From Syntrophales bacterium (GTDB lineage Bacteria > Desulfobacterota > Syntrophia > Syntrophales > UBA2185): 43,958 nt of DNA. Each line of letters begins with the position of its first letter. Positions within the stretch are counted from its first letter, which is position 1. Both the position numbers and the translations under genes were made by a program. The notes under the pieces are model-generated. The model did not search any database and was not told the origin of the DNA. It saw only the letters and a program-made list of their open reading frames with translations. The stretch covers positions 1 through 43,958 of the forward strand of contig DASPQI010000462.1 of assembly GCA_035625045.1 (NCBI GenBank), given 5' to 3'. Below are positions 1 through 43,958 of this stretch, piece after piece.

Positions 1-2762
1 TGCGCGACATTTGCCGGACCATCGTGGAGATCGGGGGTTACCGTATGGCCTGGGTCGGCTTTGCCGAGCATGATGGAGAAAGGACGATTCGGCCCATTGC
101 CCATGCCGGATATGATAACGGCTATCTTGCGTCTGTGAAGATTTCTTGGGCGAATAATGAGCTTGGGCAAGGGCCCATCGGGCGATCCATACGGACCGGC
201 AAGCCTGTTTTTGCAGAGGACATTTTGACAGACGCCTTTTACGGTCCCTGGCGTGAGGAGGCCCTGAAAAGAAACTATCGATCCTCGATCTCGATTCCCT
301 TGACCGTTAGGGGGCAGGCTTTCGCGGTACTCAACCTTTATGCAGACAGTCCCGGATCGTTCAGTACGGAGGAAGTGAAGCTCCTTGAAGAGTTGGCAGA
401 CGATTTGGCGTTTGGCATAACAGTGCTGCGTACGCGCGAGGAGCGCAGGCACTTTGAGAGGGCGCTTCTGGAAAGCGAGGGGCGTTACAGGCTACTGGTG
501 GAAAATATGGATGACGGTCTGGCATCGGTAGACCCAGATGGAATACTGATCTATACCAATCCAAGGCTGAGAGAGATGCTCGGTTATGCGGATGATGAAT
601 TAATCGGCTGTTATATTGGTAATTTCATGGGCGCAACAAACAGGAAAATATTGGAAGGGCAGTTATCCGAACGACGGAAAGGAAAGCATGCCTCTTACGA
701 GCTTTCCTGGACGAGGAAAAATGGAAGTAATGTTTCTACCTTGATGACCGCCACGCCGCTATTCAACGTTGACGGCATATTCACAGGAAGCTTCGCAGTA
801 ATTAGCGATATCACCGAGCGCAAGAAGGCCGAAGAACAACTGAAAGAGAGTGAAGTGAGATACAGGACTCTCTTTGATAATGCCAATGACGCCATTTTTA
901 TATTGAGAGATGATAAGTTTATTGACTGCAATGCGGTTACCCTGAGAATGTTCGGCTGTACCAGAGAACAAATAGTCGGAAGTTATCCCTACGTGTTCTC
1001 ACCGCCTTTTCAGCCCGACGGCAGGGACTCAACAGAAAAGGCCTTGGAGAAAATAAATAAGGCCATCGCGGGGGAACCACAGTTTTTTGAGTGGAAACAT
1101 TGTAAGTATGACAGGACCGCTTTTGATGCTGAAGTGAGCCTCAACAGCATCAAGATTGGCGATGAAGTCCTGATCCAGGCCCTTGTCAGAGACATTACTG
1201 ACCGTAAGCTGACGGAAGAGGCTTTACGGGAAAGTGAGGAAAAATACCGCAGCATTTTTGAAAATGCACTGGAAGGTATTTTCCAGACCACACCGGATGG
1301 ACGCCTTCTCGATGTCAACCCGTCCTTTGCCAGGATGTATGGCCATGAATCTCCTCAGGAAATGATGAACAGCATTGCCGACATCAAACATCAGCTCTAT
1401 GCCGATCCTGAAGATCGAGAAAAATTCAAAGAAATCCTTGAAAAGTGGGGCATGGTGGAAGGATTTCAAGTTCAGCATTATAATAAAACCGGAGAAAAGA
1501 TTTGGGTTTCAATTACCTCGCGCCTGCTGCATGATGAAACAGGCAAGGTTTATTACAGTGGTTTTGTGGAAGATATAACGAAGCGAAAGATTGCAGAGGA
1601 GGAAAAAAAACGCCTTGAAGCCCAACTCCGCCAGGCCCAAAAGATGGAGGCCATTGGTACTCTAGCTGGAGGAATAGCCCATGACTTTAATAATATCCTG
1701 ACGGCTATTATCGGGTATACGGAAATGGCCCTGTACAAAGTTCCAAAAGAAAATCCATTACGACGCGACCTAGAGCAGGTATTAAAGGCCAGCTCTCGCG
1801 CAAAAGATCTTGTAAGGCAGGTCCTCGCATTCAGCAGACAGACCGAGTTGGAACGGAAACCCCTGCAGGTAGTCTTTATTGTTGAGGAAACACTCAAGCT
1901 ATTGCGTTCTTCACTGCCGACTACTATCGAGATTCGCCAGAATATCTCCGTTGGCAATGACAGGGGTATTATTCTGGCTGATTCTACTCAGATACAACAA
2001 GTATTGATGAATCTTTGCACCAATGCGGCGCATGCGATGCGGGACAAAGGGGGCGTATTGAGTGTCGGCGTGTCAGAGGTCGATATCAACGCCACTTTTA
2101 CGCTGCGCCATCCTGACTTGAATCCCGGTCGATACGTGAGACTATCGGTGGACGATACAGGTTATGGTATGCCAACTGCGATTTCTGAACGGATATTTGA
2201 CCCGTATTTCACCACAAAAGAAGCGGGAGAAGGAACAGGCCTTGGTCTTTCAGTGGTTCAAGGTATAGTTAAAAGCCATGGTGGAGCTATAACTGTTCGC
2301 AGTGAAATGGGCAAAGGGACGACTTTCAATGTCTTTTTCCCGGCGATTGAAAGAGGGGTCTCGTCAGACGCGGGAGCTGCTGAATTTCTTTCTATGGGGA
2401 ATGAGCGTATATTGTTTATAGACGATGAAGAAATTTTGGCTAACCTTGGTAAAGAGATGTTGGAATCTATAGGTTACGATGTAACTACCAGGACCAGCAG
2501 CCTCGCTGCACTGGAGACATTCCGGGCAGATCCTTATGTATTCGATCTGGTGATTACCGATACAACAATGCCCGGCATGACGGGTTTGGAGTTGGCAACG
2601 GAAATGATGGCTATCCGGTCTGATATACCAATAATCTTATGTACGGGGTTTAGCGAACTGACTAATGAAAAGAAGATTAAGGAGGCAGGGATTCGAGAGC
2701 TTGTTATGAAGCCTTATGTATTAATGAATCTCACCAAAACCATCCGGAAGGTGTTAGCTTGA
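1..2762 (+). CDS. Hybrid sensor histidine kinase (GAF, multiple PAS, HisKA/HATPase, C-terminal receiver); 5' end cut by window edge
   Basis: The frame is open from nt 3 (RDICRTIVEIGGYRMAWVGF, GAF-like), so the M at 24 is internal. There are PAS-like repeats separated by ITxRK..EE linkers. H-box IAHDFNNILTAI, G-boxes DDTGYGM and GTGLGLS, receiver ILFIDDEE...DLVITDTTMPGMTG...KP. Confidence 0.9.
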   Translation, partial: RDICRTIVEIGGYRMAWVGFAEHDGERTIRPIAHAGYDNGYLASVKISWANNELGQGPIGRSIRTGKPVFAEDILTDAFYGPWREEALKRNYRSSISIPLTVRGQAFAVLNLYADSPGSFSTEEVKLLEELADDLAFGITVLRTREERRHFERALLESEGRYRLLVENMDDGLASVDPDGILIYTNPRLREMLGYADDELIGCYIGNFMGATNRKILEGQLSERRKGKHASYELSWTRKNGSNVSTLMTATPLFNVDGIFTGSFAVISDITERKKAEEQLKESEVRYRTLFDNANDAIFILRDDKFIDCNAVTLRMFGCTREQIVGSYPYVFSPPFQPDGRDSTEKALEKINKAIAGEPQFFEWKHCKYDRTAFDAEVSLNSIKIGDEVLIQALVRDITDRKLTEEALRESEEKYRSIFENALEGIFQTTPDGRLLDVNPSFARMYGHESPQEMMNSIADIKHQLYADPEDREKFKEILEKWGMVEGFQVQHYNKTGEKIWVSITSRLLHDETGKVYYSGFVEDITKRKIAEEEKKRLEAQLRQAQKMEAIGTLAGGIAHDFNNILTAIIGYTEMALYKVPKENPLRRDLEQVLKASSRAKDLVRQVLAFSRQTELERKPLQVVFIVEETLKLLRSSLPTTIEIRQNISVGNDRGIILADSTQIQQVLMNLCTNAAHAMRDKGGVLSVGVSEVDINATFTLRHPDLNPGRYVRLSVDDTGYGMPTAISERIFDPYFTTKEAGEGTGLGLSVVQGIVKSHGGAITVRSEMGKGTTFNVFFPAIERGVSSDAGAAEFLSMGNERILFIDDEEILANLGKEMLESIGYDVTTRTSSLAALETFRADPYVFDLVITDTTMPGMTGLELATEMMAIRSDIPIILCTGFSELTNEKKIKEAGIRELVMKPYVLMNLTKTIRKVLA

Positions 2763-3127
2763 AGCGGAAATGTATTGATATTGAGTACAATTAAAAAAAG
2801 TAATGTCTTTGACATGCCTTTTGTTTTGAAAATTTGACTTAATCTAATTTTTAAACTTTCTCCTGCCTTTATATCCATATCTGCTAAGTTAGTATCCACA
2901 ATTTTTTATGCCTTGACCCTACCTGCACAGTCCGGGTAGAAAGCACGTCAAATCCGTGTAGACCGGGCGTCTCAATGACAATAAATTATCGATAATATCT
3001 GACGAAGATTGGAGACATTGATAAATAGGCGAACCAATTTACAGTACGATTCGAATTTGATTGAATCAGCATTGTGGATTACCGGGTAAAAGGATCAATG
3101 TAGATGGATTTAGGTGTGAAAAATTTT

Positions 3128-3928
3128 TTAACCTGCATCCCATGATAAGATGTTTTTGAAGCATGCAGCATGATTCTGAATCACATCCGCAATATCTGCG
3201 GCATTTCCCTGCTCAATTAAATTTTTCAGTTCAGCTACACTTTTTTCGTACATCTCAATAAGCTGACGGACATCAGGATTCATCGCTATGATTTCAGTAT
3301 ACAGCCCGGGATTTTGACAAAAGACCTTTTCAATAATCTCTATCTTGGTTTTAAAGACCGGGGTAGTAAACTTCATCAATTCTGAAATGTCCACCCCTGT
3401 CCTGCTTAAGACCAGACCCATCATAATTGTGTTAAAATGGTTCAGCCCCTGGACGATGGCCATCATTCGGTCATGTTTTTCCGGTGTTGCTTCCACAACA
3501 AGCACGCCATTCCTTTCAAGGATATCCTTCAGCCAGGGAAGCCACTTCTTTACCCTTGCTGGACAGAGAACTACACGCTGTCCCGCCATGGAATCAATCT
3601 GAGGACCAAAGAGGGGATGGCATCCGATAACCTCCGACACTGACGATTCCAGCATGGCTTTAACGGGTTCACACTTCAAGGATGTGAGATCCATAAGGAG
3701 TGAGTTTTTTGGCATATGAGGGCCAACCTTCTCAATGACCTCACAAGTCACGCCGATGGGGACGCTCACGACAACCACCTGGCAGGCACGGGCCATTTCA
3801 GTCACATCCGCTGTCTCCATATTTCTTCCGAACACCCGGACGCCGTACCCTTCTGCTTCAAGGAAGCGGGCAAACCAACTGCCCATGCCGCGGGTACCAC
3901 CGATGACACCTATCTGAAAGTCACTCAT
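3128..3928 (-). CDS. tyrA: Prephenate dehydrogenase
   Basis: N-terminal Rossmann IGVIGGTRGMGSWFA and the TyrA-type motif GCHPLFGP. It is the last gene of the aromatic operon and overlaps the aroC stop by 8 nt. Confidence 0.85.
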   Translation of the reverse strand: MSDFQIGVIGGTRGMGSWFARFLEAEGYGVRVFGRNMETADVTEMARACQVVVVSVPIGVTCEVIEKVGPHMPKNSLLMDLTSLKCEPVKAMLESSVSEVIGCHPLFGPQIDSMAGQRVVLCPARVKKWLPWLKDILERNGVLVVEATPEKHDRMMAIVQGLNHFNTIMMGLVLSRTGVDISELMKFTTPVFKTKIEIIEKVFCQNPGLYTEIIAMNPDVRQLIEMYEKSVAELKNLIEQGNAADIADVIQNHAACFKNILSWDAG

Positions 3929-5000
3929 GAGCTGTTGCTTTCTGTCTCAATAAATGATCCGCAAGAATAATACTAACCATCGCCTCACAAACGGTAATGA
4001 TCCGGGGTATTACCGATACATCATGCCTTCCCTTAATGGACAACTCCACAGGCTTCCCCTGTACATCGATAGTCTGCTGAACCTTCGCAATGGATGAAAT
4101 AGGCTTGCAGGCTACCCGTATAACGATGTCCTGACCTGTAGTAATACCGGCAAGTATGCCGCCGGCATGATTGGAAAGAAATCCCTCCGGTGTGATGGGG
4201 TCATTTGCCTGAGACCCGGTCATTTCAGCAACCTTGAAACCGGCCCCTATTTCTACTCCCTTCACCGTCCCGATACCCATAAGGGCTCCGGCAAGATCGG
4301 CATCCATCTTATCAAACACGGGTTCTCCCAGACCCGGAGGGCAGCCCCTGACGATGATCTCGACAATGCCTCCGAGGGAATCGCCGGAGCGCCTCGCTTT
4401 CTCCAGCTTTGCTTCCATTTCTTTTGCGGCATCCGGATCGGGACACATCAAAGTACTCCCAGCAATATTTTTATGGGATATCTTTTTAGCTGCATCACCT
4501 TTCAGCTTTATGGCTATACCACCCAGTGCCTTTGTATAGGCAATGACCTCCATGCCTTCCTTGGATATGATTTTTCCGGCAATCGCCCCGGCAGCCACAC
4601 GGGCTGCCGTTTCCCGTCCTGAGGCGCGTCCGCCGCCCCGGTAATCACGGATCCCGTATTTTTTAAAATAGGTATAATCCCCCTGGCCCGGCCTGAAGAT
4701 GTCTTTAATGTCTTCATAGGCACTGCTGTTGACATCCCTGTTCTCTATGATCAGAGAAATGGGGGTACCGGTTGTCTTGCCCTGAAATGTCCCCGAGAGT
4801 ATCTTAACGGCATCTTCCTCCTTCCGGGGGGAGCTTGAGGCAATCCTGCCCGGTCTTCTTCTATCCAGTGCCTTCTGAATGTCTTCTGCTATAAGATCAA
4901 TACCGGAAGGGCACCCTTCCACGATTGCGCCAATGGCCGGACCGTGAGATTCGCCCCAGGTTGTCACTTTGAAGAGGACGCCTATGGAACTTCCTGACAT
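3921..5000 (-). CDS. aroC: Chorismate synthase
   Basis: Family motifs TWGESHG, RRPGR, DYRGGGRASGRETA and GGILAGITTG; 359 aa. Overlaps the aroK stop by 19 nt. Confidence 0.95.
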   Translation of the reverse strand: MSGSSIGVLFKVTTWGESHGPAIGAIVEGCPSGIDLIAEDIQKALDRRRPGRIASSSPRKEEDAVKILSGTFQGKTTGTPISLIIENRDVNSSAYEDIKDIFRPGQGDYTYFKKYGIRDYRGGGRASGRETAARVAAGAIAGKIISKEGMEVIAYTKALGGIAIKLKGDAAKKISHKNIAGSTLMCPDPDAAKEMEAKLEKARRSGDSLGGIVEIIVRGCPPGLGEPVFDKMDADLAGALMGIGTVKGVEIGAGFKVAEMTGSQANDPITPEGFLSNHAGGILAGITTGQDIVIRVACKPISSIAKVQQTIDVQGKPVELSIKGRHDVSVIPRIITVCEAMVSIILADHLLRQKATAHE

Positions 5001-5542
5001 GCTGACTCCTTTTTGCCAAATCTATCAGTTCCTCTTAGAAATTGACAGATACTATCGACAATTTCGTCTACATTTTTTTTTGCCGTATCTATAGAATAAT
5101 CCGCAAGCCGGCTGTACACCGGTATCCGTTTCTTGAGAACATCTTCGGTTTCCTTCATGATGTCTTCCTGTGAAAAAGAAGGCCTCCGTTTGTCGCTGTT
5201 AAGGTCGTCCTGAATTCTTTCGACAATTGTATTCACATCGGCATTGAGCCAGATCAGTACTCCATGCTTTTTCAGAATAGCGGCATTGCCTTCGTCCATG
5301 ACCACTCCGCCGCCTGTCGCAATAACACTTCTATGCAAAACTGCCAGTCCTTGTACAGTCTCCCGCTCTTTCTCACGGAAATATGCCCAGCCGTTTTCCG
5401 CAACTATTTCCTTGATCGATCTCCCGGTTGCAGCTTCGATGAGTTCATCAGTATCATAAAACGGCATCTGCAGCTTTTCAGCAAGTCTCTTCCCGACCGC
5501 GGATTTGCCTGTCCCACGATATCCAATCAATATAACGTGCAC
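4982..5542 (-). CDS. aroK: Shikimate kinase
   Basis: P-loop ILIGYRGTGKSAVGKRLA and ATGGGVV. GTG start preceded by GGGGG with 4 nt spacing. Confidence 0.9.
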   Translation of the reverse strand: MHVILIGYRGTGKSAVGKRLAEKLQMPFYDTDELIEAATGRSIKEIVAENGWAYFREKERETVQGLAVLHRSVIATGGGVVMDEGNAAILKKHGVLIWLNADVNTIVERIQDDLNSDKRRPSFSQEDIMKETEDVLKKRIPVYSRLADYSIDTAKKNVDEIVDSICQFLRGTDRFGKKESACQEVP

Positions 5543-5582
5543 TTAACCCCCGTTCAACCGAAAATGTCCCCCTCCCTTTGTC

Positions 5583-5608
5583 CCTTCCCTCTCGATGGTG
5601 AGGGAGGG
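5583..5608. repeat. GC-rich hairpin element in the only sizeable intercistronic gap of the aromatic operon
   Basis: CCCTTCCCTC (5582-5591) pairs with GAGGGAGGG (5600-5608) for about 9 bp around an 8-nt loop. It lies between the aroA stop (5623) and the aroK start (5542). Confidence 0.6.
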
Positions 5609-5622
5609 TGGGAGTGAAAACA

Positions 5623-6888
5623 TCATCCAATATATAATTTTTTCAGCTCATCCCAGAAACCGGGAAAGGATTTCCGGACACAGAGCCTGTCTTTAATCCT
5701 CATCCCCGGCACGGCAAGTCCTGCAATGGCAAAACTCATGGCAATTCGGTGATCGTTATATGTCTCAATATCCGCACCATGCGGTTTCCCCCCGACAACG
5801 ACAAGTCCGTCATCCTTTTCTTTCGCGATAACGCCGATTCTGTTCAACTCATTTACCACCGCGGCAATGCGATCACTTTCCTTAATCCGCAGATGAGCGA
5901 CATTTGTGATGGTTGTTTGTCCTTTTCTGAATGCCGCGAGGACAGCCAGCGTCGGCACCATGTCCGGCATGTCCCCCATATCGAAGCTGGCATCTCCTTC
6001 ATTTAGTGGCCCACCGATAACCTCAACCCATGTCCCGCCGCGCACCACCGAACATCCCAGACTTTCCATTATACCCAGGAGTTTAATGTCCCCTTGTATG
6101 CTGTCTGGGTTGATGTTCATAACCCTGACCCGCCCATGGCACAGGACTGCAGCCAAGAAAAAATAGGAAGCGCTGGAGGCGTCTCCCTCGACGATGTATT
6201 TCTTTCCTGAATAACGCAGACCGCTTTTTACCAGGAATGTGTTTGTCTTGCTTCTGATGATTTCTGCGCCAAAGTTCTCCATAACATTCAGGGTCATTTC
6301 TATATAGGGCTCGGAGACTGTCTTGCCTTCGAGCCTTATCTCTATATCTTCCCTGGCGTAAGGAGCGCCGATGAGGAGAGAAGAGATATACTGACTGCTT
6401 TCCACATCCGCAAATGTTACTGAACCTCCACTGATACCATCTGCGTCGATCCGCAGCGGGGGATAGCCCCTGTTATTCTTGCTATGAGATGTAACTCCGA
6501 TGGTTTTCAGGACATCCAGAAGCGGTTTAACCGGTCTTTCACGAAGACGGCTGCTTCCGTCGAGGGTAAACTCCCCTCTCCCGAGAGAGACCAGTGTCGT
6601 AAGGAATCTCAACGCGGTACCATTGTTCCCTAGAAAGACCATCCGTCCGGGATTACGGATTCGTCCCTCTGTTCCCGTGACAATAAAATCGCTGCCGGAG
6701 CTAAGAATCTTGGCGCCAAGGACACGCAGCGCCTCCAACAGATACTGCGTGTCCTCCGAAATTAGCACATTGCTGAGGATCGACCTCCCCCTTGCCAGAG
6801 ACGCGATAACAAGGGCCCTCTGTGTATAGCTCTTGGAACCGGGAACCTTGACCGTTGCATCTAAATGATGAACCGGTTTAATTTCCAT
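5623..6888 (-). CDS. aroA: 3-phosphoshikimate 1-carboxyvinyltransferase (EPSP synthase)
   Basis: PGSKSYTQRAL, LGNNGTALRFL and RIKESDRI motifs; 421 aa. Confidence 0.95.
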   Translation of the reverse strand: MEIKPVHHLDATVKVPGSKSYTQRALVIASLARGRSILSNVLISEDTQYLLEALRVLGAKILSSGSDFIVTGTEGRIRNPGRMVFLGNNGTALRFLTTLVSLGRGEFTLDGSSRLRERPVKPLLDVLKTIGVTSHSKNNRGYPPLRIDADGISGGSVTFADVESSQYISSLLIGAPYAREDIEIRLEGKTVSEPYIEMTLNVMENFGAEIIRSKTNTFLVKSGLRYSGKKYIVEGDASSASYFFLAAVLCHGRVRVMNINPDSIQGDIKLLGIMESLGCSVVRGGTWVEVIGGPLNEGDASFDMGDMPDMVPTLAVLAAFRKGQTTITNVAHLRIKESDRIAAVVNELNRIGVIAKEKDDGLVVVGGKPHGADIETYNDHRIAMSFAIAGLAVPGMRIKDRLCVRKSFPGFWDELKKLYIG

Positions 6889-8416
6889 ACAAAAGACGCT
6901 CCCTGACCACCTGTTTCATTAACTTCCTCGGAGGCTCTAACCCTGTCCATAGTTTGATCTGTTCCGCACCCTGATGAACAAACATATCGAGGCCGGAAAC
7001 GGTAATACAGCCGGCCTTTTCAGCATCCCTCAGCATTTTTGTCTTAAAAGGATTATAGATCACGTCCATGACGCATCGGTAGTTACCCAGGATTGTATCA
7101 CTAACGGGTGATGCGTCTATCTCCGGCACCATGCCGACAGGTGTTGTATTTATCAGACAGTCTGCTCTGACCTTTCCGATATCCTTGAGAGGATAAAAAG
7201 TGCATCCCATCTCTTGCGCCATGTGCCTCCCTCTTCCGACGTTTCTATTGACAATAACAGGGATGCCGCCTTCTCTATAAATGCCAAAAACAGTTGCCCG
7301 CGCAGTTCCGCCAGCCCCTAAGATGGCGAACACCTTCCCCTTAATGTCTATAGCCTCTTTAAGGGCCAGAACAAGACCGATCCAGTCGGTATTGAAGCCC
7401 TTCAATATGCCCTTATTATTCACGACGGTATTTACGGCACCTATATCTATGGCATCCCGGTCAATCTCATCCAGATGTGCCATTATCGTAACCTTAAAAG
7501 GAATTGTTATGCTGACCCCCTGGATGCCCATTCCCCTTATGCCGCTCATGGCAGGAGCCAGATCTCGGATGCAAAAAGGCAAATACCTTCCGTTAATCTT
7601 CATCTCAGCAAGCGCAGTATCATGCATAAGCGGCGAAAGGCTCTGCTTCACAGGATTGCCAAAAAGGCCAAAAATCTGGATTTCAGAAGATAAGGATAAT
7701 TTATTGTCTTCGCCACCGCTGCCGGTGGCAATACTCATGACCTTGTTCATATCATCGACGGTGAGCTGCCCCGGCGCCGACTCACCCCCCCGGCTCAGTG
7801 AGGCGAAGCTGAGATAAGAGCCCAGGATGGGGGCCATTATCCTGCTTACCCTTCCCTGCTCTCCCATACAGAAAGCAATAATGTCCTGATTTTTTTTCCG
7901 GGCATAGGGAATTAAGCTGAGGGTCGTGAGATTGTCTTCCGGACTGTTAGCGAACGTAACTATTTTAACAATGCTACCGCCAAAATTAGCACAGTTATGG
8001 AAAATGTTTTTTAATGACTCGATAGACGGCGTACCTTTGAAATCGTGATGGGAAATAATAACACTCGTCCGATTGCCATGAGCCGCTACCATGGAAAGCA
8101 CCTCTTTCAATAGCGGCCCCGGCGTATCTGTTTCAATGTCTACATAATCCGCACCAAGAGCGATGGCCTCTTTCAGTAGAGAGATCCTCTGTGCTTCGCT
8201 TGAAGGTTCTTCCACCGCGGAAGATTCTTTCCTTCTGTTTGTGACTATGATTTTAACAGGAATTTTGTATGACCTGCAGCTATTAATCAATTTCTTCAAG
8301 TCTCCATCCGATATCAAATCCATTCTCAGCTCTAAGACATCGGCGCGCAAAATGCTGCTTTCTATCTGCTGCAAAGCATCTGCCTGTGTTTTTGCCGTGA
8401 CTGGTATACAGATCAT
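6878..8416 (-). CDS. aroDE: Bifunctional 3-dehydroquinate dehydratase (type I) / shikimate 5-dehydrogenase
   Basis: The N-terminal half is AroD-like (MICIPVT..., ELRMDL, IISHHDF, VKIV). The C-terminal half is AroE-like (GLFGNPVKQSLSPLMHD, NTDWIG, GAGGTARA). I prefer the ATG at 8416 because it forms an ATGA overlap with the pheA stop. The track's 8491 start would overlap pheA by 79 nt. Confidence 0.85.
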   Translation of the reverse strand: MICIPVTAKTQADALQQIESSILRADVLELRMDLISDGDLKKLINSCRSYKIPVKIIVTNRRKESSAVEEPSSEAQRISLLKEAIALGADYVDIETDTPGPLLKEVLSMVAAHGNRTSVIISHHDFKGTPSIESLKNIFHNCANFGGSIVKIVTFANSPEDNLTTLSLIPYARKKNQDIIAFCMGEQGRVSRIMAPILGSYLSFASLSRGGESAPGQLTVDDMNKVMSIATGSGGEDNKLSLSSEIQIFGLFGNPVKQSLSPLMHDTALAEMKINGRYLPFCIRDLAPAMSGIRGMGIQGVSITIPFKVTIMAHLDEIDRDAIDIGAVNTVVNNKGILKGFNTDWIGLVLALKEAIDIKGKVFAILGAGGTARATVFGIYREGGIPVIVNRNVGRGRHMAQEMGCTFYPLKDIGKVRADCLINTTPVGMVPEIDASPVSDTILGNYRCVMDVIYNPFKTKMLRDAEKAGCITVSGLDMFVHQGAEQIKLWTGLEPPRKLMKQVVRERLLYGN

Positions 8417-9495
8417 CGTGCCTCCTCGCCTTTTGGATAGGAACCCAGTATCTTTAAAAACGTGGTCTTCGCCTTCATGTCTTCCATGCATTGTTTGATT
8501 TCCTTGTCATCTACATGCCCCGCAAAATCAACAAAAAAAAGATACTCCCAAAGCCTTTCCTTTACGGGATAAGATTCAATCTTTGTCAGGTTGATATTTC
8601 GTTCTACAAACGGTTCCAACGCATGATACAGGGAACCCGGTATATGGGGCGTCCCGAAGAGGATCGATGTCTTATCACTGCCGGTCATCTTGCTTTCACC
8701 TTCCCCGATGACCAGGAACCTTGTTGTGTTCGACGGATTATCTTCAATACCTTCCGAAAGTATATTCAACCCGTATGCAGATGCAGCAAGACGGCTCCCT
8801 ATGGCGGCGCCTTTTTTATCTTTCTGTACCAGGCGTGCCGCGGCGGCGGTGCTTTCCGCCTCAACAAGAACACACCGGGGGAGATTGGCGCGCAGCCATC
8901 CCTGGCATTGGGCCAGTACCTGCGGAATTGAATAGACCCTCGTTATCCCGTCCATCCGCTCTACAGGTGAAAGAAGACAGTGGCTGATCCTGAGAAAAAT
9001 CTCAGCACGAATCGCGAGCGGAGTCAATATTAATCGATCAAGTGTCAAGTTGATGGAACCCTCAAGGGAGTTTTCCACGGGCACAACCCCCCACTGCAAC
9101 TTTCCTTTTTCCACCTCATCAAAGACATTAAAAATTGTCGCCTGCGGGATAAAGGTGGTACTCGTGCCGAAATAGGATTGAGCGGCCAGATGGCTGAAGG
9201 TCGCCTCAGGCCCCAGAAAGCCCACAGTTACCGGCTTTTGCAGTGCCCGCGACGCTGAAACAATCTCCCTGAAAATGGCCTTCAGGTATTTCTCCGGCAG
9301 CATTCCATCATTTACCTTTGCCAGGTTTTTAAAAATTTTGGCTTCCTGCGAGGCGTCATAGACATCCAGCCCATTTTTTGCCTTAATCATGCCTATCTTC
9401 AGGGATAATTCAGCCCTCTCATTGAGAAGTTTTACAATCTTCCGATCAGTTGCCATCAGATCACGCCGGAGGCGTTCAAGTCTTGTTAGTGTCAT
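8413..9495 (-). CDS. pheA: Bifunctional chorismate mutase / prephenate dehydratase (P-protein) with C-terminal ACT domain
   Basis: CM helix LRRDLMATDRKIVKLLNERAELS, PDT region VGFLGPEATFSH...TRFLVIG, and ACT region TSILFGTPHIPGSLYHALEPF. Confidence 0.9.
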   Translation of the reverse strand: MTLTRLERLRRDLMATDRKIVKLLNERAELSLKIGMIKAKNGLDVYDASQEAKIFKNLAKVNDGMLPEKYLKAIFREIVSASRALQKPVTVGFLGPEATFSHLAAQSYFGTSTTFIPQATIFNVFDEVEKGKLQWGVVPVENSLEGSINLTLDRLILTPLAIRAEIFLRISHCLLSPVERMDGITRVYSIPQVLAQCQGWLRANLPRCVLVEAESTAAAARLVQKDKKGAAIGSRLAASAYGLNILSEGIEDNPSNTTRFLVIGEGESKMTGSDKTSILFGTPHIPGSLYHALEPFVERNINLTKIESYPVKERLWEYLFFVDFAGHVDDKEIKQCMEDMKAKTTFLKILGSYPKGEEAR

Positions 9496-10586
9496 TTTGT
9501 CAGGTCCTCCATCGTTTCCCGTAGAATTGCTTCAGGCACGCCCCCGTTGACAAAGGGCATCCCCATCTTTTTAAGCAAGACGAAACGAATCACATCACCT
9601 TCTTTTTTCTTGTCTGACTTTAACCTGGAGAGAATTCCATCCGCAGTAATCGTTTGAGGGATGTGGCGGGAAAGCCCCACTTTTTCTATCAGACGCTCAA
9701 TCCTCTCCCGATCCCCTCCGGGAAGATCATACAATTTCTCCGAGATCCTGACCGCAGCAACCATACCCAGGGAAACGGCAGTACCATGAGAAATTGTATA
9801 GCCCGATTCCGCCTCAATGGCATGTCCGATTGTGTGACCAAAGTTGAGGACACGGCGAAGTCCGTTCTCCCTCTCGTCAATCTCGACTATCCCCTTTTTT
9901 ATCCTGCATGAGTTTTCAACGATCTTTTCAAGAACCGACCTATCCCTCTTTTTGATCGCTGTCATGTTTTCTTCGAGGAAATGAAAGAACGCAGTATCAT
10001 CGATAATGCCGTATTTTACCACCTCCACAAGGCCGTTATTAAATTCTACATCTGGAAGTGTATCCAGAAATTTTACGTCGATAAACACACTTTTCGGCTG
10101 GTAAAATGTCCCTAAGAGATTTTTCCCTTCCGGGAGGTCAATAGCAGTCTTTCCCCCGATACTGCTGTCAACCTGCGCCATAAGCGTAGTCGGGACTTGT
10201 ATGTAAGGAACTGACCTCATGAACGTGGATGCGATAAAACCCGTCATATCGCCGACAACCCCGCCTCCCAGCGCAAGCAGGGCTGATTTTCTGTCTGCAC
10301 CCAGCTTCAACAGCTTCTCGACTATGACCAGTGCCGAGCCGATATTTTTCGAATCCTCTCCCGCCGGGAATTCTATCATATCGGCCGGAAGCTTCATTCC
10401 CCTGAGCCTTTCCAGAAGTGGCCCTCCATGGAGAGAAGATACGTGAGAATCCGTAATAACGATGTAATGAAGGGCGGGCAGATTTTTTGCAATAATCAAC
10501 CCGATACGATCAAGAATATCGTACCCTATGCAAATCTCATAGGAGGCGTATATTTTTTTATCGAGATTAACCTTTATCTTTTTCAT
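9492..10586 (-). CDS. aroB: 3-dehydroquinate synthase
   Basis: GGGVVGDMTGFIAS, GGKTAIDLP and NFGHTIGHAIE motifs. ATGA overlap with the pheA start. Confidence 0.95.
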   Translation of the reverse strand: MKKIKVNLDKKIYASYEICIGYDILDRIGLIIAKNLPALHYIVITDSHVSSLHGGPLLERLRGMKLPADMIEFPAGEDSKNIGSALVIVEKLLKLGADRKSALLALGGGVVGDMTGFIASTFMRSVPYIQVPTTLMAQVDSSIGGKTAIDLPEGKNLLGTFYQPKSVFIDVKFLDTLPDVEFNNGLVEVVKYGIIDDTAFFHFLEENMTAIKKRDRSVLEKIVENSCRIKKGIVEIDERENGLRRVLNFGHTIGHAIEAESGYTISHGTAVSLGMVAAVRISEKLYDLPGGDRERIERLIEKVGLSRHIPQTITADGILSRLKSDKKKEGDVIRFVLLKKMGMPFVNGGVPEAILRETMEDLTK

Positions 10587-10594
10587 CGCAGCAC

Positions 10595-11611
10595 CTATTT
10601 GGTTTTATGCATGACAATTTCGAGAGCATTGATTTCGTCCATTAACTGGTAGAATTTTTCCGGTTTGAGTGATTGCATTCCATCGGAGACGGCCTTTTCC
10701 GGTTCAGGATGAACCTCCACGAGAAGTCCGTCAGCTCCAACCACTATTGCCGCCCTGCTGAGGGGAATGACATATTTCCAGTTACCCGATGCATGGCTGG
10801 GATCGACAATGACGGGTAGGTGAGTCAATTCCTTCAAAACAGGGACCGCGCTGATGTCGAGGGTGTTGCGGGTTGCCGTCTCAAAGGTACGGATGCCCCT
10901 CTCGCAGAGAATGACCTGATTGTTTCCCGAAGATAGGATGTATTCCGCCGACATGAGAAGCTCCTCAATGGTGGTCATCATCCCGCGTTTCAGAAGGACC
11001 GGCTTTTTCGACTGCCCCACCGTTTTAAGAAGAGGAAAGTTCTGGACGTTCCTCGCCCCGATCTGCAGGATATCGGCATAAGCCTCCACCAGATCGACGT
11101 CTGCCGGATTGACAACCTCTGTAACAATAGGCAGACCTGTCTTTTCACGGGCCTTCACTAACAGCTTGAGACCTTCCTCCTCCATGCCCTGAAAGCTGTA
11201 TGGAGATGTCCTCGGCTTGAATGCCCCGCCTCTGAGGACCTGTGCCCCTCCCTTTTTAACGACGTAGGCGCTCTCCAGCATCTGCTCTTCACTCTCAACA
11301 GCACATGGACCGGCCATGACTACAAACCGGGGGCCGCCTATCTGCACATCCCCTACGGTAATAACAGTGGTTTCTTCCCTGGATTCCCGGCTGGTCAGCT
11401 TGTACGGTTTAAGGATGGGCATGACCTTTTCCACCCCGGATAAAGATTCGGCGAACTTCAAATAGGCCTTACCCCGTTCATCCCCGACAGCGCCTATAAT
11501 GGTTCGTTCCACTCCCCGGGAAGGATGGGCGTTGTATCCCACTGACTCTATCCACCGGATAACTTTCTCGATCTGCCCTTCTGTTGCCTTTTTTTTCATG
11601 ACGATAATCAC
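10595..11611 (-). CDS. aroF: DAHP synthase, type I-beta with an N-terminal ferredoxin-like regulatory domain
   Basis: The N-terminus [23 protein letters not shown]...[12 protein letters not shown] resembles the Thermotoga-type regulatory domain. The catalytic core has [26 protein letters not shown] and DPSH. GTG start at 11611 lies 6 nt after GAGGAGGG (11618-11625). Confidence 0.9.
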
Positions 11612-11625
11612 AATTTACCCTCCTC

Positions 11626-11667
11626 AAAAAAATCAAAAAGGCCATGGCAAATTTTGCTGCCATGGCC
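11626..11667 (-). terminator. Leader terminator T2 (intrinsic), directly upstream of the aroF ribosome-binding site
   Basis: Minus strand reads GGCCATGGCA-gcaaaatt-TGCCATGGCC (perfect 10-bp stem, 11640-11667), followed by TTTTTGATTTTTTT (11626-11639). Confidence 0.8.
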
Positions 11668-11717
11668 TCAAGAAAATAAAAAAGCCATGGGCGGCTTCTT
11701 TCGGTCTACCCATGGCT
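11668..11717 (-). terminator. Leader terminator T1 (intrinsic)
   Basis: Minus strand reads AGCCATGGG-17 nt-CCCATGGCT (9-bp stem, 11683-11717), followed by TTTTTTATTTTCTT. Confidence 0.7.
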
Positions 11718-11739
11718 TTTATGTTTCATTTAATCGGTG

Positions 11740-11835
11740 TCAATTCCTCCTGAGCGATGGGCAGACCAATGGGAAATAATAATAGCTCCAAAAATAAAAA
11801 AACTTTACGATCCCACTGCTGTTCATTCTGTCCAT
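11740..11835 (-). CDS. Aromatic-rich leader peptide (31 aa): MDRMNSSGIVKFFYFWSYYYFPLVCPSLRRN
   Basis: Hand translation of the minus strand: ATG at 11835-11833, GAGG 10 nt upstream, TGA at 11742-11740. Codons TTT TTT TAT TTT TGG AGC TAT TAT TAT TTC (11802-11773) give 9 aromatic residues out of 10. The ORF is too short for the supplied ORF track. Confidence 0.7.
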   Translation of the reverse strand: MDRMNSSGIVKFFYFWSYYYFPLVCPSLRRN

Positions 11836-11859
11836 CAATAACTTACCTCAGTTCAGGGA

Positions 11860-11888
11860 ATAAAACCATAACTCCGGACCATTGTCAA
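11860..11888 (-). promoter_or_regulatory. Candidate sigma70 promoter for the aromatic operon leader
   Basis: Minus strand has TTGACA (11888-11883), a 17-nt spacer, then TTTTAT (11865-11860). An alternative extended -10 (TGATATAAT) lies on the minus strand at 11936-11928. Confidence 0.3.
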
Positions 11889-11991
11889 GAAAAAATTTAC
11901 GTATTTTCAATATTGCCTATTGCAAAAATTATATCACCGTGTTCTATATAATCATTACGTAATTGATTTTCCTAATGGAAGGGACGATAAC

Positions 11992-13434
11992 ATGATAGAC
12001 AGTATCTGGACAATGATGCTCAGCCTGCGCATTCAGGATATTTTCGACATTGCAATCATTTCTGTCATGATATCCGCACTCTTGATATGGTTCAAGGATA
12101 GGGCATCCCGTTTTGTTTTGTTGGGCATCAGCCTCTTAGGCTTTATCTACGTTGTCGCCAAATTTTTCCAACTATATCTTACTACGGTCGTACTCCAGGG
12201 GTTTTTTGCCATCCTCCTCTTTGTTCTTGTCGTCATCTTCCAGGAAGACCTCAGGAGATTTTTTGAACGCCTGGCCATCATGGGCATAATCAGAAAAAAA
12301 TTCCAGAACACCACTCCTTATGGACAAACTGCCGAAATCATTGCCCAGACCGCGGCAAGCCTTGCCCGGAAGCATATTGGCGCCCTGATTGTTATCCAGG
12401 GTAACGATCCTCTTGGCAGACACCTGAGCGGGGGGACCGAGTTGAATGGCCTTCTAAGCGAACCACTCCTTGAAAGTATTTTCGATCCTCATTCCATCGG
12501 GCACGACGGCGCCGTTGTCGTTGACGGGAATACGGTAGTCCGTTTCGGGTGTCATCTGCCGCTATCGCAGAATATCAACCGGTACGGTTTCTGGGGTCTC
12601 CGCCATACGGCAGCCCTTGGCCTTTCCGAACGTTCTGATGCCATCTGCATTGTTGTTTCCGAGGAACGGGGGACTATCTCAATCGCCCAGGGGGAACAAC
12701 TCAAAGAGCTGGCAAGCGCGTCGGCCCTCAAAGGTATTTTGGAATCCTTCTACAACAGCAAAGCGCCCGTGAAAAAGCCAGGACCAATTTCGCTGTGGCT
12801 GAAGGAAAACACAAAAGAGAAGGTCATCGCCATTCTTCTTGCCTGCATCCTCTGGATGATTTTCGGATACCAGAGAGAATCTATACAGAAGGATTTTACC
12901 GTACCTGTTGAATACCTTAATGTACCTGCGGCATGGGTCATAGAGGAGCCCAAAATTACGGATGCTAAGGTTATGATGGCCGGTCCCTCACAGGCATTTC
13001 AACTTCTGAACGCGGACACACTCAAGATATCCCTGAATCTGTCGCAGCTTCAAGAGGGAAGACAGGAAATCATGCTTACGAAAGAAATGATAAATACCCC
13101 ATCGAACTTAACCGTCGTGGGAATCAAGCCCAGCCGGATTACGGTCAATGCGTCACGGTTTATCCGTGTTACCGTTCCCATCGAGATTGTAACTGAAAAT
13201 GCACCAGCCCCCGAAGTTACTATCCAAAAAATAACAGTAACCCCCTCATCCGTCAGGGTTCTTATACCCAACAAGTTGTATCGAGACAAAATGAAGATAC
13301 AGACAGCACCGATTGACTTGAGGCAGATAACTTCAACTACAACACTGTCGCCAAAGCTCAGTGTACCCCCGGATGTTCACTTCGAAGGCGGAAGGGAGCC
13401 TGCCGTAAAAGTAATAGTCAAGGCAAAAAAGTAA
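11992..13434 (+). CDS. cdaA: Diadenylate cyclase CdaA fused to YbbR (CdaR-like) domains
   Basis: Three N-terminal TM helices, then a DAC domain (GALIVIQGNDPL, HDGAVVV, RHTAALGLSERSDAICIVVSEERGTIS). A further TM follows (VIAILLACILWMIFGY), then YbbR-like repeats (FTVPVEYLNVP...VMMAGP, ...TVVGIKPSRITVN, ...ITVTPSSVRVLIP). I prefer the ATG at 11992 (MIDSIW) to the track's 11920 start. Confidence 0.8.
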   Translation: MIDSIWTMMLSLRIQDIFDIAIISVMISALLIWFKDRASRFVLLGISLLGFIYVVAKFFQLYLTTVVLQGFFAILLFVLVVIFQEDLRRFFERLAIMGIIRKKFQNTTPYGQTAEIIAQTAASLARKHIGALIVIQGNDPLGRHLSGGTELNGLLSEPLLESIFDPHSIGHDGAVVVDGNTVVRFGCHLPLSQNINRYGFWGLRHTAALGLSERSDAICIVVSEERGTISIAQGEQLKELASASALKGILESFYNSKAPVKKPGPISLWLKENTKEKVIAILLACILWMIFGYQRESIQKDFTVPVEYLNVPAAWVIEEPKITDAKVMMAGPSQAFQLLNADTLKISLNLSQLQEGRQEIMLTKEMINTPSNLTVVGIKPSRITVNASRFIRVTVPIEIVTENAPAPEVTIQKITVTPSSVRVLIPNKLYRDKMKIQTAPIDLRQITSTTTLSPKLSVPPDVHFEGGREPAVKVIVKAKK

Positions 13435-13666
13435 ATCGAAATACCGGGTCTGCTTAAAACCGGATCCGGACATGATCGAATTAAAACAAAAGAGCAATAG
13501 CGGGGTTGGTGAAAAACCTCCTTCTATGGGGACTGTTCAAAAATGATTAGGTGCAAGGCGCTCAAAAACCGAATCGCAAGGCGTATATAGAAATACGTTG
13601 CGCGGTTCGGTTTGCAGAGCAACGCGGCAGACGCCGTCCCCGCGCAGGCGGGGATCAGTGTTTTGT

Positions 13667-13685
13667 AAAGCCTTCGGCTTTTTCC
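13667..13685 (+). terminator. Small intrinsic terminator-like hairpin
   Basis: AAAGCC-TTCG-GGCTTT followed by TTCC, with the U-run partly inside the stem. It lies 230 nt downstream of the cdaA stop. Confidence 0.35.
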
Positions 13686-13762
13686 GGTACGGAATATATT
13701 ATTCATGATTGCGCTTCCCTGGTGGGAATGCGCCCCCGGTCAACAGTCCCAACAGCCTGTTA

Positions 13763-14452
13763 TTACTTGCCGGACATCTTATCAAGCTGTTGACGTCCCC
13801 GTGCAGTTAAGACCATCTGAAGCTTCTTCGCACCGCTGAGCTCCTGTGCAATTGAACCTTTGGCCAAAAGCAGAGAAAGGGTCTCATCAAAATCTTTTTG
13901 CGGCATCCTTGTGTATCTCAGAAGATCCGCCAACGTCATTTTTGCGTTCTCCACACCAGCGAGCGCCTGCAGGATCTTTAACTGATCATCAGATGCTTTA
14001 ACTTTTTCGCTGTCAGAAACGGGAATTGCCATATCTACACTTTCTTTCTTCCTGACGGGCTGTTCTTCAATTTGCTGTTCTTCAGTTTGCTGAACTTTAG
14101 TTTGACAAACTTGCTGATAATACTGCTCTTCACGTTTTAATCGACTTCCGTAGATTCTCTCCAGGACTATGGTAGAAAAAAGCGCGACAAAGATGCACAA
14201 ACCGCCTAAGATAAAAAGCCTGAGCGGTTTCACCTGTGCGGCATCGAGCAAATCGCTTGAGAACATGTTCAATATCAACGGGACCGTCATCGCCATGACA
14301 ATGCCCGTCAAGGTATGCTTGAAAAGCATGCCCAAGAACGACTGATCCTCTCTCCAGCTTAGAAGGGCGCTTACCATTCCGCCCAATGCTCCCGACACGA
14401 CCATGATGTCGATGAGGAGTATCATGTAATTAATTGGCGTGAACTCTAACAT
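13763..14452 (-). CDS. Hypothetical membrane protein (about 4 TM) with a Q/E-rich linker and a C-terminal winged-helix-like domain
   Basis: Hydrophobic N-terminal half. The linker QQVCQTKVQQTEEQQIEEQ is encoded by three tandem 15-nt repeats (14060-14104). The C-terminus LKILQALAGVENAKMTLADLLRYTRMPQKDFDETLSLLLAKGSI looks like a wHTH. No family recognised. Confidence 0.5.
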   Translation of the reverse strand: MLEFTPINYMILLIDIMVVSGALGGMVSALLSWREDQSFLGMLFKHTLTGIVMAMTVPLILNMFSSDLLDAAQVKPLRLFILGGLCIFVALFSTIVLERIYGSRLKREEQYYQQVCQTKVQQTEEQQIEEQPVRKKESVDMAIPVSDSEKVKASDDQLKILQALAGVENAKMTLADLLRYTRMPQKDFDETLSLLLAKGSIAQELSGAKKLQMVLTARGRQQLDKMSGK

Positions 14453-14744
14453 TTATCTCTCTTCTTTATTAAAACTTCAAGACCTCGAATGATTCCTTTT
14501 TGTGCCTTATCATAAATCTTGCCCAGATCCCCGGCACTCATCTTAATTTTTTCAGTATATGCCGAACCGAGAATAAATACACATTATAATGTGCTTCTTA
14601 TTAATATATTCGACAAATTTAGTTAAAGCTTTAACCAAAACTTTCAATTAATGCCGTATTTTAAAATTCTTTTATCCAGGGTTACAAGTGCATTCTTTTT
14701 GCATAGGCTTCAAGGAAGCTATGACATTACATTGCCAAATTGTA

Positions 14745-14773
14745 TTGACATGCAGGACAGCCTTCCATATAAT
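14745..14773 (+). promoter_or_regulatory. Consensus sigma70 promoter
   Basis: TTGACA (14745-14750), exactly 17 nt, then TATAAT (14768-14773). It lies inside the track's N-terminal extension of the KS ORF, which supports the ATG at 14807. Confidence 0.7.
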
Positions 14774-14806
14774 TTCCGCACCTTAGAGGAAGTGCTCATC
14801 AAAGAC

Positions 14807-16054
14807 ATGCACAAGGAACGGGTCGTCATTACCGGACTGGGAACGATTAATGCGCTGGCGAAAAATACAGTTGACTTTGCTCATGCCCTGCAAGAGGGCA
14901 TTTGCGGCATCGGGCCCGTGACCCTGTTCGACACTGCAGATTATCGAACACATTGCGGGGCGGAGATCAAAGATTTCGCACCACAAGATATGATTCCACC
15001 CCGGTTTTCCTTGAAGCGGATGTCCAGAGCCGATTTAATGGCCTTTGCGGCGACCATCGAAGCGCTGACCGATGCGCGTCTCTTTCCGCTTCCCGATGCC
15101 CTCTGTGAAGATACAGGCGTAGTACTCGGCGCAGGTTCCGGGGGCAAACTGGAGGGAGAAGATTTTTACCTCAACTACCTCCGGCGGCATGGACGACATG
15201 CACGGTTTTCCAGGCTTGCCAGTGTCTGCCCCGCGGCCTCAGCAGATCACATCACTGAACATCTTGGCCTAAGGGGACCGAAGACCACCTTCATGACGGC
15301 CTGTTCGTCCGGGGCTACGGCCGTCGGATTTGCCCGCGATCTGATCGAAAGGCAAGCAGCTACTGTCATGATTGCAGGCGGCGTAGAGCCGCTTTGCAGA
15401 ACCACTTATGCCTCATTTAACGCCCTCCAGGCGGTTGATCCCGAATACTGCAAGCCTTTTGACAGAAACCGACAGGGTCTTTCCCTGGGCGAGGCCTCAG
15501 CGATCATTATCCTGGAATCATTGACTCATGCGAAAAAGAGAGGAGCAATAATCTATGGCGAAGTGCTGGGATACGGTATTACCTGCGATGCCTATCACAT
15601 GACAGCCCCGGATGTTAACGCCTCCGGCGCCGTTCGGTGCATGGAGGCGGCGTTGACGGACGCGGGCATTTCCGCTAACGCCGTCGATTATATCAACGCC
15701 CATGGGACCGGCACACCCGCCAACGATTCCATGGAAACCAAGGCACTGAAACAGGTCTTCGGAAAGGATGCCTACAGCATACCGATCAGTTCGACCAAAT
15801 CCATGACAGGGCATACACTGGGAGCGTCCGGCTCACTGGAGGCAATTGCATCCCTACTTGCAATAAGTAAAGGTTTCATCCCTCCCACTATTAATCATCG
15901 CGAGCCTGACCCGGAATGCGACCTCGATTATGTAACCACGGGCACCCGGCCGGTATCACCTGATATAGTTCTCTCCAATTCCTTCGCTTTCGGCGGAAAT
16001 AATACGACATTGATCCTGGGACGATATACAGAAAAGGGAATAATACATGAATAG
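14807..16054 (+). CDS. Beta-ketoacyl synthase (KAS II/FabF-like, catalytic triad intact)
   Basis: MHKERVVITGLG. Cys in TFMTACSSGATAVG, His in INAHGTGTPAND, His in SSTKSMTGHTLGASG, C-terminal SNSFAFGGNNTTL. Confidence 0.85.
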   Translation: MHKERVVITGLGTINALAKNTVDFAHALQEGICGIGPVTLFDTADYRTHCGAEIKDFAPQDMIPPRFSLKRMSRADLMAFAATIEALTDARLFPLPDALCEDTGVVLGAGSGGKLEGEDFYLNYLRRHGRHARFSRLASVCPAASADHITEHLGLRGPKTTFMTACSSGATAVGFARDLIERQAATVMIAGGVEPLCRTTYASFNALQAVDPEYCKPFDRNRQGLSLGEASAIIILESLTHAKKRGAIIYGEVLGYGITCDAYHMTAPDVNASGAVRCMEAALTDAGISANAVDYINAHGTGTPANDSMETKALKQVFGKDAYSIPISSTKSMTGHTLGASGSLEAIASLLAISKGFIPPTINHREPDPECDLDYVTTGTRPVSPDIVLSNSFAFGGNNTTLILGRYTEKGIIHE

Positions 16055-17276
16055 GCGTGTCGCTGTCACTGGGATTGGAGTGGTAACACCACTTGGAGTG
16101 GGGAAAGAATCCTTTGCACAGGCCATTTTCCGGGGTGACTCCGGCATTGCAGAGATCGCCGCTTTCGATACATCCCGCTTTGCCTCCCATCTGGGGGCGG
16201 AGATCAGAGATTTTTCGGCGCGTGATTTCATCTCTCTGAAGAATTTACGCAGGATGGACCGGTTGTCACAGATGGCTGTCGCATCGGCGCGGATGGCACT
16301 GAATGACGCAGGAATCTCCGTTAATACTGCGAACCGGGATCGCATCGGTACCATCCTGGGGACAGCCTTCGGACCGACGGATGTCAAGGTTCATTGTCTA
16401 AACATCCTCTTTACCGAAGGACCGGGTATGATCAATCCGATCCTGGTCCCTAATTCCATCATGAATGCACCGGCCAGCCATGCTGCTATCGAACTGGGGT
16501 TCAAAGGCGTGAATACCACGGTCAATCATCAGGCCGCTTCCGGAGAGACAGCGATTTTGTACGCGGCCATGGAGATTGAGCGGGGCGCCGCAGATATAGT
16601 CCTAGCGGGAGGGGCCGATATTCTCTCGGAGTTCTTCTTTGAAACGCTGGTCAGGTTCAGGGCGGTTTCCCCGGTTGACGGTAAAAAAGAATCCTCTCGT
16701 CCTTTTGACATCGGGCGGAACGGTCCTGTTGTCGGAGAAGGATGCGGGATCGTCTGCCTGGAGCTCCTGGAGCTTGCGGAAGAAAGAGGCAGAAAACCCT
16801 ATTGTGAGATCACAGGATGGGGAATGTCTTCTTCGCCTGCCAGCCCAACTGACTGGCCCAATGATGCGACAGGGATGAGTCTTGCCATGACCCGCGCGTT
16901 AAAATCTGCCAATCTGACGCCAGGTTACGTTGACATGATCCAGGCAGTAGGAAACGGCGGAAAAAATCCCGACGGCATCGAAGCCGATGCTTATCTTCAC
17001 CTTTTTGGATCTGAAAACAAAACACCCGCCGTGTCTTCAGTCAAAGGCGCCCTCGGCGAAAGTTTTTCTTCAGGAGGTATCCGGGCGGCCGCTCTGGCAT
17101 TATCAATAAGTAAGGGGATAGTCCCACCTACTCTGGGGCTTAAAAATCCCATCGCGCCTCTTTCTTTTGTAACCGGTAAGGCCAGGAATATGGACATCCG
17201 CAATGGTCTTGTCAATGCCGTCTCATATGGAGGAACGAACGTGTCAATAATCATGCGCAAGATCACGGCTTCGTAA
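16047..17276 (+). CDS. Ketosynthase-like protein lacking the Cys-His-His triad (chain-length-factor-like partner)
   Basis: KS fold motifs are present (VAVTGIGVVTPLG, AGGADI, NAVSYGGTNVSII). The catalytic positions read VNHQAASGE (Cys to Ala), MIQAVGNGG (His to Val) and SSVKGALGESFSSGG (His to Glu). The start overlaps the upstream KS stop by 8 nt. Confidence 0.8.
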   Translation: MNRRVAVTGIGVVTPLGVGKESFAQAIFRGDSGIAEIAAFDTSRFASHLGAEIRDFSARDFISLKNLRRMDRLSQMAVASARMALNDAGISVNTANRDRIGTILGTAFGPTDVKVHCLNILFTEGPGMINPILVPNSIMNAPASHAAIELGFKGVNTTVNHQAASGETAILYAAMEIERGAADIVLAGGADILSEFFFETLVRFRAVSPVDGKKESSRPFDIGRNGPVVGEGCGIVCLELLELAEERGRKPYCEITGWGMSSSPASPTDWPNDATGMSLAMTRALKSANLTPGYVDMIQAVGNGGKNPDGIEADAYLHLFGSENKTPAVSSVKGALGESFSSGGIRAAALALSISKGIVPPTLGLKNPIAPLSFVTGKARNMDIRNGLVNAVSYGGTNVSIIMRKITAS

Positions 17277-17312
17277 ATAACGTCTTCTAAAATAAATCTT
17301 GCAGGAGGTTAT

Positions 17313-18839
17313 ATGAATATCGGTGAGTGGATTTCCAAACGAGCGCTCCTCCACCCGGAAAAGCTTTTTTTAAAGGAAGAGGACGGCCGGGAATTCAATA
17401 ATGAAGAGTTTGACAGGCGCGTAAATCGCATGGCCCATGCCCTCAGTGAGTTGGGAATTGTCAAAGGTGAGCGGGTGGCAGTCCTGATGCTCAATTCCAG
17501 CGAGTTCCTGGAGATATTTTTTGCCTGCGGTAAAACAGGCGCGATCATGGTTCCCGTCAACTTCCGTCTCGCCGTACCGGAGCTGCTCTACATCCTCGGC
17601 GACTGCAACCCGCGGGTGCTGATCTATTCAACGGATTTTGCCGATAAGATCCGTGTGATTAAGGCTGCAGGTCTTCGCATCTCCCGTTATTTCCGGCACA
17701 GCGGAAATAACCTTCCCGATGATCCTTTAATAACAGATTTCGTCTCAAATTTTCCCGTAACCGAACCGGTGCCTGCGAGGGAGGTCACTCTGGATGATCC
17801 GCTTTTCATCATGTATACCTCAGGTACAACCGGCGACCCCAAAGGCGCCATGCTGTCGCACGGGAATATCCTGTTCGGAGCTATCCATTCCCTCATAGGA
17901 TACGGCGTTGATAAGACATACAAGTCGCTCGTTGTTGCGCCGCTGTTCCACATCGGGGCGCTGGCTGCCTCGGCAACGCCTGTAATATACGCCGGCGGTT
18001 CCCTTATTTTAAGGAGCTTTTACAATGCATCGGAGGCTATCAAATTAATCGTTCAGGAAAAAATCAACTATATGTTCACCGTACCGGTCATGTTCCAATT
18101 GATGACAAAATCTGAAGAATGGGATAATGCCGATTTCTCGCATGTTCATTTTTTCATATCCGGCGGCGCCCCTATCCCGATTCCGGTCATTCGCAAGTAT
18201 CAGGAGGATAAGGCTGTCGGTTTCGTACAGGGATATGGATTGACAGAGACGGGACGCCTGACCTCGCTTGATCTGGAGGATTCCATGCGGAAAGCGGGCT
18301 CCGTTGGCAAGGAGGTCTTTCACATTCAGCTGCGCATCGTCGATCAGCATGACATGGATGTTACTGCCGGAGAAGTAGGTGAAATCGTCGTCCGGGGTCC
18401 CAATGTTTTTATCTGCTATTGGAACAAACCACAGGAGACGGCAGAGGCTATGCGGGGCGGCTGGTTCCATACCGGTGATATGGGCAGGCGTGATGAAGAA
18501 GGCTTTATCTACGTTATCGGCAGAAAGCAGGAACTGATCATCAGTTCAGGAGAAAACATTTATCCGGCCGAGGTTGAAAGGGCTATTCAGACGCTCCCCC
18601 AGGTCAGGGAAGCCGCTGCCGTGGCCATGCCTGATCCCGCCCGGGGAGAGGTTGTGGCTGCCTTTGTTATACTGCATGAAGCACAGTTCTTAACGGAAGA
18701 GGAGCTGATCAATGCCCTTCAGGGACAGATTGCCAGTTTCAAGATACCGAAGAGGGTCTTTTTTGTGAATGACTTCCCCCGCAATACCACAGGCAAGATT
18801 CTGGTAAAGGAGTTAAAAAAACAACTGGCAAAAGGGTAA
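17313..18839 (+). CDS. AMP-dependent synthetase/ligase (acyl-CoA or acyl-ACP synthetase family)
   Basis: MYTSGTTGDPKGAM, QGYGLTET, WFHTGDMGRRDEEGFIYVIGRKQELIISSGENIYPAEVE, and a terminal GKILVKEL lysine. AGGAGG RBS. Confidence 0.9.
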   Translation: MNIGEWISKRALLHPEKLFLKEEDGREFNNEEFDRRVNRMAHALSELGIVKGERVAVLMLNSSEFLEIFFACGKTGAIMVPVNFRLAVPELLYILGDCNPRVLIYSTDFADKIRVIKAAGLRISRYFRHSGNNLPDDPLITDFVSNFPVTEPVPAREVTLDDPLFIMYTSGTTGDPKGAMLSHGNILFGAIHSLIGYGVDKTYKSLVVAPLFHIGALAASATPVIYAGGSLILRSFYNASEAIKLIVQEKINYMFTVPVMFQLMTKSEEWDNADFSHVHFFISGGAPIPIPVIRKYQEDKAVGFVQGYGLTETGRLTSLDLEDSMRKAGSVGKEVFHIQLRIVDQHDMDVTAGEVGEIVVRGPNVFICYWNKPQETAEAMRGGWFHTGDMGRRDEEGFIYVIGRKQELIISSGENIYPAEVERAIQTLPQVREAAAVAMPDPARGEVVAAFVILHEAQFLTEEELINALQGQIASFKIPKRVFFVNDFPRNTTGKILVKELKKQLAKG

Positions 18840-18846
18840 ATTTAAC

Positions 18847-19596
18847 TCAATCGCATGTAGGTACAGGGGACTTCACATAACGACTGCCGGTCCATATAAG
18901 GACGACGGCGAAGATGAATCTCAGTATATTCTCAGGCAGGAAATGGGCACATGATCCGCCGGCATACGTTCCTAAAATTATGCCCGGGACGATACCTTTC
19001 AAGAGATTTTCTTCCACGTTTCCCAGGCGCCAGTGAGTAAAAGCGCCGACAGCCGCTAGGGGTACCATGGCCAGCAGAGAACTGCCCTGAGCTGTATACT
19101 GGTCAAATCCAGCCAGGAGCACCATACCACCGATCATAAGGGGACCTCCCCCGACTCCCATTATTCCTGAAACAAATCCCGTCGCCGCTCCCGTAATGAG
19201 TAGAATCAGTATCTCCGACAGGCTCATATATGAATGGGAAAAAGACGGAAAATACGGTTTCAGCAAAAGAAAAAAGGAAACAAAGATCAAAAATACACCG
19301 AAGATCCGTTTCAGTTTTAGTTCCGGCACTTCACAGCAGTATTTAGCACCCACTCTGGCAGGCCAAAGTGCGGCAGCGGATACAATAATTGCGGCCCATA
19401 GGTCCAAGGCATCAAACGAGGCATAGGTGACGGCGCCAACGATTCCCGTGAATGTTACGGCGACAAGGCTTGTACCATGGGCCTTGTGCTGCCCTATACC
19501 CTTCAAACTGACCATTAGAGGAATCATGAGGACGCCTCCGCCAAGGCCAACCAAACCTCCAACGACTCCGGCAATCAACCCGATTAAAAAATTCAT
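18847..19596 (-). CDS. TauE/SafE (TSUP) family anion exporter/permease
   Basis: Polytopic Gly-rich membrane protein with an internal repeat (GLVGLGGGVLMIPLM and GIMGVGGGPLMIGGM). Confidence 0.8.
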   Translation of the reverse strand: MNFLIGLIAGVVGGLVGLGGGVLMIPLMVSLKGIGQHKAHGTSLVAVTFTGIVGAVTYASFDALDLWAAIIVSAAALWPARVGAKYCCEVPELKLKRIFGVFLIFVSFFLLLKPYFPSFSHSYMSLSEILILLITGAATGFVSGIMGVGGGPLMIGGMVLLAGFDQYTAQGSSLLAMVPLAAVGAFTHWRLGNVEENLLKGIVPGIILGTYAGGSCAHFLPENILRFIFAVVLIWTGSRYVKSPVPTCD

Positions 19597-19628
19597 TTTT
19601 TATCGACCTTAGCGTTTATATTAAACTG

Positions 19629-19644
19629 ATGGCACATGAATAGC
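19629..19644 (+). promoter_or_regulatory. Candidate sigma54 (-24/-12) promoter upstream of the GGDEF regulator
   Basis: TGGCAC (19629-19634), 5 nt, then TAGCA (19640-19644). GG-to-GC spacing is correct. Intergenic and oriented toward 19923. Confidence 0.4.
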
Positions 19645-19922
19645 ACTATGTATAGTTTATGCATAGTTAAAAAACATTACAACATTGATGACTTTTTCTA
19701 AAGTACAAACTAAAAATCGCCGATAAACACTTCAAGACCAAACAATTACGTTAATTCCATTATTTATATTTGCTTTCATTGGATGTGATTTAGGAAGGAG
19801 GCTTACTAAAATGGATATTTATCCTCCTTTCTTTTTTTCAATATCAGTGATATATCCTTAATGCCTTTAGGGAGAGCAAATAGAGAAAGAAAAAGCAAAA
19901 TAAATGTAACAGCAGGATAAAA

Positions 19923-21650
19923 TTGAAAGAAGAATCCAAGAGCGATGAAGCCGGAAATTTGAGGAAAGAGAATTCACCCCGAATTCTTGTCGTCGATGAT
20001 GCTCCGGAGATGCTGACATTTTTAACGGATATTCTGACCAGTCACAACTATCAGGTAAGCCCCTTCTCCAATGGTCATGCAGCACTGAAATCGGCGACAG
20101 TCGACGTGCCGGACCTGATCCTGCTGGATATAATAATGCCGGATATGGACGGCTTTGAGGTTTGTCATCATCTGAAATCCGACGAACGAAGCCGTATGAT
20201 CCCGGTGATCTTCATCAGCGGTCTTGAAGAGGTCTTCGATAAAGTCAAAGGTTTTGAAGCAGGGGGAGTTGACTACATCACTAAACCTTTTCAGCTAGCA
20301 GAGGTTTTAGCCCGGGTTGAAACGCATTTGGCTATACGTCGCTTGCAAAAACAACTGGAAGGACAAAACATTCGACTCCAGGAGGAAATCACCGAGCGTG
20401 AGCGGGTCGAAGATGATTTAAGAAAATACAAAGCCCACCTGGAAGAGATCGTTGCCCAGCGCACCGCGGAACTTCAACATGTAAACAAAGATCTTCAACA
20501 GGAAATCATTGAACGAGGAAAACTGGAAGAAGCATTGCAGCATGCTAATTACAAGCTTCATGCCATGGTTTATGAATACGGTCTGCGCAATCAAAGGATG
20601 TCTTTCTTTAATCAAATGTCAGAAAAACTTCAGGCCTGCATCTCGCTTGAAGAAACATATCCTGTCATCAGCCAGTTCATTCAGAAATTATTTCTCTCTG
20701 CGACAGGAGCCTTGTATATGTTAAACTCCTCCAGTAATGAACTCGAAGCCACCACATACTGGGGAAAATCGCTTTCAGGTGAAAAAAAGTTTTCCCTGGA
20801 AGATTGCCGGGCTCTGCGGGAAAGAAAGATGCATATTACGATTGATTCTAGACCGGATACATGCTGTCGGCATCTATCCGATGTCCAAGGAAGAAGCAGT
20901 ATCTGTGTCCCCCTGTTATCTCAAGGTGAAACTATGGGAATGCTGCATATACAGCAGCGTACTTCTCATGGATCAAAATCCGCCAAAACGGTATTTGATG
21001 AATCCTCTGAAGGAATAAATGAGGAAATGCAGCAATTAGCTATCACTGTGGCCGACTATCTTGCCCTGTCGCTGGCAAACATAAAACTGAGAGATAAACT
21101 GAAACAACAGGCCATCCGTGATCCTCTTACTGGTCTTTTTAATCGCCGTTACATGGAGGAAACCCTTAGTCGTGAGATAAGGCGAGCTGAGCGTTACAGA
21201 ACCCCCCTCGGAATTATTATGGTTGATCTTGATCACTTCCGACGATTCAACAATACTTTTGGGCATGACGCGGGGGATGTGGTGCTGCAAGACATGGGGA
21301 AATTCCTGCAAAATAATGTTCGTATGGAAGATGTGGCTTGCCGGTATGGTGGGGAAGAGTTTACCCTGATAATGCCTGGGGCATCTCTGGATGTCACTGA
21401 GAAGCGAGCCGAGACATTACGACAAAAAGTTCAGGATTTAAAAATTTACTATAACAATAAATTGCTTGATAGTATCACGCTTTCTCTGGGAGTAGCTGTC
21501 TTTCCCGAGCATGGTTCAACTGGGGAGGAAGTTATTCAGGCGGCTGATGTCGCCCTATACAGGGCAAAGCATGAGGGACGTAATCGGGTAGCGGTAGCAA
21601 ACAATGGAAAGCACGCACCTACCATGCAGATTCCCACGTCCAAAACTTAA
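19923..21650 (+). CDS. Response regulator - coiled coil - GAF - GGDEF diguanylate cyclase
   Basis: Receiver ILVVDDAPEM...LILLDIIMPDMDGF...KP, a long coiled coil, then a GGDEF domain with RDPLTGLFNRR, an intact GGEEF and the RxxD I-site (RMED) 5 residues upstream. TTG start. Confidence 0.85.
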   Translation: MKEESKSDEAGNLRKENSPRILVVDDAPEMLTFLTDILTSHNYQVSPFSNGHAALKSATVDVPDLILLDIIMPDMDGFEVCHHLKSDERSRMIPVIFISGLEEVFDKVKGFEAGGVDYITKPFQLAEVLARVETHLAIRRLQKQLEGQNIRLQEEITERERVEDDLRKYKAHLEEIVAQRTAELQHVNKDLQQEIIERGKLEEALQHANYKLHAMVYEYGLRNQRMSFFNQMSEKLQACISLEETYPVISQFIQKLFLSATGALYMLNSSSNELEATTYWGKSLSGEKKFSLEDCRALRERKMHITIDSRPDTCCRHLSDVQGRSSICVPLLSQGETMGMLHIQQRTSHGSKSAKTVFDESSEGINEEMQQLAITVADYLALSLANIKLRDKLKQQAIRDPLTGLFNRRYMEETLSREIRRAERYRTPLGIIMVDLDHFRRFNNTFGHDAGDVVLQDMGKFLQNNVRMEDVACRYGGEEFTLIMPGASLDVTEKRAETLRQKVQDLKIYYNNKLLDSITLSLGVAVFPEHGSTGEEVIQAADVALYRAKHEGRNRVAVANNGKHAPTMQIPTSKT

Positions 21651-21682
21651 CTATACTTCAAGTGCAAAGTTGCTCCTTCTCC

Positions 21683-21712
21683 TTGACACACAGGATTATC
21701 TTACCTTATACT
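21683..21712 (+). promoter_or_regulatory. Candidate sigma70 promoter
   Basis: TTGACA (21683-21688), 18 nt, then TATACT (21707-21712). It lies 225 nt upstream of the XRE-cupin gene. Confidence 0.4.
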
Positions 21713-21938
21713 AGTCCCATCGGGAAATTATCTTTTTAAAAAACACAATACCAACTTGTGTTCAAAAAGCTGCATAATAACACTTAGTCATCGAGAAGGA
21801 ACTGAAACAATTTCAATTTGAATTGATACATTGCTTCACTCCTCATAATAACATTGCGGCAATTTGAATGATCGGCAACTATAATTTTTCCTTTGAGCAC
21901 AATTTTCGTCAGGAAATAACTGCCACCGAGGTGAAGAG

Positions 21939-22541
21939 ATGACACAAAATGAAGATAAGAACACAGCAATTGAAGGATTAAGAATCGGAAGAACTGTAAA
22001 AGAATTCCGTCATAAAAAGCACATCACCCTTCAGGACCTGGCAGCCAGAACCGGTATCCCCAAGTCCGTTTTAGCCGAGATTGAAAATGGCGATGTGGTA
22101 CCCCCTGTAGCCACACTCCTTAAACTGGCGAAGGCATTCAATGTGGGCATGGCCTCTTTCTTTGAGGAGGAAGCGCCCGGCATGAAAATATCCGTCACCC
22201 GGAGCGGAGAAAGAATCAGAATTAAGCGGCGGCCGCATCACCATGAAGGAGAAGTAGATTACATCTATGAATCTCTTGAGACGCATAAAGCCGACAAACA
22301 CATGGAACCGCTCCTGGTCGAATTTCAGCCTTTAGACACGGGTGACATGGTTTTTACAAATCATGAAGGGGAAGAATTCATCTTTGTCCTTGAAGGAAGA
22401 CTTGAATTCCGCACCGACGACCGCATGGAAATACTCGAATCTGGTGACACACTTTACTTTGAATCGGACATAAATCACGCTTTTCGATCTCTGGACGAAA
22501 AACCTGCAAGAGCAATTGCGGTAGTCTGGAACAAGGTATAA
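21939..22541 (+). CDS. XRE-family HTH plus cupin-domain transcriptional regulator
   Basis: HTH ITLQDLAARTGIPKSVLAEIENGD and a C-terminal cupin (HEGEEFIFVLEGRLEF...GDTLYFESDINHAF). Confidence 0.85.
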   Translation: MTQNEDKNTAIEGLRIGRTVKEFRHKKHITLQDLAARTGIPKSVLAEIENGDVVPPVATLLKLAKAFNVGMASFFEEEAPGMKISVTRSGERIRIKRRPHHHEGEVDYIYESLETHKADKHMEPLLVEFQPLDTGDMVFTNHEGEEFIFVLEGRLEFRTDDRMEILESGDTLYFESDINHAFRSLDEKPARAIAVVWNKV

Positions 22542-22560
22542 AAAGGGCGGGCGGTTGATC

Positions 22561-23139
22561 ATGCTAGAAATTCGCTTTCATGGGCGTGGTGGTCAGGGGA
22601 CAGTGGTGGCGACAATCCTGCTTGCCAAGGCATTTTTTCGGGCCGGGTACCAGGTTCAAAGCTTTCCTTTCTTCGGTGTCGAGAGACGCGGGGCCCCTGT
22701 AGAAGCCTACGTCCGTCTCAACAAAGAAAGGATTCTCCTCAGGACAAATGTATATTATCCGGATCATGTTGTGGTCCAGGACCAGACCCTTCTTCATGGT
22801 ATCAATGTCACAAGGGGACTCAAGCCCGGCGGCTGGATTCTGATTAACAGCTCTGCCGCCCCTGCCGACAGAACACCTTTTATCGGCTACCGGCTGGCCT
22901 TCGTGGATGCGAACCGGATTGCCTTAAGACACCAACTGGGGACGCGGACACACCCCATTGTCAATACGGCCATGATAGGGGCTTTGGCTCGCGTGATAGA
23001 CATGCCTCCGCTGGATGCCATTCGCGAGGTTATCCGGGAAGAGGTCCCCGACACCTCAGAGATAAATATATCGGCTGCGGAAGATGCTTACAGAGAGGTG
23101 CAACTTCCGGGACTAATCGAGCCGGTTGTAAAGGAATGA
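22561..23139 (+). CDS. 2-oxoacid:ferredoxin oxidoreductase, gamma subunit
   Basis: MLEIRFHGRGGQGTVVA...FPFFGVERRGAPV. The ATG at 22561 fits the family N-terminus better than the TTG at 22555. Confidence 0.85.
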   Translation: MLEIRFHGRGGQGTVVATILLAKAFFRAGYQVQSFPFFGVERRGAPVEAYVRLNKERILLRTNVYYPDHVVVQDQTLLHGINVTRGLKPGGWILINSSAAPADRTPFIGYRLAFVDANRIALRHQLGTRTHPIVNTAMIGALARVIDMPPLDAIREVIREEVPDTSEINISAAEDAYREVQLPGLIEPVVKE

Positions 23140-23142
23140 ATT

Positions 23143-24891
23143 ATGATTGAGGCGGAGAACACGATTCCTCTATTGGTACCTTGCTCCTCCATGTCCACGG
23201 AAAGCAACAAGACCGGTTCATGGCGTTTTCTCCGGCCCCTGTATGATGAAAAGACATCCCCGTGCAGTGCGGCCTGCCCGGCAGGTGAAGACATCGCCAG
23301 GATCGAGATGCTGATTGCCCAGGGAATGTTCAAGGAGGCGTGGGAAACAATTCTCAGGGAAAATCCTTTTCCGGCCGTATGCGGGCGGATTTGCCCGCAC
23401 CCTTGCGAGGGGCTGTGCAATCGCAGAGAGTTTGACGAAGCCATAGCCATCCATACGATTGAGCGGTTTCTTGCAGAAACGGCAAGCCGTTATGAACTGA
23501 AACCTTCCCTGCCGCGGCTTGTTGCCAAAAAAGAAAAGATAGCAGTGGTGGGAGCAGGACCGGCGGGTATTGCCGCCGCTTATTTTCTTCTCCAGTTGGG
23601 ATATTACTGTGATGTTTTCGAAGCCATGCCGGAGGCGGGCGGACTTATGCGCTGGGGAATTCCACTTTACCGTCTTCCCCTTCCCGCCCTGAGAAATGAA
23701 ATCGCCCAGATCGAATCTCAGGGTGTCCGCATTCACACAGGACAACGAATTGACAAAAAATTCCTGCAGGATGCCAGAAGCCGGTACAATGCCGTCTTCA
23801 TCGGCTGTGGACACCCCCGAACTGCACAGATCGGTATTCCAGGCGAGGGGATAAGCGCCGTAGAAAATGGACTGGAATTCCTGGAGCGGATTCGACGCGG
23901 CGAATCGATTTCACTAAGTGGTCTGTCGGCCGTCATCGGTGGGGGGAATACGGCAATCGACGTGGCGAGGAGTATCGTCCGCCTTGGCGGCAAGGCCTTG
24001 ATTTTGTATAGGCGCCGGCGCCGTGATATGCCCGCCTTTGAGGAAGAAGTTCAGATGGCTCTTGAAGAGGGTGTGGGACTCAGAGAGGTTGTTGCTCCGG
24101 TAAAGATCATAGAGGATGGCGGGCAATGTATTTTGACATTACAGGAGATGAAAATCTCCGGTGAAGACAGCCGCGGCAAGGCGAATATCCTTCCGGATGA
24201 AGGAAAAACCAGTGAACTTCGTGTCCAGCATGTTTACAAGGCAACCGGTGCTGAACCTGCCGAAGACTGGCTTAATCCGACTGAAAAACCGGGGACATCC
24301 CTGGCGCTGACGAATGCCCTCCTTGTCCGTCCCGATAAGGGGCCAGTCCTGGTTTTCGGGGGGGATATGATAAATGAGACAAAGAGCGTCGCGCATGCAG
24401 TGGCTTCCGGGAAACAGGCAGCAATGGCACTGGATGTTTTCTTTCAAGACGGTATCGAGGCTGTTGTGCCGAAACTGCGGGCATGCCTGGTGGGACAGGG
24501 GCCGTCACTTTCCATGGAAGTGTACATGGGAGGAGACCGCCGCTCAAGAAATCCTCACATTGTCTGCTATGAGGAAATCAATACAGATCATTTCCAGTTC
24601 CAGCCGAGGATTACGCAGCCGCGCCTCCTGAGAGAAGAGCGTCTCAGATCCTTTGAGGAGATCGACCTTAAAATTTCCGCCAATCTGGCCATCCGTGAAG
24701 CCGATCGCTGCTTCAACTGCGGGATTTGCAACCGGTGCGACAACTGCTACATGTTTTGCCCGGATATTGCGGTGATCCGTGAAAAGGACGGTCAGGAAAG
24801 GTGCATCGATTATGACTACTGCAAGGGGTGCGGGCTCTGCGTTGTTGAATGCCCGCGCAACGCTATGACCCTTAAGGAGGAAGAGCTATGA
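23143..24891 (+). CDS. Fusion protein: GltD/NfnB/SudA-like FAD- and NAD(P)H-binding oxidoreductase plus C-terminal 2x[4Fe-4S] delta subunit of 2-oxoacid:ferredoxin oxidoreductase
   Basis: N-terminal Cys cluster CSAACPAGEDI...NPFPAVCGRICPHPCEGLCNR. Dinucleotide folds KIAVVGAGPAGIAAAYFL and AVIGGGNTAIDVAR. C-terminus CFNCGICNRCDNCYMFCPD...YCKGCGLCVVECPRNAM. It occupies the delta slot between the gamma and alpha genes. Confidence 0.8.
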   Translation: MIEAENTIPLLVPCSSMSTESNKTGSWRFLRPLYDEKTSPCSAACPAGEDIARIEMLIAQGMFKEAWETILRENPFPAVCGRICPHPCEGLCNRREFDEAIAIHTIERFLAETASRYELKPSLPRLVAKKEKIAVVGAGPAGIAAAYFLLQLGYYCDVFEAMPEAGGLMRWGIPLYRLPLPALRNEIAQIESQGVRIHTGQRIDKKFLQDARSRYNAVFIGCGHPRTAQIGIPGEGISAVENGLEFLERIRRGESISLSGLSAVIGGGNTAIDVARSIVRLGGKALILYRRRRRDMPAFEEEVQMALEEGVGLREVVAPVKIIEDGGQCILTLQEMKISGEDSRGKANILPDEGKTSELRVQHVYKATGAEPAEDWLNPTEKPGTSLALTNALLVRPDKGPVLVFGGDMINETKSVAHAVASGKQAAMALDVFFQDGIEAVVPKLRACLVGQGPSLSMEVYMGGDRRSRNPHIVCYEEINTDHFQFQPRITQPRLLREERLRSFEEIDLKISANLAIREADRCFNCGICNRCDNCYMFCPDIAVIREKDGQERCIDYDYCKGCGLCVVECPRNAMTLKEEEL

Positions 24892-26036
24892 AACGGGTCA
24901 TTGAAGGAAGCCATGCCGTTGCCGAAGCGGTCCGTCTGGCAGGGGTTCAGGTGATTTCCGCATATCCCATCACACCCCAGACCCATATCGTGGAAATTCT
25001 CTCCGAATACTGTGCCAGCGGAACCATGAACGCCCGTTTCCTTCGTGTTGAGAGCGAACATTCTGCCCTGGCCGCGCTGATCGGGGCGCAGAGCTGCGGG
25101 GTGCGGACATTTACCGCCACCGCATCACAGGGCCTTGCCCTAATGCATGAACTCCTGCACTGGACCTCTGGTGCGCGACTGCCGATCGTCATGGCCGAAG
25201 TGAACCGTGCGCTTGCGCCCGGATGGAACATCTGGACCGATCAGACCGACAGCCTTGCCCAGCGCGACACCGGCTGGATACAGATGTATTGTGAAGACGG
25301 CCAGGAGGTTTTGGATTCAATGCTCCAGGCGTATCGTCTCGCGGAGCGTGTATACCTGCCCGTGATGGTGGTACTCGATGCCTTCTACCTTTCCCACACC
25401 TATGAGTCCGTCGATGTACCTACCCAGGAAGAGGTTGACCGTTTTCTTCCCCGGTATCAGCCGCGATTCCAGCTGGATACGGAAAACCCCTGCGCCTTCG
25501 GCCAGCTTGTACCGCCCGGCGCCTATATGAAAATGCGTTACGACATCGCCGGGGCCATGGAGGAGTCTCAGAATTTCCTTGACGGGATTCAGGAGGAATT
25601 TTACGGGATCTTCCAGCGCCGCTACGATCCCGTGGAGGCCATTTGCTGCGAAGATGCAGAAATCATCTTTATAACCTCCGGCACGGTCACCAGTACGTGC
25701 CGTCTTGTGATTCAAAATCTACGGGCTAAGGGAGAGAAGGTCGGCATCCTTAAGATGAAGTTATTCCGCCCTTTCCCTGTAGCTATGGTTCGTGAGGCCT
25801 CATCACGCGCAAAAAAAATAGCCGTCATCGACCGGAACTTTTCTTTCGGAGCGAGCGGCATCTTTGCCCAGGAGGTGCGTGCCGCGTTATGCAATGTTCC
25901 CGAACATCCCCCCGTGTTCGGCTACATAGCCGGGATCGGCGGCCTCGATGTTACGGTGGAGCTGCTGGAGGAAATATACTGGAAAACCAAAAATACCGCA
26001 TTCCCTGAGAAGGAAAGCGTATGGATGGGAATTTAG
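24888..26036 (+). CDS. 2-oxoacid:ferredoxin oxidoreductase, alpha subunit
   Basis: EGSHAVAEAVRLAGVQVISAYPITPQT...ESEHSA. ATGA overlap with the upstream gene. Confidence 0.9.
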   Translation: MKRVIEGSHAVAEAVRLAGVQVISAYPITPQTHIVEILSEYCASGTMNARFLRVESEHSALAALIGAQSCGVRTFTATASQGLALMHELLHWTSGARLPIVMAEVNRALAPGWNIWTDQTDSLAQRDTGWIQMYCEDGQEVLDSMLQAYRLAERVYLPVMVVLDAFYLSHTYESVDVPTQEEVDRFLPRYQPRFQLDTENPCAFGQLVPPGAYMKMRYDIAGAMEESQNFLDGIQEEFYGIFQRRYDPVEAICCEDAEIIFITSGTVTSTCRLVIQNLRAKGEKVGILKMKLFRPFPVAMVREASSRAKKIAVIDRNFSFGASGIFAQEVRAALCNVPEHPPVFGYIAGIGGLDVTVELLEEIYWKTKNTAFPEKESVWMGI

Positions 26037-26045
26037 GTGTTATTA

Positions 26046-26075
26046 CGACCACCCCAACCCCCGCCAGCGGGGGAC
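26046..26075. repeat. GC-rich palindromic repeat (family 1 core), copy A, inside the alpha-beta intercistronic gap
   Basis: GACCACCCCAACCCCCGCCAGCGGGGGACA is almost identical to 29018-29049. It contains the CCCCCGC/GCGGGGG palindrome. Confidence 0.8.
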
Positions 26076-26186
26076 ATCAGGAATAACTCCTTTCCTTGCC
26101 GGTGGAATGGTCCTAAAAAAGTTCAAACTCCAATCCTTCTTTTGCAAAAGGGGATTTAAAGGACATAATATAGCAAGAGGTTAATC

Positions 26187-27068
26187 ATGCAATTAGATAC
26201 ACCCGATCAGGAATATATGTACTCGGGTCATGTTGGCTGTCCCGGATGCGGTGCCGCGATTGCCATGCGGTTCATGCTTAAGGCCGTGGGGGAAAAGACC
26301 ATTGTAGTGCTTCCCGCGTGCTGCTGGTCCATTATCGCCGGACCCTACCCGCAGTCAACCCTGAAGGTTCCGGTCATTCATTCCGCCTTTGAGACCGGCG
26401 GGGCGGTTGCCAGTGGCGTCCGCGCCGCCCTTGATATGAAGGGTGATACAGAAACGACTGTCGTAACCTGGGCGGGCGACGGTGGCACATTCGATATCGG
26501 CTTTCAGGCCTTAAGCGGGGCTGTGGAGCGGAATGAGGATTTTATCTATGTGTGCTATGACAACGAAGCATACATGAATACAGGCGTGCAGCGCAGCTCA
26601 TCAACCCCATATGGCGCCTGGACCACGACGACACCCGGCCAGGAATGGAAGAAGATGCGAAAAAAGAATATTGTCGAGGCCCTCGTCGCACACCGCATCC
26701 CTTATGCCGCCACAGCAAATATAGCTTACCCTGAAGATCTGGTCCGGAAAGTTCAGAAAGCGAAGGGGATGAAGGGTTCCAGATTCATCCATATCTTTGC
26801 GAGCTGTCCGACTGGCTGGCGCATCCCGTCTGAGATGTCCGTCAAGATCGCCCGTATGGCCGTGCAGACAAATATCTTCCCGCTCTATGAGGTGGAAGAT
26901 GGTTTCAAATATACCATCAATTACAAACCCAAAGAATATCTGGTGAGGGAGTATTTTAAACTTCAGGGGCGGTTCCGGCACCTTTCCGACAAGGACCTGG
27001 ATCAGATCCAGGAAATGGTCAACGAAGACTGGGAACTGCTGCTGCGCAAAGCGGGAGAACGTGCCTGA
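26187..27068 (+). CDS. 2-oxoacid:ferredoxin oxidoreductase, beta (TPP-binding) subunit
   Basis: CPGCG..., WAGDGGTFDIGFQALSGAVERNEDFIYVCYDNEAYMNTGVQ. GAGG RBS. Confidence 0.9.
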   Translation: MQLDTPDQEYMYSGHVGCPGCGAAIAMRFMLKAVGEKTIVVLPACCWSIIAGPYPQSTLKVPVIHSAFETGGAVASGVRAALDMKGDTETTVVTWAGDGGTFDIGFQALSGAVERNEDFIYVCYDNEAYMNTGVQRSSSTPYGAWTTTTPGQEWKKMRKKNIVEALVAHRIPYAATANIAYPEDLVRKVQKAKGMKGSRFIHIFASCPTGWRIPSEMSVKIARMAVQTNIFPLYEVEDGFKYTINYKPKEYLVREYFKLQGRFRHLSDKDLDQIQEMVNEDWELLLRKAGERA

Positions 27069-27087
27069 CGCTTAAGATGAGCCTTTG

Positions 27088-27384
27088 TCAGATATCCTGG
27101 CCTGCAAAATCAGTCAGATCCTTTTCTCTCAGGATGGATCTTTTCCATATGTTGATAACGGGCAGTATATAAGGCAGAAGCCTCATCGAGTAGTAGGAAG
27201 GAAGTAGAGGCAGACCAATAAGGTCGCCAAAAACGACAAGCATGAAAAGATTATTGATACGCCCTTTCTCTTTTTTCAGTTCCAAGTCCATTTCATGAAT
27301 GGTCAATCCGTAAAGGACTTCATTCAAAGTCTTTCTAACATCATCCAACTTCTTGAGGTAATAAGAAATCAAGTCGTCGTTCAC
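27088..27384 (-). CDS. Hypothetical small protein (98 aa) with a hydrophobic central segment
   Basis: Intact ORF in an otherwise empty interval. No recognisable motif. Confidence 0.4.
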   Translation of the reverse strand: MNDDLISYYLKKLDDVRKTLNEVLYGLTIHEMDLELKKEKGRINNLFMLVVFGDLIGLPLLPSYYSMRLLPYILPVINIWKRSILREKDLTDFAGQDI

Positions 27385-27506
27385 TGAAATTTCTCCTTAT
27401 TGCATTTGAGATTCCCCGGACGTTAGATATTTAACAGAAAGGACAGGAAATATCAATCCTGCTGCCTGTGTGCACGATGCAATGCCAATCTGGTAATTAA
27501 ATGGTG

Positions 27507-27535
27507 TTGACATGCAAGACTTCATCACCTATACT
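27507..27535 (+). promoter_or_regulatory. Candidate sigma70 promoter
   Basis: TTGACA (27507-27512), 17 nt, then TATACT (27530-27535). About 100 nt upstream of the J-domain gene. Confidence 0.55.
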
Positions 27536-27640
27536 TTTCATACTCAAATACTCTCATCCAACAAATAGACTGTCGGACCGGATTGCCGGGAAGAATCACC
27601 TATCCTGGGACTTTATGCATATTACGGAGATGTTCCTGAT

Positions 27641-28135
27641 ATGAACTACCCTTGGCAGACAGACTGGAAAGACTATTATAAGGTACTGCAGGTTATCCCG
27701 GAAGCGGAGCCTGAAGTCATAGACGGTGCCTATAAAAGACTTGTAACCAAATATCATCCCGACAATAAGAAAACGGGTAATGCAAAAAAGTTCCGATTGA
27801 TTCATGAGGCCCATGAGATCCTGGCTGATCCCGTTAAGAAAAAGGAATATGATAACGCGTACCGAAACCGCTTCAAAGGCGGAGATCGGCACCAGATTAT
27901 TGCAGCAGGTGATAAAAGGGATAAAGATCACGGCCCCATAGTGACGCCCACTTTTCAAAAAAAATCAGATGTGCAAGATACGCAATCATCAAAAACATTC
28001 TGTAATGATAGCTCCTGTACAGGGGTGATAGACGAAAACGGTTTTTGTTCGGAATGTAAAAAAGCATATATACAGGAAGCACAGAGAGAAATGAAAGAAC
28101 GGCCTGATAAGCGAATTATTGATGAAGATATTTAG
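27641..28135 (+). CDS. J-domain protein with a C-terminal Cys4 zinc-ribbon-like motif
   Basis: DYYKVLQV...AYKRLVTKYHPDN (HPD tripeptide) ...ILADPVKKKEYD. C-terminal CNDSSC...CSEC. Confidence 0.8.
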   Translation: MNYPWQTDWKDYYKVLQVIPEAEPEVIDGAYKRLVTKYHPDNKKTGNAKKFRLIHEAHEILADPVKKKEYDNAYRNRFKGGDRHQIIAAGDKRDKDHGPIVTPTFQKKSDVQDTQSSKTFCNDSSCTGVIDENGFCSECKKAYIQEAQREMKERPDKRIIDEDI

Positions 28136-28182
28136 TATAGTGATACTCGTATATGAATATTAACCGGAAAGGGAACTGATGT

Positions 28183-28851
28183 ATGTCTACTATGGAATTA
28201 ACGAAAGAAGGGGCTGTTTATATCCTGACCCTGATGAACGGCACCGATGCAAATACCATCACGGAAGATGTGATCGGTGAATATCACGACGTTTTGGATG
28301 AACTTGAAGCCTCTGCAGAAAACGCCGCCCTGGTCATGACAAGTAATGACCAGAAATTCTGGTGCAACGGCGTCAATTTGGATTGGATTGTCAAGCAGCC
28401 GCACGATTACTTTCCGAAATTTGTGCAGCTCCTTGATGAATTATATTTAAGATTCGCCCTGCTCCCTATGCCTGCGGTAGGTTGCCTTACGGGACATACC
28501 TATGCAGGGGGAGCCGTTCTCGCCACGACACTGGACTTCCGTATCATGAGAAAGGATAAGGGCTTCTTCTGTTTTCCCGAAGTGGACATCAAGATTCCAT
28601 TCAGCCCGGTCATGTATGAGATACTCCGGTTGCTGCCCGACCACCATGCCCTCAACGAACTACTGCTTACCGGAAGACGGATAGGCGGCACAGATGCATT
28701 GGAAATGAAGATTGTCTCGGCAGTATATCCTCAGGAAACGCTTTTTAAAAAGGCAATGGAACTGGCAATATCTCTGGCCAAGAAAGACCGCAAAACATAT
28801 GCCAATATTAAACGCGGACTGCGGCAGAATTTGGTGAGATTCACCCTTTGA
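28183..28851 (+). CDS. Enoyl-CoA hydratase/isomerase (crotonase) family protein
   Basis: Crotonase-type pattern: VYILTLMNG...NGVNLDW...VGCLTGHTYAGGAVLATTLDFRIM...FPEVDIKIPF. Confidence 0.75.
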   Translation: MSTMELTKEGAVYILTLMNGTDANTITEDVIGEYHDVLDELEASAENAALVMTSNDQKFWCNGVNLDWIVKQPHDYFPKFVQLLDELYLRFALLPMPAVGCLTGHTYAGGAVLATTLDFRIMRKDKGFFCFPEVDIKIPFSPVMYEILRLLPDHHALNELLLTGRRIGGTDALEMKIVSAVYPQETLFKKAMELAISLAKKDRKTYANIKRGLRQNLVRFTL

Positions 28852-29017
28852 GAAACGGCTGACGCGTTAAAAAATGGATTCCCGTTCCCTGTCCAGGTCG
28901 AGGACAGGCATCAAGGGAAACAATTATGCTCCATGGCGCACCACAAATGTCTGAAAAACTTCGATCCCATTAGTCTCCCTTTTATAAAGGGAGATTTAGA
29001 GGAATTTTGCTGATGTA

Positions 29018-29049
29018 GAACCACCCCCAACCCCCGCCAGCGGGGGACA
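29018..29049. repeat. GC-rich palindromic repeat (family 1 core), copy B
   Basis: GAACCACCCCCAACCCCCGCCAGCGGGGGACA. It is flanked by further hairpins: TCTCCCTTT-TATA-AAGGGAGA (28974-28995) and CCCCCTTT-AGA-AAAGGGGG (29059-29077). Confidence 0.8.
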
Positions 29050-29143
29050 GCCCCCGCCCCCCTTTAGAAAAGGGGGTGTGCAAATGTATTTTTCAGAGTA
29101 ATACAAAATATGCACATTTTGAGTCGTTACGAAACCGAAGTCG

Positions 29144-30505
29144 TCACTCTTTGAGGCCGTACTTCTTAAGCTTATACCGCAGCATCCGTTCGCTGATGCC
29201 GAGGATTTCTGCGGCTTTCGTCTGATGATCACCCGCCTTTTCCATGGCATCGAGGATTAGTTTGCGTTCCATTTCTTCAATTGATCCCCGGAGCAATCCC
29301 TCTTTCTTACCTGCTTCTTCCGGAAAGATTCTCTCTTCCGTAAACGGAAGATCATCTACTGAAATGACCGAATTTCTCGAAATCACCACGGCCCGCTCGA
29401 TGATATTTTCCAATTCCCTGACATTACCGGGATAATCGTATTTTAAAAGCAGGTCTCTTGCCTCGCTCGTTACGCCTGTTATGTTTTTTCCGTTTTCTAC
29501 AGCAAAACGTTTAAGGAAGTGGTCGATCAGTACGGGCACGTCTTCCTTTCTCTCTCTCAGAGGGGGAATGTCCATGGCAACCACATTCAACCTGTAGAAG
29601 AGGTCTTCTCTGAAACTCCCTTCTTTGACCTTTGATTCCAGATCGCGGTTGGTCGCGCTGATGATCCGCACGTCGGAATGAATGGTCTGATTGCCGCCTA
29701 CTCGCTGAAATTCTCGTTCCTGAAGGAAACGAAGGAGCTTTACTTGCACAGGGGCCGATATATCGCCAATCTCATCCAAAAACAGGGTTCCCCCGTCGGC
29801 TTCCTCAAACCTGCCGATTCTTCTTGCCGTTGCACCGGTAAATGCCCCCCTTTCATGGCCAAATAGCTCGCTTTCGAGCAGACTCTCGGGAAGGGCGCTG
29901 CAGTTTACCGTAATAATGGGACTTGCCGAACGGGGACTGAGATTGTGTATCAATCTGGCCAGGAGTTCCTTCCCCGTACCGCTTTCACCCTTCAAAAGGA
30001 CGGTGGCGCGGCTGGCCGCGATCCTCCTCGCCATATTTATCAGGGCATTCATCTTCGGACTTCCATAAATAATCATGTCCATCGTGACGCCCTTTTCTCT
30101 CAGCTCCTGGCGAAGCATCTCATTTTCCCGGAGCAGGGTACGCCGCTCCGAAACACGATCTACGAGGATAAGAAGCTCATCAAATTCTATAGGCTTGGTA
30201 ATGTAATCTATAGCCCCCGCCTTCATGGCCTCCACCGCTGTTTCTATTGTTCCGTACGCGGTAATGATAACCACATCAATCTCCGGATTGATCTTCTTCA
30301 CCTCTTTAAGCACCTGCATGCCGTCCATGCCGGGCATCTTATAATCGAGGAGAAGCATGTCAAAATGACCTTTTAGAACAGACTTGATTGCCGCATCTCC
30401 GTTTTCAGCTTCCGTTACCGTATGGCCTTCCTTAATCAGAAAATCCCGGAGCATCTCCCGCTGTGACTTTCCATCCTCGACGACCAGAATATTTAACTTC
30501 TTCAT
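29144..30505 (-). CDS. Sigma54-dependent response regulator (NtrC/AtoC/ZraR family)
   Basis: Receiver ILVVEDG...MLLLDYKMPGMDG...KP. AAA+ domain GESGTGKE, GAFTGA, FLDEIGD. C-terminal Fis-type HTH AAEILGISERMLRYKLKKYG. Confidence 0.95.
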   Translation of the reverse strand: MKKLNILVVEDGKSQREMLRDFLIKEGHTVTEAENGDAAIKSVLKGHFDMLLLDYKMPGMDGMQVLKEVKKINPEIDVVIITAYGTIETAVEAMKAGAIDYITKPIEFDELLILVDRVSERRTLLRENEMLRQELREKGVTMDMIIYGSPKMNALINMARRIAASRATVLLKGESGTGKELLARLIHNLSPRSASPIITVNCSALPESLLESELFGHERGAFTGATARRIGRFEEADGGTLFLDEIGDISAPVQVKLLRFLQEREFQRVGGNQTIHSDVRIISATNRDLESKVKEGSFREDLFYRLNVVAMDIPPLRERKEDVPVLIDHFLKRFAVENGKNITGVTSEARDLLLKYDYPGNVRELENIIERAVVISRNSVISVDDLPFTEERIFPEEAGKKEGLLRGSIEEMERKLILDAMEKAGDHQTKAAEILGISERMLRYKLKKYGLKE

Positions 30506-32310
30506 GCCCGAGCACCTTCAGTTTTTCCGTTTTTGTCGCCAGCCCTTTCTCTCGGCAGCAATATCTCAAAGGTCGTACCCGAACCTGGTCGGCTTGCGAC
30601 ACGGATTTCACCGCCATGGCCGCGGATAATCTCGTGAGCAAGGGGAAGCCCCAAGCCCAGGCCTTTTTCCTTTGTTGTATATTCGGGATTGAAGATCCGC
30701 TCCACTTCTTCAACTGACATGCCGCACCCGTTGTCCGATATTTTTATACTGACCCGGTCCTTCCCGCCCGAATCCACGGAGATAATGACAGAGCCTTCTC
30801 CGGATATAGATTCCATGGCATTCTTCACAAAATTGATAATAGCCTGCTCGAGTTTATCCACATCCATGGGAATAATCGCCGGAGTACCGTTGTATCTGGT
30901 TTCCACCTTAATTCCTTTCGAGGCGGCCTCTTCACGAATCAGATTGACAATTTTTTGCAGTAGCTCGGAAACTGGGTAGTCATGGAGCTCCAGACGGCGA
31001 CTTTTAGAAAATGTTAGAAACTCTTCAATGATTCCATCCAGACGTCTGATTTCATCGCGAATAACACCGGCAAGAGTTTTAAACTCTCTTATCTTGTCCT
31101 CATCCGCCGGCATGAATTCCCGTTTGAGTCTCTGGCTGGCCATACTAATAGCGTTAAGGGGATTGCGAATTTCATGAGCCACACCCGCGGCAAGATGGCC
31201 GAGGGCAGACAACCTTTCGGCCTTTTCGAGCTGTCTTTCCATTTCTACAATCCCTGCCAGATGCCTGTTTTGATTATGGTAGAGTGTCCACATCGACAAT
31301 AGGGTGATCAGGATGATAGAACTCATGAAAAGGATAATGTTGCGTTTATTTTCTTCAATGATCTCATCCGTACCTTCCCGATCAAGGCCGAGCCTAGCAA
31401 CTCCCGCTACCTTGCCGAACAAGTATATGGGCGCTGCTATATCCAGAACCTTTTTATTGTTGGAAACGATCTTTCTGCTTTCAAATTTTTTCGTGCCTGC
31501 CAGAATTTCAGCGGTTTGTGCATTACTCCTTTCCCACTTTTCAGGAAGCTGACCCGCGCTGCCCAGGAGCATGTTCCGCTGGTCTGTGATCGTAATATAA
31601 ACCAGACCCTGCCCTTGTCCATGACCCAGTCCTTCCAGGGCTTTTTCTACAGACACCTTCACGCCCCAATACCTCTGGCCGTCCCGATCAAGGGCAATGA
31701 TGACCGTACCGCTTCCATCTTTACGGCGAAGTGCAACAAACCCGATCTTTTTAAGGCTGCCGAGCTTTGCGAAAAGATCCACGTTGATATCTTCTTTCCT
31801 TATCACCGCGGAAGGGCTCCCACCGACTAGATCTGCCGACAGCGACCTGCTTTGGTACACGGCCTTTCCCTGTCTATTAAGAACGGCGACATACCATAAA
31901 CTTTTTTCTTCGGCACATTTGACCAAATATTCTTCATTCAGATGGCCGGCCTTCCATTCTTTATCGATAGTCCGCGCCAATTCCACAAGGGCGGTTGTCA
32001 ATGACTTTTGCGGTAATAGTGCCTCATCAACGAGAGGAACCGTCGTACTTCCGCTGTCCCTCTTGTATGCCTGGATCATGGCATTCAGGTTTTCCTGGGA
32101 CAACCTCTCGACAACACCTATTATACGGAGACCCTGGTTCTCCATGAAACCCATAAGTATCCTGTCACTTCGCCTGAGATCCATAATCCCCATTGTAAGG
32201 ATGAGCCCAATGAAAACGGCACAGACAATGGCCACGGCGATAGGCTGTAAGAAACGCCGGTCATACTTGGGAGAGAGGTGCTGCCAGATAACTTTGTTTT
32301 GCGGTGTCAT
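30502..32310 (-). CDS. Sensor histidine kinase (two TM segments flanking a ~290-aa extracytoplasmic domain; HisKA/HATPase)
   Basis: H-box LAAGVAHEIRNPLNAI, N-box NFVKNAMES, G-boxes SDNGCGM and GLGLGLPLA. 4-nt overlap with the regulator gene. Confidence 0.9.
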   Translation of the reverse strand: MTPQNKVIWQHLSPKYDRRFLQPIAVAIVCAVFIGLILTMGIMDLRRSDRILMGFMENQGLRIIGVVERLSQENLNAMIQAYKRDSGSTTVPLVDEALLPQKSLTTALVELARTIDKEWKAGHLNEEYLVKCAEEKSLWYVAVLNRQGKAVYQSRSLSADLVGGSPSAVIRKEDINVDLFAKLGSLKKIGFVALRRKDGSGTVIIALDRDGQRYWGVKVSVEKALEGLGHGQGQGLVYITITDQRNMLLGSAGQLPEKWERSNAQTAEILAGTKKFESRKIVSNNKKVLDIAAPIYLFGKVAGVARLGLDREGTDEIIEENKRNIILFMSSIILITLLSMWTLYHNQNRHLAGIVEMERQLEKAERLSALGHLAAGVAHEIRNPLNAISMASQRLKREFMPADEDKIREFKTLAGVIRDEIRRLDGIIEEFLTFSKSRRLELHDYPVSELLQKIVNLIREEAASKGIKVETRYNGTPAIIPMDVDKLEQAIINFVKNAMESISGEGSVIISVDSGGKDRVSIKISDNGCGMSVEEVERIFNPEYTTKEKGLGLGLPLAHEIIRGHGGEIRVASRPGSGTTFEILLPRERAGDKNGKTEGARA

Positions 32311-32628
32311 AATATTATCTTGCCGAAAATTGGTCAGTTACTGTTGATATGTCTGGTCGACAATCATATGTTATTAGCATTAAAAGTCAATGACTTCTTA
32401 ATGATAGAGAAAATCGAATTCGTACGAAAAAATTCGACAATTATGTCGATCAGCCGATCAATTGGTGTCTATTTAATAAGTACTTGTTATTTATAGCATT
32501 ATGTATCAGCCGCCAGCCATGTATCGACATTTTTTGCCCATTGTCCCCTAATGAATGTAAATTACTTATATTTCTTTTTTCCGCATTAGTATTGTAAAAT
32601 AAGGCGCTTACAAAGCATTATCCAAATA

Positions 32629-32644
32629 TGGCACAACACATGCA
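32629..32644 (+). promoter_or_regulatory. Near-consensus sigma54 (-24/-12) promoter
   Basis: TGGCAC (32629-32634), 5 nt, then ATGCA (32640-32644). This matches 10 of 11 consensus positions (TGGCAC-N5-TTGCA). It is intergenic and points away from the kinase/regulator operon. Confidence 0.6.
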
Positions 32645-32654
32645 TCTATATTAC

Positions 32655-32782
32655 TACAAAAGTTAATTATCGGTTAATACACGGGCATGATTGGCCGGTA
32701 GTAAACTCAAAACTTGAGAAGGCGTTAAACCTTCACTCCTCCTGAATTGGGGAGACATTATGTCTCCCCTTTCTTTTTTTTA
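32655..32782 (+). ncRNA. Candidate sigma54-dependent small RNA (~125 nt)
   Basis: Bounded by the sigma54 promoter and a strong intrinsic terminator, with no ORF longer than 4 codons. There is an internal CTCAA-aac-TTGAG hairpin (32706-32718) and an unpaired CUCCUCC anti-Shine-Dalgarno-like tract (32736-32742) just before the terminator. Confidence 0.45.
32749..32781 (+). terminator. Intrinsic terminator, plus-strand specific
   Basis: GGGGAGACA-tta-TGTCTCCCC (9-bp perfect stem) followed by TTTCTTTTTTTT. On the minus strand the hairpin is followed by AATTCAGG, with no U-run. The loop is the rarA stop codon. Confidence 0.75.
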
Positions 32783-34122
32783 TCTTTTTCGCCCATTGAT
32801 TCTCGGAGTCTCCGCCAATGCTTAATTCTTTCTTTTATCACCTTTTCATATCCTCTGTCCGTGGGTATATAGAAAGTTTCTCCTTTTAATTCATCAGGAA
32901 GATAGTCCTGAGGAACATAAGCATCTTCGAAATCATGGGCATACTGATAGCCTTTGCCATAGCCAATATCCTTCATTAACCGTGTAGGTGCGTTTCTGAT
33001 ATGAAGAGGCACGGCCAGGGTGCCGGTTTGGCTTATAGTCCTCCTGACTCTGCCATAAGCTGCATACAGGGAATTACTCTTTGGGGCTGTAGCAAGATAT
33101 ACAGCAGCCTGGGCCAGAGCAAGCTCCCCTTCAGGAATACCGATAAACTGAAAGGCCTGCATGGCGGAAACAGCAATGGTAAGTGCTGTCGGATCTGCAT
33201 TCCCGACGTCTTCAGACGCAAATCTCACCATTCGCCGTGCGATATAAAGAGGATCCTCACCCGCGGCAAGCATACGTCCCAGCCAGTAAAGGGCGGCATC
33301 AGGATCGCTCCCCCGGAGGCTCTTGTGAAGGGCTGAGATCAGGTTGTAGTGCTCCTCGCCTCCCTTGTCATACTGTAGCGCCTTTTTCTGAATTGCTTCC
33401 TCCACCACCGCACGAGTAATTTTTCTTTCGTGTGTATCATTAATCGTGAGAAGAGATGCTGCTGCCTCAAGGCTGTTCAAGGCCATGCGCGCATCCCCAT
33501 CCGCAGACCAGACGATGCGGTCAAGCGCCTCGTCATCTATCTCAAGGGAGAGCGTCCCCAGGCCTCTCTCTTTATCATGGACAGCCCGCTTGATCATGAT
33601 CGACAGTTCTTCATCAGAATAAGGCTTGAGGAGCATAACCCGTGATCGCGACAGGAGGGGAGAAATGACCTCAAATGACGGATTTTCCGTAGTCGCGCCA
33701 ATGAGCGTGATGAGGCCCCTCTCGACATGCGGCAAGAAGGCGTCCTGCTGGGCCTTATTGAATCTGTGTATTTCATCGACAAATAAAATTGTCCTTCTGC
33801 GATGGTAACTCCATTGCGAATTCGCCTCGTCAACAACCGCCCTGATCTCTTTTACCCCGGACATGACGGCTGAAAAACTCACGAAATTTGATTTCGTTTC
33901 ATGAGCTATAAGTCGGGCCAACGTTGTCTTTCCGGAGCCGGGCGGACCCCAGAAAATCATGGAAAACAGTTTGTCTTCTTTAATGGCGCGGCGAAGCAGA
34001 CTGCCATCGCTCAGAAGATGCGTCTGCCCTACAAACTCGGCAAGAGTCCGGGGCCGCATCCTGTCTGCCAGGGGACTTAGTTCCGTCCCGTTATTCTTTT
34101 GATCAAATAGATCCATGATCAT
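32758..34122 (-). CDS. rarA: Replication-associated recombination protein A (AAA+ ATPase)
   Basis: LADRMRP, FWGPPGSGKTTLARLIA, ILFVDEIHRFNKAQQDAFLP, and an MgsA C-terminal region (HYNLISALHKSLRGSDPDAALYWL). Confidence 0.95.
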   Translation of the reverse strand: MIMDLFDQKNNGTELSPLADRMRPRTLAEFVGQTHLLSDGSLLRRAIKEDKLFSMIFWGPPGSGKTTLARLIAHETKSNFVSFSAVMSGVKEIRAVVDEANSQWSYHRRRTILFVDEIHRFNKAQQDAFLPHVERGLITLIGATTENPSFEVISPLLSRSRVMLLKPYSDEELSIMIKRAVHDKERGLGTLSLEIDDEALDRIVWSADGDARMALNSLEAAASLLTINDTHERKITRAVVEEAIQKKALQYDKGGEEHYNLISALHKSLRGSDPDAALYWLGRMLAAGEDPLYIARRMVRFASEDVGNADPTALTIAVSAMQAFQFIGIPEGELALAQAAVYLATAPKSNSLYAAYGRVRRTISQTGTLAVPLHIRNAPTRLMKDIGYGKGYQYAHDFEDAYVPQDYLPDELKGETFYIPTDRGYEKVIKERIKHWRRLRESMGEKDKKKKGET

Positions 34123-34161
34123 TAATTCATTCGTTGAAAGCTTCGAAATCTACATTGCAGG

Positions 34162-34239
34162 TCATTGCGAGGAGCTGCGCGACGCGGCAATCTCCAACCA
34201 CATCAATGTAATACTAGATTGCTTCGCTATGCTCGCAAT
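34162..34239. repeat. Long imperfect inverted-repeat element (family 2)
   Basis: GTCATTGCGAG (34162-34172) and CTCGCAATGAC (34229-34239) form a perfect 11-bp inverted repeat. An inner GCGGCAATCT/AGATTGCTTCGC pairing is also present. The motif CGCGGCAATCTC recurs at about 37613-37627. Confidence 0.7.
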
Positions 34240-34255
34240 GACAAACAATTATTTT

Positions 34256-34525
34256 TCACAGGTTCTCTTTATTTGTAAGCCTTTTCGCCTCTTCAATGAG
34301 TTCGATGAGTGTTGTTACTTTATCCTTTGGCACTTTCAGGACAAAATTATTCCACGAAGCTGTCGTCATACTTTCTCTCAGGTGCTGCTCAACGGGGAAA
34401 TAAGGATACCAGCAGGTGATAACGCGCAGGCAGGGCAGCCCTCCTCCTTCCTTTCGGCAGTAAGAAAATTTGACTTCACCACCAAGACGCGGACATCTGA
34501 TTTCTAAATTATCATACTTATCCAT
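34256..34525 (-). CDS. Hypothetical Cys-containing small protein (89 aa)
   Basis: Intact ORF. Cys pattern CPRLGG...YC...PC...C suggests a metal-binding knuckle. No family recognised. Confidence 0.4.
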   Translation of the reverse strand: MDKYDNLEIRCPRLGGEVKFSYCRKEGGGLPCLRVITCWYPYFPVEQHLRESMTTASWNNFVLKVPKDKVTTLIELIEEAKRLTNKENL

Positions 34526-34612
34526 ATAAACAAGACATCACAACATTAATGCAAATTTAAATTTTGATATTTCAAAATCATTATAATCTGCGCTGAATGA
34601 TCGCAATAGTCG

Positions 34613-34671
34613 TTCCCGTGCATACGGGAATCCAGTATTTTAAAGATCTGGATTCCGGATCAAGTCCGGAA
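34613..34671. repeat. Cluster of overlapping GC-rich hairpins (family 3, TCCCGnnnnnCGGGA type)
   Basis: TTCCCGT-gcat-ACGGGAA (34613-34630); GGAATCCAG...CTGGATTCC (34627-34656); TTCCGGA-tcaag-TCCGGAA (34653-34671). Confidence 0.65.
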
Positions 34672-34782
34672 TGACAGTAAACCTGTGTTTACCATCCCTA
34701 AAAACAAAGAAGCCGTCAAGGGGAATCTTCGCATCCTCCCTGACGGCTTCAAGCTTGTAGATCAGCGTTTTTCGAAAGCCTG

Positions 34783-36144
34783 TTATGGCTTTGGCAAGCC
34801 CTCAATAGCTTTCAACGCCCTCTTAATTTCTTTTTCCGGGAGATCATATTGCTCAAGCTTCCCCGACAGGAAGGCGTCATACGCTGCAAGATCAACGAGT
34901 CCGTGACCGCTCCAGTCGAAGAGGATGACTTTTTCCTTACCCTCTTCCTTAGCCCGCATAGCTACATCCACCACCGCGGCTATAGCATGATTCGTTTCCG
35001 GCGCCGGAATAAAACACTCGCTGCGAGCCCACTTCACACCGGCATCAAAGGTTTCAAGCTGGTTATACGCCCTCGCCTCCATCACCTTTTCCTTGACCAG
35101 ATGGCTTACGATGGGAGCCATGCCGTGATATCGCAGCCCACCCGCGTGGATGGGCGCGGGTACGAAATCATGCCCGAGGGTATACATGCAAAGAAGTGGC
35201 GTCATCTTGGCAAGATCACCAAAATCATATGCGAAGGGGCCTTTTGTCATGGTCGGGCATGACGACGGTTCCGCGGCGATAATGGTAACATTTTTGCCGT
35301 GAATCTTATCCCTGGCGTACGGAAGCGCTATCCCGGCAAAATTACTGCCTCCACCGGCACAGCCGATCACGACATCGGGATAGACACCAATTTGTTCCAA
35401 CTGCTTCTGTGCCTCCAGGCCTATGATGGTCTGATGCAAGAGCACGTGATTCAGAACGCTTCCCAGAGAGTAGCGTGAGTTTTTGTGCGTAACTGCATCT
35501 TCAACCGCCTCACTGATCGCAATGCCGAGGCTGCCAGGCGAATCAGGGTGAGCAGCCAGCACCTGCTTACCAGCATTAGTCAAAGTACTGGGGCTGGGGA
35601 TGCATTCAGCGCCCCATGTATTCATCATCAGGCGCCGGTAAGGCTTCTGTTCATAGCTGACCTTTACCATATACACGCGGCATTCCAGGTCGAAAATTTT
35701 GCATGCCATGGCCAGTGCGCTTCCCCACTGCCCTGCCCCTGTCTCGGTTGCAAGACGCTTGATGCCGAAAACCTTATTGTAATACGCTTGGGGAACGGCT
35801 GTATTCGGTTTGTGGGAACCGGCAGGGCTCACACCTTCATTTTTATAGTATATCTTGACAGGAGCACCGAGCAGCTTTTCAAAATTCCGGGCCCTGCACA
35901 ACGGCGTAGGCCGCCAGAGGAGATATTTTTCCAGAACAGCATCGGGAATGTCAATCCAGCGCTCCGGACTCACTTCCTGTTCAATCAGATTCATCGGAAA
36001 GACTGGTGCCAGATCATCCGGGCCGACGGGTTTTCCCGTTCCCGGATGGAGAGGAGGATTCATGGGAGTCGGCATGTCAGCCAGGATATTGTACCATTTC
36101 TTCGGTATCTCATTATCGTTCAATACTACCTTGGTCTGTTCCAT
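34783..36144 (-). CDS. TrpB-like PLP-dependent enzyme (tryptophan synthase beta, TrpB2 type)
   Basis: WYNILADMP...MNLIEQE..., [21 protein letters not shown] (PLP lysine), [12 protein letters not shown] chose the ATG at 36144 because AGGAGA lies 6 nt upstream. The track's 36264 start adds 40 non-homologous residues. Confidence 0.85.
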
Positions 36145-36303
36145 AGATGTTCTCCTTTTTATGAATTCAATGAGACCGTACCTTTTTCCAGGCAACGCCA
36201 CAGAAAAGGGCCTAAGTCGAATTGACCCTGAGTAAGTGAAATGAATCGAAGGGTCTTTGTTCAATTTCCCACAGTTCGCTGCAGAATTTGCAAAACCCTA
36301 TTA

Positions 36304-37509
36304 TCATGTTTCGAGGTTTGATAACAACCCCTTATGTCTTCGATACCACAAGTTTGGAAGGATCCTATAGATCATCCTCGATATAGGTCCGATATATTCT
36401 CTTGTCCTTTTATCAAACTGGCAGGCCTGGATGATATGTTCTTTGATGTCCTTCTTATGACCCACCTCATTAAATATTTTATAGGCGCAATGAAACAAAG
36501 GACTGTACATATTCTTCTTTTCCAGGTACTTGTGCACATTCCTGATGGTATTGGGACCTTCCGGTGTACCATCTATCCTCTCAAGGACCTTTATATCTGT
36601 TTCTATGGGATTCCCGCTGTACAATTCATAATAGAATTTGCCGTACCGGTAATTCTTGCTTGCGACAGAAGACAGAGTTACATACATGTCACCCACACCG
36701 GCCTGACTGTGAAAGGCCTGAAAGCCGCCGCCCAACAATTTCGACAACGACCGTATCTCCACGCCGGACCGCGCAAATACAGTTCCAGGAATAGAATCAC
36801 CAATATCCAGAGAATCTATGACACCCATGATATTTGCAACGATATTTTTTAGAGAACCGCATGCCTCAACGCCTACAATATCAAAATTATAAAAGGAGGT
36901 GAATTCCCTCCGATTAAATCTGATGATCTCTTCCCTTATTATTTTGGCAACCCGCTTTTTCCCGGCAACGGTCACACAGACAGGGTTCCCCAGCATGATA
37001 TCCATATCAAAGAAGGGACCTCCGATACAAACCACCTCATATCTGTCCTTAACATTGAACAAATTATTATTGATCAACTGTGACGGTGTGATCAGTTCCT
37101 TGGTGATTTCATCAGCGGTGAGACCTTTGATCGGGGAAAGAAGGCATGTCTCCCCTGCCTTTTTTTCAATCAGCGGTTTCAGGTAATTCAGGAAATCCGG
37201 AAGCTTGTTCATCGTGATGGTGAGGAAAATGAAATCATTATCATCAATGACGCGCTCCAGATCATTTGTCGCACGAACCGTTTCGGCCAACCTGGGTACA
37301 TTGTCCATACCTCCGAGTCTGCGGGCAAGATCCTGAGTCAGGTGCTTCGGATTGAGGTGTTCCCTGTTGATGGTCCGGCATACTTCGGTATCGTGATAAT
37401 AAATAGTTACTCTCTTATTGTCCCTTCCGAACTTATAGGCAAGGGATGTCCCTAATCTGCCCGGCCCGATGATGGCAATCCTGCTCGTATCTAAATTGTT
37501 CATCCTCAT
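36304..37509 (-). CDS. NAD(P)H-dependent glycerol-3-phosphate dehydrogenase family protein (GpsA-like, extended C-terminus)
   Basis: N-terminal Rossmann IAIIGPGRLGTSLA. Central KGL...ACGSLKNIVA motifs typical of the GpsA family. At 401 aa it is about 60 aa longer than typical GpsA. Confidence 0.65.
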   Translation of the reverse strand: MRMNNLDTSRIAIIGPGRLGTSLAYKFGRDNKRVTIYYHDTEVCRTINREHLNPKHLTQDLARRLGGMDNVPRLAETVRATNDLERVIDDNDFIFLTITMNKLPDFLNYLKPLIEKKAGETCLLSPIKGLTADEITKELITPSQLINNNLFNVKDRYEVVCIGGPFFDMDIMLGNPVCVTVAGKKRVAKIIREEIIRFNRREFTSFYNFDIVGVEACGSLKNIVANIMGVIDSLDIGDSIPGTVFARSGVEIRSLSKLLGGGFQAFHSQAGVGDMYVTLSSVASKNYRYGKFYYELYSGNPIETDIKVLERIDGTPEGPNTIRNVHKYLEKKNMYSPLFHCAYKIFNEVGHKKDIKEHIIQACQFDKRTREYIGPISRMIYRILPNLWYRRHKGLLSNLET

Positions 37510-37650
37510 ATACTAAACCTCATGCTACGCGAACTTCACCTAGGCATGACACTGCTTAATTTATCATTCCCATTTATAGACTTTTCCCGTTATTGCGAGA
37601 GATCGAAGGGAGCGCGGCAATCTCTCCCTATAACTCACCCGATAACAAAA

Positions 37651-37691
37651 TTTCCCCTCCCCTTGTGGGAAGGGCTCAAGGGGAGGGGGAA
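37651..37691. repeat. Strong G/C hairpin element
   Basis: TTTCCCCTCCCCTT (37651-37664) pairs with AAGGGGAGGGGGAA (37678-37691) for about 14 bp around a 13-nt loop. Confidence 0.7.
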
Positions 37692-37937
37692 ACACATCTA
37701 GTTCAGAGCGGCGATTATAGGTAAAAAAATAGCTTCATGTCAAACAATAATATGCTTACTATTCTTGGAGTTTTTCTCTCTTCTTTTACGACAATTTTGT
37801 AAAAAGTTTGTTCTCATCTGAAATAGCTATTCCACCCCAATTAGAGCATTTGAGGGCAGGCTTTAGCGGGAATCAAGTATTATTAAATAGTTATTCTCTA
37901 TATCAGCTGTAAGGTTTTTTAACTTTTTAAAAGCTCG

Positions 37938-39233
37938 TCACTTATAAAGCGCATCGAGAGGACTGTGCGGCACTTTCGACATGTTTCTGACGACGCGGGT
38001 GTAGATCATGGTCGTTTCCACATTCTTATGTCCAAGAAGCTCCTGGACTTCACGGACGTTCACACCGCTTGCCAGGAGATGCGTAGCAAAGCTGTGGCGC
38101 AGGGTATGGACGCTGGCACGCTTAGGGATGCCCGACTTTCGCAGCGCATTTTTTATCATGTCCTGGATCGCCGTGTCACTGATATGCTGACGGCTCACTC
38201 TACCGCTTCGTGGATCGACAGAGAGCCTCGCCGATGGGAAAACATACTGCCATGCCCACTCTTTGCCTGCCTTCGGATATTTATGGCCGACTGCCCCAGG
38301 AAGCTGGACTTCTCCATATCCTTTTGCAAGATCATCTTCATGGATGAGCTTCACCGCTTCCAGATGCCCTTTAAGCCTGTCTTTGACAGTTGAAGGCAAA
38401 ATTGTCGTTCTATCCCTGCCGCCCCTTTCGCTTCTTACAAATATAGTATTCGCATCAAAATCTATGTCTCTCACCCTCAGGCGGGCAAGTTCCATGAGTC
38501 TCAAGCCCGCACCATATAATAGCTCAGCGATTAACCGATTCTTGGCACTCATGGGGACAAATAGAACCTTGACCTCATCTACAGATAATACAGATGGCAG
38601 CTTCTGTCCCCGTTTTTCGCGTATAGCGCTGCTGGGATCGCCTGTTTCCTTACCCAGCACATTGCGAAAGAAGAAACGAATTGCGTTGAATGCCTGGTTT
38701 TGCGTTGAAGAAGATACTTTTCTTTTGTGGGAGAGATAAGCGAGAAAATTTTTAAAATCCGCCGCCGCAATATCAGATATCTTTGTCTTTTTCTCCGCAT
38801 GAAATACATAGTCAAGAAAACGTTCTATCCATTGAAGATAGACACGCTCTGTGCTGTTGGAATAATGCCTGAATCTGATCAGACGTCTTCCTTCCTTGAG
38901 CAAGCCGCTAACATCCGCAGGGCGGGAGACGCTTGGTACATGTTCAGCCATCTTTTTAAGATATTGAGTAAAATAAAGCCGCAGCGCTTCATTCGCCTGA
39001 CGATGCTGCCATTTAAAGATGCGTCTATCGGACTGTAAAGCATCGAGATATGCAGTGACCGCCCCCTCCTGATAGACCACCATGGACAATTTATGTTTTT
39101 TGGCGTAGTCAAGATATCTGTTGACCCAATGTGCATAGGAGGGGACATTACTTTCCGGGGCAAGCTTTTCTTCCAGAAGGAATTTCTGGAACTCTGGCAG
39201 GGATTTATCTCGAACCTTTGTCGATTTATCCAT
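37938..39233 (-). CDS. intI: Integron integrase (IntI-type tyrosine recombinase) with an extra N-terminal SAM-like domain
   Basis: Catalytic region GLRLMELARLRVRDIDF, HTLRHSFATHLL, LLGHKNVETTMIYTRV. The IntI-specific insertion HKYPKAGKEWAWQYVFPSARLSVDPRSGRVSRQHI aligns with the IntI1/VchIntIA pattern KYPxAxxxWxWQYxFP...DPxSGxxRRHH. Confidence 0.9.
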   Translation of the reverse strand: MDKSTKVRDKSLPEFQKFLLEEKLAPESNVPSYAHWVNRYLDYAKKHKLSMVVYQEGAVTAYLDALQSDRRIFKWQHRQANEALRLYFTQYLKKMAEHVPSVSRPADVSGLLKEGRRLIRFRHYSNSTERVYLQWIERFLDYVFHAEKKTKISDIAAADFKNFLAYLSHKRKVSSSTQNQAFNAIRFFFRNVLGKETGDPSSAIREKRGQKLPSVLSVDEVKVLFVPMSAKNRLIAELLYGAGLRLMELARLRVRDIDFDANTIFVRSERGGRDRTTILPSTVKDRLKGHLEAVKLIHEDDLAKGYGEVQLPGAVGHKYPKAGKEWAWQYVFPSARLSVDPRSGRVSRQHISDTAIQDMIKNALRKSGIPKRASVHTLRHSFATHLLASGVNVREVQELLGHKNVETTMIYTRVVRNMSKVPHSPLDALYK

Positions 39234-39386
39234 AAATTACCAAGTTGGTTTTTTGTGCTTATTATCATAATATACCAAAAATAAAAAGCCTATTTCATAT
39301 CAATTTTCATTTATTTCCTTCTCAAATTTACTGAAATAAGTTAATGTCTGACAAATTTTTATCAAAGCCAACTTAGTATATTAATT

Positions 39387-39393
39387 GTTAGCC
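39387..39393 (+). other. Candidate attI core site
   Basis: GTTAGCC (consensus GTTRRRY, one mismatch). It lies 154 nt from the intI start and 15 nt before the first cassette ATG. Confidence 0.3.
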
Positions 39394-39408
39394 TAAGAGA
39401 GTACGGAC

Positions 39409-40209
39409 ATGTATCGAGCAACAAATAAAACTGGTCGCTGTTGCATCTGCGGAGGAGACGGCAAGTTGTCTTTTGAGCATGTGCCTCCGAGATCAGCCTT
39501 CAACGACCATCCGGTGCTCGTGGCTAATATCAAGGAATTGATTGGCAACTGGGATGGTGAGTTGAAGTCCATTAAGGGAAGAGTTCATCAATTGGGAGCC
39601 GGTGACTACACTCTATGCGAGGAATGCAACAACGATATAGGAGCATGGTACGGAAATGCCTTCGCGGATTGGGCATATCAAGCATTTAGGGTACTCACGT
39701 ATGCGAGCGGCGAACCAACTCTTTATTATCAGTTCAGGGTTTTTCCGCTACGAGTCATTAAACAGATAGTATGTATGTTTTTCAGCTCAAATGGCCCTGA
39801 TTTCCGAACTGCCCATCCCAATTTAGTCAAGTTCGTCTTGAACTCAGAGGTTAGGTACATAGAACCCTCGATTCGCATATACACTTACTACAAATTGGCC
39901 CCCGTTTCGCGACAGTCGGGCGTTGCCAGCTTGCTAAATATAGAAAAGCAACAGGGGTATACATTCAGTGAAATAGCTTTTATACCACTCGGCTATCTGA
40001 TGACCTTGGAATCCAAGGTTCCTGATAACCGTCCGATTGATATTTCGTTTTTCGCCAACTACCGTTATGACGATCGGAAGGAGTTTTCCTTTAGGATTCC
40101 GGTTTTGCCGGTATACACCTACTTTCCTGCTGACTATAGAAACCGAGACGAAGTATTGGCAACAGGCAGAGAAAATAGAAACCACAGAAGAGAGCTAACA
40201 GCCCGCTGA
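39409..40209 (+). CDS. HNH-like nuclease N-terminal module with an uncharacterised C-terminal domain (266 aa)
   Basis: CCICGGDGKLSFEHVPPRSAFN ... YTLCEECNNDIGAWY, i.e. CxxC...EH...CxxCN, a beta-beta-alpha-metal finger pattern. The remaining ~180 aa are unrecognised. Confidence 0.6.
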   Translation: MYRATNKTGRCCICGGDGKLSFEHVPPRSAFNDHPVLVANIKELIGNWDGELKSIKGRVHQLGAGDYTLCEECNNDIGAWYGNAFADWAYQAFRVLTYASGEPTLYYQFRVFPLRVIKQIVCMFFSSNGPDFRTAHPNLVKFVLNSEVRYIEPSIRIYTYYKLAPVSRQSGVASLLNIEKQQGYTFSEIAFIPLGYLMTLESKVPDNRPIDISFFANYRYDDRKEFSFRIPVLPVYTYFPADYRNRDEVLATGRENRNHRRELTAR

Positions 40210-40337
40210 ACTGGATTGGCCAGTAAAGACGTCCTCCAGGTTAGTGTGACTTCTACAGATTAGCTTCGCATCGTACTTCTCATAAGCAAGCAGCTATGTT
40301 AAAGTTTTTGGTACGCCAGATAAAAAAGGATCGACAA

Positions 40338-41132
40338 ATGAAATCACGACAGATGAAGATGATCTTGAGCTTGGCGATTGCTCTGACACTCTCTTTCATT
40401 GTAGCTTCGCCTAATTCCTTTGCACAAAAAACAGAAAATAGAATTGAAGGTGTAAACAAGAGCTGGGAGAAGGCAGAGGTATTCGTTCCGGGCAGATTCT
40501 TTACCACTACGCCTGGCAAGGTGAGCGTCGAAAAGCCATTACCGGTTGTAATATACATGCACGGGTGTACGGGCGTTGTCATGCACGACTCACACTGGGG
40601 AAGTTTCATCAAGGGGCTCGGCTTCATTGCCGTACTGCCTGATAGCATGGCCAGACCCGGCCGCAAATTAAACTGCAATCCCGTGATGAAACGCGGCGGT
40701 TTATTTCCACAGGCCCATGCGATGCGTCAAGAGGAGATTAGCTATGCCCTCGAACAAGTTAAGAAGAGCCCATGGGCCGATACAAAAAATATTTTTTTAA
40801 TGGGTCACAGTGAAGGAGGTGTGGCGGTAGCGCGAACCCGGCTTGGTGGCTTTCGTGGCATCATCATCTCGGGATGGGGCTGCACAAATGCGAAGAATCC
40901 CGATTTCGACGGTATCTTCGCACCACTCGAAACCCCCATCTTGACCCTGGAATGGGATGCAGATCCGTGGCGGGTTGGCACTCCCCAAGAGGGCTCTTGC
41001 GCCAACAAGTTCGGTAAGCGAAAGAACGCTCGGCAGATTCTGTTTTCAGGTAGCCAGCACGACACCTACCAGCAAAGCAGAGCACAAGAGGCGGTCGCTC
41101 AATTTCTCAAGGAAAATCTTGCGCTCCAATGA
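40338..41132 (+). CDS. Secreted alpha/beta hydrolase (dienelactone-hydrolase-like)
   Basis: Signal peptide MKSRQMKMILSLAIALTLSFIVASPNSFA. VVIYMHGCTG, nucleophile elbow LMGHSEGG, late SGSQHD. The ATG at 40338 has AGGA 7 nt upstream (track start 40296). Confidence 0.7.
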   Translation: MKSRQMKMILSLAIALTLSFIVASPNSFAQKTENRIEGVNKSWEKAEVFVPGRFFTTTPGKVSVEKPLPVVIYMHGCTGVVMHDSHWGSFIKGLGFIAVLPDSMARPGRKLNCNPVMKRGGLFPQAHAMRQEEISYALEQVKKSPWADTKNIFLMGHSEGGVAVARTRLGGFRGIIISGWGCTNAKNPDFDGIFAPLETPILTLEWDADPWRVGTPQEGSCANKFGKRKNARQILFSGSQHDTYQQSRAQEAVAQFLKENLALQ

Positions 41133-41201
41133 GTGGCTGCACCGATCGGCTATTAAGTCTCTCGCTTAGCCGTTTGTTATGTCTATTTAAAGGAGAAAAC
41201 A

Positions 41202-41648
41202 ATGAAATATGATGAAATATTAAAACTGCTTGCACCTTGTGGTTTAAATTGTTCCAAATGCATGGCCTTTACCAATGGAGACATAAAAAAGAACGCTAAT
41301 GAGTTAAAAAGATTGCTCGGATCGTTTGACAGTTACGCTGATAGATTTTCCAGTTTTCTCCCCGTTTTTAAAAACTATCCTTCCTTTAAAAAACTACTAG
41401 AATATTTCGCACAAGCCGATTGTAAAGGATGTCGTAACGGGGATTGTAAATATCCGAATTGCGGGGTTGCTTCCTGCTATAAACAAAAAGAGATCGATTT
41501 CTGCTTTCAATGCAATGAGTTTCCATGCGAAAAAACAAGTTTTGACCCAAACCTCAAAAAGAGATGGATGCAAATGAATAATCTTATGAAACAAAAAGGC
41601 GTTGAAGCATACTTTGAAGAGACAAAGGATTTACCCAGGTATATATAA
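41202..41648 (+). CDS. Cys-rich DUF3795-like protein
   Basis: APCGLNCSKCMAF...CKGCRNGDCKYPNCGVASCY...DFCFQCNEFPCEK. AAGGAG RBS. Confidence 0.7.
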   Translation: MKYDEILKLLAPCGLNCSKCMAFTNGDIKKNANELKRLLGSFDSYADRFSSFLPVFKNYPSFKKLLEYFAQADCKGCRNGDCKYPNCGVASCYKQKEIDFCFQCNEFPCEKTSFDPNLKKRWMQMNNLMKQKGVEAYFEETKDLPRYI

Positions 41649-41722
41649 CGCGCCACCACCGGATGGCTTACAGCCGCCGTTGACGACTGGCGCTATATCA
41701 ATTCAAAACAAAGGAGGGTAAA

Positions 41723-42190
41723 ATGGCACGCATAGGTATTCTTACATGTTCCAATTCCACGCAGGAAAGTAACTGCGGTTCAGTTGTATGTTTGGGAGAT
41801 ATGAGAAAGCGTGGAGGTTTCTTCAATACATATCCAAAAGATGAACCGATAGATTTGATCGGCATTATAAACTGCGCTGGATGCCCGACTGTCGCAGCAC
41901 CAGAAAAAATTCTGAAAAAAGTTCGCGCTCTTGCTGATTTCAGAATTGATGCTCTTCATTTCTCTTTTTGTATGACCGCTCTCTGCCCTTTTATAAAACA
42001 GTACGAAAAAGTCATCAGCAGAGAATATCCAGACTTAAAAATTGTTATGGGTACACACAAGCCAATAGACAAGAATGAATTCCAGAGAGGTGTGAAAGAG
42101 ATTCTTTGCCAAACCATAAGGAGACCCCAGGATATGACGTCTCTGGTTAAAGGAACATTAGAGCTGCCTGATGGGCCGTTAAAATTCTAA
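41723..42190 (+). CDS. CGGC-domain-like protein
   Basis: MARIGILTCSN...NCAGCPT...ALHFSFCM. GGAGGG RBS. Confidence 0.6.
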   Translation: MARIGILTCSNSTQESNCGSVVCLGDMRKRGGFFNTYPKDEPIDLIGIINCAGCPTVAAPEKILKKVRALADFRIDALHFSFCMTALCPFIKQYEKVISREYPDLKIVMGTHKPIDKNEFQRGVKEILCQTIRRPQDMTSLVKGTLELPDGPLKF

Positions 42191-42309
42191 TTTAGTTTTA
42201 TTACATGTTATAAAATTTGGATTCATTTTTAAAACCGTCGTTAGATCAAAGAGATGTTATCCAAAACTGATCAGACCAGCAGACATGACGATTCGGGGAG
42301 ACAATCCTT

Positions 42310-43014
42310 TTGAGAGCTTCTGATATATGTAGCAGATTGCAGGCACTTGGAGATAGAGAAAGAGCACAGATAGTGCAAAGATTCTTCAAAACAGGCCAAG
42401 GTGAATATGGTCACGGAGATATATTTGTCGGTCTTCGTGTTCCGGAGATTAGAAAGCTGGCCAAAGAATATCAGGCAATCACCTTAGTAGAAACAACCAA
42501 ATTACTTCATTCTCCCATACATGAGGCAAGACTGCTTGCACTATTAATTTTGATACGTTCCTACAAGCAAGAAAATTATTCTCTCCAAGAACGCATTTAT
42601 AATCTATACTTGAAGAATACACAGTTTATAAATAACTGGGATCTGGTAGATGCCTCGGCGGAACACATTGTCGGATCTCATTTGAGATATCGCAGTAGAT
42701 CTCCTCTTCATGCCCTAGCAGTGTCTGACCTTCTTTGGGATCGAAGAATTTCCATCATGGCAACATTTCATTACATAAAATATGGGGAGTTCGCCGAGAC
42801 ACTGCGTATTGCAGAGACATTGCTCAACGACGCAGAAGATCTAATCCACAAAGCTGTCGGTTGGATGCTTCGTGAAATAGGTAAACGTGATCATCTTACT
42901 GAAAAAGAGTTTCTGAAAGTACACTACAAGGCTATGCCGCGTACTATGCTCCGGTATGCCATCGAGAAATTTCCAGAGAAGTTGAGAAAACAATATTTGC
43001 GTGGAGAAATATAA
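42310..43014 (+). CDS. DNA alkylation repair protein (AlkD/HEAT-repeat family)
   Basis: RFFKTGQGEYGHGDIFVGLRVPEIRKLAKEY ... NNWDLVD ... KAVGWMLRE. TTG start with GGGGAG 8 nt upstream. Confidence 0.75.
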   Translation: MRASDICSRLQALGDRERAQIVQRFFKTGQGEYGHGDIFVGLRVPEIRKLAKEYQAITLVETTKLLHSPIHEARLLALLILIRSYKQENYSLQERIYNLYLKNTQFINNWDLVDASAEHIVGSHLRYRSRSPLHALAVSDLLWDRRISIMATFHYIKYGEFAETLRIAETLLNDAEDLIHKAVGWMLREIGKRDHLTEKEFLKVHYKAMPRTMLRYAIEKFPEKLRKQYLRGEI

Positions 43015-43057
43015 TTTCGATTTGTTGAAACCCAAAAATCAGAATAAGGAGTTTATC

Positions 43058-43252
43058 ATGGCTTTATTGAAGGAAGGCGCAATTCCCATCGGGCGGACGA
43101 TGTTTATTCCCAAAGAGGGAGGTTTGACAAAGGGCAGTCTGGAGATTGAATCCAACGGCCAGTATAATATTATAGAGAGGCCTGACCGATTCGAAATCAA
43201 GAACGCTGAATGCTGTAGAAGCATCCTTGTGAAGGTAAAGACGAAAGAATAA
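43058..43252 (+). CDS. Hypothetical small protein (64 aa)
   Basis: ATG preceded by AAGGAG at 6 nt. No recognisable motif. Confidence 0.45.
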   Translation: MALLKEGAIPIGRTMFIPKEGGLTKGSLEIESNGQYNIIERPDRFEIKNAECCRSILVKVKTKE

Positions 43253-43270
43253 TCTTTACAGCAGTCACTA

Positions 43271-43958
43271 TTAGAGCATCATTTTGTACCATTTTCTCAA
43301 TAACAATTTTTCCTTCCGCACCACATGAACGGCAGTTGCCTTAAAGGACGCAAGTATGTCATTCCCCACACGGAGCGATAAATTTTCCAGCGACTGGTTG
43401 GTAACATAGGCAACGAGCGGAAACCCGCAATCAAGGTGAATCTTATGGAAGAGTCCCATAGGGGTAATTTTAACGATCTTTCCCGGAAAGACATTTCTTG
43501 CACTGGTCATATCACCGGAAGTGCCTTTTGAAAGCGTAACATTCTCGGGACGGATGAAGCAGACAACTGCTTCCCCCACATCAACATTGCCCACTGCTTC
43601 AACATCCCGACCCGAAACGGACGTGATAAATGTACCATCATAAGTTTTTATAACACGGCCTGTTAAAACCGTCTCCATACCTACAAATGAAGCGACGAAT
43701 TCATCAACCGGATTATTCATTACCTCGGCCGGCGACCCGATCTGCACGATTTTCCCTTCATTCATCACAGCAATCTGATCCGACAACCTCAGGGCCTCCA
43801 TCTGGTCGTGGGTGGCCATAATCGCCGTCGTCTGCATCTCACGGAGGGTACGCTCCAAGTCTTCCATCAATGATTCACGGGTCGGAGGATCAAGGGAAGA
43901 AAAAGGCTCATCGAGAAAAATTATTTCAGGCCTTATAGCAAAGGCCCTGGCAAGGGTC
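43271..43958 (-). CDS. ABC transporter ATP-binding protein with C-terminal TOBE-like domain (ModC/WtpC/TupC-like); N-terminus outside window
   Basis: The frame stays open to the window edge. Walker B IIFLDEPFSSLD, H-loop IMATHD, then a TOBE-like beta domain (NVFPGKIVKITPMG...). Confidence 0.85.
   Translation of the reverse strand, partial: TLARAFAIRPEIIFLDEPFSSLDPPTRESLMEDLERTLREMQTTAIMATHDQMEALRLSDQIAVMNEGKIVQIGSPAEVMNNPVDEFVASFVGMETVLTGRVIKTYDGTFITSVSGRDVEAVGNVDVGEAVVCFIRPENVTLSKGTSGDMTSARNVFPGKIVKITPMGLFHKIHLDCGFPLVAYVTNQSLENLSLRVGNDILASFKATAVHVVRKEKLLLRKWYKMML

What the first reader, a model, noticed from the sequence alone, without database searches (positions are those of the whole stretch)
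14745..18839. Three-gene module behind a perfect sigma70 promoter: active ketosynthase, catalytically dead ketosynthase and adenylate-forming ligase, with no ACP or reductive genes
KS1 keeps the Cys-His-His triad. KS2 overlaps it by 8 nt and has Ala/Val/Glu at the three positions (HQAASG, AVGNGG, GALGES), like the chain-length-factor or KS-beta partners of type II PKS and aryl-polyene systems. The ligase could load a starter acid. No ACP, ketoreductase, dehydratase or thioesterase gene is present. The next gene is a convergent TauE permease. The module must therefore borrow housekeeping FAS components, or make a very simple product (one condensation on an activated acid). The promoter is an exact TTGACA-17-TATAAT, which is unusual for a secondary-metabolite locus.
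Basis: partly seen in the sequence, partly recalled or inferred. Interest (0 to 1): 0.6.

Follow-up and report, generated by a model that had tools for sequence, protein, structure and literature searches.

The report
Detached ketosynthase pair plus CoA ligase
A working chain-extending enzyme, its permanently inactive twin and an acid-activating ligase form a small operon that has moved away from a large aryl-polyene/flexirubin-like lipid gene cluster found elsewhere in this Syntrophales genome, so it is a relocated part of a known kind of pathway and not a stand-alone mini-pathway.

Summary
Behind an exact TTGACA-17-TATAAT promoter lie KS1 (Cys-His-His intact; true start 14807), KS2 (Ala/Val/Glu at the triad, 8-nt overlap with KS1) and a 508-aa acyl-CoA-synthetase-type ligase.

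KS2 belongs to a large, conserved family of dead partners. At the triad positions of 121 members there is no Cys and no His, and Glu is invariant at the second His position. In the tree KS2 groups with amxFabFmut, the inactive subunit of the anammox heterodimer solved in 2026 (PDB 9S5H). One genus has KS1 and KS2 fused into a single 852-aa protein, predicted to fold like a solved single-chain KS-CLF.

The "missing" genes are not missing. ACPs, ketoreductase, ApeP-like dehydratase, thioesterase, LolA, a fused MMPL-methyltransferase, GT2, B12 radical-SAM enzymes and a StlD/DarB-family ketosynthase sit on other contigs. In other Syntrophales families they are contiguous with the pair, usually together with an aromatic amino-acid lyase. 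Of 66 KS2-positive genomes, 65 have the MMPL-methyltransferase and 58 have the lyase.

The trio is therefore a satellite of an aryl-polyene/flexirubin-like pathway. The ligase's substrate is unresolved. This scan has already found the same kind of pair on other DNA. Verdict: new member of a known kind, moderate-to-low interest.

The parts
14745..14773 (+). Sigma-70-type promoter: -35 TTGACA (14745-14750), 17-nt spacer, -10 TATAAT (14768-14773)
   Evidence: Read directly. It is the only exact match in the window, with 0 of 100 shuffles giving any, and the only 12/12 site in the scan. It is conserved as TTGACA-17-TATA(A/G/C)T, with CTTCC before the -10, upstream of KS1 in G149, G141, G065, G080, G063, G143 and G059.
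14807..16054 (+). KS1: active FabF-like ketosynthase, 415 aa (corrected start; the ORF listed from 14651 is over-extended)
   Evidence: Pfam ketoacyl-synt N and C domains. NCBIfam: PRK07314 subfamily 416 bits (cut-off 387), but below the fabF equivalog cut-off (417 against 494). Cys/His/Lys/His intact. Start set by the orthologue N-termini and by the promoter position.
16047..17276 (+). KS2: catalytically dead KS partner, 409 aa; its ATG overlaps the end of KS1 by 8 nt
   Evidence: Triad reads Ala/Val/Glu in alignments to FabF structures. In 121 family members there is no Cys or His at the three positions, Glu is present in 121 of 121 at His2, and Lys is kept in 118 of 121. It falls in one clade with amxFabFmut. 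It is fused to KS1 in G024 and G075.
17313..18839 (+). Acyl-CoA-synthetase-type adenylate-forming ligase, 508 aa
   Evidence: AMP-binding plus AMP-binding_C. Best NCBIfam hit is long-chain-fatty-acid--CoA ligase PRK06187, 461 bits against a cut-off of 476. Closest solved structures are a fatty-acyl-CoA synthase / feruloyl-CoA synthetase (8WEU/8WEV, 353 bits) and FadD13 (307 bits), aligned over the full length with no long insertion. Orthologues (63% identity or more) directly follow KS2 in 22 of 29 loci.

Best explanation
KS1 and KS2 most likely form an obligate heterodimeric ketosynthase. KS1 carries out the decarboxylative condensation of an acyl thioester with malonyl-ACP. KS2, which cannot do chemistry, supplies the other half of the dimer: part of the substrate tunnel and of the carrier-protein docking surface, acting as a chain-length or substrate-selecting factor.

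The pair is the elongating ketosynthase of an aryl-polyene/flexirubin-like envelope-lipid pathway. The other genes of that pathway lie on other contigs of this genome: carrier proteins, ketoreductase, ApeP-like dehydratase, thioesterase, a second ApeH-like ligase, a DarB-family ketosynthase, B12 radical-SAM enzymes, a CrtI-like oxidoreductase, GT2, LolA and a fused MMPL-methyltransferase. The lipid-A-type acyltransferase (LPLAT) and the MIO-type aromatic amino-acid lyase of the pathway were seen only in relatives. No orthologue of either was detected in this 88%-complete assembly.

In this lineage the pair and its ligase have been moved to a separate site and are transcribed from their own consensus sigma-70 promoter. 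The ligase makes a CoA thioester. My first choice (about 45%) is that it activates the starter acid, for example a lyase-derived aryl-acrylate, as FlxA/FlxY do in flexirubin synthesis. The second choice (about 35%) is that it supplies a fatty acyl-CoA for the lipid-anchor acyltransferase.

Shown here: sequence features, conservation, synteny, co-occurrence, the natural fusion and its predicted fold. Inferred: the physical heterodimer, the substrates and the product.
For: Dead but conserved partner:
- Triad substitutions in KS2.
- Family-wide loss of Cys and His, with invariant Glu and retained Lys.
- Single copy per genome.
- KS1 directly upstream in 29 of 29 loci.

Heterodimer:
- The 8-nt start/stop overlap.
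- A natural KS1-linker-KS2 fusion in G024 (852 aa) and a second one (P0124, 850 aa, 80% identical; apparently G075, where the open frame around KS2 is 863 aa).
- The AlphaFold model of the fusion has pLDDT 91.9 and pTM 0.94, with only the linker disordered.
- Its best PDB match over both halves is the single-chain PfaC KS-CLF 6RIW (TM 0.76).
- KS2 groups with amxFabFmut (99/97; 87/88), whose heterodimer with amxFabF2 was shown biochemically and by crystallography (bioRxiv 10.64898/2026.05.19.726425).
- Active and partner halves form two parallel clades (98/97 and 100/98).

Belonging to a larger pathway:
- The trio is embedded in G057 between GT2 and MMPL-methyltransferase, with ApeP, KR, LolA, B12 radical-SAM and 4HBT upstream.
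- In the synteny map of 43 loci, 25 have at least one gene of the larger pathway (B12 radical-SAM, aromatic lyase, KR, LolA, ApeP, CrtI-like oxidoreductase, GT2 or MMPL-methyltransferase) within 10 kb of the pair; 15 of them have the lyase.
- The own genome holds the remaining genes on C443, C402, C293, C182 and C139, and there GT2 directly abuts MMPL-methyltransferase.
- In 201 Syntrophales genomes, MMPL-methyltransferase is present in 65 of 66 KS2-positive and 17 of 135 KS2-negative genomes. The aromatic lyase is present in 58 of 66 and 11 of 135.
- The DarB/StlD-family KS scores above its cut-off (536.6 against 450).
- The flexirubin precedent for lyase plus CoA ligase plus type II FAS-like polyene synthesis plus LolA, acyltransferase, GT and exporter is PMC3992019.

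Ligase:
- It is of the CoA-synthetase type, with a full-length match to FadD13 and a feruloyl-CoA synthetase.
- It is followed by an acyl-CoA dehydrogenase or an enoyl-CoA hydratase in many relatives, which argues for a CoA-bound product.
Against: - No experiment bears on this protein pair, and the product of the large cluster is unknown.
- KS1 is not clearly orthologous to amxFabF2 (unresolved). Neither KS1 nor KS2 is close to ApeO or ApeC: 7F28 and 6QSP are absent from the 60 best PDB hits, whereas ApeR-type 7F27 and 4EWG are there.
- The gene order (active, then dead) is the reverse of the anammox order.
- The aromatic lyase was not found in this 88%-complete assembly. In the same-genus genome it sits exactly where contig C443 breaks off.
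- The ligase is not universal. It is missing next to the pair in 7 of 29 loci.
- About 5 KS2-negative genomes carry a ligase orthologue. In two of them (G146, G137) it lies beside MMPL-methyltransferase.
- The main cluster has its own ApeH-like ligase with a weak 4-coumarate-CoA-ligase resemblance. The starter-activation role for the trio's ligase is therefore uncertain.
- Co-occurrence among relatives overstates independence.
- Grouping of fast-evolving dead subunits in a tree may partly be long-branch attraction.
Confidence: 0.65

Rival explanations
1. One reading: the trio is an autonomous minimal module. The ligase activates an acid, the KS pair performs one or a few condensations using housekeeping AcpP and FAS enzymes, and the product is simple.
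For: The trio has its own strong promoter and is flanked by unrelated genes, and this site is conserved in G149 and G141. The solitary trio, with or without an acyl-CoA dehydrogenase, is a stable unit in several families and at different sites. A housekeeping acpP-fabF locus exists on C67.
Against: 65 of 66 KS2-positive genomes also carry the MMPL-methyltransferase cluster. In 25 of the 43 mapped loci the pair has at least one gene of that pathway within 10 kb. The own genome has dedicated ACP, KR, DH and TE genes.
Confidence: 0.12
2. Precursor supply for the DarB/StlD-type ketosynthase. KS1/KS2 makes a beta-ketoacyl thioester and the ligase, with the acyl-CoA dehydrogenase of relatives, makes a 2-enoyl-CoA. 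These are the two substrates that DarB condenses into a dialkylresorcinol.
For: A StlD/DarB-family KS scoring above its cut-off is present in this genome. A module made of a KS pair without reductive enzymes, a ligase, and an ACAD or ECH would give exactly those two substrate types. The DarB mechanism is from my own knowledge of Fuchs et al. 2013, which I did not read here.
Against: DarB-like genes are present in only 26 of 66 KS2-positive genomes, and in 10 KS2-negative ones. Complete genomes with trio plus ACAD, such as G059 and G099, lack DarB.
Confidence: 0.08
3. The ligase is not a partner of the KS pair at all. It serves the lipid-anchor part of the pathway by supplying acyl-CoA to the LpxL-like acyltransferase, and sits next to the pair only by operon history.
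For: Ligase orthologues lie directly beside MMPL-methyltransferase and the acyltransferase in G057, G039, G146 and G137. Some KS2-negative genomes keep the ligase. The pair occurs without the ligase in 7 of 29 loci. The closest solved relatives include fatty-acyl-CoA synthetases.
Against: Where the pair is detached from the cluster, the ligase travels with the pair and not with MMPL-methyltransferase (window, G149, G080, G141, G024, G059, G099).
Confidence: 0.3
4. KS2 is a decaying pseudo-enzyme without function, and KS1 works as an ordinary homodimeric FabF paralogue.
For: KS1 is FabF-like (342 bits to Synechocystis KAS II) and passes a FabF subfamily model.
Against: KS2 is full length and single copy, is conserved at 58-93% identity across more than 100 clusters with an invariant Glu and Lys, is always coupled to KS1, and is fused to it in one genus.
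Confidence: 0.03

Closest known systems
amxFabF2/amxFabFmut heterodimer of anammox 'Cluster I' (KustE3605/3606; PDB 9S5H/9S5I; Granatino et al. 2026, bioRxiv 10.64898/2026.05.19.726425)
   Same: An active FabF-like KS is paired with a triad-dead FabF-like partner. The dead partner has Glu at the second His position and a shared EGP..NP...PN(S/T) helix-loop-helix motif. 9S5H chains are among the best PDB sequence matches of KS2. KS2 and amxFabFmut group in the tree. In relatives, a CrtI-like oxidoreductase and B12 radical-SAM genes are neighbours.
   Different: The gene order is reversed (active first here). KS1 is not clearly an orthologue of amxFabF2. The nucleophile position is Ala, not Val or Thr. 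The host is a Syntrophales anaerobe with no known ladderanes. The surrounding pathway has a lyase, LolA, MMPL, GT2 and DarB-type genes. A CoA ligase is attached.
ApeO/ApeC KS-chain-length-factor heterodimer of aryl-polyene (APE) clusters (PDB 6QSP, 7F28; PMC8358021)
   Same: The logic is the same: an active KS and an inactive partner within a type II FAS-like cluster that also has an AMP-ligase, ACPs, KR, ApeP-type DH, thioesterase, LolA-like protein, MMPL exporter, acyltransferase, GT and methyltransferase.
   Different: There is no close sequence relationship. ApeO and ApeC are not among the 60 best PDB matches of KS1 or KS2. B12 radical-SAM enzymes, a MIO lyase and a Dak2-DegV protein are extra here. 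In this genome the pair is unlinked from the cluster.
Flexirubin pathway of Bacteroidota (FlxA tyrosine ammonia-lyase, FlxY 4-coumarate-CoA ligase, several KS, DarA/DarB; PMC3992019)
   Same: A MIO-type lyase, a CoA ligase, several type II ketosynthases, a DarB-family KS, LolA, an acyltransferase, a GT and an exporter occur in one pathway.
   Different: The lyase scores below every curated cut-off, so its substrate is unknown (HAL 424 against 524; FlxA model 314 against 700). DarB is present in only 26 of 66 KS2-positive genomes. I could not establish whether the trio's ligase corresponds to FlxY.
Type II PKS KS-alpha/KS-beta (actinorhodin 1TQY; ishigamide Iga11/Iga12 6KXD)
   Same: A heterodimer of an active KS and an inactive KS, encoded by adjacent coupled genes. 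These are lower-ranking PDB matches.
   Different: The classical actinorhodin-type CLF carries Gln at the Cys position for decarboxylative priming. KS2 has Ala there, with Gln one residue upstream. No cyclases or aromatases of aromatic polyketide clusters were seen.
PfaC KS-CLF didomain of PUFA synthase (PDB 6RIW)
   Same: It is the best whole-length structural match of the natural KS1-KS2 fusion model, so the two halves pack as a pseudo-dimer in one chain.
   Different: Sequence identity is only 16%. PfaC is part of a multidomain megasynthase, whereas the proteins here are free-standing or a simple two-domain fusion.

Membership tests
KS/chain-length-factor-type heterodimer (functional class) | One subunit has the intact Cys-His-His triad | tested here: met
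   KS1 has TACSSG, NAHGTGT and TGHTLG.
KS/chain-length-factor-type heterodimer (functional class) | The partner subunit lacks the nucleophilic Cys but keeps the fold and is conserved | tested here: met
   KS2 has Ala/Val/Glu and matches FabF over its full length with E 1e-71 to 1e-62. In 121 homologues there is no Cys or His at these positions.
KS/chain-length-factor-type heterodimer (functional class) | Adjacent, co-transcribed genes | tested here: met
   8-nt overlap in the window. KS1 is directly upstream of KS2 in 29 of 29 loci.
KS/chain-length-factor-type heterodimer (functional class) | The two subunits form a physical heterodimer | not testable with these tools
   Indirect support only: the natural fusion; the fusion model with pTM 0.94 that matches the single-chain KS-CLF 6RIW; and parallel clades of active and partner halves. 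A charge-asymmetry check of the helix-loop-helix segments was inconclusive.
Actinorhodin-type CLF (KS-beta) | Gln at the position of the catalytic Cys | tested here: not met
   That position is Ala in KS2, and A101/E10/G7/S2/V1 across the family.
amxFabF2/amxFabFmut family | The dead subunit is related to amxFabFmut | tested here: met
   Clade support 99/97 (24 sequences) and 87/88 (34 sequences). Both have Glu at the second His position. Long-branch attraction is not excluded.
amxFabF2/amxFabFmut family | The active subunit is orthologous to amxFabF2 | tested here: inconclusive
   The position of amxFabF2 is unresolved. KS1 groups with the KS domain of the own C293 protein and with the N-halves of KS-KS fusions.
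amxFabF2/amxFabFmut family | Gene order (mut upstream of F2) and Cluster I context (amxACP, amxFabZ, phytoene-dehydrogenase-like, B12 radical-SAM) | tested here: not met
   The order here is active then dead, and no such genes lie in the window. A CrtI-like oxidoreductase, an ACP and B12 radical-SAM genes are elsewhere in the genome (C293) and lie next to the pair in some relatives.
ApeO/ApeC (aryl-polyene KS/CLF) | Sequence membership in the ApeO and ApeC families | tested here: not met
   7F28 and 6QSP chains are not among the 60 best PDB matches of KS1 or KS2, whereas canonical FabF, amxFabF and ApeR (7F27, 4EWG) are.
APE/flexirubin-type gene cluster | The accessory set is present in the genome: AMP-ligase, ACP, KR, ApeP-type DH, thioesterase, LolA, MMPL exporter, acyltransferase, GT | tested here: met
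   Own genome: C443 carries the ApeH-like ligase, ApeP, KR, LolA and B12 radical-SAM enzymes. C402 carries 4HBT, a FabH-like protein, GT2 and MMPL-methyltransferase. C293, C182 and C139 carry ACPs. No clear acyltransferase orthologue was found in the own assembly (best tblastn hit 22% identity); it is seen in the same-genus genome G149. These genes are linked to the pair in other families.
Flexirubin-type pathway | Tyrosine ammonia-lyase (FlxA) and a DarB dialkylresorcinol ketosynthase | tested here: inconclusive
   A MIO lyase is present in 58 of 66 KS2-positive genomes but scores below all curated cut-offs, and it was not found in the own assembly. The DarB/StlD subfamily model is passed (536.6 against 450) but not the DarB-specific one (451 against 550). 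DarB is present in only 26 of 66 KS2-positive genomes.
FabF (TIGR03150 equivalog, housekeeping KAS II) | Score above the curated cut-off of 493.75 | tested here: not met
   KS1 scores 416.7 and KS2 319.4. The housekeeping acpP-fabF pair is on contig C67.
Fatty acyl-AMP ligase (FAAL, loads ACP directly) | FAAL-specific insertion and larger size | tested here: not met
   The protein is 508 aa and aligns end to end (residues 2-504) with CoA-forming enzymes of 491-517 aa: 8WEV, FadD13, MatB and MenE. The A3, A5, A7, A8 and A10 motifs are all present (read from the translation).

The most novel reading that the evidence does not exclude
The trio, together with the acyl-CoA dehydrogenase or enoyl-CoA hydratase that follows it in relatives, is a starter-salvage and priming module. 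The ligase captures a free acid (lyase-derived or taken from the environment, for example an aryl-propionate or aryl-acrylate). The dehydrogenase makes the 2-enoyl-CoA. The KS1/KS2 heterodimer then accepts this CoA-bound primer directly. That priming mode has not been shown for KS/CLF pairs, and in it the invariant Glu of the dead subunit would have a real role.
Probability: 0.15. Interest if true: 0.55.

Novelty: new member of a known kind. Interest (0 to 1): 0.35.

Why it matters
It shows that the inactive-partner ketosynthase recently solved from anammox bacteria is not peculiar to ladderane producers. It belongs to a broad family of KS/partner pairs, including single-chain fusions, that serve aryl-polyene/flexirubin-like lipid clusters in strictly anaerobic Syntrophales. 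That bears on how the anammox 'ladderane' cluster should be read. It also gives a compact, promoter-defined three-gene unit, and a natural fusion, for testing how a dead subunit shapes ketosynthase specificity. For annotation, it warns against calling such detached pairs 'orphan' pathways.

Tried and rejected
1. DarB precursor-supply idea. Rejected as a general explanation, because DarB is present in only 26 of 66 KS2-positive genomes.
2. Apparent 918-aa ligase-ACAD fusion in genus g22. It is only an upstream stop-free stretch in a GC-rich genome; the ligase ends with a stop and the ACAD starts right after it.
3. Electrostatic-asymmetry test taken from the anammox paper. Simple net charge of the helix-loop-helix and facing-helix segments does not separate even the anammox subunits, so it is uninformative.
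4. The scan of genome contigs with KS2 returned only one locus, the same-genus MAG. Synteny had to be built from the genome search and the fetch from genomes.
5. Paper searches for '9S5H', '8WEV' and 'ketosynthase heterodimer Syntrophus' found nothing.
7. Aromatic lyase in the own genome. Not found by the genome search or local tblastn.
8. The 93-aa ORF on C402 looks ACP-like (DSM motif) but matched no Pfam family and is not among the genome's PP-binding matches. It is therefore left unconfirmed.
9. Ladderane-type product. No evidence, and the host lineage and the cluster content (lyase, LolA, MMPL, GT2, DarB) point elsewhere.

Full report
WHAT IS THERE. The window is contig C462 of a 3.09-Mb, 475-contig, 88%-complete MAG. 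Its nearest public relative is a Syntrophales MAG with 93% identity in KS2.

- KS1 is listed from 14651, but the promoter lies inside that ORF and orthologues start MH(K/R)ERVVITGLG. The real gene is therefore 14807-16054, 415 aa.
- KS2 is 16047-17276. Its ATG overlaps the end of KS1 by 8 nt.
- The ligase is 17313-18839.

Pfam finds both ketoacyl-synthase domains in KS1 and KS2, and AMP-binding plus AMP-binding_C in the ligase. KS1 passes the PRK07314 FabF subfamily model but not the fabF equivalog. KS2 passes neither.

In HMMER alignments to solved FabFs, KS1 keeps Cys, His, Lys and His. KS2 reads Ala, Val, (Lys kept), Glu.

TTGACA-17-TATAAT at 14745-14773 is exact. It is unique in the window and was never seen in 100 shuffles. 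Downstream, a TauE gene converges with only 7 nt between the stops. Upstream lies a divergent YLATT membrane protein.

THE DEAD PARTNER IS A CONSERVED FAMILY. KS2 has hundreds of relatives. The best 120 are 58-93% identical and come mostly from Syntrophales and Desulfobacterales metagenomes, including Syntrophus gentianae.

In 121 members the three catalytic positions never hold Cys or His:

- The nucleophile position is A101/E10/G7/S2/V1.
- The first His position is mostly Ala.
- The second His position is Glu in 121 of 121.
- The structural Lys is kept in 118 of 121.

KS2 is the only triad-dead KS among the 9 full-length KS-like genes checked in this genome (a tenth, on C182, is cut off by the contig end).

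In a sample of 201 Syntrophales genomes an orthologue (E at most 1e-100) is present in 66, covering 25 of 65 genera, always as a single copy. In 401 genomes of the phylum it is present in 22.

HETERODIMER. The best PDB sequence matches of KS2 include both chains of 9S5H. I read the paper behind that entry (Granatino et al. 2026, bioRxiv 10.64898/2026.05.19.726425). It reports the following:

- amxFabF2 and the triad-dead amxFabFmut of the anammox 'Cluster I' are inactive alone.
- They co-purify and together decarboxylate malonyl-ACP.
- They crystallise as a KS/CLF-like heterodimer, and residues of the dead subunit shape chain-length preference.

amxFabFmut also has Glu at the second His position and shares with KS2 the EGP..NP...PN(S/T) helix-loop-helix motif.

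In maximum-likelihood trees the KS2 family groups with amxFabFmut (99/97 with 24 sequences; 87/88 with 34 sequences). With the C-terminal halves of roughly 800-aa KS-KS fusion proteins it forms one 'partner' clade (100/98). KS1, the KS domain of the own C293 protein and the N-terminal halves of those fusions form a parallel 'active' clade (98/97). amxFabF2 itself is unresolved. Long-branch attraction of dead subunits cannot be excluded, but the parallel topology argues for an old co-evolving pair.

Independent support comes from one genus (G024, G075), where KS1 and KS2 are a single ORF of 852 or 850 aa with a linker of about 30 residues. The AlphaFold model of that fusion has mean pLDDT 91.9 and pTM 0.94, and only the linker is disordered. 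Its best whole-length PDB match is the single-chain PfaC KS-CLF didomain 6RIW, with TM 0.76 over both halves.

THE 'MISSING' GENES. In G057 (a 704-kb contig) the trio sits inside a long same-strand array: ApeP-like dehydratase, SDR ketoreductase, LolA, an unknown gene, a B12-binding radical-SAM enzyme, a 4HBT thioesterase, Dak2-DegV, GT2, M24, DinB, KS1, KS2, ligase, an MMPL-methyltransferase fusion and a lipid-A-type acyltransferase. A divergent ABC transporter-ACP-KS operon lies upstream.

tblastn of these proteins against the own genome finds them on other contigs:

- C443: KR 74%, LolA 49%, the unknown gene 42%, B12 radical-SAM 80% (cut off by the contig end), plus an ApeH-like AMP-ligase, an ApeP-like DH and a second B12 radical-SAM enzyme.
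- C402: 4HBT 69%, a FabH-like protein, a small ACP-like ORF, GT2 65% and MMPL-methyltransferase 61%.
- No orthologue of the acyltransferase (best hit 22% identity), of Dak2-DegV or of DinB was detected in the own assembly. The only M24 hit lies on C243, unlinked to any cluster gene.

In the own genome GT2 directly abuts MMPL-methyltransferase. That is the place where the trio sits in G057, so the trio has been moved.

ACPs scoring above the Pfam cut-off are on C67 (housekeeping, beside fabF), C293, C182, C139, C387, C422 and C442.

The same-genus genome G149, which is 98% complete, shows how the pieces join. One contig carries ApeH-like ligase / ApeP, KR, LolA, the unknown gene, B12 radical-SAM, aromatic lyase and Dak2-DegV. 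Another carries 4HBT, FabH-like, ACP-like, GT2, MMPL-methyltransferase, acyltransferase ... ACP, the KS-fusion protein, the CrtI-like oxidoreductase and a radical-SAM enzyme, and then three more KS genes. The trio is on a third contig of 107 kb.

The C443 380-aa protein passes the StlD/DarB-family ketosynthase model (536.6 against a cut-off of 450).

SYNTENY AND CO-OCCURRENCE. I mapped 29 reference proteins onto 43 loci of up to 20 kb around KS2. The recurrent orders are:

- KS1>KS2>(ligase>(ACAD>))B12 radical-SAM>aromatic lyase>4HBT>Dak2-DegV>GT2>MMPL-methyltransferase.
- ApeP>ACAD>CrtI-like>KS>KS1>KS2>ligase>KR>LolA>unknown>B12 radical-SAM>lyase.
- acyltransferase<MMPL-methyltransferase<|KS1>KS2>ligase.
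- ApeH-like ligase>KS1>KS2>ligase>enoyl-CoA hydratase, with the lyase, an ABC transporter, an ACP and a KS beside it (G070, G055).
- The solitary trio, with or without ACAD (own family, G024, Syntrophus-type genomes).

Counts in the 201-genome sample:

| Gene | In KS2-positive (of 66) | In KS2-negative (of 135) |
|---|---|---|
| MMPL-methyltransferase | 65 | 17 |
| Aromatic lyase | 58 | 11 |
| DarB-like KS | 26 | 10 |
| Ligase orthologue | about 50 | about 5 |

These genomes are related to one another, so the numbers overstate independence. The pattern is nevertheless clear: the pair depends on the MMPL/LolA/lyase cluster, and not on DarB.

The lyase is a MIO enzyme that scores below all curated cut-offs (HAL 424 against 524, BagA-type TAL 400, FlxA 314). 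It was not found in the own assembly. In G149 it follows exactly the gene at which the own contig C443 breaks off. G198, of the same genus, lacks KS2 and has the lyase in four frame-broken pieces.

THE LIGASE. It has all the ANL core motifs (read from the translation). It aligns end to end with CoA-forming enzymes: 8WEU/8WEV (fatty-acyl-CoA synthase / feruloyl-CoA synthetase, 353 bits), FadD13 (307 bits), MatB and MenE. It has no FAAL-type insertion. In relatives it is followed by an acyl-CoA dehydrogenase (best model acryloyl-CoA reductase AcrC, below its cut-off) or by a crotonase, both of which act on CoA thioesters. I could not decide its substrate.

For starter activation:
- The flexirubin precedent of TAL plus CoA ligase (PMC3992019).
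- The ligase travels with the pair when the pair is detached.

Against starter activation:
- The main cluster has its own ApeH-like ligase with a weak 4-coumarate-CoA-ligase resemblance.
- The trio's ligase is absent next to the pair in 7 of 29 loci.
- It sometimes sits beside MMPL-methyltransferase in KS2-negative genomes.

PROMOTER AND SITE. The TTGACA-17-TATA(A/G/C)T element, with CTTCC just before the -10, recurs upstream of KS1 in seven genomes of four families where the module starts an operon. Where another gene precedes KS1 (G055, G070) it is absent. The insertion site between cdaA-YLATT and the GGDEF gene is shared with G149 and G141. TauE is there only within the genus. No intrinsic terminator follows the ligase.

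VERDICT. The CLF/aryl-polyene analogy is right at the level of mechanism. The closest characterised relative is the anammox amxFabF2/amxFabFmut heterodimer. The pair is not a member of the ApeO/ApeC families, and KS2 is not an actinorhodin-type CLF because it has no Gln at the Cys position. The conclusion that the module is self-sufficient or must borrow housekeeping FAS parts is not supported. It is a relocated part of an aryl-polyene/flexirubin-like lipid pathway that is widespread in Syntrophales.

Earlier notes of this scan reached a similar reading on other genomes. I re-tested it here on this genome. What I add: the natural fusion with its model, the lyase and DarB links with co-occurrence counts, the promoter conservation, and the rejection of two tempting ideas (DarB precursor supply and a ligase-ACAD fusion).

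Noticed in passing
window 14651-14806: The long ORF that a mechanical ORF call gives for KS1 starts 156 nt too early. It runs through the promoter and would add 52 spurious residues.
   Followed up: yes
window 14623-14634: A perfect 12-nt palindrome TTAAAGCTTTAA lies about 110 nt upstream of the -35 hexamer in the AT-rich divergent intergenic region. It is identical in the same-genus genome G149, and could be an operator for either divergent gene.
   Followed up: no
L026 169-2727 (G024) and P0124: Natural single-chain KS1-linker-KS2 fusion (852 and 850 aa). A much larger set of roughly 800-830-aa KS-KS fusion proteins (35-39% identical over the full length) exists in Streptomyces, Kribbella, Nocardia, Brevibacillus, Clostridium and Acidobacteria. 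Their two halves fall in the same 'active' and 'partner' clades.
   Followed up: partly
own genome contig C293:1910-4126: A 738-aa protein has an active KS domain followed by a truncated KS-like domain of about 310 aa (weak FabF N-terminal match). It is flanked by an ACP, a CrtI/CrtD-like FAD oxidoreductase and a B12 radical-SAM gene, an arrangement reminiscent of anammox Cluster I.
   Followed up: partly
own genome contig C443:5385-7939: A StlD/DarB-family ketosynthase (dialkylresorcinol/stilbene type) lies directly next to a B12-binding radical-SAM enzyme in a strict anaerobe. No DarA-type aromatase was looked for.
   Followed up: partly
G198:C5:82346-83686 (same genus): The genome that lacks KS2 has the cluster's aromatic lyase split into four pieces in different frames. 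This looks like decay of the pathway in that strain, or assembly errors.
   Followed up: no
own genome contig C387: A separate KS-ACP set is embedded among biotin genes (BioF-, BioD- and BioA-like ORFs). It is probably a pimeloyl-ACP route and unrelated to the finding.
   Followed up: no
L010 12041-13445, L065, L081-L083, L086: Two to three small conserved ORFs (130, 150 and 132 aa) without Pfam hits follow the ligase or ACAD in several families. They may be further members of the module.
   Followed up: no

Follow-up and report, generated by a model that had tools for sequence, protein, structure and literature searches.

Based on sequence comparisons and structural models, we estimate a probability of roughly 0.6 that the operon analyzed here encodes a four-subunit, CoA-acylating 2-oxoacid:NADP+ oxidoreductase of the POR/VOR type, the delta subunit of which has been rebuilt as a DsrL-like iron-sulfur flavoprotein. 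In textbooks, 2-oxoacid oxidoreductases (OFORs) are the enzymes by which anaerobes connect 2-oxoacids with acyl-CoAs, and they depend on ferredoxin; this reading predicts NADP+ rather than ferredoxin as the electron acceptor of the complex. The operon lies on a contig of 43,958 nt from a Syntrophales bacterium (DASPQI010000462.1), the whole of which is called the window in the following. All its features are on the plus strand. The genes encode an XRE-family transcriptional regulator with a helix-turn-helix and a cupin domain (21939–22541, 200 aa; Pfam HTH_3 at aa 20–72, Cupin_2 at aa 139–195), the OFOR gamma subunit (22555–23139, 194 aa; PF01558 POR, 130.7 bits), the rebuilt delta subunit, termed X (23143–24891, 582 aa plus stop), the alpha subunit (24888–26036, 382 aa; POR_N 233 bits, PFOR_II 99 bits) and the beta subunit with TPP and a proximal [4Fe-4S] cluster (26187–27068, 293 aa; TPP_enzyme_C). 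A preliminary description of the locus had read the order gamma, X, alpha, beta as a porGDAB-type arrangement with an XRE-cupin regulator directly upstream, and the domain matches in all these genes agree with it. Of the families it had named for a Pfam check, Fer4_20, Pyr_redox_2, POR, POR_N and TPP_enzyme_C were matched, as was a 4Fe-4S dicluster.

The reading frame of X is intact. Its ATG lies 3 nt past the gamma stop codon with an AAGGA ribosome-binding site 9 nt upstream, its 3′ end overlaps the alpha gene in an ATGA, and X is translationally coupled to both neighbors. The database gene call for X starts at Met17 and comprises 566 aa, but the 582-aa start is better supported because aa 8–16 are conserved and align with residues 2–10 of PorD. 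As the preliminary description had pointed out, a frameshift or assembly error could have made one gene out of two. Such an artifact is ruled out by the single intact ORF, by homologs of equal length in hundreds of independent assemblies, and by the presence of the five-gene module in about 30 genomes; the best 120 homologs are all approximately 580 aa long and have an identical domain set. In 32 loci from independent assemblies, X, alpha and beta were always kept (32/32), gamma was found in 31 and the regulator was directly upstream in 28. Clustering of all ORFs in these loci showed that only the series regulator-gamma-X-alpha-beta recurs, with no conserved NfnA-like gene, ferredoxin, acyl-CoA synthetase or aminotransferase, and a separate porD or delta gene was present within the module in none of the 32. 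The remaining “conserved” ORF clusters were antisense shadow ORFs or reflected lineage-local synteny. Other lineages carry the same flavoprotein module as a fusion with gamma or with an IorA-type alpha subunit and, therefore, wiring of an OFOR to this module is a repeated solution. The OFOR variant with a flavoprotein-bearing delta subunit is common in anaerobes, with counts that are approximate, as classification by the PorD arm used a combined arm/“CKGCG” signature.

X had been described as a flavoprotein of about 480 aa followed by a delta domain. Both parts are present, but the flavoprotein is inserted into PorD and permuted rather than prepended. A simple N-terminal fusion is ruled out by the PorD arm retained at the N-terminus together with the permuted module. 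Judged by its alignments, X is a PorD split open, the N-terminal arm and the 2x[4Fe-4S] domain of which flank an inserted NfnB/GltD-type flavoprotein. The arm (aa 8–36, containing NKTGSWRFLRP; 23164–23250) aligns to residues 2–28 of PorD from M. acetivorans (9bt4_G). It is followed by a Fer4_20-type cluster region (aa 37–116 with C41, C45, C84, C88, C92 and E107; 23251–23490; PF14691, 68.5 bits) and the FAD and NADP(H) Rossmann folds (aa 132–436 with G137xG139xxG142 and G266GGN...Y289RR291; 23536–24450; Pyr_redox_2 at aa 132–381, Pyr_redox). A linker of variable length (aa 437–485; 24451–24597), shorter or absent in the homolog from locus L042 and in DsrL-type relatives, is predicted to be structured (pLDDT about 91–97). 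The displaced N-terminal segment of NfnB/GltD comes next (aa 486–526, ending in EAxRC523xxC526; 24598–24720; TIGR01318 profile match), and the PorD 2x[4Fe-4S] domain completes the protein (aa 527–582 with C529x2C532x2C535x3C539P and C560x2C563x2C566x3C570P; 24721–24888; Pfam 4Fe-4S dicluster at aa 528–576). In this last domain every Cys is invariant. The NCBIfam matches of X are to GltD/NfnB-type families and, together with Fer4_20, Pyr_redox_2 and the conserved glycine motifs, fit the N-terminal Fe-S Cys motifs and two dinucleotide-binding folds noted earlier.

Several comparisons support the split of PorD. The C-terminus of X passes the PorD_KorD model (TIGR02179; 67.7 bits, cutoff 60.05), and a chimera of X1–46 and X520–582 matches PorD end to end, scoring 59.5 bits compared to 49.8 bits for the C-terminus alone and aligning to residues 2–83 of the 85 residues of 9bt4_G. 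Within the arm, N22, T24, G25 and W27 are invariant. X shares the operon place, the arm and the 2x[4Fe-4S] domain with PorD; however, PorD has only about 85 aa, whereas X has 582 aa, of which an insert of approximately 490 aa separates the arm from the first Cys motif and brings in two extra clusters, FAD and an NADP(H) site. The AlphaFold2 model of X (mean pLDDT 89.6, pTM 0.89) has StnC and NfnA as its best structural matches.

Relative to NfnB and GltD, the flavoprotein part of X is, according to the profile alignments, circularly permuted, with the usual N-terminal “EAxRCxxC” segment found at aa 486–526. Positions 5–55 of the TIGR01318 profile align with X 486–540. When the permutation was reversed by placing aa 486–526 before aa 37–440, the score against TmNfnB rose from 221 to 250 bits and the alignment start on TmNfnB shifted from residue 44 to 13; gains were also obtained for PfNfnL (188 to 218 bits), GltD (145 to 165) and DPD (114 to 133). 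NfnB/NfnL (of NfnAB/NfnSL), GltD and the N-terminal half of DPD are homologous to X in their FAD/NADPH folds and cluster ligands, but are not permuted in this way and carry the canonical EAxRCxxC...CxxxCP at the N-terminus. Neither GltD model was passed by X (TIGR01318 208.6 bits, cutoff 483; TIGR01317 140 bits, cutoff 448). No GltB-type gene flanks X, the neighbors of which, in the annotated subset of window ORFs, are OFOR subunits and the regulator, and no gene for NfnA ([2Fe-2S] and FAD) or the DPD catalytic partner was found near X in the window.

C523 and C526 of X are the equivalents of NfnB C39 and C42 and are situated two residues ahead of the first PorD cluster motif, so that one unbroken Cys run contains ligands of both the distal flavoprotein cluster and the first PorD cluster. 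These six Cys are invariant in 27/27, 64/64 and 234/234 sequences, and C41, C45, C84, C88, C92 and E107 are invariant in the sets of 27 and 64. Further, C45/C84/C88/E107 map to published proximal ligands, namely C108/C147/C151/K170 of Csac NfnA and C51/C90/C96/E117 of TmNfnB. By homology to NfnB, NfnA and PorD, the distal cluster would be bound by C523, C526, C41 and C92, the proximal cluster by C45, C84, C88 and E107, and the two PorD-type clusters by C529/C532/C535/C570 and C539/C560/C563/C566. Conservation across the homologs of X extends to every cluster ligand, to the glycine motifs for FAD and NAD(P)H and to a phosphate-binding YRR motif.

Protein family comparisons indicate that DsrL, the NAD(P)H:DsrAB oxidoreductase, is the closest family to X. 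DsrL shares the order of an N-terminal cluster region, a FAD fold with embedded NAD(P) fold, a linker and a C-terminal 2x[4Fe-4S] domain; it has the same permutation and the same six-Cys run (RCxxCGxCxxCDNCxxFC), and the YRR of X is that of DsrL-2. As measured, DsrL is an NAD(P)H:acceptor oxidoreductase, whose C-terminal ferredoxin domain connects it to the Fe-S enzyme that it serves (Loeffler et al., 2020, PMC7596348). Nevertheless, X scores 470.1 bits with the DsrL-type model NF009410/PRK12771 and stays below its cutoff of 516 bits, whereas the DsrL of the contrast case L054 reaches 639.9 bits. In L054 the gene order is dsrA-dsrB-dsrL-dsrE, whereas X is located between OFOR gamma and alpha. 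Thus, the partner of DsrL is DsrAB and that of X an OFOR, and the PorD arm and PorD-like C-terminus of X are missing from DsrL: the arm of X matches PorD_Arch but the N-terminus of DsrL does not, and the C-terminal piece scores 59.5 bits on PorD_KorD for X vs. 23.0 bits for the DsrL equivalent. The published definition of DsrL requires dsrAB and excludes homologs adjoining POR/VOR subunit genes (Loeffler et al., 2020, PMC7596348). X is outside this definition on its criteria 1 and 3, as POR/VOR-type genes adjoin X and the annotated ORFs of the window include neither dsrAB nor any other dsr gene. Beyond this exclusion sentence, we found no description of the OFOR-linked family in the literature and no reported activity.

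X could also be a DsrL-like oxidoreductase for another partner, or its flavin module could be vestigial or regulatory while ferredoxin is still used, since X scores 470.1 bits on the DsrL-type model and ferredoxin could still reach the PorD clusters. We regard this as very improbable. Besides the lack of dsrAB in the annotated ORFs, the OFOR would have no delta subunit if X served elsewhere, as a separate porD is missing, and only the OFOR-linked clade has the PorD arm and the PorD-like C-terminus. Moreover, through the gamma-X and IorA-X fusions the module is covalently joined to OFOR parts, and the FAD, NADP(H) and cluster residues are strongly conserved among sequences down to about 35% identity.

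The remaining subunits belong to the four-subunit POR/VOR class. Its features were found in gamma, alpha, beta and, as arm and 2x[4Fe-4S] domain, in delta; the exception is the small stand-alone delta subunit of about 85–130 aa, in place of which the operon has the 582 aa of X. Gamma scores 189.3 bits with TIGR02175 (PorC_KorC; cutoff 81.1). The best solved relative of alpha is POR alpha of M. acetivorans (340 bits); alpha contains YPITPQT, this motif and NRALAPGWNIW are conserved among the linked alpha subunits, and in the alignment with M. thermoacetica PFOR, the Arg of NRALAPGW falls on the RAL motif. However, alpha remains below the equivalog cutoffs of PorA_Arch (479 vs. 550 bits) and VorA (405 vs. 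646 bits). In beta, C18, C21, C45, C206 and GDGG...NEAYMNTG align with POR beta of M. acetivorans, and the VOR-named model NF008818 is passed (420.9 bits, cutoff 405). The cues for the substrate, pyruvate or a branched-chain 2-oxoacid, diverge, with alpha closest to archaeal PorA and beta passing a VOR-named model, which corroborates the earlier statement that the sequence does not reveal substrate specificity.

A POR-family OFOR which reduces a pyridine nucleotide via an added flavoprotein component is the phenylglyoxylate:NAD+ oxidoreductase PadEFGHI of Azoarcus/Aromatoleum (Hirsch et al., 1998, cited in PMC5109826). Its flavoprotein is a separate fifth subunit and NAD+ is used, whereas the flavoprotein of X is built in and NADP+ is predicted. 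The PadE model matches gamma, PadF the delta part of X, PadG alpha and PadI beta, at scores far below their equivalog cutoffs (PadE 130 vs. 300, PadF 31–34 vs. 150, PadG 287 vs. 700, PadI 244 vs. 700). The PadH model is not among the matches listed for X (best 25 of 36–40).

Concerning the nucleotide, the Rossmann folds of X align to those of NfnB, NfnL, StnC and GltD, and Y289 and R291 of the YRR motif are invariant. In NfnB, YRR holds the 2′-phosphate; for both NfnB and DsrL-2, specificity for NADP(H) has been linked to this motif, and DsrL-2 enzymes with YRR are strictly NADP(H)-dependent. From this motif, NADP(H) is predicted as the cofactor of X. The NAD(P)(H) link proposed in the preliminary description is retained in that the motifs of a pyridine-nucleotide site are conserved, and is refined to NADP(H) instead of NAD(H). 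In about one in four of the retrieved family members, YHR or YQR takes the place of YRR and, therefore, cofactor preference may vary.

For the complex of gamma, X, alpha and beta, the formation of which we infer, the following route is proposed. The retained arm and the PorD-like dicluster domain would dock X at the usual PorD site. A 2-oxoacid and CoA would react at TPP in the alpha/beta active site, and electrons would leave TPP through the [4Fe-4S] cluster of beta, cross the two PorD-type clusters of X and then the distal and the proximal flavoprotein cluster, and reach NADP+ via FAD, which makes a linear chain of five [4Fe-4S] clusters. This linear route from 2-oxoacid to NADP+ is the most likely one from the sequences, because no NfnA-like partner is conserved. 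The idea of a pyridine-nucleotide/FAD module wired to the OFOR chain, central to the preliminary description, is upheld by PorD features at both ends of X, conserved ligands, the unbroken Cys run, and the beta ligands and TPP motif being kept. PFOR clusters were measured at −475 to −385 mV and DsrL clusters at −390 and −330 mV, and NADP+ is at −320 mV. If the potentials of these related enzymes apply, the path from PFOR clusters over DsrL-type clusters to NADP+ would be gently downhill, and a net oxidative direction is probable on thermodynamic grounds.

On the other hand, some observations speak against this reading. Ferredoxin may have access to the PorD clusters of X, and Glu107 aligns with the residue of bifurcating NfnB, not with the Lys of non-bifurcating StnC/NfnA. 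Further, oxidation of a −500 mV donor by NADP+ discards about 35 kJ/mol, which is odd for energy-limited Syntrophales and leaves room for a reductive or coupled role. Run reductively, the same NADP(H)-wired OFOR would use NADPH to carboxylate acyl-CoA to a 2-oxoacid, e.g., as a pyruvate synthase, and make pyruvate or branched-chain 2-oxoacids without reduced ferredoxin, which is costly for syntrophs such as the hosts. OFORs are reversible, the cluster potentials of PFOR form a fairly flat landscape, YRR-type DsrL-2 enzymes run in the reductive direction with NADPH as donor, and NADPH/NADP+ in vivo is more negative than −320 mV. However, the reaction is uphill by 25–35 kJ/mol under standard conditions, and DsrL-type clusters (approx. 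−330 mV) would have to reduce PorD clusters (approx. −385 to −475 mV). With a ΔE of about 180 mV, an acetyl-CoA/CoA ratio of 10, 10 mM CO2 and an NADPH/NADP+ ratio of 50, we estimate an equilibrium concentration of a few micromolar pyruvate, which is low, yet possible given downstream pull. As a small-molecule-sensing cupin regulator also suits a catabolic operon better, and phenylglyoxylate:NAD+ oxidoreductase works oxidatively, we consider the reductive direction unlikely.

The pyruvate:NADP+ oxidoreductase (PNO) of Euglena and Cryptosporidium is an OFOR covalently joined to an NADPH-binding flavoprotein and converts pyruvate, CoA and NADP+ to acetyl-CoA, CO2 and NADPH; the Euglena enzyme works oxidatively, which likewise argues against reductive use of X. 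In PNO, the flavoprotein is a cytochrome-P450-reductase-type FMN/FAD domain on a single-chain PFOR, without extra Fe-S clusters, and PNO is an independent invention relative to the X-type OFOR.

The preliminary description also offered a bifurcating or confurcating enzyme. In such an enzyme, NADP(H) would be coupled by FAD to two routes, one being the internal TPP/Fe-S chain and the other an external ferredoxin or different partner that docks on the exposed PorD domain. The module of X is homologous to bifurcating NfnB, and T. maritima NfnB shares with X the YRR motif and the Glu ligand of its proximal cluster (3 Cys and Glu). Arg177 of X, the equivalent of NfnB R201, is conserved as well, and, in principle, the enzyme could exploit the large energy gap of about 180 mV that separates the 2-oxoacid from NADP+. 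However, NfnAB needs a second exit from FAD via the [2Fe-2S]/FAD subunit NfnA, and no NfnA-like gene, ferredoxin or other partner is conserved in the 32 loci. The best match to X in both sequence and structure is the NfnL-like module of StnC/NfnA (Bfu-type NfnABC; 8oh5_C, 9bov_A, 9n5u_A); the match spans nearly all of X and takes in both the linker and the displaced RCxxC segment. This module is a linear, non-bifurcating entry point from NADPH via FAD to 2x[4Fe-4S], with FAD at the end of the chain as in X. It differs from X in its partners (NuoG/Fdh-like domains and a HydBC-like bifurcating core instead of an OFOR) and in having Lys rather than Glu as proximal-cluster ligand. The Arg is also conserved in non-bifurcating StnC and is hence not diagnostic, and the published description of DsrL, the family nearest to X, is that of a simple NAD(P)H:acceptor oxidoreductase. 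A bifurcating function is, therefore, the least likely of the options put forward earlier, and we hold it to be very doubtful.

The significance of the X-type OFOR is a prediction from sequence and models. If true, metabolic models would have to assume another electron carrier for an NADP(H)-wired OFOR in Syntrophales, Desulfobacterales, SAR324, KSB1 and further uncultured anaerobes, and for pathways that fix CO2 or produce acyl-CoA, an OFOR coupled to NADPH and independent of ferredoxin would be an attractive component. In the bifurcating case, a new class of flavin-based bifurcating/confurcating enzymes would result, and the gap of about 180 mV would not be dissipated but retained, or put to use in the opposite direction to drive carboxylation. 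At present, X-type genes are annotated as “FAD-dependent oxidoreductase”, “glutamate synthase” or plain “POR delta”, and they can be mistaken for dsrL, which is relevant to gene surveys of the sulfur cycle. One NAD(P)H adaptor appears to be plugged into DsrAB, POR/VOR delta, gamma-delta fusions, IorA and NfnA/StnC. For DsrL itself, the displaced RCxxC segment would supply true Cys ligands where Ser, Thr or Arg had been proposed.

Regarding the surroundings of the operon, no metabolic clue was found in the window context. The 150 nt gap between alpha and beta showed no conservation as an RNA element and does not fold better than when shuffled (z = −0.62). A candidate sigma-70-like promoter upstream of the gene for the regulator (TTGACA-18-TATACT, 11/12 consensus matches; 21683–21712) rests on its consensus match, with 10 such sites in the whole region compared to 6.0 ± 2.6 expected. 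The regulator has weak similarity to PuuR, and its cupin domain suggests induction of the operon by a small molecule. In one of the loci compared (L057), a MarR gene takes the place of the cupin regulator.

The gene for X, the protein in the delta position, is an intact open reading frame of 582 aa (23143–24891, +), with gamma (POR domain; 22555–23139, +) upstream and alpha (24888–26036, +) and beta (26187–27068, +) downstream; a regulator with HTH_3 and Cupin_2 domains precedes gamma (21939–22541, +). ORF and domain annotation agreed with the preliminary description in the gene order gamma/X/alpha/beta and in the upstream XRE-cupin regulator. The ATG of X lies 3 nt past the gamma stop codon and is preceded by an AAGGA site, and X and alpha share an ATGA overlap preceded by AAGGAGG; the operon genes are translationally coupled. 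The best 120 homologs of X in the database were about 580 aa long each, with domains identical in kind, and a second search seeded with a 39%-identical relative returned another 120 matches. X, alpha and beta neighbored one another at all 32 loci compared, which stem from independent assemblies; gamma was present at 31 of these and the regulator at 28. It is very improbable that X is a coincidental neighbor of the OFOR genes or a vestigial module. The possibility that a frameshift or an assembly error had fused two separate genes is ruled out by the same-length homologs and by the adjacency conserved across the 32 loci. The public gene call for X (P0001) starts at Met17 (23191), which gives a protein of 566 aa and removes part of the conserved PorD arm. 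Met1 (23143) is the better supported start, since the conserved residues, the alignment to PorD and the ribosome-binding site all agree better with it.

The Pfam search suggested in the preliminary description detected Fer4_20 (aa 37–116), Pyr_redox_2 (aa 132–381) and a C-terminal 4Fe-4S dicluster (aa 528–576) in X, and the C-terminus exceeded the cutoff of the curated PorD_KorD model (67.7 vs. 60.05 bits). Both parts proposed for X, a flavoprotein and a delta domain, were therefore found; their simple succession was not, since the flavoprotein is inserted and permuted. Residues 8–36 correspond to the N-terminal arm of PorD (IPLLVPCSSMSTESNKTGSWRFLRPLY). A chimera of X 1–46 and X 520–582 aligned end-to-end with Methanosarcina acetivorans PorD (9bt4_G, residues 2–83 of 85) and scored 59.5 bits, compared to 49.8 bits for the C-terminus of X alone. 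Judged from these alignments, X retains the PorD arm. The flavoprotein that interrupts its PorD sequence is circularly permuted.

A helix and the motif EAxRCxxC....CxxxCP form the start of the chain in canonical NfnB, GltD and DPD. Near its N-terminus, X carries the second half of this motif only (C41xxxC45P), while the first half is found at aa 486–526 (…AIREADRC523FNC526), and positions 5–55 of the GltD-family profile TIGR01318 match X 486–540. When aa 480–526 were placed ahead of aa 37–440 and this un-permuted X was re-aligned, each canonical relative gained score and the alignment reached nearer to its N-terminus: from 221 to 250 bits for Thermotoga maritima NfnB (start moving from residue 44 to 13), from 188 to 218 bits for Pyrococcus furiosus NfnL (79 to 7), from 145 to 165 bits for GltD (56 to 23) and from 114 to 133 bits for DPD (85 to 59). 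The permuted order of X is shared by NfnA (9n5u), Csac NfnA (9bov) and StnC (8oh5). Structural comparison of the AlphaFold2 model of X (pLDDT 89.6, pTM 0.89) likewise ranked these three first, with 612–621 aligned columns and TMq of 0.71–0.75; NfnL, GltD and DPD reached about 440 columns.

Two residues after C523xxC526, a perfect ferredoxin motif follows (C529xxC532xxC535xxxC539P), and a second one lies further on (C560xxC563xxC566xxxC570P). The run of six cysteines, which exists because the flavoprotein is permuted, was invariant in three sequence sets (27/27, 64/64 and 234/234). By homology to the T. maritima NfnB ligands, as listed in PMC7596348, the distal flavoprotein cluster would be bound by C523, C526, C41 and C92 (NfnB C39, C42, C47, C100) and the proximal one by C45, C84, C88 and E107 (NfnB C51, C90, C96, E117). 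The proximal set also aligns with the ligands derived from the structure for cluster A7 of Caldicellulosiruptor saccharolyticus NfnA (C108, C147, C151, K170). In beta, C18, C21, C45 and C206 are the probable ligands by homology. A protomer should accordingly hold five [4Fe-4S] clusters (two flavoprotein, two PorD-type, one beta), one FAD and one TPP. In the chain, two residues would separate the distal-cluster ligands of the flavoprotein from those of the first PorD cluster; at the sequence level, no other feature argues as strongly for an electronic connection between the two halves.

X contains the FAD motif G137xG139xxG142 and the NADP(H) motif G266GGN…Y289RR291…MPA, with Y289 and R291 invariant. 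In NfnB, a YRR motif binds the 2′-phosphate, and DsrL-2, which carries YRR, depends strictly on NADP(H) (PMC7596348). We predict NADP(H) specificity for the module of X, and the central interpretation of the preliminary description, a delta subunit with a pyridine-nucleotide module, gains support from sequence. Across the family, the triplet at this site is YRR in 162, YHR in 50 and YQR in 9 of 234 sequences; the preference for NADP(H) or NAD(H) may differ in the subclade around loci L036 and L037.

In StnC and NfnA, the module is a linear, non-bifurcating entry point from NADPH via FAD to two successive clusters. Cluster potentials are −475, −430 and −385 mV in Methanosarcina PFOR and, in Allochromatium vinosum DsrL-1A, −330 mV for three clusters and −390 mV for one; that of NADP+ is −320 mV. 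By the values measured in PFOR and DsrL, electrons would pass gently downhill from the OFOR clusters over the DsrL-like clusters to NADP+. We consider a CoA-acylating 2-oxoacid:NADP+ oxidoreductase the probable identity of the enzyme, at roughly 60%. Phenylglyoxylate:NAD+ oxidoreductase would be a functional analog, and eukaryotic pyruvate:NADP+ oxidoreductase is another. NADPH-driven carboxylation is possible but rather unlikely: it is thermodynamically hard, although YRR-type DsrL-2 enzymes do run reductively and the hosts are energy-limited syntrophs. A bifurcating or confurcating OFOR is improbable; a second electron exit is missing from X, even though its Glu107 is of the NfnB type and not Lys as in the non-bifurcating StnC and NfnA modules. 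Around the operon, no NfnA-like subunit, ferredoxin or other partner gene was conserved in the 32 loci.

As to the substrate of the proposed NADP+-linked enzyme, alpha came nearest to archaeal PorA (479 bits, cutoff 550) and, among solved structures, to the alpha subunit of Methanosarcina POR (340 bits), and beta exceeded the cutoff of a subfamily model that bears the name of 2-ketoisovalerate oxidoreductase (420.9 vs. 405 bits). X-linked alphas share the pocket motif NRALAPGWNIW (aa 105–116) down to 49% identity, and its conservation hints at a single, perhaps small, substrate shared by the whole clade. Trp112 of this motif, replaced by Ile in Methanosarcina POR and by Leu in Moorella PFOR, may be a substrate-pocket signature of the clade.

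Full-length relatives of X at 33–36% identity were also found without OFOR neighbors (loci L044–L048 and L054). The one in L054, a Gaiellales MAG (gene 5950–7650), is DsrL, as it lies between dsrA (550 bits) and dsrB (490 bits) on one side and dsrE on the other. DsrL is a characterized NAD(P)H:acceptor oxidoreductase that gives electrons to or takes them from DsrAB (PMC7596348). The L054 protein scored 640 bits with NF009410/PRK12771 (cutoff 516), whereas X remained below the cutoff with 470 bits. Permuted order and six-Cys run are common to X and DsrL. The TGSWR arm of X, in contrast, is missing from DsrL, whose C-terminal domain scores 23.0 bits with PorD_KorD compared to 59.5 for X, and the N-terminus matches PorD in X only. 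By these comparisons, DsrL is the closest family to X, apparently as a sister set apart by PorD-specific features. For DsrL itself, Ser/Thr and Cys/Arg of the N-terminal region have been proposed as two distal-cluster ligands (PMC7596348). The DsrL sequences (L054 5950–7650 and L044–L048) contain the displaced EAxRCxxC segment along with the six-Cys run; since 10 and not 8 Cys are conserved in the C-terminal region, the two Cys of this segment would be the simpler source of these ligands.

X is not categorically new: a database model nearly fits its architecture, JGI annotation already names both halves, and the principle of an NAD(P)-linked OFOR is known. Further, the authors of the DsrL study explicitly excluded POR/VOR-linked homologs from DsrL (PMC7596348), a passing mention by which the OFOR-linked clade had already been seen; no dedicated study of this clade was found in the literature. 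New are the anatomy of insertion plus permutation, the uninterrupted junction of six Cys, the apparent sister relationship to DsrL with its distinguishing PorD-specific features, and the predicted NADP(H) specificity.

Named homologs of X, all with generic names, came from Syntrophales/Syntrophaceae, Desulfobacterales, SAR324, KSB1, Dehalococcoidia and unclassified MAGs. When 1.84 billion representatives at 50% identity were searched exhaustively, 3440 matched at E ≤ 1e-30. Among the best 150 of these, classified approximately by simple patterns, about 93 were stand-alone proteins with the PorD-type CKGCG signature (58 also fitting the arm pattern), about 14 were DsrL-like, 10 were gamma fusions (POR, Fer4_20 and Pyr_redox_2; e.g., P0258, P0294, P0306) and four were alpha fusions of the IorA (indolepyruvate oxidoreductase) type (POR_N, TPP_enzyme_C, Fer4_20, Pyr_redox_2 and Fer4; P0335, P0346, P0377, P0388). 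Thus, wiring of OFORs to the NAD(P)H module is common and has arisen in several architectures. In P0373, the permuted NAD(P)H/FAD module is joined to an HdrA-like protein. The fusions in other lineages, this one included, suggest that the module serves as an NAD(P)H adaptor that can be plugged into Fe-S enzymes generally.

The alpha–beta gap (26037–26186) spans 150 nt in the window, whereas most relatives have a gap of about 14 nt; that of the closest relatives varies between 100 and 270 nt and is alignable in part only. The gap of the window contains a 25-nt hairpin element (CCACCCCAACCCCCGCCAGCGGGGG), which looks like a short REP-like intergenic repeat, with a second copy at 29022–29046 (2 mismatches; chance expectation 0). 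Of the related loci, L002 has the element and a large part of the window's gap sequence in common with it; L001, L005 and L041 differ. The whole gap folded no better than shuffled sequence. Upstream of the operon, a pair of neighboring genes for beta-ketoacyl synthases (467 and 409 aa) and the AMP-binding acyl-CoA ligase-type gene that follows them (14651–18839) could form a small fatty-acid or polyketide-type cluster, and a CdaA-type diadenylate cyclase gene lies at 11920–13434. A response-regulator/GGDEF gene (19923–21650) precedes the operon, and an enoyl-CoA hydratase gene (28183–28851) and a sigma-54-type two-component pair (29144–32310) follow it. The response-regulator/GGDEF gene, the hydratase gene and the two-component pair accompany the operon in none but its closest relatives among the Syntrophales (5–7 loci, window included) and represent local synteny outside the module.

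Follow-up and report, generated by a model that had tools for sequence, protein, structure and literature searches.

What is encoded between a sensor kinase/sigma-54 activator operon and a rarA-like gene in this Syntrophales genome, and how might its product act? A sequence-only reading of the whole stretch analysed here (43,958 nt, hereafter the window) had placed a sigma-54-dependent small RNA (sRNA) gene at this position, divergent from the operon and convergent with rarA. The features it named (promoter, terminator, hairpin, CUCCUCC tract, palindromes, repeats and operon genes) were all found where it had put them. As judged from sequence, the locus is a real, new sRNA family of an already known sort, an activator-dependent sRNA beside its own two-component system. 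We consider it probable that an independent gene for a non-coding RNA of some 125 nt lies here, which appears to serve the adjoining two-component system as its dedicated output and acts most likely through pairing of a C/U-rich tract. The protein-coding genes of the locus are:

29144-30505, minus strand: sigma-54 enhancer-binding response regulator, second gene of the operon (REC, AAA+ with GAFTGA, Fis-type HTH)
30502-32310, minus strand: sensor histidine kinase, first gene of the operon (HisKA and HATPase_c after a periplasmic domain)
32758-34122, minus strand: RarA/MgsA-family AAA ATPase, convergent with the sRNA; its last 8 codons (DKKKKGET-stop) overlap the terminator 3' arm and U-run

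Between the kinase and rarA, the promoter and the RNA with its parts are laid out as follows:

32629-32644, plus strand: sigma-54 promoter TGGCAC-N5-ATGCA, with the -24 GG at 32630-32631 and the -12 GC at 32642-32643
32655-32781, plus strand: predicted sRNA of about 125 nt, its 5' end taken from promoter geometry (+/- 2-3 nt) and its 3' end lying in the U-run
32666-32702, plus strand: SL1, a 13-bp stem closing an apical loop (from the fold and the covariance model)
32681-32689, plus strand: SL1 apical sequence ACGGGCAUG, invariant in alignments A2 and A3
32718-32734, plus strand: SL2, the hairpin GAAGG-N7-CCUUC, invariant in sequence
32736-32744, plus strand: C/U-rich tract CUCCUCCUG, predicted to be single-stranded; Shine-Dalgarno complement and presumed seed
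32749-32781, plus strand: Rho-independent terminator, a 9-bp hairpin (32749-32769) followed by the U-run TTTCTTTTTT

Of the 12 positions specified by the consensus TGGCACG-N4-TTGCW, the promoter sequence (TGGCACAACACATGCA, 32629-32644) agrees at 10; its -12 motif has A where TTGC begins with T. Its GG and GC are 12 nt apart (10 nt between them), which is the canonical -24/-12 register. Taken alone, the match in the window is not significant, since the pattern occurs twice there with at most one mismatch and 1.12 matches are expected. Conservation is more telling: about 90% of the 106 homologous loci have TGGCA(C/T)-N5-NTGC(A/T) at a distance of 46-64 nt upstream of the core, bearing out the proposal of a near-consensus sigma-54 promoter. 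The -12 element is degenerate and lacks the GC in four family members, and a -24/-12 element is found in ZraP-type orthologous loci too. Register and conservation are joined by a cognate activator with a GAFTGA motif and by a conserved upstream palindrome to which it is predicted to bind.

To find further members of the family, we used a 25-nt pattern of the RNA core as a metagenome query. This gave 101 matches, comprising 97 family members, three chance matches and one ambiguous one. L088, L103 and L139 were discarded as chance core matches inside GC-rich coding sequence; L082 has a core match and a sigma-54-like promoter, but lacks the kinase and is unrecognised by the covariance model, and was likewise not accepted. 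With nhmmer, the sRNA region was located in 8-9 species genomes, where it lies upstream of orthologous kinases and is divergent from them; species genomes add 9-10 homologues to those from metagenomes. Altogether about a hundred genomes of the Syntrophus/Smithella type share the sRNA, with RNA lengths of 82-136 nt (median 125), and a covariance-model search found exactly one copy per locus and no second copies or paralogues in the window or any locus. Wherever a member has 900 nt or more of upstream flank, the divergent kinase/activator operon accompanies the RNA (82/82), its kinases being orthologues of 49-100% identity; the expectation that relatives with the same two-component system would keep the region holds at all of these loci. 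It is this conservation across about 100 related loci, not statistics within the window, that settles the reality of the sRNA.

The structure of the RNA points the same way. The 127-nt RNA folds with a z-score of -4.55, and the covariance model scores 108 bits on the window, again as a single copy. RNAalifold recovered the structure only partly from a MAFFT alignment; the structure was instead taken from the single-sequence fold, tested against controls and then refitted with a covariance model. In the resulting alignment 89.3% of cells are paired, compared with 28-55% for slid controls; compensatory changes occur at 14 pairs. None of 500 shuffles reached any of the observed measures, and the result is similar with the MAFFT alignment. 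The de novo covariance model that had been suggested as a check reveals compensatory changes in two helices. One is SL1, where they occur at 5 of the 10 modelled pairs (one pair, for example, is G-C in 35 sequences and A-U in 24) and 82% of cells are paired. The other is the terminator, where they occur at 8 of 9 pairs; its hairpin has six G-C pairs and a loop of 3, and terminator-like sites number 2 in 650 nt against 0.3 expected. SL2 is paired in 99.7% of cells without any covariation and is missing from 15 of the 73 distinct sequences; the short Syntrophus-type variants lack it. Because SL2 is invariant, it is uninformative on structure conservation.

With its own promoter, its own terminator and no same-strand gene downstream (the next gene is convergent), the RNA has the layout of an independent sRNA gene. 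No ORF of at least 20 aa starts upstream of the terminator hairpin on the RNA strand, and no ORF is conserved in the family, which upholds the view that this stretch is without coding potential. Searching the whole window against Rfam at gathering thresholds matched no known family. Even at E-values up to 10, the best sub-threshold scores were at most 19 bits, to unrelated families, with no match to GlmY/GlmZ or Qrr. Literature searches gave no description of the present RNA, nor of any Syntrophus sRNA.

The neighbouring regulator is of the kind such a promoter requires. Its translation contains the GAFTGA motif and the receiver Asp, and it matches the Pfam families Response_reg, Sigma54_activat, AAA_lid_14 and HTH_8. 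The best NCBIfam matches of the activator are AtoC and ZraR, both under their equivalog cut-offs (472 bits against 760 for ZraR); the kinase likewise stays under the ZraS cut-off (209 bits against 479). AtoS/AtoC score slightly above ZraS/ZraR for the pair, yet are also under their own cut-offs, while the GlrR score of the activator is lower than its AtoC or ZraR score and its LuxO score is far under the cut-off. By these cut-offs, the pair are not ZraS/ZraR equivalogs. The kinase carries a periplasmic domain of about 280 aa between two hydrophobic segments. A promoter scan found no -24/-12 element on the strand of the kinase operon. The control region between the kinase and the sRNA promoter contains:

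32363-32390, minus strand: candidate promoter of sigma-70-like type (TTGACT-16-TATGAT) for the kinase operon, from a consensus scan
32434-32449, no strand assigned: UAS1, perfect palindrome TCGACA-ATTA-TGTCGA (TCGACAATTATGTCGA), presumed activator site
32524-32539, no strand assigned: UAS2, half-site TCGACA (exact at 32524-32529) with a degenerate partner (TCGACATTTTTTGCCC)
32583-32588 and 32615-32620: GCATTA direct repeats
32592-32613: TTGTAA-N10-TTACAA
32598-32610, plus strand: IHF-like bending site AATAAGGCGCTTA, with two mismatches to WATCAANNNNTTR, overlapping TTGTAA-N10-TTACAA

UAS1 begins 195 nt before the promoter's 5' edge, and its centre lies about 213 nt upstream of the start site, which is unusually far. 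The palindrome occurs once in the window, where 0.09 matches are expected. Across the family, 74 of the 75 distinct intergenic regions carry YCGACA-N4-TGTCGA between -181 and -214, mostly at -190 to -197; counted over distinct upstream regions, the palindrome is kept in 75 of 78, about 193 nt upstream of the promoter. The suggestion that TCGACA-N4-TGTCGA is a putative activator site is well served by these counts, as it is the best-conserved intergenic element and its position is fixed. The same palindrome is also found in ZraP-type orthologous loci. UAS2 begins 105 nt before the promoter, at a distance of 90 nt from UAS1. Here the third TCGACA that had been pointed out is present, and it is conserved in about half of the family, with an exact TCGACA at -85 to -135 in 37/78 distinct upstream regions; a fuller version of UAS2 (TCGACATTTTTGCCGA) occurs in some relatives.

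Two other candidate activator sites did not hold up. The GCATTA repeats occur in only 2/78 upstream regions and TTGTAA-N10-TTACAA in only 13/78, the latter stretch coinciding with a conserved IHF-like site. In relatives, 43 of 75 regions carry a match to the IHF-like pattern with at most one mismatch at -31 or -30 relative to the promoter, and 55 of 75 carry one at any position (13 +/- 3 in shuffles). The window's own copy is weak, with two mismatches.

How the parts may work together can be sketched. We infer that the RNA is transcribed, that its transcription depends on sigma-54 and the activator, and that it acts by pairing with targets in response to a signal. The membrane kinase, with its large periplasmic sensor domain, would phosphorylate the NtrC-type activator, which would bind two sites ahead of the promoter, TCGACA-N4-TGTCGA at a distance of about 195 nt and a weaker one at about 105 nt. 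A bend at the IHF-like site just upstream of -24 could then bring the activator to sigma-54 RNA polymerase at TGGCAC-N5-ATGCA. Transcription would start near 32655 and end at the hairpin and U-run (32749-32781), yielding an RNA that is predicted to present, in order, SL1 showing the invariant ACGGGCAUG, SL2, the unpaired CUCCUCCUG and the terminator. The C/U tract would most likely pair with the Shine-Dalgarno regions of target mRNAs and block their translation.

Base-pairing through this exposed anti-Shine-Dalgarno tract is the most likely mechanism. The CUCCUCC at 32736-32742, which had been described as exposed, lies within a tract that is conserved in the family as a C/U-rich motif (CUCCUCCU, UUCCUCCU or CUCUUCUCUCCU) and is predicted to be unpaired (mean probability 0.76, compared with 0.47 for the RNA overall). 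It is modelled as a conserved single-stranded seed matching ribosome-binding sites, as expected of an anti-Shine-Dalgarno element. Candidate targets were sought near the gene. In the 44-kb window, the sRNA gene itself is the one place with complements of the C/U tract and of the SL1 loop. For feedback pairing, duplex energies between the sRNA and the translation-initiation regions of kinase, activator and rarA were no different from those of shuffled controls, by a crude method that allowed long interior loops.

The RNA could instead act on a protein, with the SL1 apex (ACGGGCAUG...CCG) and SL2 being recognised and the C/U tract secondary, perhaps as a decoy for a partner such as an RNase adaptor (as in GlmY/RapZ) or a translational regulator. 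Protein recognition would explain the invariance of SL2 and the SL1 apex as well as pairing does. Both SL2 and the SL1 apical block (in its wider conserved form ACGGGCAUGRUYRRCCG) are invariant without covariation across kinases that have diverged to about 50% identity, which is typical of sequence-specific contacts; the SL1 loop is also predicted to be exposed (mean unpaired probability 0.77 at the apex, 0.47 for the whole RNA) and has no complementary site in the window. However, each motif is present in a single copy, unlike the repeated GGA-type sites of CsrB or RsmZ, and the short Syntrophus-type variants do without SL2. Further, structurally different RNAs lie behind the same UAS and promoter in the loci L007, L018 and L010, displaying CUCCUCCUG, CCUCC or UUCUCCUCC in loops. 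Because these have only the CCUCC-type motif in common with the present RNA, and not the SL1 sequence, the C/U tract appears to be the common functional element. We regard a protein-binding or decoy role as unlikely.

An action in cis on rarA, either as a short 3'-overlapping antisense RNA or through a hairpin that mainly ends the rarA transcript, seems very improbable. The terminator 3' arm and U-run do lie inside the last 8 codons of rarA, which is convergent and adjoining in 49 of 62 loci. But the overlap is just about 24 nt, with SL1 and the C/U tract outside it, and the minus strand lacks a T-run after the hairpin; a strand scan confirmed that the U-run is confined to the plus strand, as had been noted. 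In 11 loci rarA lies 0.7-2.7 kb away and in two it is absent, while RNA, promoter and kinase are still together. Since it is displaced or absent in these loci, rarA is not an obligatory partner of the RNA.

More can be learned from distant orthologues of the locus. At L012 and L014-L017, a gene for a secreted protein follows the orthologous palindrome and promoter, and in the four cases tested (L012, L014, L016 and L017) this protein matches the Pfam families Metal_resist (ZraP) and LTXXQ. In L021 and L022, tblastn places a ZraP-like sequence next to the kinase. No ZraP-like sequence was found by tblastn in the window or in any sRNA-bearing locus. This mutual exclusion was computed directly, as were the gene anatomy, the conservation, the structure and the architecture of promoter, UAS and IHF-like site. 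By comparison of gene order, the sRNA occupies the place where related bacteria carry a gene for a ZraP-type periplasmic stress chaperone. As the same enhancer and promoter drive a ZraP/LTXXQ gene in distant orthologues, envelope or metal stress is the probable signal; with kinase and activator under the ZraS/ZraR cut-offs, this reading leans on the gene context of distant orthologues only. The sRNA itself probably acts by reducing envelope-protein synthesis or by feedback on its own pathway.

A tentative evolutionary reading is that the effector at one conserved enhancer and sigma-54 promoter has been swapped, from a ZraP-type chaperone or feedback protein to a riboregulator. At least two or three different RNAs (the SL1 type, the two-hairpin type of L007/L018, and that of L010) may have arisen or diverged there while keeping the CCUCC anti-Shine-Dalgarno motif, with the sRNA as the sole local output in Syntrophus/Smithella-type bacteria. 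This is possible, but we would not put it higher than that.

The same orthologues could also be taken to mean that the locus is a decaying relic, in which the ZraP-type gene was lost and a sigma-54 promoter and terminator were left behind, giving a short transcript without function or none. The same promoter does precede a ZraP-like gene in distant orthologues, and that gene is missing here. However, about 100 lineages with kinases down to about 50% identity have kept an invariant stretch of over 17 nt, two helices with compensatory changes, an exact promoter-to-core distance and the UAS, and this reading is already disfavoured, with very little left to commend it. Scarcely credible is a very small peptide from the AUG in ACGGGCAUG, which is invariant and lies in a predicted loop, but has no Shine-Dalgarno sequence upstream and opens a frame of 4 to 31 codons depending on lineage with only the first 3-4 residues in common; the substitutions track base-pairing rather than codon positions, and a coding function was rejected on the ORF scan and the variable peptide length.

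The regulated, base-pairing sRNA that we favour has several counterparts. In Enterobacteriaceae, GlmY has a sigma-54 promoter, upstream activator sites and an IHF site, and adjoins the GlrK/GlrR (QseE/QseF) operon (PMC3045617, PMC4987338). The present locus is similar in having an sRNA by a kinase/NtrC-type activator operon, a sigma-54 promoter and a probable envelope link. On the other hand, GlmY and GlmZ have no sequence or structure homology to the present RNA, and the GlrR site is TGTC-N10-GACA, compared with the GACA-N4-TGTC core found here (PMC4987338). GlmY is also a protein decoy, whereas the present RNA has an anti-Shine-Dalgarno tract.

The Qrr sRNAs of Vibrionaceae are base-pairing sRNAs. 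Like the present RNA, they combine sigma-54 with an NtrC-type activator (LuxO) and are short and terminator-ended, with qrr1 divergent beside the regulator gene. Unlike it, they form a multigene family, where we find one copy per genome fragment without homology to Qrr; the present locus also differs from LuxO in that the kinase is encoded in the operon. The likeness to luxO-qrr1 and glrKR-glmY that had been drawn from the sequence therefore stands for the arrangement only and does not extend to homology, the Rfam searches being negative.

Closer in taxonomy, Desulfovibrio vulgaris has sigma-54 activators with adjoining small RNA targets, found by DNA-affinity chip and tiling arrays (PMC3333781, PMC4641369). 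Dv_sRNA2 with DVU0679 likewise pairs a two-component sigma-54 activator with an adjoining sRNA in the Desulfobacterota. Compared by description, Dv_sRNA2 differs in being downstream of the regulator gene instead of divergent from the kinase, and no link to a ZraP-type gene is reported for DVU0679.

The fourth counterpart is the ZraP-ZraS-ZraR envelope/zinc stress system of E. coli and Salmonella, in which ZraR drives a divergent sigma-54 zraP promoter (PMC4987338). Both systems have a kinase and sigma-54 activator operon with a divergent sigma-54 promoter. They differ in that the sRNA-bearing loci lack the ZraP-type gene and have the sRNA in its place (no divergent ZraP gene is present in the window), in the larger sensor domain found here, and in that no sigma-54 promoter is seen for the present kinase operon.

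Envelope stress pathways use sRNA arms that cut envelope-protein synthesis, including CpxQ and the sigma-E-dependent MicA, RybB and MicL. CpxQ is cut from the 3' UTR of the cpxP mRNA and is tied in this way to a gene of the CpxP/Spy/ZraP superfamily. These sRNAs depend on sigma-70/CpxR or sigma-E, in contrast to the sigma-54 dependence predicted for the present locus. CpxQ also differs in being processed from a 3' UTR, where the present RNA is a predicted primary transcript; there is no homology between them.

In methanogenic peat, sediments and digesters, relatives of Syntrophus and Smithella play a key part in the syntrophic breakdown of fatty acids and alkanes, and they are very hard to grow. 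For these bacteria the locus offers a well-defined regulatory RNA with about 100 natural variants, and a complete control region traced by phylogenetic footprinting (activator palindrome, IHF-like site and -24/-12 element). It is suited to direct tests in metatranscriptomes or to rebuilding in a heterologous host, and the family is a straightforward candidate for addition to Rfam. If the exchange of effectors is true, the sRNA would take over the role of ZraP, either by cutting envelope-protein synthesis or by feedback. The locus also serves as a clean natural example of one enhancer-dependent promoter whose apparent effector is a protein in some lineages and an RNA in others, and is useful for asking how stress pathways trade protein for RNA outputs.

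The elements that the sequence-only reading had described in 32200-33000 were all found in their places. The predicted sRNA lies between a two-component operon (the kinase and activator) and a convergent RarA-family gene, rarA.

Features of the locus in the window
32629-32644 (+): sigma-54 promoter TGGCAC-N5-ATGCA, whose GG and GC keep to the canonical -24/-12 spacing
about 32655 (inferred start) to 32781 (+): predicted sRNA, 127 nt, fold of -39.6 kcal/mol
32736-32742 (+): C/U tract CUCCUCC, read from the sequence
32749-32769 (+): terminator hairpin of 9 bp including six G-C pairs, then TTTCTTTTTT, a T-run found on the plus strand only
32434-32449: perfect palindrome TCGACAATTATGTCGA, read from the sequence
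32524-32529: further TCGACA, read from the sequence
32592-32613: TTGTAA-N10-TTACAA, with two GCATTA copies alongside
30502-32310 (-): histidine kinase, 602 aa
29144-30505 (-): sigma-54 activator, 453 aa, REC/AAA+/HTH with GAFTGA, overlapping the kinase stop codon
32758-34122 (-): convergent RarA-family ATPase gene
32363-32390 (-): sigma-70-like match from a consensus scan in the window, candidate promoter of the kinase operon, for which no -24/-12 element of its own was found

The window alone makes only a partial case. Allowing one mismatch, the sigma-54 pattern matches twice (1.1 expected), the palindrome once (0.09 expected) and terminator-like sites twice (0.3 expected), while the fold of the 127-nt RNA has z = -4.55. 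The proposed Rfam covariance search placed the sRNA in no curated family, with zero families matching anywhere in the window at gathering thresholds and nothing meaningful in the sRNA region at E up to 10. Elsewhere in the window, a second sigma-54-like -24/-12 match (TGGCACATGAATAGCA, 19630-19645, +) is intergenic and divergent from a TauE/SafE exporter gene; the diguanylate cyclase gene that follows it after about 290 nt (19923-21650, +) is of the REC-GAF-GGDEF type. About 5 kb from the sRNA locus, a gene for a tyrosine recombinase of the phage-integrase family (37938-39233, -) possibly delimits a mobile element.

To find relatives, we aligned 15 kinase homologues and scanned one genome per species. 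Using nhmmer, the candidate RNA was found in eight genomes (annotated as Syntrophus, Smithella, Syntrophaceae and unclassified Deltaproteobacteria), where it precedes the orthologous kinase in divergent orientation; a ninth match among the species genomes, at locus L004, was weak. Nearly all full-length orthologues, very distant ones included, have a -24/-12 element that lies 240-470 nt from the kinase start and points in the other direction. We also scanned a metagenome collection, without reference to any protein, with the invariant 25-nt core ACGGGCATGRTYRRCCGRYRRNAAA taken from the first alignment. This gave 101 matches, 97 of which are family members. Three (L088, L103 and L139) fall within GC-rich coding sequence and match by chance. 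At L082 (7400-7570, +), sigma-54-like TGGCAATACGTTTGCG precedes the core, but the contig lacks the kinase and gives no covariance-model match, and the rarA about 0.9 kb from the core is a distant one (48% identity); either chance or very deep divergence may explain this match.

Wherever the upstream flank reaches 900 nt or more (82 members), the kinase starts no more than 700 nt away on the opposite strand, with the activator next, as expected if the sRNA region is kept in relatives sharing the two-component system. Of 62 loci, 49 have rarA next to the RNA, 11 have it displaced by 0.7-2.7 kb and 2 lack it. The constant companion of the RNA is therefore the two-component system, not rarA. On the 1.1-kb contig of L115 (600-714, +), the RNA is intact, the -24 element is missing and the sequence upstream of the -12 region is unlike that of all relatives, which could reflect an assembly chimera or a rearrangement.

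The control region is similarly conserved. Of 75 distinct intergenic regions, 74 carry YCGACA-N4-TGTCGA, the form in which the palindrome suggested earlier as a possible activator site recurs; measured from the promoter's 5' edge, it falls between -181 and -214, mostly at -190 to -197. A second count, of upstream regions, gives 75 of 78. The palindrome is retained here as a predicted site (UAS1). A second site (UAS2) begins about 105 nt upstream of the promoter; the exact TCGACA half-site noted there is kept in 37 of the 78 regions but not in the rest, and some relatives have a fuller form. Two further proposals did not hold, as TTGTAA-N10-TTACAA, suggested as a possible activator site, occurs in 13/78 regions and paired GCATTA in 2/78. 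The former stretch is better read as a bending site. Matches to the IHF consensus (WATCAANNNNTTR, at most one mismatch) occur at -31 or -30 in 43/75 regions and at any position in 55/75, against 13 +/- 3 in shuffles; the window's own IHF-like copy has two mismatches. The predicted palindrome site, IHF-like site and -24/-12 element follow the textbook layout of an enhancer-dependent promoter. In L087, L089, L127 and L175, the promoter reads TGGCAT-N5-TTGTA or TTGAA with no GC at -12, indicating either a weakened sigma-54 promoter or an altered promoter type.

Across 69 distinct promoter-to-terminator sequences, the RNA is 82-136 nt long (median 125). Aligning 38 sequences de novo with MAFFT, a check named in the sequence-only reading, and testing them against the window RNA's own minimum-free-energy structure, we found 77% of cells paired (30-51% with slid partners) and changes on both sides in 14 pairs. 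A covariance model built from this alignment finds exactly one copy per locus, the window included, and picks up a diverged member in L004. In the resulting model alignment (99 sequences, 73 distinct), 89.3% of cells pair (28-55% slid), 14/27 pairs have compensatory changes, and 0/500 shuffles reach any observed pairing measure. Compensatory changes support the terminator helix (8/9 pairs) and the first stem-loop, SL1 (5/10 pairs). The second, SL2 (GAAGG/CCUUC), is invariant, and is entirely absent from short Syntrophus-type variants of about 105 nt. Two conserved segments have a high predicted unpaired probability relative to the whole-RNA mean of 0.47: the SL1 apex ACGGGCAUG (0.77) and the C/U-rich tract that separates SL2 from the terminator (0.76). 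The tract is CUCUUCUCUCCU in Smithella-type members, and CUCCUCCU or UUCCUCCU in those of the window and Syntrophus types. The SL1 apex and SL2 show invariance instead of covariation, which makes action by protein binding or as a decoy a serious alternative to mRNA pairing. The 9-mer CGGGCAUGA is common, in the same sense, to the invariant sRNA loop and the kinase stop/activator start junction (30502-30510, -, reading GCUCGGGCAUGAAG), by chance or perhaps through some kind of mimicry.

The last eight rarA codons (DKKKKGET*, 32758-32781) are the complement of the terminator's 3' arm and U-run, so the protein's lysine run and the RNA's U-tail are the same DNA. Cis-antisense action on rarA is nevertheless unlikely, as the genes overlap by only about 24 nt and are not always adjacent.

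The kinase/activator pair is closest to AtoS/AtoC and ZraS/ZraR in NCBIfam, below every equivalog cut-off, and gene context tells more about the system's identity than this ranking. Among orthologues whose kinases share 31-41% identity (annotated as Desulfobacterales, Syntrophobacter, Desulfosoma and Desulforhabdus), the same divergent sigma-54 promoter heads a gene for a secreted protein of about 150 aa; those of L012, L014, L016 and L017 match Pfam Metal_resist (ZraP family) and LTXXQ. TCGACA-N4-TGTCGA lies upstream of the kinase gene in these loci too. The arrangement is that of enterobacterial zraP-zraSR, where ZraR drives divergent sigma-54 promoters under zinc and envelope stress (PMC4987338). 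Searching with four of the secreted proteins (tblastn), we found a ZraP-like gene adjoining the kinase in L010, L012-L017, L019-L027, L029, L030, L046 and L063, and none in about 100 sRNA-bearing loci or the 44-kb window. The sRNA and the ZraP-like gene are mutually exclusive at the divergent promoter.

Some loci depart from this simple division. L013, L020, L022 and L023 have two separate ZraP-like matches each, in L013 one divergent from the kinase and one co-directional. L010 looks like an intermediate arrangement: it retains a co-directional ZraP-like gene directly upstream of the kinase, and its divergent promoter, with UAS sites at -193 and -106, is followed by about 200 non-coding nt containing UUCUCCUCCUUUC and a GGGGAGGUC/GACCUCCCC hairpin. 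This stretch lies on the opposite strand, some 870-1220 nt ahead of the start of the kinase, with a rubrerythrin-like ORF next. In L007 (3300-3620, -) and L018 (2340-2660, -), the same palindrome and promoter precede an RNA of another kind, built of two long hairpins (z = -3.9 and -6.5), whose loops carry CUCCUCCUG and CCUCC or UCUCC. Kinase identity is 48-49% in these genomes and the stems covary between both loci; a clear U-run terminator is absent and the downstream genes differ.

Conservation this strong cannot be squared with the sRNA locus being what remains of a lost zraP gene. A micro-peptide is excluded by the frame from the invariant AUG, which stops after 4 to 31 codons depending on lineage; no conserved ORF exists in the sRNA across the family, in agreement with the lack of coding potential first noticed in the window. 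A 31-codon antisense ORF (32663-32758, -), beginning within the terminator loop, is regarded as spurious, since indels in the family alignment preclude its conservation.

The locus is very probably a genuine, activator-controlled, sigma-54-dependent sRNA gene, judging from comparative sequence analysis, and such a gene acting by pairing is, taken as a whole, a probable reading. Beyond the computed architecture, conservation and structure, we infer a signal, transcription, pairing and targets as follows. The kinase's large periplasmic domain would sense an envelope or metal-type signal, and the kinase would phosphorylate the activator. Bound to UAS1 and UAS2 and helped by IHF-mediated looping, the activator would switch on sigma-54 polymerase. 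The RNA so made, about 125 nt long, would use its exposed anti-Shine-Dalgarno tract to pair with the ribosome-binding sites of mRNA targets. We take the C/U tract as the functional seed mainly because a CCUCC-type motif recurs in dissimilar RNAs at one promoter. Complements of the SL1 apex and C/U tract occur nowhere else in the 44-kb window, and predicted pairing with neighbouring translation-initiation regions is no better than in shuffled controls.

Systems in which an NtrC-type activator controls a neighbouring sRNA through a sigma-54 promoter are well known. Qrr is likewise an sRNA under an NtrC-type activator, LuxO, at a sigma-54 promoter. GlmY, adjacent to GlrKR, is controlled in this way (PMC3045617, PMC4987338). 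In Desulfovibrio vulgaris, Dv_sRNA2 with DVU0679 is experimentally supported, and DVU0653, DVU1419 and DVU2359 are predicted to have ncRNA targets as well (PMC3333781, PMC4641369); Dv_sRNA2/DVU0679 belongs to the same phylum-level group as the window's system. Our literature search found no paper describing this sRNA or any Syntrophus sRNA. The concept itself has precedent. The family is new, well founded and open to direct testing, in a host group that is ecologically important and experimentally poor. Less ordinary is the position of the sRNA: at a conserved enhancer-dependent promoter, it stands where a ZraP-type protein gene would otherwise be, an instructive exchange of protein for RNA.
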